A stretch of 64,000 nt of DNA from an uncultured Holophagales bacterium (GTDB taxonomy: Bacteria; Acidobacteriota; Thermoanaerobaculia; Multivoradales; UBA5704): positions 1,536,001 through 1,600,000 of the forward strand of contig CAWJGT010000003.1 in assembly GCA_963842525.1 (NCBI GenBank). Direction: 5' to 3'. Positions 1 to 64,000 of this stretch are shown here, piece after piece; positions within the stretch are counted from its first letter, which is position 1; the number at the start of each line of letters is the position of its first letter. The translations under genes and the position numbers were made by a program. A model generated the notes under the pieces. The model did no database searches and was not told the origin of the DNA. It worked only from the letters and a program-made list of their open reading frames with translations.

Positions 1-3000
1 GCGGCGGAGCGCGCCAGGCGGCGCAGGCGGTCGGCAACGTCGGCCGGCGGACTCGCCTTGACCATGAAGACACCGGTGGCCCCCGGCTGCGGCCCGGTCC
101 GTCGCGGCAGCGTCGTGGACTCGGCATCGGTGAGGAGCCGCCGCCAGAAATCACGTGCCTCGGCGGATTCCAGCGTGTGCCGCTCCAGCTCCACGTATTC
201 GCGGAAGGTCGAGGCGAGCGCCGTTTCGGCCGCGGGCGCCTCCCCGTCCAGCAGCGCCTTGTAGCGCCGGAAGAGGTCGGTCAGCAGGGTAGCGGCGCTC
301 CAGCCGTCGAGCACGGAGTGATGAAAGCTCAGGGTGAGCTGGAAGGCCGCGTCCTCCAGGCGGTGGGCGTGGAAGCGCACGAGCGGCGGGCGCGTCCAGT
401 CGAAGGGCCGGTGCACCTCGGCCTGCAGCCAGGCCGCCACCGCGGCATTCCGCGCCTCGGCCGGCAGGTGCCGCAGGTCTTCGCAGACGAGCGGCGGCGC
501 CACCTCCGCCTGCACGAGCTGGAGAGGCTCCGTGAACCCCGAAAGAGCGAACGACGTGCGCAGCACGGGATGGCGGCGGGTCACCTGGCCGATGACGGCG
601 GCAAGCAGGTCCGCGTCATACCGCGTGCGCAGCCGGAAGCTGTGCAGGTCGTGGTAGACCGCCGACTCCGGGTCGAGCTCGCTGTGGAACAGCATGCCGG
701 CCTGGAGCTGCGTGAGCGGATAGGCGTCCTCCAGCCCCGGGGGGAGCCGCCGCCGGTCGGCCTCGGTGACCAAGGCGAAGGGCCCGGCCGGCGGCGGCGC
801 GCTCCTGTCCTCCGCGACCAGTGCGACATGCCTGGCGAGCTCGCGGATCGTCGGATGGCTGAAGATGTCCTGCACGCTCAGCTCGATGCCGCGCTTCCGG
901 GCCAGTGGGCTGACCTGGACGGTGCGGATCGAGTCCCCGCCGAGGTCGAAGAAGTTGTCGTCGAGGCCCACCCGTTCCACCTCCAGGACGCGTGCCCAGA
1001 TCTGGGCCAGGACCTCCTCGGCCAGATTGCGCGGGACGGCGTACTCGGCCGCGCGCCCCGTGCCCTGCGGCTCGGGGAGCGCCTGGCGGTCGAGCTTGCC
1101 GTTCGGCGTGAGCGGCAGGGCTGCGAGCGCCACGAAGGCGGCCGGGATCATCGGCTCGGGGAGCCGGCCGGCGAGGAAGCTCCGCAGCTCCGCGGCCAGC
1201 TCTCGCCCGTCCGCCGGACCGGCCGGCACCACATAGGCCACCAGGCGCGGGACGCCGTCCGCCGGGCGGGGCATCACGGCGGCCTCGGCCACCGCGGGAT
1301 GGGCCGCGAGCGCCGCCTCGATCTCGCCGGGCTCGATGCGGAAGCCGCGGACCTTCACCTGGCTGTCGATGCGCCCCAGGAACTCCAGCTCGGCGTCCGC
1401 GCGCAGGCGCACGAGGTCGCCGGTCCGGTAGAGGCGGTCCCCCGCCTGGCTCTGTCCGCAGCCGGCGAAGGGGTCGGGCACGAAGCGCTCGGCGGTGAGG
1501 TCCGGCCGGCCCAGGTAGCCGCGCGCCAGGCCGGCGCCGCCGATCCAGAGCTCGCCCGCCACACCCTGGGGGACCGGCCGCAGGCCCGGCCCCATCACAT
1601 AGAGACGGGTGTTGGCGATCGGCCGACCGATCGGCACCGCGCCTGCCGCGGGATCGCCGGGCTGCACCTCGTAGATGCAGCAGCCCACGGTCGTCTCCGT
1701 GGGCCCGTATTCGTTGATCAGCCGGGTGCCGGGGGCGTGCTCCCGCCAGGCCGTGAGGCTCTCGGCCCACAATGCCTCGCCGCCGATCACCAGGGCGCGG
1801 GCACGCCCCGCCAGCTCCTCGGGCGCCAGGAGATGGCGCAGGACCTGGAGGTGCGCCGGCGTCAGCTTGACCAGGCTGAAATCGCCGCCCGCCCGCAGCG
1901 CGGCGGCGAGGGTGGCCGCCCCCTCCTCCTCGGGCAGCAGCACCGCGGGGGAGCCGGCCACGAGCGGCACGAGCAGGCTGGTGACCGTCAGGTCGAAGCC
2001 GATGGCGGAGTGGACCGGCGCCCCGCCGCCCTCGCCCGCGCGGTAGCTCTCCGCAGCCCAGTCGAGATAGTTGGCCAGGCCGCGGTGGGGGACCATGACT
2101 CCCTTGGGCCGTCCGGTCGAGCCCGACGTGTAGATCACGTAGGCCAGGTCGTCCGGCCCCGCCGAGCGCTCCAGGTCGTCCGCGTTGCGCCGTGCGATCC
2201 TCCGCCGGTCCTCCCCCCCGTCGTCGAGCCGGACGATGCGGGGGATCCCGGCGAGCCCGGGACGCAGCGCCAGGATCTCTTCCCGGGTGACCAACAGGGG
2301 GAGCGCGGCGTCGGCCGCCATGAATGCGAGCCGCTCGGCCGGGTATCCCGGATCGAGCGGGACGTACGCCGCTCCCGTCTTGAGCACGGCCAGCACCGCC
2401 TCGACCATCTCCTGGGAGCGCTCCAGGCAGAGGCCGACCAGCGCCCCGGGGAGAGCTCCGAGCGACCGGAGATGGTGCGCGAGGCGGTTGGCGCGGGCGT
2501 TCAGCTCTTCATAGGTGAGGCGGAGCGCTCCTCCTGCGGCGACCGCCGTTCCCTGAGGGGCGCGCCGGGCGCGCTCCTCGAACCGATCGTGGGCGAGCGT
2601 TCCGGGGAGAGGGCGCGCGGTGCGGTTCCACTCGACGAGCAGCTCCCGGCGCTCGGCCTCCGAGAGCACGTCGATCTCGGCGAAGGGGAGGGTGGGGTCT
2701 GAGCAGACCCCGTCCAGCACCCGCTGGAAGCGGCCGAGCAGCGTCTCGGCGCGCTCCCGGTCCCAGACCAGGGGATCGAAGCGGAGATCGAGTGCGATCG
2801 AGCCCCCTCCGACCCGTGCCGTGAGCCCCAGGTCGCAGCGGTCCGCACCGGCATACCCGGTGTGGAGCGTGAACGGGTGGCCGTCGAGAGGGATGCGGGT
2901 CTCCTCGCAGGCGAAGCCGAAGGGCCAGCGCTCGATCCGCTCCGGCGGGAAGAAGAGCTGCCACTCGGCCGCCTCGGCCATCTGGATTCCTACAGCGGAG

Positions 3001-3914
3001 ACCAGGTCGCGCAGGGTCGAGCCGGCACCGATCTCGGAACGGACGGGAAGCGACCGGGTATAGGGGCCCAGCGCGTCCGCGAATTCGGCAACGGCTCGCC
3101 CGTCGAACGGCACGCCCACCACGAAGGCGCTTTCGCCGGTGGCCAGCCGGAGCGTCGCCTGCCAGCAGGAGAGCAGCAGCAGCGACAGCGAGGTATCCAG
3201 GCTCGCGGCCAGCCGCTCGACGACCGCGGCCCGATCGTGCCCGAGACGAAGGGAGATGGTCTGCGGCGCGTACGGTGCCTCGGTGCCGGCCAGGCCGGAG
3301 AGGTCCTGCCGCTGCCAATAGGCGAGCCCCGCCTCCCCCTCGACCGGTCCGAGCCACTCGTGGAATGCTTCCGTGGCGTCGGCGTACTGCAGGGGCTTCT
3401 CCCCGTCTTCAATCCCTGTATAGGAGCGGGCCAGCTCTCCGGCCAGTCTGCGGAGCGAAGGCGTGTCCGCGGCGAGGGCGGGCAGGGTGAGCAGGAGGGC
3501 GTGGCGCGCGGGGCCGAGATCGAGGAGCGCGGCGCGCACCAGCGGTCCCGCGGCGAGGTCGAATGGGGTGGCGCGCTCTGCTTCCAGGAGCCGCTCGCGG
3601 GCCGCCTCCCACTCCTCTCCGGCCATGCCGGCAATGCTGGCCAAGCCGCGCTCGGCCAGCTCGACGGCGCCGGTTTCGTGGACCACCTGGACCGGGAGGC
3701 TCATCCCGGGCAGCAGAGGGAACGTGGTACGCAGGATCTCGTGCCGCTCGACCGCCCGCTCCAACGCCCGCCGCAGCCGCTCCCGATCGAGGGCGCCCTC
3801 GATCTCGACGCTGCACTGGACCACGAAGTCCCGTCCCCCTTGCCCATTCTGGAGGCGCCAGATGTGCTGTTGCTGGGGCGAGAGGCGAAAACCTTGCAGA
3901 GACGTCTTTTCCAT
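1..3914 (-). CDS. NRPS, truncated at left window edge: interface-type (inactive) C domain - A(Asn) - T - C (modAA/dehydrating-like, partial)
   Basis: Absent from the ORF track because it has no stop in the window. Translated by hand from ATG 3914 (GGAG upstream): MEKTSLQGFRLSPQQQHIWRLQ...LTLPALAADTPSL (no HHxxxDG). The same frame carries YVIYTSGSTGRPKG, GFDLTVTS, SLVKLTP, LVIGGE, INEYGPTETTVGC (code DLTKVGEVG = Asn), T motif DNFFDLGGDSI, then EDAYPLTQLQAGMLFH...SFHHSVLDGWS. Confidence 0.92.
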   Translation of the reverse strand, partial: MEKTSLQGFRLSPQQQHIWRLQNGQGGRDFVVQCSVEIEGALDRERLRRALERAVERHEILRTTFPLLPGMSLPVQVVHETGAVELAERGLASIAGMAGEEWEAARERLLEAERATPFDLAAGPLVRAALLDLGPARHALLLTLPALAADTPSLRRLAGELARSYTGIEDGEKPLQYADATEAFHEWLGPVEGEAGLAYWQRQDLSGLAGTEAPYAPQTISLRLGHDRAAVVERLAASLDTSLSLLLLSCWQATLRLATGESAFVVGVPFDGRAVAEFADALGPYTRSLPVRSEIGAGSTLRDLVSAVGIQMAEAAEWQLFFPPERIERWPFGFACEETRIPLDGHPFTLHTGYAGADRCDLGLTARVGGGSIALDLRFDPLVWDRERAETLLGRFQRVLDGVCSDPTLPFAEIDVLSEAERRELLVEWNRTARPLPGTLAHDRFEERARRAPQGTAVAAGGALRLTYEELNARANRLAHHLRSLGALPGALVGLCLERSQEMVEAVLAVLKTGAAYVPLDPGYPAERLAFMAADAALPLLVTREEILALRPGLAGIPRIVRLDDGGEDRRRIARRNADDLERSAGPDDLAYVIYTSGSTGRPKGVMVPHRGLANYLDWAAESYRAGEGGGAPVHSAIGFDLTVTSLLVPLVAGSPAVLLPEEEGAATLAAALRAGGDFSLVKLTPAHLQVLRHLLAPEELAGRARALVIGGEALWAESLTAWREHAPGTRLINEYGPTETTVGCCIYEVQPGDPAAGAVPIGRPIANTRLYVMGPGLRPVPQGVAGELWIGGAGLARGYLGRPDLTAERFVPDPFAGCGQSQAGDRLYRTGDLVRLRADAELEFLGRIDSQVKVRGFRIEPGEIEAALAAHPAVAEAAVMPRPADGVPRLVAYVVPAGPADGRELAAELRSFLAGRLPEPMIPAAFVALAALPLTPNGKLDRQALPEPQGTGRAAEYAVPRNLAEEVLAQIWARVLEVERVGLDDNFFDLGGDSIRTVQVSPLARKRGIELSVQDIFSHPTIRELARHVALVAEDRSAPPPAGPFALVTEADRRRLPPGLEDAYPLTQLQAGMLFHSELDPESAVYHDLHSFRLRTRYDADLLAAVIGQVTRRHPVLRTSFALSGFTEPLQLVQAEVAPPLVCEDLRHLPAEARNAAVAAWLQAEVHRPFDWTRPPLVRFHAHRLEDAAFQLTLSFHHSVLDGWSAATLLTDLFRRYKALLDGEAPAAETALASTFREYVELERHTLESAEARDFWRRLLTDAESTTLPRRTGPQPGATGVFMVKASPPADVADRLRRLARSA

Positions 3915-3935
3915 ATCGTCTTGACTCCGCGCCGT

Positions 3936-6900
3936 CTAGCTCTCCGTCACCGGGACCAGACGGCGTTGTGCCCGCCGGACCACCTGGCTCTGGCGTTGCT
4001 GAGCCCGCATCCGCCGCGCCGCGGGATCGAGCCCCCGCAGCTCTGCCGCCAGCTCGCCCACCCCGGCGTCCGGCCGGGCGGCGGCGCACACCACCGCCAC
4101 GAAACCGTCGAGCAGGCTCACGGCGGTCGGCGCCGTGAAGAGATCCGTGCTGTACTCCAGGCGCACGTCGAGCCCCGAGCCGCTCTCCGTCAGGTTGAAC
4201 AGCAGGTCGAACTTGGCCGTGCGGGTATCAAGGTCCAGGTGGGTGACCGTCAGATTGCACGCGCGCCGCACCGCGGCCGGGGTGTTCTGCAGCACGAGCT
4301 TGACCTGGAAGAGCGGCGTGCGGCTCAGATCGCGCGCCGGTTTCAATGCCTCCACCACCTTGTCGAAGGGGGCATCCTGGTGGGCATAGGCGTCGAGCGT
4401 CAGGCGCCGCACGCGGCGCAGCAGCTCGCGGAACGTAGGCTCCCCTGACACGTCGATACGCAGCGCGAGCTGGTTGACGAAGAGCCCGATCAGCCGTTCG
4501 GTCGCGCTCTGCGTCCGGTTGGCGATGTCGGTTCCGATCACCAGGTCATCGCTCCCCGAGGCGTGCCGCAGCAGCACCGAGAAGGCCGCGAGCAGGGCCA
4601 TGAAGAGAGTCGCCTCCTCCTCGCGCAGGGTCTGGCGTAGCGGCTCGATGATCTCGCTGCGGATCCAGGTCCGCTCGACGGCACCATGGCCTGTGCGGAC
4701 GCAGGGGCGCGGCCGGTCGGTGGGCAGCTCCAGGAGCGGCAGCCCGGCGAGCCGCTGCCGCCAGTAGTCGATCTGCCGGGAAAGGACCTCCCCCTCCAGC
4801 CAGCCGCGCTGCCAGGCGGCGTAGTCGGCGTACTGCACCGGCAGCTCGGACAGCCGCGCCTCGCGCCCTTCGACGAGCGCTTCATAGAACTCCAGCACCT
4901 CGCCGAAGACGACGCTCCAGGACCAGCCGTCCGCGGCGATGTGGTGGATGTTGAGCAGGAGCTCGGACTCCGTGGGCGCGAGCCGCAGCAGGCAGGCCCG
5001 GAGGATGGGGCCGCGGTAGAGATCCAGCGGCAGGCGGGCGGCCTCCAGGGCGACGCGCCGGCTCTCGGCCTCGGTCCGGGAGGCCGGCAGGGCGCCGAGA
5101 TCGATCAGCGGCAGGGCGCCCAGGAAACGCCCCTCCGCGGGCGCGATCACCTGGCGCTGCTCGCTCTCGTCCACCGCGAAAACGGTGCGCAGCACCTCGT
5201 GCCGCTCCACGAGCCGCTCCAGCGCGGTACGCAGCGCCTGCCGGTCCAGCTCGCCGCTCAGCCGCAGGACCACCGGCAGGTGGTAGGAGGCGTCTCCCGG
5301 CGCGAGCCGTTCCAGGAAAAGCAGCCGCTGCTGCGCGAACGAGAGAGGCAGGGGAGCGGTACGCGGCACCCGGACGATCAGCGGCGTGCTGCCGTCCTCG
5401 CGCCGCTCCCCGATCCGCGCCGCGAGGCCCGCGACCGTGGGCGCCGCGAAGAAGCTATCCAGGGTCAGCTCGCAGCCGAAGGTCTCACGCACCTGCGAGA
5501 TCACCCGGGTGGCGAGGAGGGAGTGCCCGCCGAGCTCGAAGAAGTCGTCGTACACCCCGATCTCCGCGATGCCCAGGAGCGCCTGCCAGACCGCGACCAG
5601 GCGCCGCTCGACCGCGTTGCGCGGCGCCACGTACGCCGTACCCAGGTCCGGCCGCGCGTGCCCGGCGGCCGTTTCCACGGCGGCCTGCGCCGGAGCCGGC
5701 GCCTCGGCAGTTTCCTGCGTGGCGGGCGCGGCCTGCAGCGCCCGGCGTTCGATCCAGTAGCGCCGCCGCTGGAACGGGTAGGTGGGCAACGGGATGCGCC
5801 GCCGCGCCTCGCCGGCCCAGAACGCCTGCCAATCGACCGCGGCGCCGGCCAGCCAGAGCCTGCCGAGGGCGCGCAGCAGCACGGCCAGATCGGACCCTTC
5901 CTCGCGCGGGTGGCGCAGGGAGGCGACCACGTCATGCCCCGCTCCGGGCGGGATCTGCCGCCGCGCCAGCTCGCCAAGGGTGCGGCCGGGACCGACTTCG
6001 AGGAGCGTCAGGCCCTCGATCGCTTCCGCCAGGAGCTGCTGGAGGCCCGGTCCGAAGCGCACGGTTTCGCGCAGGTGGCGTACCCAGTAGGCGGGATCGG
6101 TGGCCTGCCCGGCGGTGATCCAGGTCCCGGTCAAATTGGAAAGATAGGGAGTCGCCGGGGCGAGCAGAGTCACCCGCGACACCCGCTCGGCGAAGGGGCG
6201 GAGGGCCGGTTCCATCATTGCGGAGTGGAAGGCGTGGGAGGTCTGCAGCCGGCGGGTGACCGCGCCGCGCGATTCCAGGCGCCTCTCCAGGTCCGCGATC
6301 TCCTCCTCCGGTCCCGCGACGGCGCAGAGCCCCGGGCCGTTCACCGCGGCCAGGGCCAGGCCGCCGGCGAGCTCCCGCTCGATCTCCGCCTCCGTCAGAT
6401 CGACCGCGAGCATGGCGCCCGGGGGCAGCTCCTGCATCAGCTCCCCGCGCGTCGCGATCAGGTCGAGGGCATCCTCCAGCGAAAGGACGCCGGCGAGGCA
6501 GGCCGCTGTGTACTCGCCGAGGCTGTGGCCGATGAGAGCAGCAGGCTCCACCCCCCAGGACAGCCACAGGCGGGCCAGAGCGTGCTCGACGGCGAAGAGG
6601 GCCGGCTGCGCGTAGCGGGTCTGGCGCAGCCGGCGCTCCGCCGAGACCGCCGGCTCTCCGGCCGCCGGGTACAGGAGCGTGCGCAGGTCGCATCCCAGCC
6701 GCGGCGCGACCCTTTCGGCGCACTCGTCGAGGGCACGGCGGAACGCGGGCTCGCTCTCGTAGAGACCGCGTCCCATGCCCGGGTGCTGCGCCCCCTGCCC
6801 GGGGAAGAGGAAGGCGACGGGGCGGCGCTCCGCGGCGCGGCGCGTCACGAGCCGTTGGGGGTCGCGTTCGCGCAATGCCGCGGCCGCCTCCTCCGGTGCG

Positions 6901-9900
6901 GAACAGACCAGCGCGCGGCGGCAGGGGAAAGGCCGGCGCCCGATCTGCAGGGTGTAGCAGGCGTCGGCCAGGCTGTTGCCGGGGTGGCGGGCCAGGTGCT
7001 CGGCGAGCCGGCCGGTCGCCTCCTCCAGCGCGGCCGGGGTGCGGGCGGACAGGAGGAGGAGCTGGAAGGGCCGCGACGGACCGCCGGGGAGGGGCTCAGG
7101 AGCCTCCTCGAGGACGGCGTGGGCGTTGGTGCCGCCGATGCCGAACGAGCTGACGCCGGCGCGGCGCGGTGTGTCGCCGGCCGGCCAGTCGGCCAGCCGG
7201 GTATTGACATAGAAGGGGCTGGAAGCGAAGTCGATGGCCGGGTTCGGCTGCTCGAAGTGGAGGCTGGGCGGGATCTGCCGGTGCTTCAAGGCGAGCGTCG
7301 CCTTGAGGAAGCCGGCGATTCCGGCGGCGGTGTCCAGGTGCCCGATGTTGGTCTTGATCGACCCCAGGGCGCAGAAGCCGGTCCGCTGCGACCCTCCGGC
7401 GCGGAAGGCGCGGGTCAGTGCGGCGACCTCGACGGGATCGCCGAGCTGCGTGCCCGTGCCGTGGGCCTCCACGCAGCTCACGCTGTCGGGGTGGACGCCG
7501 GCCGCGGCTTGTGCGGCCGCGATCACCTGCGCCTGCCCTTCGACACCTGGGGCGGTGAACCCGACCTTCAGCGCGCCGTCGTTGTTGATGGCGGTACCCC
7601 GCACCACGGCGTGAAGGGTGTCGCCGTCGCGCAGGGCGTCGTCCAGGCGTTTGAGCACCACGACGCCCACGCCGCTGCCGGGCACCGCGCCGCGCGAAGC
7701 CGCGTCGAAGGCGCGGCAGTGACCGTCCGGCGACAGGACGCCCGCGTCCTGGTAGAGATAGCCGGTCCCCAGCGGGACGCGTACCGCCACGCCGCCGGCC
7801 AGGGCCATGTCGCACTCCCGGTTGGCCAGCGCCTGGCAGGCGAAGTGGATGGCGACCAGGGAGGTCGAGCACGCCGTCTGCACCGCCACGCTGGGCCCCT
7901 TGAGGTCGAGGGCATAGGAGGTGCGGGTCGCCACGTAGTCCTTGTCGACGCTGGGCTGCAGAGCGAAGGGTCCGAGCGCCTCCAGGATGTCCGGCCGCGA
8001 GAGCAGGTTGAAGAGGTAGGTGCTCATCTGCGCTCCGGCGTAGACCCCCACCGGGCCGGACGGCCGCCGCGAGTCGTAGCCGGCGTGCTCCAGCGCCTGC
8101 CAGGCGTGCTCCAGGAAGAGACGCTGCTGCGGGTCGAGAACCTCGGCGTCGCGCGGGCTCAGGCCGAAGAATTCGGCATCGAACAGGTCGATGTCGGTGA
8201 GCTCGGAGGCTGCCTTGACGTAGCGGTCCAAGGCCAGGAGCTCGGGCCTGATGCCGTTGGCCAGGAGCTCGTTGACCGTCAGCCAGCGGAGCGACTCGAC
8301 GCCGCGGCGCAGGTTGTCCCAGATCTGGTCGAGGTCGGCGCCGCCCGGGAAGCGGCCGGACATGCCGATGACTGCGAAGGCGGGGCGGCCGGCGACCCGG
8401 TCCGGCGCGGGAACCGGCCGGCTGCTGGCCGCCGGCTCCCCTCCCGCCAGGTGGGCGGCGAGCCTGGCCACCGTGGGGTACTGGAACAGCTCCACGATTG
8501 GGATGTCGCGACCCAGGGAACGGAGCAGGCGGGCATGGACCTCGACGAGCCGCAGGGAGTGGCCTCCGAGGTCGAAGAAGTTGTCGTGCAGCCCCACCCG
8601 CTCGACCCCGAGGACCTCCTGCCAGGCGGCGGCGATCCGGCGCTCGATCTCGCTCCCGGGCACCGCATGGGTGGGCCGCTCGCGGACGGCTTCGTCCGGC
8701 GGGGGCAGGGCGCGGCGGTCCATCTTGCCGTTGGGGCTGAGCGGCAGGGCGCCCAGGAAGACGAACGCAGACGGGACCATGAATTCGGGCAGCCGCTCGC
8801 GAAGGAAAGCCCGCAGCTCCGCGGCGGGCGGGTGCGAAGCGGCACCGGCGGCGATCCAGGCGACGAGGATCTCTTCACCGCGATGGTCGTTGCGGACGCC
8901 GGCCGCTGCCTCCCGCACGGCGGGATGGAGGGTCAGGGCCGCCTCGATCTCGCCGGGTTCGATGCGGAAGCCGCGCACCTTGACCTGGTCGTCGATGCGG
9001 CCGACGAGATCGAGCGCGCCGTCCGGCCGCCAGCGGACGAGGTCGCCGGTGCGATAGAGACGGTCGCCGGGCCCGGCGCCGAACGGATCGGGGATGAAGC
9101 GCTCCGCCGTGGCCGCCGGCCGGGCCAGATATCCCCGCGCCAGGGCGATGCCGCCGAGGAGCAGCTCTCCGGGCACGCCCTTAGGCACCGGTGCCAGCGC
9201 CGGGCCGAGCAGGTGCACGCGCAGCCCCGCCAGGGGGCGGCCGATGGGAACCCGCTCGCTCTCGTGGCCGGTGGCCTGGTGGAGGCTGGCGCAGACCGTC
9301 GCCTCGGTGGGGCCGTAGGCGTTGAAGAAGCGCCGGCCCGGCGACCACAGGCGGGCCAGCGGGACCGGGCAGGGCTCACCCGCCACGATCAGGGTGCGCA
9401 GCGCCGGGAGCTGCTCCGGCGCGTCCGCGGGCATGGCCGCCAGCGCCGTGGGCGGCAGAGTGGCGTGGGTGACCCCCTGGCGCCGCAGCAGAGCCAGCAG
9501 GCCGGGACCGGGCAGCAGCTTCTCCCGGGGCGCGAGCACCAGGGTGGCACCCGCGGCCAGCGCCATCCAGATCTCCGAGACGGACGCGTCAAAGCCGGGC
9601 GAGGAGAATTGGAGGATGCGGTCCCCAGGCCCGACGCCGAAGGCATGCCCCTGGGCAGCGGCCAGGTGGGGGATGCCGCCGTGCTGCACCAGGACCCCCT
9701 TGGGCCTTCCCGTGGAGCCGGAGGTGTAGATCACGTAAGCGAGCTGGTCCGGCTGCAGCGGCGGCAGCGCGGGCGGGGGAGCCTGGGAGGAGGCAGCCTC
9801 GAGCTCGCGGTCGAGCCGGACGATCCGTACCGCGGGGCCGGCCAGGGCGGAGAGCCGGTCGGACAGCGCGGAAGTGGTGAGCAGGAAACGCGCCCCGGAG

Positions 9901-12900
9901 TCCGCCAGCAGCAGGCGGAGCCGCTCGGGCGGATAGTCCGGATCGAGGGGCAGGTAGGCGCCCCCGGCGAGGAGCGTGCCGAGCATGGCCTCCACCAGAC
10001 GCGGCGAACGTTCGCAGCAGAGGGCCGCCAGATCCTCCGGTCCGATGCCGAGAGCGCGCAGGTGGCGGGCCAGGAGCCCGGCGCGGCGGGCCAGCTCACC
10101 GTAGGAGATCCGCTCCTCGCCGTGGAGCAGGGCTGGGGCCGCGGGATCGCTGGCGGCGTGGGCGGCAAAGAGCTCCGGTGCGGTGGGAACGGCCGTAGCG
10201 GTGGGCCCGCCCTGACTCCAGACGCGCAGCTCCTCTGACTCGGCCATGCCGAGGAGCGGCAGGTCTGCCAGGGTGAGATCCGGCCGGGCGGCCGCCCCCT
10301 CCAGCAGGGTGCGCAGGTGCTCGAGGAGCCGCCTCGCCGTGGACCGGTCGAAGAGGTCGGCGGCGTGCTCCAGCGCGGCGGCCAGGCCGGCATCCGTCTC
10401 GGTCACGGAGAGCGTCAGGTCGAATTTGGACACCTCGGAGGCCACCGCCACGGGGGAGAGGGTCAGGCCCGGCAGCTCCAGCGGCTCCAGGGGCGCATTC
10501 TGGAGCGCTAGCATGACCTGGAAGAGCGGGCCATGGGCGAGCCTGCGCTCGATCCCCAGGTCGTCCACCAGCCGCTCGAAGGGGAGCTCCTGGTGAGCGT
10601 AGGCGCCCAGTGCCGTGGTGCGGGCCCGCGCCAGAGCCTCGCGGAAGGCGAGCCCGGGGGACAGGCGGACGCGCAGCACGAGGGTGTTGGCGAAGAAGCC
10701 GACCAGGTTCTCAAGCTCGGCATGGTTGCGGTTGGCGATGGGCGTGCCGACGAGGAGGTCCCCGTCGCCGCTGTAGCGGTGCAGCAGGGCCTGGAAACCG
10801 GCGAGGAGGACCATGAACAGCGTGGCGCCCTCCCGCCGTGCGAGATCCGCCAGCGCCTGGGCGAGAGGCGGACCGAAGGTGGTGAGCTCGACGGCGCCGC
10901 GGTAGCTCGGGACGGGGGGCCGCGGCCGGTCGGTGGGCAGCTCGAGGAGAGCCGGCGCCCCGGCGAGCTTCCCGGCGCCACCAGGCGAGCTGGGCGTCCA
11001 GAGCCTCGCCCTGCAGCCAGCCGCGCTGCCAGATGGCATAGTCGGCGTACTGGACCGGCAGCGCGGGCAGCGGCGAGGGCTCACCGCGAAGGAAGGCGGG
11101 GTAGAGGGCTGAGACCTCCCGGACCAGCACGCCTACGGACCAGCCGTCGCTCACGATGTGATGCAGGTTGAGCAGGGCGGCGTGCTCCTCCGCGGCGAGC
11201 CGCAGCAAGGTGACCCGGACCAGGGGGCCAAGCTCGAGGTCGAAAGGCCGCATCGCCGCGGCGGTCAGGAGGGAGCGGACCTCCCGCTGCCGGACCTCCT
11301 GCGGCAGGCCGGCGAGGTCGACGAGGGGCAGCTCGAGCCGCGGCGCAGCGGAGATCACCTGGAAGGGCCGGCCCTCCGCCGCCAGGAACGTCGTGCGCAG
11401 CACCTCATGGCGGCGAGCCACCTCGGCGAGGCTCGCGGCCAGCGCCGGCACGGAGAGCAGGCCGCGAAGCCCGAGGGCCAGCGGGACGTTGTAGGCCGGG
11501 CTGCCCGGCTCGAGCTGATCGATGAACCAGAGACGCTGCTGCGCGAACGACAGAGGCACGGGCCCCTGGCGCGGCATCGGGACCAGGGGCGGAGCGAGCG
11601 GGCCCGCACCGGCCCGCCGCGCCGCCTCGACCCGCGCCGCGAAATCTGCCAGCACCGGGGCCTCGAACAGATCGCGCAGCGGCATCTCCACCTTGCAGAC
11701 GCTGCGCAGACGGGACGTCACCTGCGTCGCCAGCAGCGAGTGTCCGCCCAGATCGAAAAAGTGGTCGGCCGACCCGACCCGTTCGAGACCGAGGAGCTCG
11801 GCCCAGATCCCGGCGAGGATCTCTTCGACCGGCGTCCGCGGCGCCAGACAGGTTTCTGCGCTCTGCAAATCCGGAGCGGGCAGGGCCTTCCGGTCCACCT
11901 TGCCATTCGGGGTGAGGGGGAGCGCTGCGAGCATGACGAACGCGGCCGGCACCATGTAGTCCGGCAGCCGCTCGCCCAAGGCCTGGCGCAGCTCCTCGGC
12001 AGTGGCGTCACCGGTGACATAGGCAATCAGCCGCCGGTCGCCCGGCGATCGGACGGATCGGTCTGATCGGTCGGATCCGTCCGATCGCGCTACCACGACC
12101 GCCTCGCGAACCCCGGGCAGGGCGACCAGCGTCGCTTCGATCTCGCCGAGCTCGATGCGGAAGCCGCGGACCTTCACCTGGTGGTCGGTGCGGCCGAGGA
12201 ACTCCAGGCGCCCGTCCGGAAGCTGGCGCGCCAGGTCGCCGCTGCGGTAGACGCGGCGGCTTCCGATCTCGGGGAACCTCTCCGCCGTGAGCTCCGGACG
12301 GCCGAGATAGCCGCGGGCGACCCCTGCGCCGGCGATGCAGACCTCGCCCGGCACCCCGATCGGGACCGGATCGCCCCAGCGGTCCAGCAGCAGGACCGCC
12401 GCGCTGTCCAGGGGACGGCCGAGCGGCGTCGCTCCGGGGCTGCCGGACCAGCCGGCCCGCGCTTCCTGGCGGCAGCAGATAATGGTGGCCTCGGTCGGGC
12501 CGTAGAGCACCTGGACGCGCGCCCGGGGGAAGACCTCCTCCATGTCTGCCAGGAGGTCCGGGGGCACCGCGTCGCCACCGACGAACGCCATGCGCAGGCC
12601 GGGCCAGGGGCCGCTCTCCCGCGCCGCCTCCACGACCTGGCGCATCAGCGCCGGTACGGCGTGGAGGAGGGTCATCTCCCCCAACCGCCCCACCAGATGG
12701 CCGACATCGAGCGTCGGGCGCAGGCCGAAGAGGACGGTACAGCCGCCGGCGAGCAGCGGGCTCAACAGCTCGAACAGGAAGATGTCGAACGAGAAGGATG
12801 CGAGGCAGGGCATGCGGTCGGCCGCCGAGAAGCTGAAGGCGCGCCGGGCCGCCGCGAGGGTGCTCGCCAGGCTCCGGTGCTCGACGACCACGCCCTTGGG

Positions 12901-14766
12901 GAGGCCGGTGGTCCCGGAGGTGTAGATCACGTAGGCCGGGGCTCCGGGCTCGGCGCGCGAGGCCCATCCTGCCGGCTCCTCCCCGCTGCCGAGCGCCTCG
13001 CCCATGCTCAGCACGCGGGCGCGGGCCGGCGCGAGACCCGCCACCCGCTCCCGCAGCGGCTCGTCCGCCAGGACGACGGGTGCCTCCGCCTGGCCGAGGG
13101 CGTCCTCTAGGAGGAGGGCGAGGCGGGTGTCGGGGTAGGCCGGATCCAGGGGCAGATAGGCGCCCCCAGTCTTCCAGATCCCCAGGATGGCGGCCGGCAG
13201 GTCCGGCGTGCGCTCGCAGCAGAGGCCAACCAGCGCGCCCGGAGCCACGCCCAGCCGCGCCAGGTGCCGCGCCAGCCGCTTGGCCCGCAGGTCGAGCTCG
13301 CGGTAGGTCGTCTCGTCTCCGTCCTGGAGGACCGCGACGGCCTCCGGGGACTGCCGCGCCCGCTCCTGGAAGAGCTCGACGACCGTTTCCACGGGAGCGT
13401 CCTCCGGCCGCGTGTCGTTCCACTCGGCGAGGAGCTGGTGCCGTTCACTCTCCGGGAGCGCCGGCAGGCCGCCGAGGGTGAGCCCGGGGGTGGCCGCGGA
13501 GAAGGTCCGCAGCACGCCCTCGAGATGCCGCAGCAGGCGCACCACCGCGGCGGCCTCGAAACGGTCCGTGTAGAAGCCCGCCCGCAGCTCGAGCCGGGGG
13601 CCGGGCCAGGCGGCCAGGGTGAGGGGGAAGTGGGTGCGCTGGTGCGCCTCCCAGCCGCTTCCCTTGCCGGCGCTCGCGTCCGCGGCATAGTTCTCGAAGA
13701 CCAGGATCGCCGAGAACAGCGGCCGGTCGCCGGGAAGCCCGCTCCACCGGCGGATCTCGGACAGCGGGCTGTGCTCGAAGCGGCGCAGCTCGAGCTGGGC
13801 CTCCTGCAGGTCCCTCAGCCAGCCGGCGAGATCCTGGCCGGGGTCGATGCGGGCGCGCGCGGGAAGAGTGTTGATGAAGCAGCCGATCATGCCTTCGGCG
13901 CCCGGGAGCGTGGTGGGCCGGCCCGCGGTGGTATTTCCGAAGACCACGTCCCGCTCGGCGCTGTAGCGGGCGAGCGTCAGGGCGAAGGCTCCCTGGACCA
14001 GGGTATTGAGGGTGAGGCGCTGCCGCCGCGCGAGCTCCTGGAGGGAGGCCGTGAGGTCTTCCGGCAGCACGGCCGCGGCTTCGGCGTAATGATCTCCCGG
14101 CGCCACCGTGCGGCCGGGGGAGCGGTCGATCCCGATCGTCGTCGGCTCGACGAAGCCCGCGAGCGTCTGCCGCCAGCAGGCCTCGGCCGCGCCGAGATCC
14201 TGCTGGCGCAGCCAGGCGACGTAGTCGCGGAAGGGGCGCCGCGTCTCCAGGGCGGGCTCGGCGCCGCGCGCCAGGGCCTCGTAGGCGGCGGCCACCTCCC
14301 GCAGGACCAGGGCGGCCGACCACCCGTCCAGAATCAGATGGTGATAGCTCCAGACGACGCGCCAGCCGGTGCCGCTCCAGCGGATGGCGGCCAGCCGCAT
14401 CAGGGGGGCCTGGTCGAGGGCGAAGCCGCGGGCGCGGTCCTCGCCCAGGAACGCCCGTAGCTTCTCCTCTCTGGCCGCGGAGTCCAGATCGCGCCAGTCC
14501 AGCCGCTCGAACGGCAGCTCGGCCTGCTGCCGCACGAGCTGGACCGGCTCCTCCACCTCTTCCCAGAAGAAGGCGGTGCGCAGGACCGGATGGCGGGCGG
14601 CGATCCTCCGCCAGGCCTGCTCCAGGAGCCCGATGTCGAGGCCCGCCTCGAAGCGGAGGACGAACTGGTCGAAGTACGCTCCGGTGACCCGAGCGTACAG
14701 GGTCTCGAACAGCATCCCCTGCTGGACCGGGGTCAGGCGGTAGATGTCTTCGACGTCGTGCTTCAA
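3936..14766 (-). CDS. Hybrid NRPS-PKS: C(DCL-like)-A(unknown, DIFHFGLII)-T-C-A(Tyr)-T-KS-AT-ACP-C; one apparent frameshift near 10970
   Basis: ORFs 10711..14766 and 3936..11084 join into one continuous C domain (QLAWWR|LAGAPALLELPTDRPRP) if one base at ~10970 is removed. Motifs: VEDIYRLTPVQQGML, HHLILDGWS, A code DASTIAAVC (Tyr), KS VQTACSTS/EAHGTGT/KTNIGH, AT GHSLG with HAFH (malonyl), ACP GGHSLL, terminal C HHIAADGWS. The TTG start overlaps the stop of the upstream PKS gene (TTGA). Confidence 0.9.
12046..12087. repeat. Short 9-nt-unit (CCGATCCGA-like) tandem repeat with 14-bp inverted arms, in-frame inside an A domain
   Basis: cgatcggacggatc-ggtctgatcggtcg-gatccgtccgatcg; encodes RSDGSDRSDRSVRS in the A subdomain. 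Confidence 0.75.
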
Positions 14767-17700
14767 GCCATCCCCCTGGCTTTTGCCAGCAGCCGGTCCA
14801 GGCTCTCCTGGGACAGCCCCGCCTCGGGGAAGTCCAGGGGCGAAAAGGCCTCCTTGTGCGTCGAGGGGGGTGCGGTGTCGGCCGCCTCCGGGACGGCCGG
14901 CTTTTCGAGGGCGCGGGCGAGAGCCGCGATGGTCTGGTGCCGGAAGAGCTGCTCGGGCGTGATGCCGAGGCCGCGGGCCGCCGCTTGGGCGGCAAGCTGG
15001 ATACCCACCACCGAGTCCCCACCCAGATCAAAGAAATTGTCGTGGATGCCCACCCGCTCGAGCCCCAGCACCGTCTGCCAGACGTCGGCGAGGGCGGACT
15101 CGATCGATGTCCCGGGTGCGGCATAGTCGGTCTCCAGCTCCGGCCGGGAGAACCGCCGCGCCTCGGCGGGGGGCTCCGCCCGGCGCGCTGCCTCCCTGCG
15201 CAGCGCGTTGATGGCCGCCGGGAGGTCCGTGGGGGAGATCGCGACCTGGGCGAAGCGCCCGCGGGAGAGGGCGCGCCGGAAGGCGTCGACTCCCTCCGCG
15301 GGCGCGATCCAGAGGTGGTTCCCGGCGGGAGTCCGGGGCCGGGCCGCTCCGGGGCCGGCGGCGCCGGCCGCGACGCGCTTCAGGGTGAAGCCGTCGATGT
15401 CCACCAGTACCCGCCCGTCGTCGTCGAGCAGGGTCACGTCGAAGCGCAGGGTTTCACCGGCGGTGCGGACGTGCGCGTGGATGCGGCCGGGGAGTGGCTC
15501 CAGCACCGCCACCCGGTCGTAGGAGTGCGGGAGCATGGCTCCGTCTCCTGTCAGGGAGGCGCCGGCGGCGGTCGCCACGTCGAGCAACGCGGGGTGGAGG
15601 GCGAGGCCGTCCAGGTCGCCCGCGTGCTCGGCCGGCAGCTCCAGGGTGACGAGCGCCTCGGAGGTCCCCAGGCTCGCCCTCTGGAAGCTCTGCCAGCGCG
15701 CGCCCCAGGAGACCACGCCCGCGGCCACTGAGGAGACATTGCCCTGGGCCTCGATGTCGCGGACGCCGCAGCGGGCGCGGAGGGCCAGGATGTCGAGCCG
15801 GGCCGGCGCCGCGCCGTCGAGCGGACGCAGCCGGCCGTGGGCGTGCTCCTGCCAGGCGGCGCCGGCGCCGGTGCGGCTCGCGATCCGGAATCGCGTCTCC
15901 CCCGTCTCCGCGACACTGGGCTCCAGGGTGGTACGCACCTCCCGCGCGTCGCCATCGACGATCAGGAGCGGCCCGGTGAAAGCGACGTCGCGGATCTCGA
16001 CTTGCCGCACGCCGGTCGCGTCGGCAAAGGCCGCCCGCGCCATCTCCAGGTAGGTGGTGCCAGGGAGGGTCGGCGTGCCGAGTAGGCGGTGCTCGGCGAG
16101 GACCCAGTGCCGCGAGGGCGAGAAGTGGGTCTCGTAGACCGCTCCGCCGCCGTTCTCCGTGCCCAGGCGGCGATCGAGGAATGGATGGACCGGCGCCTCC
16201 GGCGGCGCGGGAGCGGCGGACCGGGCCGTCGCGTCGACCGCCATGCCGACCTCCCGCCAGGCCCCCCAGCCCAGGGACACCGCCCGGATGCCGCGCTCCG
16301 CGGCGAGATGACGGGCGAAGGCGTCGAGGAAGCTGTTGGCGGCGCAGTAGTCCACCTGGCCCACACCGCCTGTCAGGGCATAGGTCGAGGAGCAGAAGAC
16401 CAGCAGGTCCAGCGGCTCGCCAGCCAGGACGTTCGCCAGCACCCGCGCGCCGCGCATCTTGGGGGCCAGCACGCGCGCCGCCGCCTCGGCGGTCTTGAGC
16501 TGGATGACTCCGCCACCCGGCACGCCCGCCGCATGGATGGCACCCTGGAGGGGACCAAAGCGTTCGCGTGTCCGCAGGACCACGTCGCGCATGGCCGCCT
16601 CGTCCGTCACATCGGCCGCCAGCGCGAGCACCTCGGCTCCCAGCGCCTCCAGCTCCTGGATCGCCGGGTGGTCCGGCCCGCGCAGCGCTCGGCCGGTCAG
16701 CACCAGACGGGCGCGGAACGACCGCGCCAGCTCGCGAGCCAGAGTCAGGCCGAGGCCGCCCAGGCCGCCGGTGATCAGGTAGACGCCGCGCTCGCGCAGC
16801 GGCAGGCGCGCCGGATCGGCGGCCGGCAGCCGCACGGGATCGAAGCGCTCCACCCAGCGCTCGTCGCCCCGCCACGCCACTACGGCCGCGTCCGCGGGCG
16901 CGAACGCCTCGTTGATCAGGATCTCTGCCAGCCTCTCGCGGGAGGCGTCGTCCCACGGGGCCTCCACGTCCACGGCTGCGCAGCCCAGATTCGGGTGCTC
17001 CAGCGGCAGGACCCGGACCGGACCCAGGACGGTCGCCTGGTCCGGGGCGAGCACCACCTCCCGGCCCACGGCCTGCAGCCCGCAGGTGACGACCCGCAGC
17101 TCGGCGCGCCCGGGGAGACGGCCCAGCTCCTGCGCCAGGCCGAGGAGGCCGTGGAAGATCTCCTCGCCGTCCGGCCCGGTCTCCCCAAGGCACCCGAGAT
17201 GGACGATCCGGTCGGCCTCGCCCCCCTTCTCGGCGATCGTGTGTCCCTGCTCGCGCAGGCGGCGGGCCATGACCTCGGCGAGACCACCGCCGTCCCCGAG
17301 CAGCAGCCAGCGCAACGGCCCGGCCTCCGGCTCCGGCGGCACCGACCGCTGCCAGGACGGAAGGTAGAACCAGTCGGAGATCTCCTTGCGCACATCGGGC
17401 CGCGCCGCGCCCGGCACGCTCTCGGGCCGCCGGTCGATCCAATAGCGCTGCCGCTCGAAGGGATAGGACGGCAGCTCGACCCTCCGGCGGGCGGTACCGG
17501 CATGGAAGCCCTGCCAGTCGATCTCCACCCCGGCGAGCCAGAGCCGGCCCACGGCGCCGGTCAGGAACCGGCCGTCGGGCTCGGCCTCCTTCGGGTGCGG
17601 CAGCGAGCGCACCACCGCCTGGCTCGCCGGGCGGTCGGGGCTCTGCCGCGCGAAGGAGGCCAGCGCCTGCCCGGGGCCGACCTCCAGCAGCACCGCCTCG

Positions 17701-20096
17701 GGCTCGGCGGCCAGGGTCCGCAGGCCGTCGCCGAAGCGCACTGTGCCGCGCAGTTGGCGGGCCCAGTAGCGCGGGTCGATCGCCTCCTCGGCGGTGATCC
17801 AGCCGCCGGTCAGGTTGGAGACGAAGGGGATCTCGGGCGGGCGCCGCCGGACGGCGGCCACGCGCGCCTCGAACGGGGCCAGGACCGGCTCCATCATCGG
17901 CGAATGGAAGGCGTGCGAGGTGTGAAGGGACCGGCAGGCGACCCCGCGGCCGGCGAGCTCCGCGGCCAGGGCCTCGACCGCCTCGCGCGGACCGGAGACG
18001 ACCGCGCGGCCGGGGCCATTGACCGCCGCCAGGGCCAGGCCGGGGCCAAGGAGGGGTGCGATCTCCTCCTCGGGCACCGGCACCGAGAGCATGGCGCCGG
18101 GGGGCATGGACTGCATCAGCCGACCGCGCTCCGCCACCAGGGCCAGGGCGTCCTCCAGGGAGAAGACGCCGGCCAGGCAGGCGGCCACGAACTCGCCGAC
18201 GCTGTGGCCGAGCAGGGCCCGCGGGCGTACACCCCATTCCATCCAGAGGCCGGCCAGGGAGTGCTCGACGACGAAGAGCGCCGGCTGGGCCAGGGCGGTC
18301 TGCTCCAGGCGGCGGGCAGCGTCCTCCTCCTGCCCCGGCCGCGGATAGAGCACCTCGCGCAGGTCCAGGCCCAGGAGGGGGCGCAGGATCTCGCAGCAGC
18401 GGTCCACCGCCCGGCGGAAAGAAGCCTCGGTTTCGTAGACCTCCCGGGCCATGCCGGGGTGCTGCGAGCCCTGACCGGGGAACAGGAAGACGGCCGGCCG
18501 CGCGTTTTTCTCCTGGCGCGCCGTGGCGAAGAGATCGGAATCCCCGGCCTCCAGGGCCGCGGAGGCCTCCTCGGGCGAGCGGCAGACGAGGGCTCCCCGG
18601 TGCCGCAGACGCCGGCGTCCCACTTGAAGCGTCCAGGCGGCATCAGCCAGGGGCAACTCTGGATGCCGGTGCAGGTGCTCGGCCAGGCGGGTCCGGGCTG
18701 CCGCCAGGGCGGTCGCCGTGTGGGCCGAGAGGACTAGGAGCTGCCAGGGCCGCGCCGGAGGGGGCGACGGCTCGCGGGCCGGCGGCTCCTCCACGATGAC
18801 ATGCGCGTTGGTGCCGCCGACGCCGAACGAGCTGACCCCCGCCCGCAGCGGTATGCCGCCGGCGTTCCACTCGCGCAGCCGGTCGTTGACGAAGAACGGG
18901 CTGCTCGCGAAATCGATCAGCGGGTTGGGCCGCTCGAAGTGGAGGCTCGGCGGGATCTGCCGGTGCCGGAGGGAGAGCACCGTCTTGATCAGGCCGGTCA
19001 CGCCGGCGGCCGAGCGCAGGTGACCGACGTTGGTCTTGGCCGACCCGAGGGCGCAGAAGCCGCTCTTGTCCGTGCCGGCGCGGAACGCCCGCGTCAGGGC
19101 CGCCACCTCGATAGGGTCCCCCATCGAGGTTCCCGTGCCGTGCGCCTCGACATAGGTGATCGTCTCGGGGCCAACCTCGGCCTGGAGGTGGGCAGTGCGG
19201 ACGACCTGGTATTGCCCTTCGCCTCCCGGCGCGCTGTAGCCCGCCTTCTGCGAGCCATCGTTGTTGACCGCCGAGCCCCGGATCACGGCATGGATCAGGT
19301 CGCCGTCGGCGAGAGCATCCGGCAGGCGCTTCAGCACCACCAGGCCGATGCCGCTGCCGAAGACCGTCCCCTGGGCACGCGCGTCGAAGGCCCGGCAGTG
19401 GCCGTCGGGAGAGTGGATGCCTCCCTCGGCGGCCCTATACCCCGATTTCGCCGGCAGCTTGAGCGAGACGCCGCCGGCCAGGGCCATGTCGCACTCGCCG
19501 GAGAGCAGGGCCTGGCAGGCGAGGTGGACGGCCACCAGGGAGGTCGAGCAGGCCGACTGGACCGTGAGGCTCGGGCCGCGCAGGCTCAGCTTGTAGGAGG
19601 TCCGGGTCGCCAGGTAGTCCTTGTCGCTGGACACCTCGAGCTGGAAGGCGCCGGCCGTCTCGATGACCTCGGGCTGGGAGAAGAGGTTGTGCAGATAGGT
19701 GTTCATCTCCACGCCGGCGTAGAGGCCCACCAGCCCCGGGTAGCGCTCGCTGTCGTAGCCGGCCCGCTCGAGGGCCTCCCAGGCGGTCTCCAGGAACAGG
19801 CGGTGCTGCGGGTCCAGCAGGCGCGCTTCGTGCGGCGGGATGTCGAACAGGGCGGCGTCGAAGAGCTCGACGCCTTCGAGCACCGACGCAGCCGGCACGT
19901 AGCCCGGCCGGGCGAGCTGGGCCGGGCTGACGCCCGCCTCCAGCAGCTCCTGCTCGGTGAAGAAGGAGATCGACTCGACCCCGTTCTTCAGGTTCTCCCA
20001 GAGCTGCTCGACGGAGGGGGCTCCCGGGAAGCGGCCCGCCAGGCCGATCACGGCCACCTCGGCGCCAGTGCGCTCGTCTGCGTCGCCTCGTTCCAT
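14763..20096 (-). CDS. Type I PKS module KS-AT-KR with DH inserted into the KR, then ACP
   Basis: ORF 14763..20111; ATG at 20096 with AGGAAGAG upstream is the likelier start. KS VQSACSTS/EAHGTGT/KTNVGH; AT GHSVG with HAFH; KR YLITGGLGGLG and GQVDYCAANSFLD; DH HRLLGTPTLP and HPALLD; ACP DNFFDLGGDS. Confidence 0.93.
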   Translation of the reverse strand: MERGDADERTGAEVAVIGLAGRFPGAPSVEQLWENLKNGVESISFFTEQELLEAGVSPAQLARPGYVPAASVLEGVELFDAALFDIPPHEARLLDPQHRLFLETAWEALERAGYDSERYPGLVGLYAGVEMNTYLHNLFSQPEVIETAGAFQLEVSSDKDYLATRTSYKLSLRGPSLTVQSACSTSLVAVHLACQALLSGECDMALAGGVSLKLPAKSGYRAAEGGIHSPDGHCRAFDARAQGTVFGSGIGLVVLKRLPDALADGDLIHAVIRGSAVNNDGSQKAGYSAPGGEGQYQVVRTAHLQAEVGPETITYVEAHGTGTSMGDPIEVAALTRAFRAGTDKSGFCALGSAKTNVGHLRSAAGVTGLIKTVLSLRHRQIPPSLHFERPNPLIDFASSPFFVNDRLREWNAGGIPLRAGVSSFGVGGTNAHVIVEEPPAREPSPPPARPWQLLVLSAHTATALAAARTRLAEHLHRHPELPLADAAWTLQVGRRRLRHRGALVCRSPEEASAALEAGDSDLFATARQEKNARPAVFLFPGQGSQHPGMAREVYETEASFRRAVDRCCEILRPLLGLDLREVLYPRPGQEEDAARRLEQTALAQPALFVVEHSLAGLWMEWGVRPRALLGHSVGEFVAACLAGVFSLEDALALVAERGRLMQSMPPGAMLSVPVPEEEIAPLLGPGLALAAVNGPGRAVVSGPREAVEALAAELAGRGVACRSLHTSHAFHSPMMEPVLAPFEARVAAVRRRPPEIPFVSNLTGGWITAEEAIDPRYWARQLRGTVRFGDGLRTLAAEPEAVLLEVGPGQALASFARQSPDRPASQAVVRSLPHPKEAEPDGRFLTGAVGRLWLAGVEIDWQGFHAGTARRRVELPSYPFERQRYWIDRRPESVPGAARPDVRKEISDWFYLPSWQRSVPPEPEAGPLRWLLLGDGGGLAEVMARRLREQGHTIAEKGGEADRIVHLGCLGETGPDGEEIFHGLLGLAQELGRLPGRAELRVVTCGLQAVGREVVLAPDQATVLGPVRVLPLEHPNLGCAAVDVEAPWDDASRERLAEILINEAFAPADAAVVAWRGDERWVERFDPVRLPAADPARLPLRERGVYLITGGLGGLGLTLARELARSFRARLVLTGRALRGPDHPAIQELEALGAEVLALAADVTDEAAMRDVVLRTRERFGPLQGAIHAAGVPGGGVIQLKTAEAAARVLAPKMRGARVLANVLAGEPLDLLVFCSSTYALTGGVGQVDYCAANSFLDAFARHLAAERGIRAVSLGWGAWREVGMAVDATARSAAPAPPEAPVHPFLDRRLGTENGGGAVYETHFSPSRHWVLAEHRLLGTPTLPGTTYLEMARAAFADATGVRQVEIRDVAFTGPLLIVDGDAREVRTTLEPSVAETGETRFRIASRTGAGAAWQEHAHGRLRPLDGAAPARLDILALRARCGVRDIEAQGNVSSVAAGVVSWGARWQSFQRASLGTSEALVTLELPAEHAGDLDGLALHPALLDVATAAGASLTGDGAMLPHSYDRVAVLEPLPGRIHAHVRTAGETLRFDVTLLDDDGRVLVDIDGFTLKRVAAGAAGPGAARPRTPAGNHLWIAPAEGVDAFRRALSRGRFAQVAISPTDLPAAINALRREAARRAEPPAEARRFSRPELETDYAAPGTSIESALADVWQTVLGLERVGIHDNFFDLGGDSVVGIQLAAQAAARGLGITPEQLFRHQTIAALARALEKPAVPEAADTAPPSTHKEAFSPLDFPEAGLSQESLDRLLAKARGMA

Positions 20097-20114
20097 CGTC
20101 TCTTCCTGCACTTC

Positions 20115-23100
20115 CTAACCCCTCGCCCGCTGTGCCTTCTGCAGGCGCTGCCGGCGGAAGTCCCGGCCCTCGCGGAGCTTTTCGGATCGATCGGGCTCCG
20201 GGCGGGACGCAGCCGGTCCTGCTTCCGGTTTCGCGATCCCCGAACCGATCAGATGCCGCGCAAGCAGGCCCACGCTCGGGTGGTTGAACATCTCGACCAG
20301 GGAGATCTCCCGGTCGAGCGCCTGGTACAGCGCGTTGTGGAAGCGGACCACGTGCACCGACGTGGCGCCGAGGTCGAAGAAGTTGTCGTCTACGCCCACC
20401 CGCGGCAGCCCGAGCACCTCGGTCACCACGCCGGCGAGGACCCGCTCCAGCTCCGTCTCCGGCGCCACGTAGGGCCGGGTGGCCGGCTTCGCTTCCGCCT
20501 GTAGCGCATCCGGAGGCGGCAGGGCCTTGCGGTCGACCTTGCCGTTGAGGCTCAAGGGGATCTCCTCCAGACGCACGAAGTGGGCGGGCACCATGTACTC
20601 GGGGAGCCGGCCGTGCAGGTGCTCCCGCAGGTCGGCGAGGACCTCGCGCTCCGGCCGCGGGGCCGGCGGCGGCGCGCCCTCCGGTCCGAGCAGGCGCACC
20701 AGCTCGCGGTCTTGGGCCGCTTCGGCCTGGAAGGCGGCGAGCCCGGTCTGGCCAGCGGCGAGCCGGCCGCCCAGGATCGCGTGTACCAGCTCGTGGCTCT
20801 CATCCAGGCCGAAGTGCCTCCGGACCTCGCCGAAGCGGACACCGCCCACCTGCGACAGGCCGATCCGGCGCTCCGGCGCCGACATCTCCAGGAGCTGGGT
20901 CATCAGACCCGCCTCCAGGAGCGCGAAGTCCCGGGCGCGCTCGCCGTAGAGCGGCGCGATCGCAGCCATCCGCGCAATCAGGAAGACGGCGAACGCCGCC
21001 TCCTCGAAGGTCGCCCGGTTGACCGGGTCGTAGAGCGAAGCGTCGAGCCCGGCCCCGGCGAGCCGTGCCAGCCGGTGCTCCCGCGGGTCGTAGTAGTAGA
21101 TCCCCTCGTCCAGTGCTTCCACCCGGCCCGGCTTGATCCAGAGATGGGCCTGGACCGGGTAGAGGTTCCCCGCTGAGCCGTAGCGGAGCTTGGGGAACGG
21201 CGACCCTTCGACGTCCACCTGAAGGAGGCAGGAGAGGAACCCGGCGAGGTCGTCCAACGGGACGGGCTCGCGCAGGAACTTGCGGAAGCTGCGCCGCCGC
21301 AGGTAGCGGGCCTCCAGCTCCTCCGGCGTCAGCTCCGGCCGTTTCAGAGAGACGGTTGCGAAGTCTCCGAGGTCGCGGCGCAGGCCGTGGTGCTGGAGCT
21401 TGAAGCGCAGCCGCTCCACCGGATCGACCGGAGCCGCCGGAGCAGGGGGCTGCTCGTCGCGCAGGACGACCCAGGCGACGAGCTGTTTGGTCCCCTGGCG
21501 CTCCCCCACGGCATCGACGACCGCCGCGGCCACGGCCGGGTGGCGGGACAGGGCAGCCTCGATCTCGCCGAGCTCGATGCGGTGCCCCTGGACCTTCACC
21601 TGGAAGTCGTCGCGGCCGAGGAACTCGATGTTGCCGTCCGGCAGCAGGCGCCCGAGGTCGCCGGTACGATAGAGCCGTTCGCCGGTCCGCGGATGGACGA
21701 TAAAAGCGGCGGCGGTCTTCTTCTCGTCGCGCCAGTACCCCCGGGCCAGGCCGGCGCCGCCGATATAGAGGTGCCCCAAGACCCAGACCGGCCGCGGCTC
21801 CAGCTCCTCGTCGAGCACATGGAACCGCTGGCTCGCCATGGCCTTGCCGTAGGGGATGCTCGCCCAGCCCGGCGCGACCTCGCCGATGGGATAGAGGATC
21901 GACCAGATCGACGCCTCGGTGGCGCCGCCCAGGCTGATCACACGGGCCCCTGGGAACGCCGCCCGTACGCGGTCCGGCAGGCGCAACGGGATCCAGTCGC
22001 CGGAGAGAAGGACCGCGCGCAGCGGGAAGCCCGGCACGTCCGGACGCCCCTCCCCGTACTCGACGAGCATCTCTATCAGGGCCGGCACGGTGTTCCAGAC
22101 CGTCACGCCGGTGCGCGCCGCGAGCTCGGCCCAGTGGGCAGGGTTGCGCTCCGTCCCGGGATCAGGTACGACCACGGCGCCGCCCGCCGCCAGCAGCCCG
22201 AAGAGGTCCCAGACCGAGAGGTCGAAGCTCAGCGAAGACAGGGCGAGGACCCGGTCGCCCGGGCCGGTCCCGAGCCGCTGGTTGACGTCCATCACGGTGT
22301 TGAGGGCGCCGCGGTGGTCGATCATCACTCCCTTGGGCTGGCCCGTGGAGCCGGAGGTGAAGATCACGTACGCCAGATCGCCGGGCCGCTGGATCGGCGG
22401 CAGCGGCTCGCCGCGCGCCGCAGAGAGCATCTCCGTGCACACGGCGATGGGCTCGACGCCGGGCGGCCCATCGAGATCGATTCCGCTCTGCGTCAGCGCG
22501 ATCGACACCTCGCCGCTCTCCAGGAGGTGGCGGATCCGCTCGCGTGGCAGGCGGGCGTCGACCGGCAGGTAGGCGGCGCCGGCGCGGAGGATGGCGAGGA
22601 CCGCCAGCGCCTGCTCCCAGCCCTTGTCCATGACTACCGCGACCAGGGTGTCGGGGCGGGCGCCGAGGTGCCGCAGGCGGCGCGCCAGGGCCAGGGAGGC
22701 ACGGTCGAGCTCGCCGTAGGTGACCGTGCGGCGCGAGGTGATCACCGCCGGCGCGTCCGGGCGCCGCCGGGCCTGCACCAGGAACGGCTCGTGGAGGAGA
22801 CGGGACGGGACCGGAGCGTCCGTGGCGTTGGCCTCGGCGATCAGCGCCCGGTGGGCCGCGGGCAGCAGGTCGCAGACCGGCTCGCGCCAGGCCTCCTCCC
22901 CCTCCGCGAGGCGCTGCACCAGCCGGCCGTACGCCGCGAACATGTCGTCGAGCAGACCGGGCGGGAAGAGCTCCTCGACCGCGTCCCAGCTCCAGGCCAG
23001 GACGCCGCCGGACTCGGCCACCTGGTGGTCGAGCCAGACCTGGGGCGTCTGGGTGATGCTGTAGACCGTCTCGCCGTCGAAGGGGCTCTCCGTCTCCGCC

Positions 23101-26100
23101 TCGTCGCCGGTCCCGGCCTGGTTGAGGGTGCTGGTAAAGACCACGGGCATCAGGGTGCCCGGGCCGCCCTGGACGCGGGCCAGCTCGCGCAGCACGCGGA
23201 CGCCGCTGACCAGCCAGTTCTCCAGGTCGTCCCAGAGCCGGCCCTGGAGGCGGCGCGCCCGCTCCTCGAACGGCTCGCCGGGCAGCGGCTCGGAGGCGAG
23301 GAGGGTCAGCGAGGTGAAGTCGCCGACGATGCGGTCCACCTCGGGGTGGAGCGGCGGCCGGTTGAACAGGGTCAGGTTGAGGGTCAGCCGCGGGCTCTGG
23401 CTCCACGCCGCCAGCACCTGGGCGTAGGCCGCGGCCAGCAGGCTCGACGGCGTGAGAGCCACGCGGGCCGCCCGGACCTTGAGGCGCGACCAGGCGTCCC
23501 GCTCGAGGCTTGCCCGCCGGCGCACGAAGCGCGGCGCGGCAAGCGACGACGGGCTCTGCGCCAGCGGCAGGGCGGGCGAGGGGGGGAGGCTCGCGAGCCG
23601 GCCGCGCCAGTAGTGGAACGCCCGCCGGTACGCCTCCGTCTCGTGGAGGGCCGCCTCGGCCAGAACGCAATCGCGGAAGGAGAGCGTGAGCGGCTCGAGC
23701 TCCGTCCCGGGATCGGCATAGAGGAGCGCCAGCTCGCGCCCCAGGAGGCGGAAGCTCCAGGCGTCGCCGATCAGGAGGTCGAGGCTGACGTGCAGCCGCG
23801 TGCGGCCGCCGGGGAGCCGCGAGGCCGCGATCTCGAAGAGCGGCCAGCGGTCGCTGGGGAGGACCTGATGCGACAGGCGGCCGCGCACAGCTTCCAGGGC
23901 CTCCTCCTCCGCGGCGTTCGCCGCCTGCCGCAGGTCCACCACGCCGATCCGGTAGGGGGGCACCTCGGGAAGGATGCGCTGCCGGCCGTCGGGCTGGACC
24001 ACGGCCCGCAGCATGCTGTGGCGGTCGATGAGGCGCCGCAGGGCCGACTCCAGCCGGGCCAGGTCGAGCCCGCGGAGGTCCACTTCGAAGTAGATGTGGG
24101 TCGCGACCGAGCCCAGCTCCAGGGCGCCGCTGCGGCCGATCCAATACGCTTCCTGGACGTCGGTCAGCGGGAACGGGAGGTGCATCGAGGCCGGGTCGGG
24201 CACGAGGCGCGGCAGGGCCACGTCCGCCGGCTCACCTTCCGGCCGCGCAGCCACGGCAGCGGCAAGCCCGGCCACCGTCGGGTTTTCGAACAGCACCCGC
24301 AGCGGCAGATCGGCGCCGAAGTCCTGCTGGATCCGGTACATCAGCCGGGTGGCCAGGATGGAGTGGCCGCCGAGCTCGAAGAAGTTGTCCTGCGCGCCCA
24401 CCCGCTCCACGCCCAGGATGTCGCCCCAGAGTGCTGTCATCGACTCCTCCACCGGTCCCCGCGGCGCCACCCAATCCGCGGCGGCGGTCTCCCGGCGCGA
24501 GGGCGTCACCGCGCGGACGGTCCTGGCGGCCAGGGGCGCGAGCAGCGGCAGCTCCGAGAGGCGCTGCCCGGGATCGGCGGCGGCGCCGGCGAGCAGGGCT
24601 GCGAGCTGCGCGGCAAGGCGCTCGGCCGTGGTGCGGTCGAACAGGTCGGCGTTGTGCTCCAGGGAACCGGCGAGGCCGTCCTCCACCTCGGCGAAGGAGA
24701 GAAGCAGCTCCAACTTGGCCGCGCCGGTGGCGACCGGCTGCAGCGACAGGGCGAGCCCGGGGAGCTGGAGTCGCTGCGCCGGGGCGTTCTGCAGGATGAC
24801 CATCACCTGGAAGAGCGGCGGCCGGGCCAGATCGCGCGGCGGCTGCAGCTCCTCCACCAACTTCTCGAAGGGGAGGTCCTGGAGGGCGTAGGCATCGAGA
24901 GCGGCCTCGCGTACCCGGCCGAGCAGGGTGCGGAACGCCGGGTCGCCTGCGAGGTCGCCGCGCAACGGCAGGGTGTTGAGGAAGAGGCCGATCAGGTCCT
25001 CCACCTCCGGACGGTTGCGGCCGGCCACGGGTGTGCCCACCACCAGGTCGTCCTGGCCGCTCACGCGGTGGAGGAGGACCTGGAAGGCGGCGAGCAGCGC
25101 CATGAAAAGGCTCGCCCCCTCGCCACGGGCCAGAGCCAGGAGGTCCGCCGCCGCCCCGCGGTCCAGGCGGAAGGGCACGCTGCCACCGCGGAAGCTCTGT
25201 ACCGGCGGGTACGGACGGTCGGTGGAGAGGTCGAGGGCAACGGGGGCTCCGGCGAGGCGCGCGCGCCAGCGGTCCGCGAGCCGCGCTACCGTCTCAGGGG
25301 TCAGCCAGCGCCGTTGCCAGGCAGCGAAGTCGGCGTACTGGACCGGGAGCTCCGGCAGGGACGCGCTCCCGCCCTCCAGAGCCGCGGCATAGAAGGCCGA
25401 GAGCTCGCGTACGAAGATGCCGACCGACCAGGCGTCGCAGACGATGTGGTGCGCCACCAGGAGAACACCGTGCTCCCGCGCGCCGAGCCGGAACAGGGTT
25501 GCAAGCAGGAGCGGCCCGGCCGCGAGGTTGAACGGCCGCGCGGCCCCGGAGGCAGCCTGCCAGTCCAATTCGGCGTCGCGCCGGCCGGCCGGCAGGGCCG
25601 CCAGATCGACCATGGGCAGAGGAACCGCGGCGGCCGGCGCGATCACCTGCCGCGGCTCGCCCGCGACCGCCGGGAAGGTGGTGCGCAGGGCCTCATGGCG
25701 GCGGACCACCCTGGCCAGGGCCGCCGCCAGGGCCGTTGCATCGAGGCCGCCCTCCAGACGGAGGAGGGCTGGCAGGTTGTACGAGCCGCTCCGCTCCAGC
25801 CGGTCGAGGAACCAGAGCCGCTGCTGGGCGAAGGAGAGGGGGATCTCTCCGTCGCGCCCGGTGGGTACGACCGGCGGGGCCTCGGGGGCACGGCCGACCC
25901 GCATCGCGGAGGCGAGGCGGCCGGCGAGCCCGCGCACCGTGGGCCGTTCGAAGATCCAGCGCACCGGCGGCGTGACACCCAGGGCGCGCCCGGCGCGGGA
26001 GGCGATCCGTGTCGCCAGCAGAGAGTGCCCGCCCAGGGCGAAGAAGTCGTCGTCGATCCCCACGCGCCCGGCGCCCAGCACCTCGGCAAAGAGGCTGGCC

Positions 26101-29100
26101 AGCAGCTCCTCCACCGGATCGCGGGGCGCTGCGAAGGCGGCGGCCGGGGCGGCGGCCTGCGGCGCCGGCAGGGCCTTGCGGTCCACCTTCCGGTTCGGGG
26201 TGAGGGGGAGGGCCGGCAGGACGACGAAGGCGGAGGGCGCCATGTAGTCGGGCAGCCTCTCGCGGAGCCAGGAGGAGAGCGCCGGTTTGAAATCCGACGG
26301 ATCGGTCGGATTAGTCGGATCGGTCGGATCGGGGACCACGTAGCCCACGAGCCGCAGGTCGCCACGGTCCTGGCGGGCCACCACCACAGCCTGGGCCACG
26401 GCGGGGTGCAGGCAGAGGGCCGCCTCGATCTCCCCCAGCTCGATGCGGTGGCCGCGGATCTTGACCTGCTGGTCGGCGCGGCCGAGAAAGACCAGCCGGC
26501 CGTCCGCCTGCGGCCTGGCGAGGTCGCCGGTGCGGTAGAGGCGGGCCCCGGGCGCCTCTGCGACCGGATCGGGCACGAACCGCTCGGCGGTCAGCTCCGG
26601 CCGGCCGAGGTAGCCGCGCGCCAGTCCCGCGCCGCCGAGGAAGACCTCGCCGGTCATCCCGAGAGGCACTGGCTGCATCCGGCGGTCGAGGACGTAGATC
26701 TGCGTCGCGGCCACCGGCCGGCCCAGCGGGACCGCCCCGTCGTGGTCACGGTCGACACGGAGCACGGCCGACCAGACCGTTGTCTCGGTCGGGCCGTAGA
26801 GGTTCCACAGCTCGCTGCCGCGCCGCCGCAGGCTCGCTGCCAGGTCGCCCAGGAGCGCTTCGCCGCCGGAGAGGATGCGCAGGAGGCCGGCCCCCTCCTC
26901 CCATCCCGCTTCGAGGAGCAGCCGCCAGGTGGACGGCGTGGCCTGGACCACGGTGGCGCCCGATCCGCGGACGCGCTCCAGCAGGCGGCGGCCGTCGCGG
27001 ACCACCTCGCCCGGGGCGATCTCCAGCCGCGCGCCGGCGAGGAGCGGGAGATAGAGCTCCAGCGCCGCGATGTTGAACGACAGCGAGGTAACGGCGAGGA
27101 GCGTGTCCGCAGCCGACAGCCCCGGCTCGCGGAGCATGGAGAGGAGGAAGTTGGCCAGGGCGCCGTGGGGGATCTGCACGCCTTTCGGCGTCCCCGTGGA
27201 GCCCGAGGTGTAGATCACATAGGCCAGGTTGTCCGGACCGGCGCCGCCATCCCCCGCCTCCACGCTGCTCTCCTCGATCCGATCGACGAGGAGCAGGCGG
27301 GCGCCGTGCTCCGGCAGGGAGCCGGCCAGCGCGCTGTGGGAGACCAGGGCACAGACCCCGCTGTGGCGCAGCATGAAGGCGAGCCGCTCGGCGGGATAGG
27401 ACGGATCGAGGGGGACGTAGGCGCCCCCCGCCTTCCACACCGCCAGGGCGGCGGCAAGCAGCTCAGGGGAGCGTTCCAGGGCGATGCCGACCCGCACCTC
27501 AGGACCGACGCCCACGGCGCGCAGCGCTCCGGCCAGCCGCCCCGCCCGCGCCTCCAGCTCCTGGTAGGTCCAGCGCCCGCCGTCGAAGACCACCGCCACG
27601 GCATCAGGCGTGAGCGCGGCCTGCGCGGCCACGAGCTGATGGACGCAGGCCGCGGGAGCCAGGTGTCCGGGAGCGCTCCAGCCGGTGACGAGCTGGCGTT
27701 GCTCGGCCTCGCCGAGGATCGGCAGCTCGGAGATCCGGCGCTCCGGCCCGGCCGCCGCCGCGGCCAGAAGCTGGACGAAGTGCCCGGCCCAGCGCGCGGC
27801 GGTGGCGGCGTCGATCAGGTCCGCTTTGTATTCGAGATAGCCGGCGATCCCGCCGTCCATCTCGAGGAGGGAGACTGTGAGGTCGAAACGCGCCACGCCG
27901 TGGAAAGAGTCGAGGGGGCGCAGCGTCAGGCGATCCGTGGACGCCATGGCCTCCGCCGGCGCGTTCTGCAGGATGAAGAGGGCCTGGAACAGCGGCGAGT
28001 GGCCGAGGCTGCGCTCCGGCCGCAGCTCCTCCACGAGCTTTTCGAAGGGCAGCTCCTGGTGGTCGAAGGCGCCCAGGGCCGCTCCGCGCACCCGTGCCAG
28101 AGCCTCGGCGAAGGCCGGATCGCCTCCGAGGTCCGTGCGCAGCACCAGGGTGTTGATGAACAGGCCGATCAGGCCCTCCACCTCGGCGCGGGTCCGGCCG
28201 GCGATGGGAGAGCCCACGGCCAGATCCTCCTGGCCGGTATAACGGTAGAGGAGGACGTCGAAGGCGGTCAGAAGAGTCATGAAGAGGGTGGCGCCCCGCC
28301 CCAGGCCGAGGGCGTTCAGCGCCGCCGTCAAGTCCGCCGGGATGGAGATCGCCTGCCGCCCTCCCCGGAAGGTCTCGACAGCCGGCCGTGGCCGGTCCGT
28401 GGGCAGCTCCAGCAGCGGGGGCTCTGGGGTCAGCAGCTCCTTCCACCAGGCGAGGAGCTCCACCATCACAGGGCCGGAAAGCCCTTGCCGCTGCCAGTGT
28501 GCGAAGTCGGCGTACTGGATCGGCAGCTCCGCCAGGGGTGAAGGAGCGCCGGCGGTGAAGGCCTGGTACAAGGTCCGCAGCTCGTGGACGAGGATCCCCA
28601 GCGACCAGCCGTCGGAGACGATGTGATGCTGGTTGACCAAGAACAGATGGTCGCGCCCGCCGAGAAGCACGACGGCGGCGCGGAGCAACGGTCCGCGAAC
28701 CAGGTCGAAGGGCCGCCGCGGCTCCTCCGAGGCCAGACGTAGCGCCTCGGCCTCCCGGCGATCCGCTGCGAGGGCGGTCAGGTCCACCAGTGGAAGAGGG
28801 ACCGGGGAGGGTGGCGAGATCCTCGGCGCCGGAGTCCCCTCGGCGGCGGGGAAGATAGTGCGCAGCACCGTGTGGCGCCGCACCACCTCGCTCAGGGCGC
28901 TCTCCAGGGCCGCCGGATCGAGGTCGCCGTCCAGGCGGATCGCTGCGGGGATGTTGTAGGCGGCGCTGCCGGGGTCGAGCTGATCGAGGAACCAGAGCCT
29001 CTCCTGGGCGAAGGAAAGGGGCAGAACGGCCTCGCCCTGGGGCAGCGGCGCAAGCGGCGGCGCCTTGGGCCCCACGGCAGTCCGTGCCGCTGACTCGGCC

Positions 29101-32100
29101 CGCTCCGCGAGCTCCGCCGGCGTGGGTGCGTTGAAGAGCGTCTCGATCCGCAGCTCGACTCCGGTCTCCTCCCGGAGACGGGTGAGGAGCCGGGTGCCGA
29201 GCAGCGAGTGGCCGCCCAGCGCGAAGAAGCTGTCGTGGATCCCGGCGGCCTCGACCCCGAGGAGCTGTTCGAACATCCGGGCGATCCGCGCCTCGGTCTC
29301 GGTGCGGGGAGGCGCGTACGTCCTCCGCAGGCCCGTGCGCGGAAGGGCTGTGGCGGCGAGAGCCTGAGGCCTGTCGTGCGCCGGCTCGGCCGGGGGCAGC
29401 GAGCGTCCGCTTCGCTGCTCCCGCGCCGGCTCGATCCAGTAGCGGCGGCGCTGGAAGGCATAGGCCGGCAGAGGCAGCCGCCGCCGGCGTTCTCCGGCGT
29501 GCAGGGCCTCCCAACCCACCTCGGCCCCAGCCAGCCAGAGCCTGCCGAGCGCGTCCAGCAGGAAAGCTTCGTCGGGCTGCCGGTCGTAGGCATGGGGCAG
29601 CGAGGGGACGGCGGTCCTCGGGGCGTCGCCCTGCGCCGCGGGGTGCTGGAGCGCCAGGGACGACAACCCGTTGCCCGGCCCTACTTCGAGGAGCACCCGC
29701 GAGGGGTCCGCGAGCAGCGTCGCCAGGGCGTCCGAGAAGCGGACGGCGCCGCAGAGGTGGCGAGCCCAGTAGCCGGGGTCCGTCGCCTCCTCGGGGGTCA
29801 TCCACCGGCCTGTCACGTTGGACAGACAGGGGATGGCCGGCGGCGCCAGCGATATCTGCCGCACTCGCTCCGTCAGCTCGCCGGCGATCGCCTCCATCTG
29901 CCGCGAGTGGAAGGCGTGGGTGGTCGGAAGCTCCCGGGAGGGGATCCCCTCGGCGGTGAGGTTCGCGGCCAGAGCTGCGGCCTCCTCCGGCGGGCCCGAG
30001 ACGACCGAAAGCTGCGGCCCGTTGACCGCGGCGAGATCAAGCCCGGCCGATAGCCGCGGGCGCAGCTCCTCCTCCGGCATCGGCACGGCGAGCATGGAGC
30101 CGGCGGGGAGCGCCTCGATGAGGCGTGCCCGCTCGGCCACGAGCCAGAGTGCGTCCTCCAGAGAGAAGACCCCCGCCAGGCAGGCCGCCAGGTACTCGCC
30201 CAGGCTGTAGCCGAGGAGCGCAGAGGGCGCGATGCCCCACGACATCCAGAGGCGGGCCAGGGCATAGCTCACGGCGAAGACCGCCGGCTGGGCGAAAAGA
30301 GTGCGGTCGAGCCGCCGGGCCGCCTCACCTTCCCGGCGACCGCGGCCCACCAGGCGGCGCAGGTCGAGCCCTCCTTCCTCTTCGCGGATCCCGGCGAAGA
30401 TCACCTCCCGCAGATCGCAGCCGAGATGCCCGCGCAGCACCTCGGCGCAGCGGTCGAGCTCCTCCCGGAAAACGGGCTCGCTCGCGTAGAGGCCACGCCC
30501 CATCCCCAGGTAGTGGTCGCCGACGCCGGGAAACAGGAAGGCCACTGGCCGGCTCCCCGGCTCCTGGAACGCCGTCGACAGCCGGTGGGGGTCGCGGCCG
30601 GCCAGAGCGAGGCGGGCCTCCTTGACATCACGGCAGACGAGGGTGCGGCGCCAAGGGAAGGGGCGGCGGCCTGCCTGGAGGGTCCAGGCCACGTCCGCCA
30701 ACCCGGCTTCGGAGTGGCGGTCGAGCCAGCCGGCCAAGCGGTCCGTGGCCGCTTCGAGGGCCTCCTCGCTGCGGGCCGAGAGCACCAGGAGCTGCCAGGG
30801 GCGCGCCGGGGAGCCCGGCTCGCTCTCCGGCGCCTCTTCGAGCACGAGGTGGACGTTGGTGCCTCCGATGCCGAACGAGCTCACGCCGGCCCGCCGCGGA
30901 CCCCGGTCTGCCGGCCAGTCCGCCAGGCGGGCGTTGACATAGAACGGGCTCGCCGCAAAGTCGATCTTCGGGTTCGGCGTCTCGAAGTGGAGACTCGGGG
31001 GGATCTGCCGGTGCTCCAGGGAGAGCACGGTCTTGATCAGGCTGGTGACGCCGGCGGCGGCTCCCAGATGCCCGACGCTCGTCTTGGCCGAGCCGATGGG
31101 GCACCGGCCCGTCTTCTCCATCGGGCCGAACGCCCGGGTCAGAGCCGCCACCTCGATGGGGTCGCCCAGCTCGGTCCCGCAGCCGTGGCACTCGACATAG
31201 CCGATGGATTCCGGCGCGATCCCGGCGAGATCCTGGGCCTCTGCGATCACCTCCGCCTGCCCCTCGATGCTGGACGCCGTGTAACCGACCCTGCACGAGC
31301 CGTCGTTGTTCATGGCCGAGCCCCGGATGACGGCGCGGATCTGGTCGCCGTCGGCCAGGGCGTCCTCCAGGCGCCTGAGGACGACGAGGCCGACGCCGCC
31401 GCCGTAGATCGAGCCGTCGGCCTTCGCGTCGAAGGCCCGGCAACGCCCGGTGGACGAGTCGAGGCCCCCTTCCTGGTAGAGATAGCCCGTCACCTGGGGC
31501 ACCTTGATCGAGACGCCGCCAGCCAGCGCCATGTCGCAGTCGCCGACGAAGAGAGCCCGGCACGCGAGGTGGACCGCCACCAGAGAGGTGGAGCAGGCCG
31601 TCTGGACGTTGACGCTCGGCCCGCGCAAGTCGAGCTTGTAGGAGGCCTGCGTGGCCAGGAAGTCGCGGTCCGTGGCGATGGCCATGTGGTAGCCGCCGAG
31701 CTCCTGGAGCAGCTCCGGACGGGACAGGAGATGGTTCAGAAAATAGGTCGACACCGTCACGCCAGCGTGGAGGCCGATCCGGCCGGCGAAGCGGCGGCTG
31801 TCGTAGCCGGCGTTCTCCAGCGCCTCCCAGGCGCACTCCAGGAACACCCGGAGCTGGGGGTCCATGATCTCGGCCTGGCGCGGCGCATAGTCGAAGAAGC
31901 CGGCGTCGAAGAGATCGGCATCCTCCAGCACGCCCCGGGCCTTGACGTACTTGGGGTGGCGAACCAGCTCCGGATCGATACCGGCGGCGAGGAGCTCCTC
32001 GTCGGTGAAGGACGACACGGCGTCCACGCCGTCGCGCAGGTTGGCCCAGAAGCGGTCGAGATCGCGCGCCCTGGGGAAACGCCCGGCCATGCCGATGACA

Positions 32101-35100
32101 GCGATCCTGCCGCTCGCGGCGGCGCGGCGGCGGGAAGACGGCCGGACCGGGGCCGGCGCCGCCTGCTGCCGTCCCAGGTGCTCGGCCTGGGCGCGCACGT
32201 TCGGCCAAGCGAAGAGGTCGAGGAGGGGCAGCTCGCGGCCCAGCACCTCCTGCAGGCGGGCGTGCAGCCGCACCAGCAGCAGCGAATGGCCGCCCAGGTC
32301 GAAGAAGTTGTCCTCGACCCCGACCCGCTCGACGCCCAGGACCTCGCACCAGACCGCGGCAATGCGTTGCTCCAGCTCGCTCTGCGGCGCGGTCCGTACC
32401 TCCGCGGCCGGCGGGGCCTCCGGCGCGGGCAGCGCGCGGCGGTCCACCTTGCCGTTGGGGGTGAGGGGAAGCCGGGGGAGGAGCACGAGCGTGGCCGGCA
32501 CCATGTGCGCCGGGAGCCGCTCGCGCAGCGCCCGGCGCAGCTCGGGGATGCGGACCGCGCCCTCCAGCTCCGCCACCACATAGGCGACCAGGCGCTTCTC
32601 CCCCTGCTCGTCGCGGACGATCACCACCGCCTCGCGCACGCCGGGCTGGGCGGCGAGCGCCGCTTCGATCTCCCCGGGCTCGATGCGGAAGCCGCGGATC
32701 TTGACCTGCAGGTCTGCCCGGCCGGCGAACGCCACCTCGCCGTCCGGCAGGTGCCGCCCGAGGTCGCCCGTGCGATAGATCCGGTCGCGCGGATCTTCGG
32801 TGAAGGGGCTGGGACGGAACTTCTCGGCGGTGAGCGCCTCGTCGTCGAGGTACCCCTGAGCGAGATGCGGGCTGCGCACCGCGATCTCGCCGATCTCGCC
32901 GAGGCCCGCCAGGACGCCGGCCCGGTTGAGGACCAGGAGCTGGACGTCCCGCATCCCCCGTCCCAGGGGGAGCACCTGCTTGTGCCTCTCCTCCGGCCCG
33001 TCGCCGTCCGGCTCCGCCACGTGGTAGGCCACGGCCCGCTGCGTCTCGGTCGACCCATAGAGGTTGACGCAGGTCACGTTCGGCGCCAGAGACCGGATGC
33101 GGGCCACATCCCGCCGGGTCAGGGCGTCGCCCACCAGGAGCACGCGGCGCAGGGCCGGCACCCCGGTGCGGCCGCCTCCCGCCGGCCGCTCGGTGAGGAG
33201 CTGGCCCATGGCCGGCGTGAGGTGGGCCACGGTCACCCTCTCCCGCGCCATCCAGGCCGCCAGGCGCCCCGCTACCGCGAGGTCCTCCGGATCGGGGACC
33301 ACGAGGGCCGCCCCCAGGTACAGAGGCGTGAAGAGATCGCGCTGCAACGGATCGTGCGCCAGGCCCGAGAGCAGGCTGAAGCGATCGTCCGCCGCCAGCT
33401 CGAAGCGGCGGCACTGCCAGGGAAGGAAATGGGTCAGCGGCCCGTGCCGGCCGACGATCCCTTTGGGCGTCCCCGTGGAGCCCGAGGTGAAGCCGAGGAC
33501 CGCCGGGTCGTCCGGTCCCACTGCCACGGCCGGGGCTGCGGCCTGGAAGCCGGCGAGGCGATCGAGGCAGGCGGCGGCCCCGCCGCGGGGGAGGTCGATC
33601 CGCGGGCAGCCCGCCGCGGCCAGCCAGGCCTCCACCGCGTCGGGGAGGGGGCCGGCGGCCTCCAGGCGCACCAGGGCGCGGGGGGCGGCGAGGCGGAGGG
33701 TCTCCACCAGGCGCGCCGCGGGGTAGGCCGGGTCGAGCACCGTGAAAGCGGCGCCGGCCCGCAGGGCGCCGAGCACGGCCAGGGCGACAGGCGCGCTGCG
33801 GTGGGCGACGACCGCCACGCGGTCGCCTTTCCGGACCCCTTCGGCCGCCAACCCGGCGGCCAGCCGGCGGCTCGCCTCCTCGAGCTCGCCGTAGCTCCAG
33901 GCCCCGTCGCGGTCGGTCACGGCCAGGCGGCCGGGGGCCGTGCGCGCCTGCTCCACGAACAGGTCGTGGATGGCCCCGATCCAGCCCGTGTCCAGGGGCT
34001 CGGCCGGATCGGGGAGCACCGTGCGGGCCCGGGCGGTCACCAGGGAAAGACGGCCGATCGGCTCCTTCGGCCGCTCCAGCGCCTGCTCCAGGAACAGCGC
34101 GAGCTGGTCGAGCAGGTCCTCCATGCGCGCCGAGTCGAAGAGGTCGGCGTTGTAGATCAGGTTGACGTCGATCCCCTCCTCCGGCTCGGAGACGTAGAAG
34201 GTCATGTCGAACTTCGACGGCGGCTCCGGGATGTCGAGCGGCTGCAGAGCGAGGCCCGGCAGGCGCAGCGCGATCGCCGGGTAGTTGAGCAGGTTGAACA
34301 GCACCTGGAAGAGCGGCGTGCGGGAGAGGTCTCGCTCCACCTGGAGGCGCTGGAGCAGGGCCTCGAACGGCACGTCCTGGTGGGAGAACGCCCCCAGGGT
34401 GGTCGCGCGCACCCGGGCCACCAGCTCCGCGAAGCCGGGCTCCCCCGCCAGGTCGGTGCGCAGCACCAGCGTGTTGAGGAAGAAGCCGATCAAGCTCTCG
34501 GCCTCCACGCTCCGCCGGCCGGCGATGGGAGCGCCCACCAGGAGGTCGGTCTGGCCGCTCCAGCGGTGGAGGAGGGCCTTGGCGGCGGCCAGGAGGGTCA
34601 TGAAGAGGGTGGCCCCACGGGCGCGGCCGAAAGCGCGCAGCCGCTCCGCCGTGCCGGCGGGCAGCCGCCGCCGCGCGTGGCCGCCGCGGAAGGCCTGGAC
34701 GGCGGGGCGCGGCCGGTCGATGGGCAGGTCCAGGGGGGCGACCTCGCCGCCCAGGCGTTCCACCCAGTAGGCCAGCTCGCGGTCGCGCGTCGCCTCGAGC
34801 TGGTGGCGCTGCCAGACCGCGAAGTCGGGGTACTGGACCGGTAACTCCGGCAGGCGCGGGGGGCGGCCCAGGACGGCCGCCTCGTAGAGATCGGCGATCT
34901 CGCGCACGAAGACAGCGATCGACCAGCCGTCGGCCACGATGTGGTGGAAGACCAGGAGGAGGCGGTGGCGGTCCGGCCCAAGGCGCAGGAGGGTGGTACG
35001 GAAGAGCGGCCCGCGACTCAGATCGAAGGGCCGGTTCGCTTGCCCGGCGGCGTGCCGGGCCGCCTCCTCAGCGAGCGCCGCGGGGAGGAGCCCCGACAGA

Positions 35101-38100
35101 TCGATCACCGGCAGGGAGGTCTCCAGGCCGGGCAGGATCCGCTGGCGCGGTATCCCGTCCACGGCCTGGAAGACGGTACGGAGCGACTCGTGCCGGCGGA
35201 CCACCTCCCGGAGGGCGCCGGCCAGGGCGCCTACATCGAAGATCGCCGGTGAGCTCCACCGGGCTGGGTATATTGAAAGTGCCCGTGCCCGGCTCCAGAC
35301 GGTCGAGGAACCAGAGGCGCTCCTGGGAGAAGGAGAGGGGGAAGACCTCCTCGCCCGGCCGGCGCGGCAGTCGCGGGATGGTGGCTTCGGCGTCCGACAC
35401 CGCCGCTGCGCTCGAGGTCGGCCGCCAGCGCCTCGATGGTGGGCGCTTCGAACACCCGGCGCACGGGCAGGCTCACTCCCAGAGCCGCGCGCACCCTGGC
35501 CAGCATGCGCGTGGCGAGCAGCGAGTGGCCACCGAGCTCGAAGAAGTCGTCGCGGGCGCCCACCCGCTCGCGGCCGAGCAGCTCCTCCCAAAGTCCGGCG
35601 AGCAGCTTTTCGAGCGGCGTGCGCGGCGCCACCCAGTCGGCCCCGGCGGTCCGGTCCGGGGCCGGCAGCGCCTTGCGGTCCACCTTGCCGTTGGAGGTGA
35701 GTGGAAGGGCGGCAAGGGTCACAAAAACGGCGGGGACCATGTAGTCCGGGAGGCGGTCGCGCAGGGACTGGCGCAGGGTTTCGGCGGCGGCGTCGCCGGC
35801 CACATAGGCCACCAGGCTGCCTTCCCGGACCACGACCACGGCCTCGCGGACCCCCTCCAGGGTGGAGAGGGCGGCCTCGATCTCCTCCAGCTCGATGCGG
35901 TAGCCGCGGATCTTGACCTGGTGGTCGAAACGCCCCAGGAACTCGATGGCCCCGTCCGGGTGGAAGCGGACCAGGTCGCCTGTGCGATAGAGACGCCCGC
36001 CCGGCTCGCCGAAGGGATCGGGGAGGAACCGCGCCGCGGTCAGATCGGGCCGGCCGAGATAGCCACGAGAGAGGGCCGGACCGCCCACCAGCAGCTCGCC
36101 GGCCACCCCGGCCGGCGCGGGCTGCAGGCGGCGGTCGAGCACATAGAGGCGGTTCTCGGCCGAGGGGTGGCCGATGGGGATGGAGACGAGCCCGCGCGGG
36201 CGCCAGTCCGCCGCCCGTCCGACCTCGTAGAGGGTGCAGTTGACCGCCGCCTCGGTCGGCCCGTAGCCGTTGAACAGGCGGCATTCCGGTCCGGTGACCG
36301 CGAAGGCCTCCGCGACGAGCCCCTCTCCCAGGGCCTCGCCTCCGAGATGGAGCACCTGAAGCGGGAGGCGCTCTCCCGCCGCCGCTGCGACGGCACGGAA
36401 GAAGGAGGGGGTGGTGTGGAGGGTGTTGATGCCGTGGCTCCGGACCTCGCGCAGGTAGCCCTCGATGTCGCTGCGCTCGGCCTCGCCGCGCAGGACGAGC
36501 GTGCCGCCGAACAGCAGCGTGGTGAGGATCTCGAAGACCCCGAAGTCGAAGGCATAGGACAGGCTCTGGAGGACCCGCGTGTGCTCGCCAAAGTCGAAGA
36601 CCTCGCGGCTCCAGAGGAGCAGCGGCACCAGGTTCTCGTGGGTGATGGGCACCCCTTTGGGAACCCCGGTCGAGCCGGAGGTAAAGATCACATAGGCGGT
36701 CCCGTCCCCCGTCCCGGCTGTCGCCGGGGAGAGAGGCTCCAGCGCCCGATCGAGGTCGTCCGGGCAGACCACGTGCGCCACGGCCGGGCACCTGTCGAGG
36801 CTCGTCCGGTCGGTGACGAGGACGGTGAGACCGCAGTCGGCGATCATCCGCTCGAGGCGCTCGGCCGGGAGGCCGGGATCGAGCGGCACGAAGCCACGTC
36901 CGGCCTTGAGGATTCCCAGCATCCCCACCAGCAGCGGCAGGTCCGGTGCGGCCATCAGGCCGATCAGGCCGCGGCCTTCGTAGCTCAGGAGCAGGCGTGC
37001 CAGCCGTCCCGCCTGCTCGTCGAGCTCCCGATAGGTAAGGGTCTTCCCCTGCCAGATCGCGGCGATCTTGCCGGGGGTCCGTGCCGCCTGCCGCGCGAAC
37101 AGCTCGTGGATCAGGGTGGGAATCGGGGTCTTCCACCCCGCCGAGCTCCACTCTTCAAGGATCGTCCGGCGCTCCGCCTCGCCGAGCAGGGGGAGCTCGA
37201 AGACGCTCGCCCCGGAAGCCTCGGTGGCCGCCGCGAGGAGGTGCTCGAAGCAGCCGGCCCAGCGTTGGATCGTCCCCTCTTCGAACAGGTCGGCGCTGCC
37301 GATCAGGTCGCCGGCAAAGCCGCCCCCCTCCTCGGCCAGAGCCAGGGAGAGGTCGAACTTGGCCGCCCAGCTCTCCTGCGGGAGCAGCTCCACGGTGAGC
37401 CCCGGCAGACGCAGCGGCTCCACCGGCGTGTTCTGCAGGGCGAAGGAGGCCTGGAACAGCGGTGTGTACGCCAGGTTGCGCCCGGGCTGGACCTCCTCGA
37501 CGAGCTTCTCGAAGGGCAGCTCCTGGTGGTCGTAGGCCTCCAGGGTGTGGCGGCGGGTGCGGGCGAGGAAGCCGGCGAACGAGGGCTCGTCCGCCAGGTT
37601 GGCGCGCAGCACGAGAGTGTTGACGAAAAATCCAATCAGGCCCTCGACCTCGGCGCGCTGGCGTCCGGCCACAGGGGTGCCGACGGTGAGGTCGGTCTGG
37701 CCGGAGAGGCGGGAGAGCAGGGCCTCGAAGGTGGCGAGCAGAACCATGAACGGGGTGGCGCCGGTGCTCAGAGCGAGACGGCGGACCCTCTCGGCCAGCT
37801 CGGGAGAAAGGCGGAGCCGGCGGCTCGTGCCGCGCTCGCTCGCCACGGCCGGGCGGGCGCGGTCGGTGGGCAGCGCCAGCTCCGGCGGCGCGCCGTGCAG
37901 GCGCTCGCGCCAGAAGCGAAGCTCGCCTTCGAGGGCCTCGCCGCTCAGGCGGCGGCGCTGCCAGGCCGCGAAGTCCGCGTACTGGAGCGGGAAGCTCCGG
38001 CAGGGGGGAGGGCCGGCCGGCGGCGAAGGCCTCGTAGAGGGCCGCGGTCTCGCGCACGAGGATGGCGATGGACCAGCCGTCCGCCACGATGTGGTGGAGG

Positions 38101-41100
38101 GTGAGTAGGAGCCGGTGCTCGTCCGAGCCCAGCCGCAGCAGCGTGGTGCGCAGCAGCGGCCCGGCGGCGAGGTCGAAGGGCGCCGCGGCCTCGGCGGCCG
38201 CCAGGCGCCGGGCCTCCCGGCTCCGGGCCTCCTCCGGCAGGGCGGCGAGGTCGACCACGGGCAGGCGGGTTTCAGCCGCCAGGACGACTTGGGGGCGGGG
38301 CTCGCCGCCAGCGTTCATCGGGAAGGTGGTGCGCAGCGTGGCGTGGCGGCGGAGGACCTCGGCGAAAGCGGCGGCGAGCACCGCGGGATCGAGCCTGCCG
38401 GCGAGGCGGGCCGCGGCCGGGATGTTGTAGGCCGGGCCTCCGGGCTGGAGCTGGTCCAGGAACCAGAGGCGCTCCTGGCCGAAGGAGAGGCCCCACTCGC
38501 CCTCCTCCTCTGCCGCCTCCAGGGGCACTGCTTCGGCGGTGCGTGCCCCCAGCAGCCCGGCCACGACGGCCGCCATCTCAGAGAGGGTCGAAGCTTCGAA
38601 CACGGCCGCCAGGGGGATCTCGACGCCCAGGGTTCCGCGCAGCCGGGAGACCATGCGGGTCGCCAGGAGGGAGTGGCCGCCCAGCGCGAAGAAATCGTCC
38701 CGCCGGCCGATCCGCGAGCGGCCGAGCAGCTCCTCCCAGACCGCCGCGATCTGCCGTTCCAGCGGGGAGGCCGGCTCTTCCCAGGCCTCCTCGGCGCCCC
38801 CGTCCTCCGGCAGGTCCAAGCGCTCCAGGGCGCGCCGGTCCACTTTGCCGTTGGGCGTCAGCGGCACCTCGCCGAGGAGGGCGAAGCCGGAGGGCACCAT
38901 GTAGCCGGGGAGCCGCGCCGCCAGCGCCCGCCGCAGCTCGGCCGCACTGATCTGCGCTGCCGGCGCTGGCACTACGCAGGCCATCATGCGGCGGTCTCCC
39001 GCGGCGTCCCGGCGGACGACCACGGCGGCCTCGGCCACGGCGGGATGGGCGCGCAGGGCGGCTTCGATCTCTCCCGGCTCGATGCGGAAGCCCCGGATCT
39101 TCACCTGCTGGTCGAGGCGGCCCAGGAAGTCGAGAGCGCCGTCCGGCCGCCAGCGGGCCAGGTCGCCGGTGCGGTAGAGGCGGGCGCCCGGCTCGTCCTC
39201 CCGCCCGGCCAGCGGGCTCGGTACGAAGCGCTCCGCCGTCAGGTCCGGCCGCGCCAGATAGCCGCGGGCCAGGCCGTCGCCGCCCGCGCACAGCTCGCCG
39301 GGCACGCCCACCGGCACCGGCCGCATCCCGCGGTCGAGCAGCCGCACCCGGGTGTTGGCGACCGGCCGGCCGATCGGCACGGAGGTCCGCGGCGGATCGT
39401 CGACCGCGATGCGGTGGCAGCAGGTGAAGGTGGTGTTCTCGGTCGGGCCGTAGCCGTTGATCAGGGTGCAGCCGGGCAGGCCGGCCAGGGCCCGGCGCAC
39501 GTGCGGCGCGGACAGGGCGTCGCCGCCGGCCAGGAGCTGGGAGAGGCCGCGCAGGCCGTCCAGCTCTTCGTCGATCATCTGGTGGAAGAGGCCCGCGGTG
39601 AGCCAGAGGGTGGTCACCCGGTGCCGCGCCAGCAGCCGGCCCAGCTCGGGGAGGGAGACCGGCCCGGGAGGGGCCAGAACCAGCCGTCCTCCGTTCAGGA
39701 GCGGCCCCCAGATCTCCAGGGTCGAGGCGTCGAAGGACAGCGGAGCGAGCTGGAGGAAGACCTGGTCCCCGTCCAGGCGGGCCCAGTCCGCGCCGCGCAC
39801 CAGGCGGACCACGGCGCGGTGGGGGACGGCCACGGCCTTGGGCCGGCCGGTGGAGCCGGAGGTGTACATCGCGTAGGCGAGCGACTCCGCCGTGGCACCG
39901 CTCTCCAGGGGGCCGGCCGCCGCGCTCTCCAAAGCCTCCCGGTCCCGGTCCAGGAAGATGGTGGGGATGCCGCGGGCCGGCAGGGCATCCGCGTGCGCTT
40001 CTAAGGTCACCAGAGCCGCCGGCCGTGCCTCGTCCAGCAGGCCGGCCAGCCGCTCCTCCGGATAGGACGGGTCCAGCGGCAGGTAGGCGCCGCCGGCCTG
40101 GAGGATGCCCAGGGCGGCCGCCACCATGTCGACCGAGCGGGGAACAGCGAGCGCGACCAGGGCGTCCGGTCTCACGCCGAGGCGGCGCAGGCAATGGGCC
40201 AATCCGTTGGCCCGGGCCGCCAGCTCGTCCCAGGTCAACCGCTCCGCATCGTCCTCGACGGCCACAGCCCCACCGCGCCGCCGCGCCTGCGCGGCGAACA
40301 GCTCGTGGACCGTCGCCTCCCGCGGGTAGTCGGGCCGCGCGCCGTCCCAATCCACCAGCACCTGCCGCCGCTCGGCCTCGCCGAGGAGAGGCAGCTCCCC
40401 GACGGTGCGGCCGGGGTCTTCCAGCGCGCCGTGGAGCAGCGCCTGGAAGTGGTCCAGGAAGCGCTCCGCGGTCGGCCGGTCGAAGAGGTCGGCGCTGTAT
40501 TCCACCAAGCCGGCCAGCCCGCGGCCCTCTTCGCGCCAGAGGAAGCTCAGGTCCACCTTGGCCGTGCCGGTGTGGATCTCCAAAACGGAAAAATCGAGGC
40601 CGCCGAGGCGCGGTGCCGGCAGGGGCTGGTTCTGCAGGTTCAGCAGGACCTGGAAGAAGGGGTTGCGCCCGGGCTCGCGCTCCGGCTGCAGCTCGGCCAC
40701 CAGCTTCTCGAAGGGGACAGCCTGGTGGGACCACGCTGCCAGCGCCACCTCCTGGTCGCGCCGCAGGAGATCGGCGAACGCCGGATCGCCCGCCAGATCG
40801 GCGCGCAGGACCAGGGTGTTGACGAAGAACCCGATCAGCCCCTCGATCTCGGTGCGGTCGCGGTTGGCCACTGCCGAGCCCATCGCCAAGTCGGTCTCCC
40901 CGGTATAGCGCAGGAGCAGGGTCTGGACCAGGGCCAGGAGAGCCACGAAGAGGGTGGTCCCCTGGCCTCGGGCGAGCTCGCGCAGGCGGTCGGCGGTCCC
41001 GGCAGGGACCTCGGTCAGGAGGTGGTCCCCCCGATGGGCCGCCAGGGCCGGGCGCGGCCGGTCGGCGGGGAGGTCCAGGGGAGGCGTGCCGGCCAAGCGC

Positions 41101-41814
41101 TGCCGCCAGAACGCGAGATGCTCCTCCAGAGCCGGGCTCTGGAGCCGCTCGCGCTGCCAGAGGGCGAAGTCCGCGTACTGAAGCGGCAGGCCGGGCAGCG
41201 GCGAGGGCCGGCCGGCGGCGAAGGCCTCGTAGAGGACGGCGACCTCGCGCAGCAGCACGCCGAGGGACCAGCCGTCGGAGATGATGTGATGCAGCGTCAG
41301 GCCGAGGACGTGGTCGGCCGGGCCGAGGCGGACGAGAGGGGCACGCCAGAGCGGGCCGGTCTCCAGATCGAAGGAGAGGCGCGCCAGCTCGGCGACGAGC
41401 CGCGGCAGCTCGTCCTCCCGTGCTGCGGCCGGCAAGGCCGAGAGGTCGATCCGCGGCAGCGCGGTGGGTCCACCCACAGGCGGAGCGCAGATCTGGCAGG
41501 GCTGGCCGTCCCGCTCGCCGAAGGTGGTGCGCAGCGATTCGTGGCGCCGGACCACCTCGGCGAACACCTGCTCCAGGACGCCGTCCGCCAGCGGCCCGGA
41601 CAGGCGCGCCGCCGCCGGGACGTGGTAGGCCGCGCTGCCGGCGCCCAGCTTCTCCAGGAACCAGAGGCGCTCCTGGGAGAAGGAGAGCGGGAGCGGGCCG
41701 TCCGGCCGCGGCCGGCGCTCGACCGGGGCCGCCACGGTCCGGCTTTTCTCGCGCAGCCGGTCCATGAGCTCGCGCAGCCGGTCCGGCGGCAGATCGGCCA
41801 CCCGGCGGGGGCGG

Positions 41815-41822
<8 letters not shown>
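20115..41822 (-). CDS. Giant hybrid NRPS-PKS (~7200 aa): C-A(Val)-T-C-A(?)-T-C-A(Lys2-like)-T-KS-AT-ACP-C-A(Gly-type)-T-C-T-Cy-A(Cys)/Ox-T; three apparent frameshifts (~37992, ~35405, ~35240)
   Basis: ATG 41822 (GGAGG upstream, overlapping the previous stop) gives MADRPRRVADLPP. Segments in ORFs 37155..41900, 35231..37846, 35068..35400 and 20115..37151 splice into contiguous domains. A codes: DALWLGGTF (Val), DFFHHGGVN (unassigned), DPRHLVLRA (Lys2-like), NILQLGLVW (Gly-like), DLWNLSLIW (Cys). Cy motifs DLLIGDAWS, PVVFTS, QTPQVWLDHQ. Embedded oxidase RRRSFRKF...YGSAGNLYPVQ. Confidence 0.88.
26293..26332. repeat. Short 9-nt-unit tandem repeat (TCGGATCGG)n, in-frame inside an A domain
   Basis: ggatcggtcggattagtcggatcggtcggatcgg; encodes PDPTDPTNPTDPSD. 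Confidence 0.75.
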
Positions 41823-53301
<11,479 letters not shown>

Positions 53302-53668
53302 CTACAACTCCAAGGAGAGATGGCACTTTGCCGAATGCTTGCGTTCGCACCGTAGCCAGATGATCGACTACGTGTCAGACCTAACAGGTAAGGGTGCTCG
53401 AAACCAAGAAAGCGTGACGTTACTGCCCGCGGTTTTGGCCGCCGGCGGGGTGCTGTGGAGAGATCGACGCCACTGGGCAATGTCGTCCGGATTGATCTCC
53501 GCGACCAGGCGACCGGCGAAGCCAGCGAGGATCTTCTTCCAGTGGACCCGGTCCATCTTCACGGAAGCGGCACCCGGACTCCAAACCCCGGGAGCAAGGC
53601 GTCCATCACGTAGTAGGATCGGCCGTGCCAGAGCGGGTTCTAGCGGGTTGAGCGAGGAAGGTTGCATA
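53302..53668. promoter_or_regulatory. Divergent intergenic/promoter region between the NRPS-PKS cluster and riboflavin synthase
   Basis: Locally lower-GC non-coding gap between divergent start codons (53301 minus, 53669 plus). Individual promoter boxes were not confidently identified. Confidence 0.55.
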
Positions 53669-54295
53669 ATGTTTACCGGCATTGTCCAGGAGCGTGGGAG
53701 TCTGACCGGCGATCCCGTGCCGTCGGGACAGGGAGGCGTGCGCCTCTCGCTCGGCCACAGCGCCGAGCTCGGCCGGCGCCTGGAGATCGGGGCGAGCCTC
53801 GCGGTCTCCGGCGTCTGCCTGACGGTCACCGCGCTCGACGGCGATCCGCCGCTCGGTTGTCTGGTTGAGCTATCTCCCGAGACCCTCGCCCGGACCACGC
53901 TCAGTGGCCTGCGCCTGGGCGATCCGGTGAACCTCGAGCCCGCGCTCCGCGTGGGCGACGCCCTGGGCGGCCACTGGGTCCAGGGACACGTGGACGGCAC
54001 GACCGTCGTGGTGGACCGCCGGGACCTCACCGACCACCGGGTCCTCGCCTTCGCCATCCCGCCGGAGCTGGAGCCCTATCTGGTCGAGAAGGGATCGATC
54101 ACCATCGACGGCGTGAGCCTCACCGTCTCGGCCCTCGGCCCGGACCGCTTCGAGGTGGCGCTGATCCCCCGCACGCTGGCGGTCACGACCCTGTCGCTTC
54201 TCGCGCCCGGAGACCGGGTGAACCTGGAGGTCGACGTCCTGGCCAAGTACATCGACCGCATCCTGGCGGCCCGCGGGCTGGTCCCCACGCCGTGA
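53669..54295 (+). CDS. ribE: Riboflavin synthase (alpha chain)
   Basis: Diagnostic N-terminus MFTGIVQE at ATG 53669; GVCLTV, VNLEPAL, GGHWVQGHVDG, KGSITIDGVSLTV, VNLEVDVLAKY. Confidence 0.97.
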   Translation: MFTGIVQERGSLTGDPVPSGQGGVRLSLGHSAELGRRLEIGASLAVSGVCLTVTALDGDPPLGCLVELSPETLARTTLSGLRLGDPVNLEPALRVGDALGGHWVQGHVDGTTVVVDRRDLTDHRVLAFAIPPELEPYLVEKGSITIDGVSLTVSALGPDRFEVALIPRTLAVTTLSLLAPGDRVNLEVDVLAKYIDRILAARGLVPTP

Positions 54296-55293
54296 ACCGC
54301 GCCGCGGAGGCCTCTCCTCCGGTCCGGCCGGCCGCCCAGCTCCCCGAGCCGGGGCGGTTCTGGATCCGCTACGTCCCCCGCGCCTGGGACGTCCCGGAGC
54401 ACCCCTGGGTCCACCTTGCCACCGCGAAGCTGGGGGAGTGGGGTCGCGGCGCCACCCGGGGTGGGTCCCCCTCGGGTCCGTCGGTGCTCGCGGCTCTCCT
54501 GGAGACGCCCCTCGACGACGTGCTCTATCTTCCGCCCGTGCCGCCGCGCCGTGCCGCCGCCCGGGACCAGCTCGCGAGCTCGCGGCTGGTGGACGGCACG
54601 CCGATCCTCCTGCAGCTCTTCCCGGGGGACGAGCCGGGGGTGCCCACGGTGAGCGGGCTCGCCTTCGTGTTCGATCTCCTGCCCGCGCTCCTCGGCCGCG
54701 ACCTCGCGCGCCTGGGGGAGGTGCCGGCCGGGGCCGCGGCGGTCTGGCCCCTGATCCCGGGGCTGACCGACGATCCGGCGCTCTGGGACGAGGGTTGCGC
54801 CGTTCTCGCGCAGGCCGGGGCCCGGCACGTGCAGGCGATGACTCCGGAGCTGTCTCCGAGCGACCGCCGCCGGCTGGTCGACCGGTGGGGGAGCGCAGAA
54901 GGGGTCTTCGAGGCCCTCTTCCATCGCGAGCCCCCGCCCGAACGGGACTTCGCGCGGGCCGCCCATCTCCACGGACTCGCGCCCTTCCTGCCCCGTCCCC
55001 TGCCCCGGCCGCCGGTCCTGAGGATCGAGAACCGGCGGATCGCCGGCGTGCTGGTCCTCCTCGCGGAGCTCTGGCTGCGCCTCGGCCGGACGCCCGAGCA
55101 GGGGCAGTCGTTCTACCGTTCCGCCCGCTGGATCGACGGCACCAACTACGACCTGGAGGCCCTCGTCCACGAGGGGAACCTGGGTGTGCTGCCGCTCGAC
55201 GCGATGAGCCGCGATGTGGTGGCCGAGCAGGTCGAGGCCGGCGAGGTCGGGTTGCTGGCCGAGCTGATGGCGGACTACGTCAAGGAGGAATGA
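54292..55293 (+). CDS. Hypothetical protein: degenerate radical-SAM (SplB/Rv2578c)-like region plus C-terminal PolX-type helix-hairpin-helix (HHH_8-like) domain
   Basis: 333-aa ORF with GTGA overlap to ribE. WPLIPGLTDD...LAQAGARHV resembles the SplB-like barrel C-half; there is no CxxxCxxC. The C-terminal ENRRIAGVL...LAEL...FYRSARWI...DLEALVHEGNL resembles the PolX N-terminal domain. Family call is by eye. Confidence 0.6.
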   Translation: MNRAAEASPPVRPAAQLPEPGRFWIRYVPRAWDVPEHPWVHLATAKLGEWGRGATRGGSPSGPSVLAALLETPLDDVLYLPPVPPRRAAARDQLASSRLVDGTPILLQLFPGDEPGVPTVSGLAFVFDLLPALLGRDLARLGEVPAGAAAVWPLIPGLTDDPALWDEGCAVLAQAGARHVQAMTPELSPSDRRRLVDRWGSAEGVFEALFHREPPPERDFARAAHLHGLAPFLPRPLPRPPVLRIENRRIAGVLVLLAELWLRLGRTPEQGQSFYRSARWIDGTNYDLEALVHEGNLGVLPLDAMSRDVVAEQVEAGEVGLLAELMADYVKEE

Positions 55294-55300
55294 TGAAGAA

Positions 55301-55522
55301 CCTCACCCCCTGTCCCCCTCTCCCATCGCCCCCCCACCGACCGGGAGAGGGGGGACGCGTCCGGGCTCTTCCTCAGAATTCTTCCGGTATGGCAGCGGAA
55401 AGCTCGGCGAAGACGAAACTGGCCGCTCCCACTCCTGTTTGGGCTCGGCAAGATGGCTCGGCCTACGTCCCCCCTCTCCCGGTCGGTGGGGGGGCGATGG
55501 GAGAGGGGGACAGGGGGTGAGG
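55301..55522. repeat. REP/MITE-like palindromic element with perfect 57-bp terminal inverted repeats
   Basis: 55301-55357 cctcaccccctgtccccctctcccatcgcccccccaccgaccgggagaggggggacg is the exact reverse complement of 55466-55522. Each arm also contains a CCCTCTCCC...GGGAGAGGG hairpin. Confidence 0.9.
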
Positions 55523-56226
55523 CTCTTCCTCCTCCTCACCCTCTTCCTCACCCTCGCCGCCCCCGCCCTGGCCTGGGAGGTGAGTCGGGACGCTCCCGAG
55601 CCGGCTTTCCGCGATTTCCACCGCCGCTTCAGCGCAGCGGCCTACAACTATCCGCGGCATGGCGCGGCGCCGCTCGGCTTGATAGGCTTCGAGGTCTACG
55701 CCGACGCCGCTGTGGATCAGGATTTCGGCGATGAGCCGTTCGCCGCGACCGCCCTGGAGGGAGACCCGGTCGGCGACGTCCTCGCCTTTGCCCGTGTCGG
55801 GGCGCGCAAGGGTCTGCCCGGCGGGATCGACCTCGGCCTCTCCTATGGCCAGGCGCTGGGCGGCGACGTCAAGCTCATCTCGGGCGAGATCCAGTACGCG
55901 ATCCTGAAGGGGGGCCTGGTGAAACCGGCCCTCTCCGTGCGGGTGACCGGCACCCAGACCCTCGACGCCGGGGCCTATGACCTCGACCAGTACGGAGCCG
56001 AGTTCCTGCTGAGCAAGGGCTTCACCGTGCTCACTCCCTATGTGGGCGCGGGCGTGATCCGCAGCCAGGGCCGGCTCGAATCCGCGCTGGGCGGCAGGTT
56101 CGAGGACACCCACACCCGCTCGATCATCTACGGCGGGGTGCGGATCAACCTCCTGGTCCCCAAGATCACCATCGAGGTCGAGAAGGCCGAAGTCGTCCAG
56201 GGGGCCGTGCGCGTGGGTTTCGGGCT

Positions 56227-56230
<4 letters not shown>
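55517..56230 (+). CDS. Secreted, probable outer-membrane beta-barrel protein
   Basis: GTG 55517, in frame with ORF 55439..56230. Signal peptide (M)[18 protein letters not shown]; alternating amphipathic strands; C-terminal AVRVGFGL. Confidence 0.7.
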
Positions 56231-57285
<1,055 letters not shown>

Positions 57286-57325
57286 CCAGGGCCGCAGCGG
57301 GGGCTTCGTGGACGTCAGAGGGAGC

Positions 57326-57597
57326 GCGGTCCGCGCGACCGGGACCGCGAAACCGCACTGTGGCCCCGGGGTCCCTGTCACACGGACCGCCCGACGCGCC
57401 ACGCGGACCGCGGTCCCTGCCCGGGGACCTGGCTCCCTGTGTCGGGGACCACGGTCCGGCCGACAGGGAGCCCGGGGCCGCACAGTCGGACCGTGGTCCC
57501 AGTCACACGGACCGCAAGACCAGGACGGCGTTTTCCAAAACCGCTGAGGGGGAGCGCGGTCCGCGCGACAGGGGCCTTGGGTCCGCGCCGGGGGCTG
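57326..57597. repeat. Degenerate 21-nt periodic repeat (GGTCC-N11-GGACC-type units) between convergent genes
   Basis: Units gcggtccgcgcgaccgggacc (57326), ggggtccctgtcacacggacc (57368), tggctccctgtgtcggggacc (57430), gtggtcccagtcacacggacc (57493) and gcggtccgcgcgacaggggcc (57556) keep an approximately 21-nt phase. Confidence 0.7.
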
Positions 57598-57669
57598 GTG
57601 AGCCTATAGGCACCGGCAGCGCTGGATTCGACACGGCTCGCGCTCCCGGTCGCTGGACCGGCGGGTCCT

Positions 57670-58047
57670 CTAGGGCAGCTTCGCCAGCAGGTCGATCTCC
57701 ACCCGCGCCGCCTTGGGGAGGGCGGCCACCTGGACGGTGGAGCGGGCCGGACGATGGTCTCCCATGGCCTCGGCGTAGATCGCGTTGAGCTGGGGGAAAT
57801 CGGCGAGATCGGCCAGATAGACGGTGGCCTTGACCACGTCGGAGAAGCCGCAGCCGGCGCTCGCCAGGACCTGCCGGAGGTTCTCGAAGACGCGTCGGGC
57901 CTGGGCTTCGAAGCCGCCCTCGACCAGGTCGCCGGTCGCGGGATCGATGCCCACCTGGCCGGAGGTGTAGAGCCAGCCGTCGATCGAGACGGACTGGGAG
58001 TACGGCCCGATGGCCTTGGGTGCGCTGTCGGTGTGGTGGAATCGCAT
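57670..58047 (-). CDS. ridA: RidA/YjgF family reactive intermediate (enamine/imine) deaminase
   Basis: ATG 58047: MRFHHTDSAPKAIGPYSQ...YTSGQVGIDP...VVKATVYL...PARSTVQVAALPKAARVEID. Confidence 0.93.
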   Translation of the reverse strand: MRFHHTDSAPKAIGPYSQSVSIDGWLYTSGQVGIDPATGDLVEGGFEAQARRVFENLRQVLASAGCGFSDVVKATVYLADLADFPQLNAIYAEAMGDHRPARSTVQVAALPKAARVEIDLLAKLP

Positions 58048-58061
58048 GTCGTCTCCTCTTC

Positions 58062-58616
58062 TCAGGACGGGGACGGCACGTCGTCGTCCGCCTGCGTCTC
58101 CTCCTGCTCCTCGTCCAGCACGGCGATGTACGGCAGGTTGCGGTAGCGCTCGTCGAAGTCGAGCCCGTAGCCGACCACGAAGAGGTTCTCGATCGGGAAG
58201 CCGCAGTAGTCGATCTGGACCGGCACCTCGCGCGCCTCCCGCTTGTCGAGCAGGGCGCAGAGGCGGACGCTCCTGGCGCCGCGGAAGCGGAGCAGGCCGA
58301 GGATCGTGTTCAGCGTGTGGCCGGTGTCGACGATGTCCTCGATCAAGAGCACGTCCTTGCCGCGGATCGGCAGGTCCACGTCCTTGCGGATGCGGACCTC
58401 GCCGGCGGTCGTGCCGCTGCCGTAGCTCGAAGTCTGGAAGAAGTCGATCGTGACCGGCACCGTGAGCTGCTTGAGCAGGTCGACCATGAAGAACACCGAT
58501 CCCTTGAGCACGCCGATGCACAGCAGGCGGTCGCTCTCCGCATAGTCGCGGTCGATCTCCCGCGCCAGCTCGGTCACCCGGCGTTCCAGATCCTCCTTCG
58601 TCACCAGCACGCGCAT
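58062..58616 (-). CDS. hpt: Hypoxanthine phosphoribosyltransferase
   Basis: IGVLKGS, SSYG, VLLIEDIVDTGHTL PRPP-binding loop, LLDK, FVVGYGLDFDERYRNLPYI. Confidence 0.97.
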   Translation of the reverse strand: MRVLVTKEDLERRVTELAREIDRDYAESDRLLCIGVLKGSVFFMVDLLKQLTVPVTIDFFQTSSYGSGTTAGEVRIRKDVDLPIRGKDVLLIEDIVDTGHTLNTILGLLRFRGARSVRLCALLDKREAREVPVQIDYCGFPIENLFVVGYGLDFDERYRNLPYIAVLDEEQEETQADDDVPSPS

Positions 58617-58645
58617 CCGCGGTTTCCCTTTCCCCAGAGTTGGCC

Positions 58646-58651
58646 TACAAT
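58646..58651 (+). promoter_or_regulatory. Candidate sigma70 -10 box (TACAAT) for the 58682 gene
   Basis: TACAAT about 30 nt upstream of ATG 58682 in the short divergent gap from hpt. Confidence 0.35.
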
Positions 58652-58681
58652 CATCGGGAACTTTCGAGGTCTGAACAACCT

Positions 58682-60265
58682 ATGAGCACCGTCCAGGATC
58701 TGAGCGTCCTGCATCGCCGCTACGCCGACCTCTCGCACCGCTTCCGGGCGGGGTGGACCTTCCATCAGTTCCTGCAGAGCCTCGGCAAGAGCATCCTCCA
58801 GCGCACGGAGGATAAATACTCCTCCGATTTCCAGGATTTGTACAACGCGCTGAAGGAGGTCTCCCAGAGCCTCAATGCCTCGGAGAGTGGGCGCATGCGC
58901 GGCCGGCTCGACGCGGTCGACCGCCAGCTCACCGAGATGATGGCGGCGCTCGACGAGGAGGATAACAGAGTCTCCCCCGACATGACGCGGCAGTTCTTCC
59001 GGCGGGTCAAGACCTACGACGACAAGATCCTGACCCAGCTCGTGAAGTTCTACCTGTACATCCAGCGGGGAGGTCCCTGGCCGCACGACCGCCTCGACAA
59101 GGTCGACTTCCTCCTCGCCCGGATGAGCGAGCAGGAGGACGAGCGCACCGGCGAGGTGGTCCTCTGCGACGCACCCCGCCTCGGAGAGATCTTCCAGGGC
59201 TTCTGGGCCCTGCTCGGCGCCGAGCCCGCGGACCCCGGGGTGGTGGCCGAAAAGCGGGCCGCCATCGACGCCTTGCGCGCCGAAGTCATCAAGATCGACG
59301 GCCTCGAACGGCTCAACGAGAGCGCCCTGTTGCGCCGCTTCCGCGACCTCAAGCACGACCTCGGAGCCCTCTTCTTCGAGCCCGACCTGCTGCTGGCCAT
59401 CCAGGAGACCAACCTCGCGCTCAAGAGCCGTATCCAGAAGCTCTACCACCAGGAGGAGCGGCGGATCGTCGCCGAATACCAGCGGGTCTTCGAGCTGGAG
59501 CGCGAGGTCCCGGTCGACCGCGAGCTCGACCAGGAGCTGACGGACTTCCGCAAGGACATCGAACGCTTCGAGAAGAAGCTCCAGAGCCAGGAGTTCAAGC
59601 TGGAGGACATCGCCCAGATCCGGCAGCGGGTACGCATGCTCCTGCCGCGCCTGAGTGCCGGCCGGCAGGCCACGCAGGGCTTCGAGGGCACCCGCTCCGG
59701 GACGCTGACGACCGGGGAGCACATCCTGAACGCCTCCGCGAAGGCCACGGAGTCGCCTCTCGAGACGCACGAGGAGCTGATTGGCGAGCCCTACCGCCGG
59801 GTCGTGGAAGCCCTGCGCGAGGTCAATCCGGAGATGGCTCCCGAGCGGGCGGTGCTGATCCCCGAGATCTTCCCCCTGCGGCTCGAGCCCCGCGAGGTTC
59901 TGGCCTACCAGCGCCTTTTCGGCCGCAAGCCGTGCGACCGCGAGCTGGAGCAGTTCCTGCTGCAGGCCGCGGCGTTGCGGGTGCGCGTCAACGACGAGGC
60001 GCAGGAGGTCACCAGCATCCTGGACGAGACCTCCATCACCGGCGATTCCCCGGTGTATGGCCGGGCGCGGCTCACCACCCGGCTCGCCGACGATTACCTC
60101 TGGCGCTTCAGCCACATCCTGAGCCAGGCCCTCCTTGCACCCGACGCCAACGAGAGCCGCCAGCTCGAGGTGCTGCGGATGCGCCTGATGCGCGACTACT
60201 CCGGGCTGTGGCTGCTGGTCTACAAGCCCTTCTTCACCCGCCGGCCCAGCGGCACCATGGCCTGA
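58682..60265 (+). CDS. Hypothetical all-alpha/coiled-coil protein (~527 aa)
   Basis: Clean GC3-biased ORF (58640..60265; ATG at 58682), rich in E/L/R/K, with heptad-like stretches. No family recognised. Confidence 0.8.
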   Translation: MSTVQDLSVLHRRYADLSHRFRAGWTFHQFLQSLGKSILQRTEDKYSSDFQDLYNALKEVSQSLNASESGRMRGRLDAVDRQLTEMMAALDEEDNRVSPDMTRQFFRRVKTYDDKILTQLVKFYLYIQRGGPWPHDRLDKVDFLLARMSEQEDERTGEVVLCDAPRLGEIFQGFWALLGAEPADPGVVAEKRAAIDALRAEVIKIDGLERLNESALLRRFRDLKHDLGALFFEPDLLLAIQETNLALKSRIQKLYHQEERRIVAEYQRVFELEREVPVDRELDQELTDFRKDIERFEKKLQSQEFKLEDIAQIRQRVRMLLPRLSAGRQATQGFEGTRSGTLTTGEHILNASAKATESPLETHEELIGEPYRRVVEALREVNPEMAPERAVLIPEIFPLRLEPREVLAYQRLFGRKPCDRELEQFLLQAAALRVRVNDEAQEVTSILDETSITGDSPVYGRARLTTRLADDYLWRFSHILSQALLAPDANESRQLEVLRMRLMRDYSGLWLLVYKPFFTRRPSGTMA

Positions 60266-60273
60266 GCGGCGCG

Positions 60274-61380
60274 TTGAGCCTCGAGGTCCTGGACGCCGAG
60301 CGCGACCCTCAGGCCCTCCTCTGGTTCCTGGCGCTCCCGGAGGCGGTCTATCGCGGCGATCCCTGGTCCAACCCGACCCCCCGGAGCGACGTCCTGACCA
60401 GCCTGCGCCGTCCGGAATTCGCCGGCTCCCGGCGGGTCTGGGTGGCGGTCGAGGGAGAGAGGCCCCTCGCGCGGCTGGTTGCGCTGCGGTCGCCCGCGCT
60501 CAAGGACGAGGCCGGTCTGCCGTACGGCATGATCGGCTTCTTCGAGGCGGTGGACGGCCCGGACGGCAGGGAGGCGACAAGCCGCCTCTTCCGCCAGGCG
60601 GTCGGCTGGCTGCGCGAGACCGGTGCCGGCGAGATCCTGGGCCCGATGGACGGCGACACCTGGCACAGGTACCGGCTCAACGCCGGCCCATTCGACGGGC
60701 CGCCCTTTCTGCTGGAGCCCTGGAACCCGCCGTACTACGAATCGCTCTGGGAAGCCGCCGGGTTCCGGGTGCTGGAGAGCTATTTCTCCACCCGGGTCGA
60801 CGCCGCGGCCGTGGTCGCCGCGCTGGAGCCGAAGCATCGGGCGGCCCTGGCGGCCGGCTACAGGCTGCGGCGGCTGGACATGGGCCGCTTCGAGGACGAG
60901 CTCCGGCGCCTGTATCGCCTGTCGACGGTGATCTTCGCGGGTAATTTCCTCTATACGGAGATCCCCGAGCGGGAGTTCCTCGCCCTCTACGCCGGATCGC
61001 GGCCGATCCTCGATCCGGACCTCGTCTGGTTCGCGAGCACGGCCCAGGGAGAGGATGTCGGGTTCCTCTTCGCCTATCCGGACCGTTTCCGCGCCGTGGC
61101 GGCGATGCGCGGCCGGCGCCATCTCCTCGCCAGGCTCCGGTTCCTCCTGCACCGCGATGAGGTGGACGCGGTCGATTTCAAGACCCTGGGCGTGCTGCCT
61201 GGGCACCGCCGGGCCGGCCTCGCCGCCGCCCTGATGTACCAGGGGCATCGCGTCGCGCTGGAGAAGGGCTACCGGACCGCCAACCACTGCCTGTTCCGCG
61301 AAGGCAACCCCTCCGGCGAGATGGACGGCGGCGCGGGGCGCCTGCTGCGGCGGTATCACCTGTACCGGTACGAAGGATGA
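60274..61380 (+). CDS. GNAT-family N-acyltransferase (YghO-like)
   Basis: C-terminal part of ORF 59932..61380 from TTG 60274: YGMIGFFE, GPMDGDTWHRYR, EPWNPPYY, and the acyl-CoA-binding motif LGVLPGHRRAGLAAAL. Confidence 0.8.
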   Translation: MSLEVLDAERDPQALLWFLALPEAVYRGDPWSNPTPRSDVLTSLRRPEFAGSRRVWVAVEGERPLARLVALRSPALKDEAGLPYGMIGFFEAVDGPDGREATSRLFRQAVGWLRETGAGEILGPMDGDTWHRYRLNAGPFDGPPFLLEPWNPPYYESLWEAAGFRVLESYFSTRVDAAAVVAALEPKHRAALAAGYRLRRLDMGRFEDELRRLYRLSTVIFAGNFLYTEIPEREFLALYAGSRPILDPDLVWFASTAQGEDVGFLFAYPDRFRAVAAMRGRRHLLARLRFLLHRDEVDAVDFKTLGVLPGHRRAGLAAALMYQGHRVALEKGYRTANHCLFREGNPSGEMDGGAGRLLRRYHLYRYEG

Positions 61381-61381
61381 G

Positions 61382-63109
61382 ATGAGCCCCTCACCCCCTG
61401 ACCCCCTCTCCCATCCGCACTCCCTTCCGCCCGGGAGAGGGGGAAAACCTCTGGCTCCCCTCTCCCGGGGGCCTGGGGGGGCGGTTGGGAGAGGGGCTGG
61501 GGGTGAGGGGTCCCCTGCCCACAACGTGCTGTCCGTGCTCCAGGAGGTGGCCGGCCGCGTGCCGGACCGCCCGGCCCTGGTGATGCAGGACGGCAGCATC
61601 ACCTTCGCCGGACTCTGGGCGCGGATCGACCGCGTCTCGGCGGGGCTGCGGCAGCGGGGCCTCACGCCGGGCGACCGGGCGGTCGTCATGATCCCCATGT
61701 CGATCGACCTGTATGTGGCCCTGCTGGCGGTCCTGGAGATCGGGGCCGTCGCGGTCTTCGTCGACCCCTGGATCGGCCGCCGCCAGATCGCTGCCTTCGC
61801 GGCCTTCGCGGAGCCGCGCGCCTGGCTCGGAATCCCGGCGAGCCACCTCCTGCGTGTCCTCGCGCCAGGGCTGCGGAGGATCCCGTTGACCGTCACGACC
61901 GGGAGACGGCTCGGCAGCCTGCCGGCCCGGCACACCCTGGCCGAGCTGGAGGAGGAGCACGGCGACGGCCGCGTCGAGGCGGTCGAGCCGGACGACTCCG
62001 CCCTGATCACCTTCACCAGCGGCTCCAGCGGCGAGCCCAAGGGGGCCGACCGCACGCATCGCTTTCTCCTGGCGCAGCACCGCGCCCTGGCCGCCGAGTT
62101 TCCGGCCCGGGAGGGCGACGTGGACATGCCCATGTTCCCGGTCTTCGCCCTCAACAACCTGGCGAGCGGCGTGACCTCGGTCGTGCCTGCCATGGACTTC
62201 CGCCGCGTCGAAAAGGTCGACGCCGCGCGGGTCCTGCGCCAGATGCGGGCGCACCGGGTGACCACCTGCACGGCCTCGCCGCCGTTCTTCGACCGGATCG
62301 CCGAGCGGCTCGCCGCACGCCCTGGGGAGGCCCCACCCCTGCGCCGGCTGCTCACCGGGGGAGCGCCCGTGTCCGACGCGCAGCTCGCGGCCTGGCGCCG
62401 CGTCCTGCCCGCGCCCGAGCTTCTGGTCGTCTACGGCTCGACCGAGGCCGAGCCGGTGGCCCACGTCACGGCCGAGGAGCGGAAGGAGGCCCGCAGCGAC
62501 ATCCGTCCGGCAAGCCCGGGCTTCTGCGTCGGCCGCCCGAGCGACCGGGTGCGCACCAGGGTGATCCACATCCACGACGGCCCCGTCGAGCTGGGGGAGA
62601 GAGGATGGGACGCCTGGGAGCTGCCCGCCGGCAAGATCGGCGAGCTGGCCGTCTCCGGCGATCACGTCTGCCGGAGCTACTACCGGAACCCCGGGGCGGT
62701 GCGGGAGAACAAGATCGCCGGGCCGGGCGGCACGGTCTGGCACCGCATGGGGGACACCGGCTATTTCGACAGCCAGGGGAGGTTCTGGCTGGCCGGTCGC
62801 GTCCATTCGACGATCCGGCGCGGCGGCCGGCCGGTCCACCCGCAGCTCGTCGAGCAGGCCGCCCGGGGAGACGACCGCCGCATCCGCCGCGTGGCCGCCG
62901 TGGGCGTGCCCGATCCCGGGAAGGGAGAGAAGGTCGTCGTGGTCGTCGAGACGGACGCGGGAGCCGGGCTGCGGCAGGACGTCGAGAGCCGGCTGACGGC
63001 AGCGGGGCAGCCGTTCGACGAAATTCGCGTGACCGCCGATCCCCTGCCCGTCGATCCACGCCACAACAGCAAGATTGACTATCGGAGGCTGCGGGAACGG
63101 TTGGTGTAG
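61382..63109 (+). CDS. OleC-like AMP-dependent fatty-acid ligase / beta-lactone synthetase family protein
   Basis: ITFTSGSSGEPKG, YGSTEAEPV, WHRMGDTGYFD, and C-terminal LPVDPRHNSKIDY resembling the OleC-family end. The first ~45 codons are a translated palindromic repeat. Confidence 0.82.
   Translation: MSPSPPDPLSHPHSLPPGRGGKPLAPLSRGPGGAVGRGAGGEGSPAHNVLSVLQEVAGRVPDRPALVMQDGSITFAGLWARIDRVSAGLRQRGLTPGDRAVVMIPMSIDLYVALLAVLEIGAVAVFVDPWIGRRQIAAFAAFAEPRAWLGIPASHLLRVLAPGLRRIPLTVTTGRRLGSLPARHTLAELEEEHGDGRVEAVEPDDSALITFTSGSSGEPKGADRTHRFLLAQHRALAAEFPAREGDVDMPMFPVFALNNLASGVTSVVPAMDFRRVEKVDAARVLRQMRAHRVTTCTASPPFFDRIAERLAARPGEAPPLRRLLTGGAPVSDAQLAAWRRVLPAPELLVVYGSTEAEPVAHVTAEERKEARSDIRPASPGFCVGRPSDRVRTRVIHIHDGPVELGERGWDAWELPAGKIGELAVSGDHVCRSYYRNPGAVRENKIAGPGGTVWHRMGDTGYFDSQGRFWLAGRVHSTIRRGGRPVHPQLVEQAARGDDRRIRRVAAVGVPDPGKGEKVVVVVETDAGAGLRQDVESRLTAAGQPFDEIRVTADPLPVDPRHNSKIDYRRLRERLV
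61387..61511. repeat. CCCTCACCCC/CCCTCTCCC palindromic element inserted in-frame just after the OleC-like start codon
   Basis: cccctcaccccctgaccccctctccc...gggagagggg...ccctctcccgg...gggagaggggctgggggtgagggg; same family as 55301-55522. Confidence 0.8.
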
Positions 63110-63111
63110 GA

Positions 63112-63283
63112 GCCCTCTCCCCCTACCCCCTCTCCCGTGCGTCCCCCTCCCCCCACCCCGAACGGGAGAGGGGGAATGCTGTGGCAGCCGCAGAAGAAAA
63201 GCATTTGGTTGGGGTGGGGGCGCCCTTCTCCCGCTCGGGGTGGGGGGTGGTGGACGCGCGGGGGAGGGGTCGGGGGAGGGGCC
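63112..63283. repeat. Third CCCTCTCCC/GGGAGAGGG palindromic element, immediately after the OleC-like stop codon
   Basis: gccctctccccctaccccctctccc...gggagagggg...ttctcccgctcggggtgggggg...ggggaggggtcgggggaggggc; imperfect inverted arms. Confidence 0.75.
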
Positions 63284-63307
63284 GATCCTGCTATGCTTGC
63301 CCCAGCG

Positions 63308-64000
63308 ATGAAATCCATCCTGACCTGCGAGTCGGGCGTGCTGTCGAGGCACCGCCGGTGTGGTGGTCTCCGCCTGCGCCGGCTCCTTGCTTCCTGGTGC
63401 TCGGCCGCCGTCCTGAGCTGCACGGTTGCCTGCGGCGGCCCGGCGGGCAAGGACGCTCTCGGCGGCGGCCCTGTCCTGCACCTCGCCGATCACCTCACGG
63501 AGGCCACGATTGAGAGCGGAGCGTCGCCGGCCGCGGCGCGGCGGGAGCGCGTCTGGGACCTCGCCGTATCGCGGCCCGAGTGGCGGACGGTCTCCGCGGC
63601 CGACGTGCCGCGCCTCGCCGTGGTGGCGCTCGAGCCGGTGGCGGACGGTGTGCGCATGGCTCTCTCGCGGCCGCCGCGCTCCACGAGCCCGATGCTCCTC
63701 GGCGGCATCGCGGTCGACCTCGACAACCTCCGCTTCGACGACTGGGACACCGTCCTGGTGCGAGCCCGTTCGCACGACCGGCTCGGCGGCATCACGGTCT
63801 CCTACAACCTCGACGAGCCGGGCGCGGTGCCCGGCGAGGCCCTGTTCTTCCATGGCGGGCCCTCGGTGCCGCCGGTGTTCTCCGACGGCTCCGTCCAGAT
63901 CTACGCCATCCCGCTGCAACCGCGGCGGGGGCCGCCGCGGCCCGAGACGCTCCGCAGCCTGGGTGTCTTTGCGGCGGCGCCGGCGGAGGTCCATCTGGAC
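63308..64000 (+). CDS. Partial exported lipoprotein running off the right edge; possibly the N-terminal region of a sulfatase-like hydrolase
   Basis: Translated by hand, no stop before the window end: MKSILTCESG...LASWCSAAVLSCTVACGGPAGK...VLHLADHLTEATIES...PVFSDGSVQIYAIPL. Lipobox-like VAC; TGnTATGCT just upstream (63289-63297). No catalytic domain in the window, so the sulfatase guess is weak. Confidence 0.6.
   Translation, partial: MKSILTCESGVLSRHRRCGGLRLRRLLASWCSAAVLSCTVACGGPAGKDALGGGPVLHLADHLTEATIESGASPAAARRERVWDLAVSRPEWRTVSAADVPRLAVVALEPVADGVRMALSRPPRSTSPMLLGGIAVDLDNLRFDDWDTVLVRARSHDRLGGITVSYNLDEPGAVPGEALFFHGGPSVPPVFSDGSVQIYAIPLQPRRGPPRPETLRSLGVFAAAPAEVHLD

Follow-up and report, generated by a model that had tools for sequence, protein, structure and literature searches.

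Interface domains are said to have been first defined, by Reitz et al. in 2019, for siderophore Asp and His modules. They are now read as markers of a neighbouring β-hydroxylase. AmbE acts on a residue that is first hydroxylated by stand-alone TauD-type enzymes, whose genes lie in the AmbE cluster itself. Condensation domains of the modAA class (CmodAA), such as those of AmbE, AlbB and AzeB (C2), dehydrate carrier-bound residues, according to the available part of a 2026 preprint. The C domain of McyA2 follows the N-methyl-dehydroalanine (Mdha) module, as far as the accessible description of that system goes. GlmF (glidomide) and MxgA/MxgB are described as interface-domain systems with β-hydroxylation. 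In the myxoglucamide pathway, the accessible part of a 2026 paper describes an interface domain that is dispensable for hydroxylation in vitro, other roles being possible, and a decarboxylative dehydration that depends on a C domain (PMC13638107).

The window analysed here, a stretch of 64,000 nucleotides from an uncultured Holophagales bacterium, begins within an NRPS gene on the minus strand (Table 1). Every sequence feature named in a preliminary description of this DNA exists. Translation of the window from 3914 to 3, and of the full gene in the genome, gives the N-terminal start MEKTSLQGFRLSPQQQ. At the HHxxxDG position the N-terminal domain reads LLLTLPALAADTPS, which is aligned to LLLTMHHIVSDGWS of Txo2. 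The T domain contains the string FFDLGGDSIRTV, and PFALVTEADRRRLPPGLEDAYPLTQLQAGMLFHSELDPESAVYHDLHSF and SFHHSVLDGWS follow in the second C domain. Pfam recognizes Condensation, AMP-binding, PP-binding and Condensation domains in the protein (E 5e-89 to 2e-16). The nine A-domain specificity positions, extracted independently by column mapping, reproduce the code DLTKVGEVG, which we take to be specific for Asn; applied to other modules, the same mapping recovers canonical codes.

Table 1. Position of the Asn module and its neighbours in the window
Feature	Window position	Strand	Remarks
NRPS gene	3914..1	minus	1870 aa in genome; order I-A(Asn, DLTKVGEVG)-T(GGDS)-C(modAA)-A…
Interface (I) domain, NRPS N-terminus	2673..3914	minus	C-like fold, LPALAAD in place of HHxxxDG; ATG at 3914
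Adenylation domain	1080..2594	minus	specificity positions DLTKVGEVG, Asn-type
Carrier (T) domain	813..1034	minus	GGDS core
modAA-class C domain, first 57%	1..743	minus	FHHSVLDGWS intact; rest outside window, to genome C3:1535445
LCL-type C domain, C-terminus of upstream protein	4050..5369	minus	HHIAADGWS intact; stop at 3936-3938
Upstream A(DASTIAAVC)-T-KS-AT-T	5400..10181	minus	without KR

The upstream protein (window 11084 to 3936) has the order C-A-T-KS-AT-T-C, with the A code DASTIAAVC. It does end in an intact C domain (HHIAADGWS), as had been described, and this domain scores 550 bits with the LCL model versus 185 with the I model. The junction is that of a split NRPS module, in which the catalytic LCL domain ends the upstream PKS-NRPS and the next protein opens with a catalytically dead I domain, fused to A(Asn)-T(GGDS). 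The gap between the AT and T domains of the upstream protein is only 331 nt and thus has no room for a KR. The upstream protein is predicted to hand a β-keto, amino-acid-derived chain to the Asn module, ending in what is taken to be a γ-amino-β-keto unit from Tyr. In this genome a GGDS core like that of the target is found in the carriers before E domains (8/8), before Cmod domains (8/8) and before DCL-like domains adjacent to T (5/5), and a GGHS core is present in 163 of the 182 T domains that precede LCL domains. Two C-like domains beyond the next module were considered as a second interface arrangement and rejected: one is an E domain and the other a DCL domain, and a frameshift interrupts both.

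The N-terminal domain belongs to the Condensation superfamily, and its top PDB match is the LCL C domain of Txo2 (122 bits, E 2e-34). LPALAAD aligns to HHIVSDG of Txo2, and the consensus of the interface clade is LPALCAD. In a tree of the genome's own domains, a nine-member interface clade has a support of 1.0, and four of its nine members have a TauD gene directly upstream. As the N-terminal domain sits in the interface-domain clade, its earlier assignment holds. A search that started from a four-sequence alignment found 508 interface-domain relatives, of which 80 loci were kept. In these loci, all from other genomes, TauD lies immediately 5′ of 89 of the 107 interface relatives, among which the target nests. 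In 103 of 104 relatives the I domain opens a new reading frame, which follows a C domain or TauD. The position of the target domain matches that of the family: it is N-terminal and directly before an A domain for a polar residue, and it comes after a protein with a C domain at its end (C or C-TauD in the family). None of the 11 invariant and 21 near-invariant residues of the family has been lost in it, and 61 of the 67 residues with a consensus of at least 80% are kept (the family median is 61).

The target falls into a five-member subclade (support 1.0), in which an adjacent TauD is found in none of the five and the identical Asn code in all five. An ordinary LCL domain comes after three of them. 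This phylogeny places the target interface domain in a conserved subclade that has lost the adjacent TauD dioxygenase. TauD-less junctions of the type C / I-A-T make up 5/9 in this genome and 5/9, 5/6 and 2/2 in three related genomes, where matches of at least 320 bits were taken as I domains. A modAA C domain follows the I module in one of the 57 relatives with a readable downstream domain. Across the phylum, the target I domain had matches with E≤1e-40 in six of 401 genomes, its own included, none of them above 38% identity, and these shed no further light on the subclade.

The preliminary description placed a C domain at positions 1-730. This is indeed the second C domain, but the window cuts it, so that only the first 743 nt are present. 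Its best relatives of known structure are McyA2 (8jbr; 423 bits, E 1e-125) and AmbE CmodAA (7r9x; 251 bits), followed by PvdL (148 bits). The domain groups with McyA2 and AmbE CmodAA, as the modAA assignment had proposed, and apart from ordinary DCL, LCL, dual, E and Cy domains. Within the genome it belongs to a separate eight-member clade (support 0.993), and its HHxxxDG motif is intact (FHHSVLDGWS). A scan of the C domains with NCBIfam, which was without C-subtype models, gave generic NRPS matches only. These relationships place the C domain after the Asn module in what is, by homology, the dehydrating modAA class. Seven of the eight Cmod domains in this genome have a Ser or Thr module upstream, and the target alone comes after Asn. 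One domain of the class sits after a module with a Pro-type code in another genome (L029), so the class is not strictly bound to Ser and Thr.

The combination I-A(Asn)-T-Cmod was also found in one other genome, L083, there as I-A-T-Cmod-T-TE. The I domains of L083 and the target belong to the same five-member clade (support 1.0), and their Cmod domains are sisters (support 0.962) with 51% identity. On the 2.4 Mb contig presumed to be that of L083, there is a single TauD match, a weak one at a distance of over 1.2 Mb.

The preliminary description supposed a β-hydroxylase in the cluster or elsewhere in the genome. The cluster is without one: TauD (PF02668) was found neither in the cluster of ~86 kb nor within 1.1 Mb on the contig, CmlA-like (CmlA_N) and P450 enzymes neither in nor near the cluster, and Pfam scans revealed no TauD in the cluster or the flanking regions and no oxygenase among the flanking genes. 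AspH-type enzymes (PF05118) had no match genome-wide in a search that was also blank in all control genomes. The second part of the supposition fared better, as eight TauDs are encoded elsewhere in the genome and one of them (contig C13, 16696-17745) is an orphan of the interface-associated type, the only such TauD of the genome that is not paired with its own interface domain. It lies inside the interface-associated clade, beside a TauD that precedes I-A(Asn) in L027 (support 0.76), and shares 45-63% identity with TauDs of the interface-associated type. Its operon encodes a glyoxalase, an aminotransferase and a dehydrogenase of the Ldh_2 family, NRPS domains are absent up to a distance of 25 kb, and this context suggests a different pathway for the orphan. 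Its best homologues in the three related genomes (59-64% identity) have no NRPS domain within 1.5 kb. A conserved orphan-TauD operon across the genomes that bear the subclade was considered and rejected, since the gene contexts differ; the homologues share no synteny, and an argument from co-inheritance is therefore impossible. Complex prediction for the target I domain and the C13 TauD gave an ipSAE of 0.60 (0.62, 0.60 and 0.60; best control 0.00), which the program grades as 'weak support'. By its own account, passes of this kind are wrong more often than not if the pair was not likely beforehand, and close cousins of true partners also pass. The predicted contacts agreed to at least 86% and the partner had a pLDDT of at least 84; the result is counted neither way. 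The C13 orphan is a doubtful trans partner of the target I domain. In another genome, a TauD-less I-A(Gln) module has two TauDs ~18 kb downstream in the same cluster.

By combining these observations, it is possible to propose a course of events at the Asn module. The leading reading, which is tentative and which we stop short of calling probable, is that Asn is β-hydroxylated in trans and then dehydrated. The carrier-bound Asn would be β-hydroxylated by an unlinked Fe(II)/2-oxoglutarate dioxygenase of the interface type, for which C13:16696-17745 is the candidate. The upstream C domain would acylate the carrier-bound residue with the β-keto chain. The modAA C domain would then abstract the α proton and expel the β-hydroxyl (E1cB). 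The product would be an α,β-dehydroasparagine residue, formed before or during the next condensation. As the β-ketoacyl unit right before this residue would have an active methylene, ring closure of the enamide is conceivable, for example by a Michael addition that yields a pyrrolidinone.

Hydroxylation in trans and subsequent dehydration are suggested by the ties of the interface family to TauD together with the full set of family residues in the target, by the class of the Cmod domain, the Ser/Thr habit of its clade and the GGDS carrier, and by the pairing of I-A(Asn)-T with Cmod that is kept in L083. The C13 orphan, as a possible trans partner, and the I-A(Gln) module with its TauDs ~18 kb away also speak for it. 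The reading is weakened by the lack of a cis hydroxylase, by a subclade that is TauD-less as a whole and continues with LCL in three of five cases, by the doubtful C13 partner, by the dispensable interface domain of the 2026 paper and by the Cmod domain behind a Pro-type code in L029. A further weakness is chance: with the two features unlinked, we estimate a probability of roughly 0.25 that, in this genome, one of the eight Cmod domains follows at least one of nine I modules. We infer both steps, the hydroxylation and the dehydration of Asn, from sequence. With no β-hydroxylase in the cluster, the dehydroasparagine chemistry is only plausible. The wider proposal, that a conserved I-A(Asn)-T-CmodAA cassette makes α,β-dehydroasparagine on the assembly line by means of a hydroxylase encoded far away, is rather unlikely. 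Neither dehydroasparagine or didehydroasparagine in a nonribosomal peptide nor a paper with both 'hydroxyasparagine' and 'interface domain' was found in the searchable literature, which takes in few subscription journals.

The module might also work without any hydroxylation, and this is only slightly less likely. The I domain would then be a retained platform, which partners the A domain in place of the missing cis C domain and docks to the upstream C domain; the residue would be plain Asn, and Cmod would only condense it or, for want of a leaving group, epimerise it by the same α-deprotonation. A preprint, in its available part, reports that cognate A domains are more active with C domains, which would explain why the I domain persists. 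The absence of TauD from the cluster and from the whole five-member subclade agrees with such a platform, as do the TauD-less C / I-A-T junctions that are common in the lineage, the GGDS carriers that precede E and dual-type domains as well, and the interface domain dispensable for hydroxylation in the accessible account of the myxoglucamide system. A mere platform is harder to reconcile with family-invariant residues that are all kept, at the level of TauD-linked members. Furthermore, the genome's only Cmod domain without a Ser/Thr module upstream is exactly the one behind an I domain, and the pairing persists in L083.

Alternatively, Asn may be β-hydroxylated in trans and retain its hydroxyl, Cmod performing a normal condensation and the product carrying β-hydroxyasparagine. 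This residue is common in NRPS products, and in the three of five subclade members that continue with plain LCL the hydroxyl, if introduced, would stay. The specialised nature of the modAA class, with 7/8 domains here after Ser or Thr and studied members that dehydrate, makes a retained hydroxyl improbable at the target. It is very improbable that the cluster is decaying and without function, its frame breaks being real mutations and its hydroxylase lost. At least eight frame breaks are present in the NRPS domains of the cluster, including the A domain after Cmod, but such breaks are scattered over the NRPS genes of other contigs as well, which speaks for indels of the assembly. I-A-T-Cmod itself, residues 1-1512 of the protein, runs through 1500+ codons in one uninterrupted frame and has every core motif intact, and the TauD-less state is common to the whole subclade in other genomes.

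With no linked hydroxylase and no family-invariant residue lost, the conserved subclade lends itself to testing whether the interface domain is a hydroxylase recruiter, a split-module platform or both. A description of such a subclade was not met in the interface-domain literature covered here, which takes in few subscription journals and, for some papers, only part of the text. If dehydroasparagine is made, modAA chemistry would widen from Ser, Thr and Glu to Asn, the nonribosomal repertoire would gain an electrophilic residue, and interface domains could recruit unlinked, shared hydroxylases. If Asn is not hydroxylated, tools that deduce β-hydroxylation from the interface domain alone would mispredict such modules.

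The target can be compared to four described systems. With the interface domains that work with Fe(II)/2-oxoglutarate β-hydroxylases it shares the C-like fold without HHxxxDG, the N-terminal position directly before an A domain, a preceding protein that ends in a C domain, the sequence clade and a polar residue class (Asp, Asn, Glu, Gln or His). It differs from them in having no adjoining or in-cluster hydroxylase, in belonging to an Asn-specific, TauD-less subclade and in the modAA C domain downstream. AmbE CmodAA of the AMB pathway (7r9x) is matched by the second C domain over its full length at 251 bits, and the A-T-Cmod-T-TE ending of AmbE is also seen in L083. AmbE uses Glu, has no interface domain and has its hydroxylases in the cluster, whereas the target uses Asn and any hydroxylase would be unlinked. 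The C domain of the second McyA module (microcystin, 8jbr) is the closest solved relative, also over the full length; the Ser upstream of it brings its own β-hydroxyl, whereas Asn has one only if hydroxylated. The myxoglucamide pair MxgA(C-Ox) and MxgB(I-A-T), in the accessible part of its description (Wang et al. 2026, PMC13638107), is likewise a split module with an interface domain, where cryptic β-hydroxylation on the carrier is followed by loss of the hydroxyl via a C-like domain. There, however, Glu takes the place of Asn, and the dioxygenase forms one protein with the upstream C domain. The C domain that dehydrates belongs to the dual clade and not to modAA, and the interface domain is dispensable in vitro. 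The proposed trans hydroxylation and dehydration of Asn is a new combination of known parts.

The sequence motifs noted in the preliminary description are present in the target, the NRPS gene running out of the window start, which has the Pfam domain order Condensation, AMP-binding, PP-binding, Condensation. GFRLSPQQ occupies residues 8-15, LPALAAD stands in place of HHxxxDG (HHIVSDG is the aligned counterpart in Txo2), the carrier domain has GGDS, and the second C domain contains LEDAYPLTQLQAGMLFH, YHDL and FHHSVLDGWS. The interval 1-730, described as a C domain, does belong to one but holds only its first 57%. When the nine specificity positions were located in an alignment of the genome's 269 A domains, the same code resulted, DLTKVGEVG, which we take to be of Asn type; as these columns also yield the canonical codes of other modules (Ser, Thr, Gly, Cys, Asp and His), the mapping is sound. 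The upstream protein, C-A(DASTIAAVC)-T-KS-AT-T-C without a KR, ends in an intact C domain, as claimed. The G+C content of the window (C3:1536001-1600000) is about 73%.

Coordinates of the target and of other features (C3 and C13, contigs of the window's own genome, G000; G003, a related genome; G005, another genome; L-numbers, loci)
Feature	Position	Strand	Description
Target NRPS gene	ATG window 3914, continues past window start; C3:1534305-1539914	minus	1870-aa reading frame in genome
Fatty-acyl ligase, start	window 53301		one end of cluster
MFS transporter	C3:1502815		other end of cluster
Second modAA-class C domain of cluster	C3:1509028-1510335		~26 kb downstream of window start; follows Ser module (DVWHVSLVD), dehydroalanine predicted
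Cys-type module	window 20523-22796		Cy-A (DLWNLSLIW), nitroreductase-family oxidase inserted in A; thiazole predicted
A-less module	window 24240-25862		LCL-type C directly followed by T (C-T-Cy-A…), inside 5678-aa protein
Frame breaks	window 10816-10976, 35227-35367, 37974-38513, 42175-46776; C3:1529493-1535363
Second own-genome member of target's subclade	C3:588975
Tandem modAA-class C domains	L132 16506-19223 (G003:C5)		T-Cmod-Cmod-A, after Thr module
Orphan TauD	C13:16696-17745
Operon of orphan TauD	L104 7756-11742 = G000:C13:13756-17742		glyoxalase, class I/II aminotransferase, Ldh_2-family dehydrogenase, interface-type TauD
CmlA-type diiron beta-hydroxylase gene	L124 2762-4018 (G005:C83)		directly after stand-alone TauD, itself after C domain; two types of hydroxylase next to each other

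The following observations identify the N-terminal domain. Six-frame translation of the 9.95 Mb genome gave 280 full-length condensation-superfamily domains, a very large NRPS content for this size (E 8, Cy 6, DCL-like 27 with 10 in modAA-like clades, interface 9, plus eight TauD genes or domains). HH…D is missing in 20 of them, and nine of these share FRLSPQQ at the start and LPALCAD or LPALAAD at the centre and form one clade with a long stem and a support of 1.0, in which the target is placed. All nine have the same setting, a protein ending in C followed by a new protein starting I-A-T, and in four a TauD dioxygenase (PF02668) intervenes, joined to the C domain or encoded separately. A search with one genome for each species yielded 508 relatives, and the best 80 loci contain 107 interface domains. 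Directly upstream of these is a TauD in 89, a C domain without TauD in 12, nothing within 1.5 kb in three, the locus edge in two and a split domain in one. In the same 80 loci the interface domain begins a new reading frame in 103/104. Of the TauDs whose arrangement is clear, 54 are separate genes and 24 are joined to the C domain upstream. Codes of Asp, His, Asn, Gln and Glu type are found in the A domains that follow. The target's N-terminal domain is thus a member of the interface-domain family of the literature, for which antiSMASH 8 has added profiles.

The second C domain has as its best solved relatives McyA2 (423 bits, E 1e-125) and the CmodAA domain of AmbE (251 bits), the next match scoring 148 bits. 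The genome-wide tree places it within the DCL-like group, in a separate eight-member clade (support 0.993), and the modules upstream of the eight domains are of Ser (4), Thr (3) and, in the target itself, Asn (1) type. It is therefore of the dehydrating modAA class, as had been proposed, and both domain identities are well supported, each being very probable. 8jbr is a McyA2 C-A-PCP construct, and the McyA2 C domain follows a module yielding N-methyl-dehydroalanine. According to a 2026 preprint, AmbE, AlbB and AzeB C2, all CmodAA, dehydrate carrier-bound residues via E1cB. In the window's genome GGDS carriers precede E (8/8), Cmod (8/8) and T-adjacent DCL-like domains (5/5), whereas 163 of the 182 carriers before LCL domains have GGHS, so that the GGDS of the target marks a carrier serving an alpha-deprotonating partner. 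After the cluster's other modAA-class domain come a Thr-type A domain, into which an FkbM-type methyltransferase is inserted, and a Cy domain.

The hydroxylase expected beside an interface domain was searched for and not found in the cluster. The cluster, about 86 kb long, carries methyltransferase, oxidase (nitroreductase-type), KR and DH domains, and a domain scan of it gave no oxygenase. The genome's eight PF02668 matches are either on a different contig or 1.1 Mb distant, its two CmlA_N matches and single P450 match are also elsewhere, and PF05118 (AspH-type) has no match in the genome, a search that was empty in its control genomes as well. Many NRPS domains here are split across frames, A into two or three pieces and C and E into two, and a frame break truncates the target inside its second A domain; comparable breaks affect NRPS genes in other parts of the genome, which makes assembly indels more likely than decay.

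In a phylogeny built from 115 interface domains with six outgroup domains, the target joins four others (support 1.0, stem 0.60): a second copy in its own genome and one each in L024, L028 and L083, loci of metagenome-assembled Acidobacteriota genomes. All five have a C domain without TauD as upstream neighbor and the identical code DLTKVGEVG; their nearest neighbor in the tree, L093, does carry a TauD. The contig taken as that of L083 (2.4 Mb) has a single TauD match, a weak one, over 1.2 Mb from the locus. The target is no degenerate copy, as it keeps 11/11 invariant, 21/21 near-invariant and 61/67 strongly conserved family residues, 61 being the family median. Counting matches of at least 320 bits, interface domains lacking an adjacent TauD make up 5/9 in the window's genome and 5/9, 5/6 and 2/2 in those of L024, L028 and L083; in this lineage an unlinked interface domain is nothing unusual. 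Among hydroxylase-less interface modules with a readable code (own genome and L024-L103) amide residues are enriched (Asn 8, Gln 4, Asp 3), TauD-adjacent ones having mostly Asp and His codes. In the window's genome the Asn code variant DLTKVGEVG is interface-linked in 4/6 cases and DLTKIGEVG in 0/6.

The pairing with a modAA domain recurs in L083, C / I-A(Asn)-T-Cmod-T-TE, whose interface domain is in the five-member clade and whose Cmod is sister to that of the target (support 0.962, 51% identity). As the surrounding modules differ, it is the cassette, not the whole cluster, that is conserved. Among the 57 relatives with a readable domain after I-A-T, this is LCL in 40, KS in six, E in four, Cy in four, DCL-like in two and Cmod in one.

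By combining these data, two courses of events at the target module can be described. The Asn on the carrier might be hydroxylated in trans and then be dehydrated by the modAA domain to dehydroasparagine, which would explain why such a domain, otherwise found here only after Ser and Thr, is conserved behind an interface module. We consider this possible, at somewhat less than even chances. A candidate partner exists. Five of the genome's TauDs adjoin four interface domains and two form a separate clade with no interface-domain association, but the orphan TauD on C13 belongs to the interface-associated clade, has no NRPS domain closer than 25 kb and is 45-63% identical to interface-linked TauDs. 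A weak grouping (support 0.76) places it next to the TauD preceding an I-A(Asn) module in L027. In a complex prediction with the target interface domain it gave an ipSAE of 0.60 versus 0.00 for controls, rated 'weak support' by the tool; we give this result no weight. Its operon may point to another pathway, possibly making a modified free amino acid. Non-adjacent arrangements do exist in related genomes: on G003:C5 a TauD-less I-A(Gln) module has two TauDs about 18 kb downstream in the same cluster, and on G002:C94 the orphan's closest homologue follows an asparagine-synthase gene and lies 6 kb past an I-A(Asn)-T protein.

Alternatively, no hydroxylation takes place, the interface domain being retained as a platform or docking domain and the Asn left plain or epimerised. 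The lack of a cis hydroxylase throughout the five-member subclade and the report (PMC13638107) that an interface domain could be dispensed with in vitro keep this reading, itself tentative, almost level with dehydration. Within the open-access literature searched, dehydroasparagine was nowhere mentioned and no account of an interface subclade lacking hydroxylases was seen.

The A-T-Cmod-T-TE ending of L083 resembles that of AmbE. The split layout C-Ox / I-A-T of the interface family is also described, in a 2026 paper (PMC13638107), for the myxoglucamide proteins MxgA and MxgB, and the motif-less C domain of MxgB is placed there in the interface group.

Follow-up and report, generated by a model that had tools for sequence, protein, structure and literature searches.

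A Lys2-related adenylation domain ahead of a non-reducing polyketide module in a bacterial lipopeptide-polyketide assembly line

The DNA analysed here, a stretch of 64,000 nucleotides referred to below as the window, encodes on its minus strand an NRPS module whose adenylation (A) domain is a relative of the A domain of fungal Lys2 and is followed, in the same frame, by a carrier domain and a complete non-reducing KS-AT-ACP module. On balance, and with clear reservations, we think that this A domain selects the substrate for the sixth elongation module in a very large lipopeptide-polyketide line and that it loads 2-aminoadipate, Glu or Asp through the distal carboxyl, after which the residue would be extended with malonate. 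We infer the substrate, the activated carboxyl and the product by analogy, mainly from Lys2 itself and from Zmn16 A1, a bacterial domain with a side-chain-linked Asp in its product. The features on which the argument rests are collected in Table 1.

Table 1. Domains, gene extent and A-domain motifs in the window
Feature	Positions	Strand	Evidence
Condensation (C) domain of the A-domain module	34023..35343	minus	Pfam Condensation, 322.6 bits on 33951-35300
Lys2-like adenylation (A) domain	32382..33956	minus	Pfam AMP-binding and AMP-binding_C; TIGR03443; code DPRHLVLRAK
A-domain motif, 18 residues	33444-33497	minus	exact
A-domain motif, 24 residues	33309-33380	minus	exact
A-domain motif, 14 residues	33195-33236	minus	exact
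A-domain motif VGDALTRRD	33108-33134	minus	exact
A-domain motif, 13 residues	33030-33068	minus	exact
Peptidyl carrier (T) domain	32175..32369	minus	Pfam PP-binding; GGHSL at 32294
Ketosynthase (KS)	30981..32108	minus	Pfam ketoacyl-synt and Ketoacyl-synt_C; Cys (TACSTS), His (ECHGCGT) and His (VGHLGAAAG) intact
Acyltransferase (AT)	29664..30539	minus	Pfam Acyl_transf_1; active-site GYSLG, HAFH motif
Acyl carrier domain (ACP)	29100..29288	minus	Pfam PP-binding; directly after the AT linker
Next Condensation domain	27687..29030	minus	Pfam Condensation, 346.8 bits; A code of its module NILQLGLVWK
Uninterrupted gene part	20115..35240	minus	C-A-T, KS-AT-ACP, C-A-T, C-T, Cy-A-Ox-T

The likeness of the A domain to Lys2 far exceeds chance. 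The five strings singled out in a preliminary description of this DNA were all recovered exactly (5/5, minus strand, span 33030-33497), and the Lys2 motifs quoted in that description (27 letters) are present in a fungal Lys2 fragment. The Lys2 model TIGR03443 gives the domain 603.8 bits over profile positions 196-751, compared with 383.6 bits from the generic A-domain model. When equal stretches of 517 residues are scored with TIGR03443, the A domain obtains 393.9 bits, two ordinary C-A stretches of the same gene 105.7 and 94.3 bits, and a stretch of a true fungal Lys2 fragment 718.2 bits. In the A3-A5 core, 84 of 147 positions (57%) are identical to the fungal fragment, whereas with 86 of the genome's ordinary A domains as the comparison, core identity averages 30% and reaches 38% at most. 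Nevertheless, the protein is not a Lys2 enzyme, since the A domain is followed by a carrier domain and then by KS-AT-ACP and C, and the A-T-R architecture is absent. The 603.8 bits fall short of the whole-protein cut-off of TIGR03443 (1030.1 bits), which none of the 128 matches to this model in the genome exceeds. A PDB sequence search returned no Lys2-like structure, the best single stretch being the second A domain of LgrA (244.3 bits), and a search of the ESM Atlas returned generic AMP-binding clusters only. A beta-amino-acid ligase of the VinN type was considered and rejected, as it reached only 129 bits in the PDB sequence search and belongs to a different family.

Phylogenetic analysis places the domain with Lys2, as had been anticipated, and apart from the other A-domain types of the genome. 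Fungal Lys2 and bacterial DPR domains form one clade with an SH-aLRT of 99 (LG+C20), which holds 30 bacterial DPR rows and 8 Lys2 rows among the 53 rows analysed; a fast tree run recovered the same grouping, and in the FastTree analysis the clade took up 104 of 191 rows with a support of 0.97 and contained no other A-domain type. The epithet "fungal" given to the domain earlier is thus a misnomer, because it belongs to a large bacterial clade of A domains from NRPS elongation modules. Six DPR-type A domains are found in this genome alone. A pattern scan of genomes yielded at least 119 DPR-type stretches, 80 of which were fetched as loci, and among the matches listed Acidobacteriota are the source of most of these 80, while neither Zmn16 A1 nor McyE is among them; a search of representative proteins, in which the 150 highest summed scores belong to giant proteins with several A domains, served as an extra source of A domains. 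The window domain is therefore not rare but one among hundreds of such bacterial domains. In most modules of the clade the next domain is C and not KS. The AU test (LG+G4; p 0.667) does not separate a position of Lys2 within the bacterial clade from one as its sister. The bearing on the origin of Lys2 that had been claimed for the domain holds for the clade as a whole, not for this A domain itself, and is partly in print: bacterial sisters of fungal reductases have been reported (PMC2823734), and an origin of Lys2 from an elongation module, shared with module 1 of ACV synthetase, has been proposed (PMC7884236).

When 173 A domains of this genome were aligned with MAFFT, the pocket code came out as DPRHLVLRAK, in agreement with the DPRHLVLRA(K) of the preliminary description; the choice of columns is sound, because the remaining domains of this alignment give codes of the usual kinds. 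The code of fungal Lys2 is DPRHFVMRAK in all 24 proteins examined and thus identical at eight of ten positions, including the charged Arg239, His278 and Arg330; the two differences are Leu for Phe299 and Leu for Met322. The DPRH signature (Asp235-Pro236-Arg239-His278) is complete, and motifs AHDPLQRD and AHLTPA were located in the domain. Asp235 and Lys517, by which ordinary substrates are gripped at their alpha-amino and alpha-carboxyl groups, are both retained. DPRHLVLRAK is the most frequent code with the DPRH signature (42 of 141 such domains) and was seen in 15 of the 80 loci, among the matches listed. A second pocket type, DPRHFVYRAK, occurs twice in the same genome, so the clade may serve more than one substrate.

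The claim that the A domain feeds a PKS module proved real, and the module is non-reducing: neither Pfam nor reading of the sequence revealed a KR, DH or ER between KS, AT and ACP. The PKS module looks competent, to judge from its KS Cys-His-His set, its AT active-site Ser and the lack of a KR. The HAFH motif marks malonyl-specific ATs. The catalytic motif HHIVADG was read in the C domain ahead of the A domain, and the six domains of C-A-T and KS-AT-ACP lie in one frame with their catalytic residues, except for the first ~37 residues of the C domain. The long open frame extends over 20115-37151(-), its true coding part beginning near 35240. As a whole, the assembly line begins with a fatty-acyl-AMP ligase at ~53300, is encoded on the minus strand and continues beyond the start of the window. 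The link from A through T to KS recurs with the same spacing in an intact paralogue on contig C19 and, among the matches listed, in six of 41 classifiable related loci, whose KS domains are 59-75% identical to the window KS. In this sample none of the six stems from a cultured strain; Sulfidibacter corallicola has DPR-type domains at two loci, both outside the six.

According to the pathway that we propose, the A domain would adenylate an amino dicarboxylic acid at the distal (side-chain) carboxyl and load the T domain through the same carboxyl, with 2-aminoadipate as the preferred candidate, followed by Glu and then Asp. The upstream C domain would acylate the free alpha-amino group of the residue with the growing lipopeptide, whereupon the KS would take over the chain and the AT would provide malonate. 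With no KR in the module, a beta-keto thioester would remain, and the next C domain would hand the beta-ketoacyl chain to a Gly-type residue. The predicted product segment is peptidyl-NH-CH(COOH)-(CH2)n-CO-CH2-CO-NH-, in which a free alpha-carboxylate stands in mid-chain; no description of such a keto-amino-diacid unit was found in the literature searched. An ending by tetramic-acid formation or Dieckmann condensation was rejected, as the unit lies in the middle of the line and is followed by C-A-T.

Lys2 acts on the distal carboxyl by family definition, and its resemblance to the window domain goes beyond membership in one clade, the shared pocket and the identity of the core: of nine clade-specific positions that the fungal fragment spans, eight are common to both, and the N-terminal C-like "ADA" part of Lys2 aligns with the end of the bacterial C domain. 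The contexts differ, since Lys2 is a free-standing A-T-R reductase of primary metabolism, whereas the window A domain stands in an elongation module that has a complete C domain, and precedes KS-AT-ACP without any reductase. McyE and NdaA of the microcystin and nodularin synthetases have a DPRH pocket and a gamma-linked D-Glu in a hybrid PKS-NRPS context; unlike in the window, their A domain comes after the PKS part and is followed by a C domain. Module 1 of ACV synthetase, in contrast, is an initiation module, and its pocket code begins with Glu and not with Asp. It is nevertheless alike in its use of the distal carboxyl of aminoadipate and, as regards Lys2, in its truncated C-like N-terminal domain (PMC7884236). 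A bacterial counterpart is Zmn16 A1 of the zeamine/prezeamine line of Serratia plymuthica, for which DPRHLALLAK is given (PMC3547906, Table 2) and which also belongs to a hybrid NRPS-PKS; compared by code alone, it is identical to the window domain at eight of ten positions, with Ala301 and Leu330 instead of Val and Arg. The first residue of the product of this line was described as "gamma-aspartate" by NMR and, as in the linkage that we propose, is bound via its side-chain carboxyl (PMC5811116). Unlike the window domain, Zmn16 A1 sits in a so-called loading module, and what comes after its residue is not a KS but more amino acids (PMC3547906; PMC5811116). Since the match is eight of ten both to Zmn16 A1 (Asp) and to Lys2 (aminoadipate), the code does not fix the chain length of the residue. 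Searches of the literature for exact pocket codes led only to PMC3547906 and PMC12283262; those for the McyE-type code DPRHSGVVGK gave no match, those for a DPRH code paired with aminoadipate gave nothing relevant, the code of FclI A1 was not found in the fabclavine literature, and no relevant paper was among the best matches to side-chain-carboxyl, isoglutam- or isoaspart- combined with NRPS-PKS.

Two other readings of the substrate have to be weighed. The A domain might activate its substrate in the ordinary orientation, at the alpha-carboxyl of Glu, aminoadipate, Asn or Gln, in which case Arg239, His278 and Arg330 on the pocket floor would grip the side-chain group and the PKS module would give an alpha-amino-beta-keto unit whose side chain is free, an Asn unit being able to close to a pyrrolidone. 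The sequence is compatible with this orientation, since Asp235 and Lys517 are both retained, and the microsclerodermins, with their Asn-derived pyrrolidone, have the same layout of a C-A-T ahead of a non-reducing KS-AT-ACP. Furthermore, in one survey (PMC12283262) the code DPRHVSLLAK is attributed to "Asn-activating domains". We nonetheless regard the ordinary orientation as unlikely, given that the relatives of known chemistry, Lys2 and Zmn16 A1, use the distal carboxyl and that the pocket agrees so extensively with that of Lys2. For alpha-linked residues, moreover, the genome has the separate codes DLTKVGEVGK and DLTKVGHVGK, which we take to be ordinary Asn and Asp-type codes.

The likeness to Lys2 could also reflect descent only, the true ligand being no simple amino diacid but, for instance, a derivative with a hydroxyl or methyl group or with D configuration, or a compound with another anionic group. 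We consider this very unlikely, because Asp235, Arg239, His278 and Arg330, common to the window domain and Lys2, speak for ligands with ends of one kind, and because no tailoring genes lie beside the cluster either within the window or at its far end; it gains something, however, from the two pocket subtypes within one genome, from the differences at positions 299 and 322 and from the lack of an evident aminoadipate supply. In the genome, which is 96% complete, LysW is absent, the best match to lysine 6-transaminase is well below the cut-off (129.9 against 520.8 bits), there is only one HMGL-like gene, and matches to the saccharopine-dehydrogenase domain are weak, so that no route to aminoadipate is evident from these searches. 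This result, like the second pocket type and the retained Asp235 and Lys517, also weighs against the reading that we prefer, loading through the distal carboxyl.

A separate matter is the state of the gene. The first ~37 residues of the C domain lie in another frame owing to one extra base at ~35235, as found by reading in three frames and by tblastn with the C domains of relatives. Frame changes within domains were located near 45950, 43200, 42600, 41900, 37970, 35340, 35235 and 11000, and further ones downstream of the window; the upstream interruptions had not been seen in the preliminary description. Judged from the sequence, the cluster could be decaying or mis-assembled, with an intact A domain in a line from which this genome would make no working enzyme. 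We hold this to be quite unlikely, although the frame breaks repeatedly, the other NRPS frames of the same genome are open for up to 10975 residues, and the extra base at 35235 lies outside any homopolymer run. What argues for integrity is that the frame is open for ~5040 codons from 35240 to 20115, that the C-A-T/KS-AT-ACP module has neither a stop nor a lost catalytic motif, and that contigs of relatives (~91% alike) from two runs lack exactly the base at 35235, while contigs from up to three runs show small indel differences at 37991/37992, around 43200 and at 45973. To judge from these contigs, the lineage keeps the frame, and the breaks may be assembly errors. This comparison rests on contigs of relatives, as none of the sequencing runs searched contains the source strain (best word share 0.10). 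With a frameshift in the C domain of the module itself and several more in the cluster, the assembly line may not be made in this strain or assembly.

Beyond the window, we put forward a wider suggestion, as a tentative one that we think possible rather than probable: a widespread family of bacterial elongation modules, most frequent in Acidobacteriota and with nearly the pocket of Lys2, would install delta-linked 2-aminoadipate or a close amino diacid into peptides, Lys2 with its truncated C-like N-terminus would be a stripped-down descendant or sister of such a C-A-T module, and the sub-lineage to which the window belongs would extend the distal thioester by a non-reducing PKS module rather than condense it with an amine. 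If the inference about the window domain fails, what is left is a further uncharacterised A domain whose cluster is likewise uncharacterised and may be broken. If it is true, genome miners would have to treat the many A domains with a DPRH code, in Acidobacteriota and in other soil phyla, as installing side-chain-linked acidic residues, and the predicted backbone of every product with a DPRH residue would change. The conserved A(DPRH)-T-KS-AT-ACP cassette would offer a compact route to a mid-chain free carboxylate together with a beta-keto group, which would be useful in engineering. The clade would then represent a concrete bacterial sister group of fungal Lys2 with a shared pocket, and with proper sampling the published origin of Lys2 from an elongation module would become testable.

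The preliminary description quoted five motif strings, which match exactly on the minus strand (33030–33497), and a pocket that we recover as DPRHLVLRAK when the ten Stachelhaus columns are read from a MAFFT alignment of the 173 A domains of the genome; the column choice is valid since the other A domains give the usual kinds of code. Full-length named basidiomycete proteins annotated as Lys2, the fungal alpha-aminoadipate reductase, were retrieved with a fungal fragment as the query, and all 24 examined carry DPRHFVMRAK. The domain has eight of the ten positions in common with them, including Asp235, Arg239, His278, and Arg330, and differs by Leu for Phe299 and Leu for Met322. The query fragment is encoded by a 1690-base contig (L024), one of those matched in the pattern scan described below, and is truly fungal: it scores 718.2 bits with the Lys2 model TIGR03443 over 481 profile positions and is 100% identical to four unnamed proteins of 1334–1469 residues and shares 73% identity with the reductase of Malassezia pachydermatis. 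This contig, with its Malassezia-type Lys2 fragment and 52.6% G+C, is filed in a Corynebacterium bin and its ends resemble a human-type repeat and a sequencing adapter; it is probably chimeric and mis-binned.

The assignment of the domain to the Lys2 type was borne out by profile score, controls, BLASTP, core identity, and signature positions. TIGR03443 is its top NCBIfam model (603.8 bits, profile positions 196–751), with 383.6 bits for the generic A-domain model and 344–382 bits for the best named NRPS models on the same domain. On stretches cut to the same 517 residues, each with the A5 motif at its end, TIGR03443 gives 393.9 bits for the domain and 105.7 and 94.3 bits for two ordinary C-A segments from the gene that holds it. 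BLASTP with the fungal fragment gives 291 bits (181/525 identical) for the window stretch and 87.4 bits for an ordinary domain; the alignment with the window stretch also takes in the end of the C domain, aligned there with the N-terminal part of Lys2. The precomputed Pfam lists of nearly all fungal Lys2 proteins (P0273–P0392) include PF00668 (Condensation), in line with published work that regards the N-terminal ADA part as what remains of a C domain. Over the A3–A5 core, 84 of 147 positions are identical between the domain and the fungal fragment, compared with a mean of 30% and a maximum of 38% against 86 ordinary A domains of the genome. Seventeen positions distinguish the bacterial clade; the fungal fragment covers nine of these and matches eight, the ninth being Leu versus Ile.

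The label "fungal" did not stand, since the domain belongs to a large bacterial clade and is neither fungal nor rare. The window (69–75% G+C) lies within contig C3 of a 9.95 Mb genome (34 contigs, 96% complete), the genes flanking the assembly line upstream are housekeeping-like, and the closest protein relatives with a name are from metagenome bins of Thermoanaerobaculia and other Acidobacteriota. The genome has 280 A3-type motifs, 183 of them in full stop-free A domains, an NRPS content that is unusually high for a 9.95 Mb genome. Six of its domains are of the kind described here (three DPRHLVLRAK, one DPRHVAVRAK, and two DPRHFVYRAK). DPRH-type domains account for 141 of 1219 A-domain matches in the retrieved proteins and the genome set, DPRHLVLRAK being the commonest code (42/141), and an exact scan of genome contigs with the pattern HDP.QRD.FTP found at least 119 stretches. 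Most of the 80 loci fetched from these are from Acidobacteriota and others from Chloroflexota, Gemmatimonadota, Binatia, Myxococcota, and Pseudomonadota; their codes follow DPR[H/N][F/L]V[L/Y/F/S]R[A/S]K, with DPRHLVLRAK in 15 of the 80.

In the tree of the 173 genome A domains, four DPRH domains form a clade (support 1.0, stem 0.59) whose sister has the code DARHFSLMVK. This sister of the whole Lys2-like clade lies on contig C9 (A3 motif at residue 515588 of the frame-0 translation) in an AT-T-C-A-T-C-A-T protein. In microcystin synthetase a DARH code accompanies beta-linked methyl-Asp, so side-chain activation may, by analogy, predate the DPRH clade. A FastTree phylogeny was built from 94 of the 173 genome domains (a single representative of each distinct code, and every domain with a D[P/A]R code), 77 of the 80 loci (L024, L041, and L052 omitted), and 24 Lys2 proteins, which after removal of rows with at least a quarter gaps left 191 rows and 537 columns. 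It contains a clade of 104 rows made up of 80 bacterial DPR domains and 24 Lys2 and nothing else (support 0.97), with a monophyletic Lys2 (1.0) adjoining one Ardenticatenales locus (0.966). A mixture-model tree (LG+C20+F+G4, short search) of 53 rows picked partly by hand and partly at random (8 Lys2, 30 bacterial, and 15 others) gave SH-aLRT values of 99 for the joint clade, 100 for its DARH sister, and 92 for Lys2 with the Ardenticatenales locus, the clade base not being resolved. The AU test (LG+G4; L025, a very long row, excluded) did not reject a bacterial DPR clade standing apart from Lys2 (p = 0.667); the constrained tree in fact outscored the unconstrained one by 17.6 log-likelihood units. 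The Lys2 sampled in the trees are from basidiomycetes only; the domain clades with them, and the claimed kinship therefore survives.

The domain order of the assembly line was established by Pfam scans of overlapping 450-residue tiles and by motif scans.

Features of the assembly line in the window
Feature	Coordinates	Strand	Content
Line start	from ~53300 downwards	-	fatty-acyl-AMP-ligase-like domain and T, then five C-A-T modules
Open frame holding the domain	20115–37151	-
After five C-A-T modules		-	C-A-T with Lys2-like domain, then KS-AT-ACP
Lys2-like A domain	32382–33956	-	DPRHLVLRAK
Its downstream KS	30981–32108	-	Cys and both His present
Its downstream AT	29664–30539	-	GYSLG (30212) and HAFH
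Its downstream ACP	29100–29288	-	directly behind AT linker
After KS-AT-ACP		-	C-A-T; C-T without A domain; Cy-A-Ox-T
A domain next after PKS module	25900–27800	-	NILQLGLVWK
C-T module	24252–25850	-	no A domain; between C-A-T and Cy-A-Ox-T
After Cy-A-Ox-T		-	KS-AT-KR-DH-ACP; C-A-T; C-A-T; KS-AT-ACP
PKS module	14763–20111	-	KS-AT-KR-DH-ACP
KR of this module	16251–16787	-
DH of this module	15357–16187	-	behind KR, not before
Second stretch without KR	5400–10184	-	A-T-KS-AT-ACP-C, A code DASTIAAVCK
Gene junction	2960–5350	-	C domain (3936–5350) closes one gene; C-like domain (from 3914) opens the next
Line end in window		-	C; then C-A-T-C, continuing beyond window start

The line goes on for ~32 kb past the window and stops before an MFS transporter gene. 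The proposal that the domain feeds a PKS module held, and the hand-over to KS-AT-ACP is real. As the ACP directly follows the AT linker, this module would leave the beta-keto group unreduced. In place of its GYSLG, the window's two remaining ATs carry GHSVG and GHSLG at the active site. The second stretch without KR comes with an ordinary pocket code, so a non-reducing PKS insertion does not require the Lys2-like domain. The code NILQLGLVWK, which we take to be a Gly-type code, has Asn for the usual Asp235, and three more N-first codes occur elsewhere in the genome. With no A domain of its own, the C-T module needs its carrier to be charged by an adjacent A domain or in trans.

GC3 frame plots and three-frame readings place intradomain frame changes near 45950, 43200, 42600, 41900, 37970, 35340/35235, and 11000, with further ones downstream of the window (locus L011, 12600–19950); the genome's other NRPS frames are open for up to 10975 residues. 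The break in the C domain of the Lys2-like module is one extra base at ~35235 (context GATCTTCGATG, no homopolymer run). The source strain was not found in public sequencing runs (best share of words 0.10). Contigs of relatives, ~91% alike, lack exactly this base in two runs, and in up to three runs show small indel differences at 37991/37992, around 43200, and at 45973. The frame is thus maintained in the lineage, and the breaks in the source genome stem either from recent decay or from errors in the assembly.

Lys2 activates the delta-carboxyl of aminoadipate, and McyE, with a DPRH-type code, takes gamma-Glu. Zmn16 A1 of the zeamine line (DPRHLALLAK) has the predicted substrate "2-aminoadipic acid" (PMC3547906, Table 2), a label given to the same code in excerpts of a survey that also list DPRHVSLLAK from "Asn-activating domains" (PMC12283262). 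Later structural work on prezeamine identified its first residue, from MS/MS and 2-D NMR, as "gamma-aspartate" (PMC5811116), an acidic residue linked by its side chain. As to origins, bacterial A-domain sisters of the fungal reductases have been reported (PMC2823734), and an elongation-module origin has been proposed for Lys2-type reductases and ACV synthetase module 1 (PMC7884236). Neither DPRH/Lys2-type A domains nor side-chain-linked acidic residues are new; no description of mid-line extension of such residues by a non-reducing PKS module was found in the literature searched.

The pocket matches Lys2 (aminoadipate) and Zmn16 A1 (Asp) equally, at eight of ten positions each, and aminoadipate is the first choice because Arg330 and the clade are common to the domain and Lys2. 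Against aminoadipate counts the genome (96% complete), where no supply route was found: LysW is absent, lysine 6-transaminase has no match over the cut-off (best 129.9 versus 520.8 bits), there is one HMGL-like gene only, and the saccharopine dehydrogenase domain has weak matches only. The presence of another pocket type within this genome suggests more than one substrate for the clade. Aminoadipate would be the leading candidate at roughly a one-third chance, a substrate outside these diacids is a little less probable, Glu is doubtful, and Asp is more doubtful still. Loading through the distal carboxyl, as proposed earlier, is by analogy slightly favoured, whichever diacid is used.

The C19 paralogue, an intact frame of 8098 residues with the same C-A(DPRHLVLRAK)-T and the same AT and carrier spacing, is among the nearest relatives of the domain in the mixture-model tree. 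At least 150 residues follow the A domain in 48 of the 80 loci, and in the 41 of these that could be classified the next domain is C in 35 and KS in six. These six KS are 59–75% identical to the KS after the domain, and three of the six loci are among the nearest relatives of the Lys2-like domain in the trees. In database proteins, 100 of 137 DPRH domains have too little downstream sequence; in the remainder, 33 are followed by C or E, two by TE-like motifs, two by neither, and none by KS. On the whole, the earlier interpretation is partly supported: kinship with Lys2 and hand-over to a PKS are both real, and the proposed chemistry is a reasonable prediction from the relatives. With KS in six of 41 loci and after none of the database domains that have enough downstream sequence, the PKS hand-over is therefore a conserved speciality of one Thermoanaerobaculia sub-lineage and not a clade-wide property.
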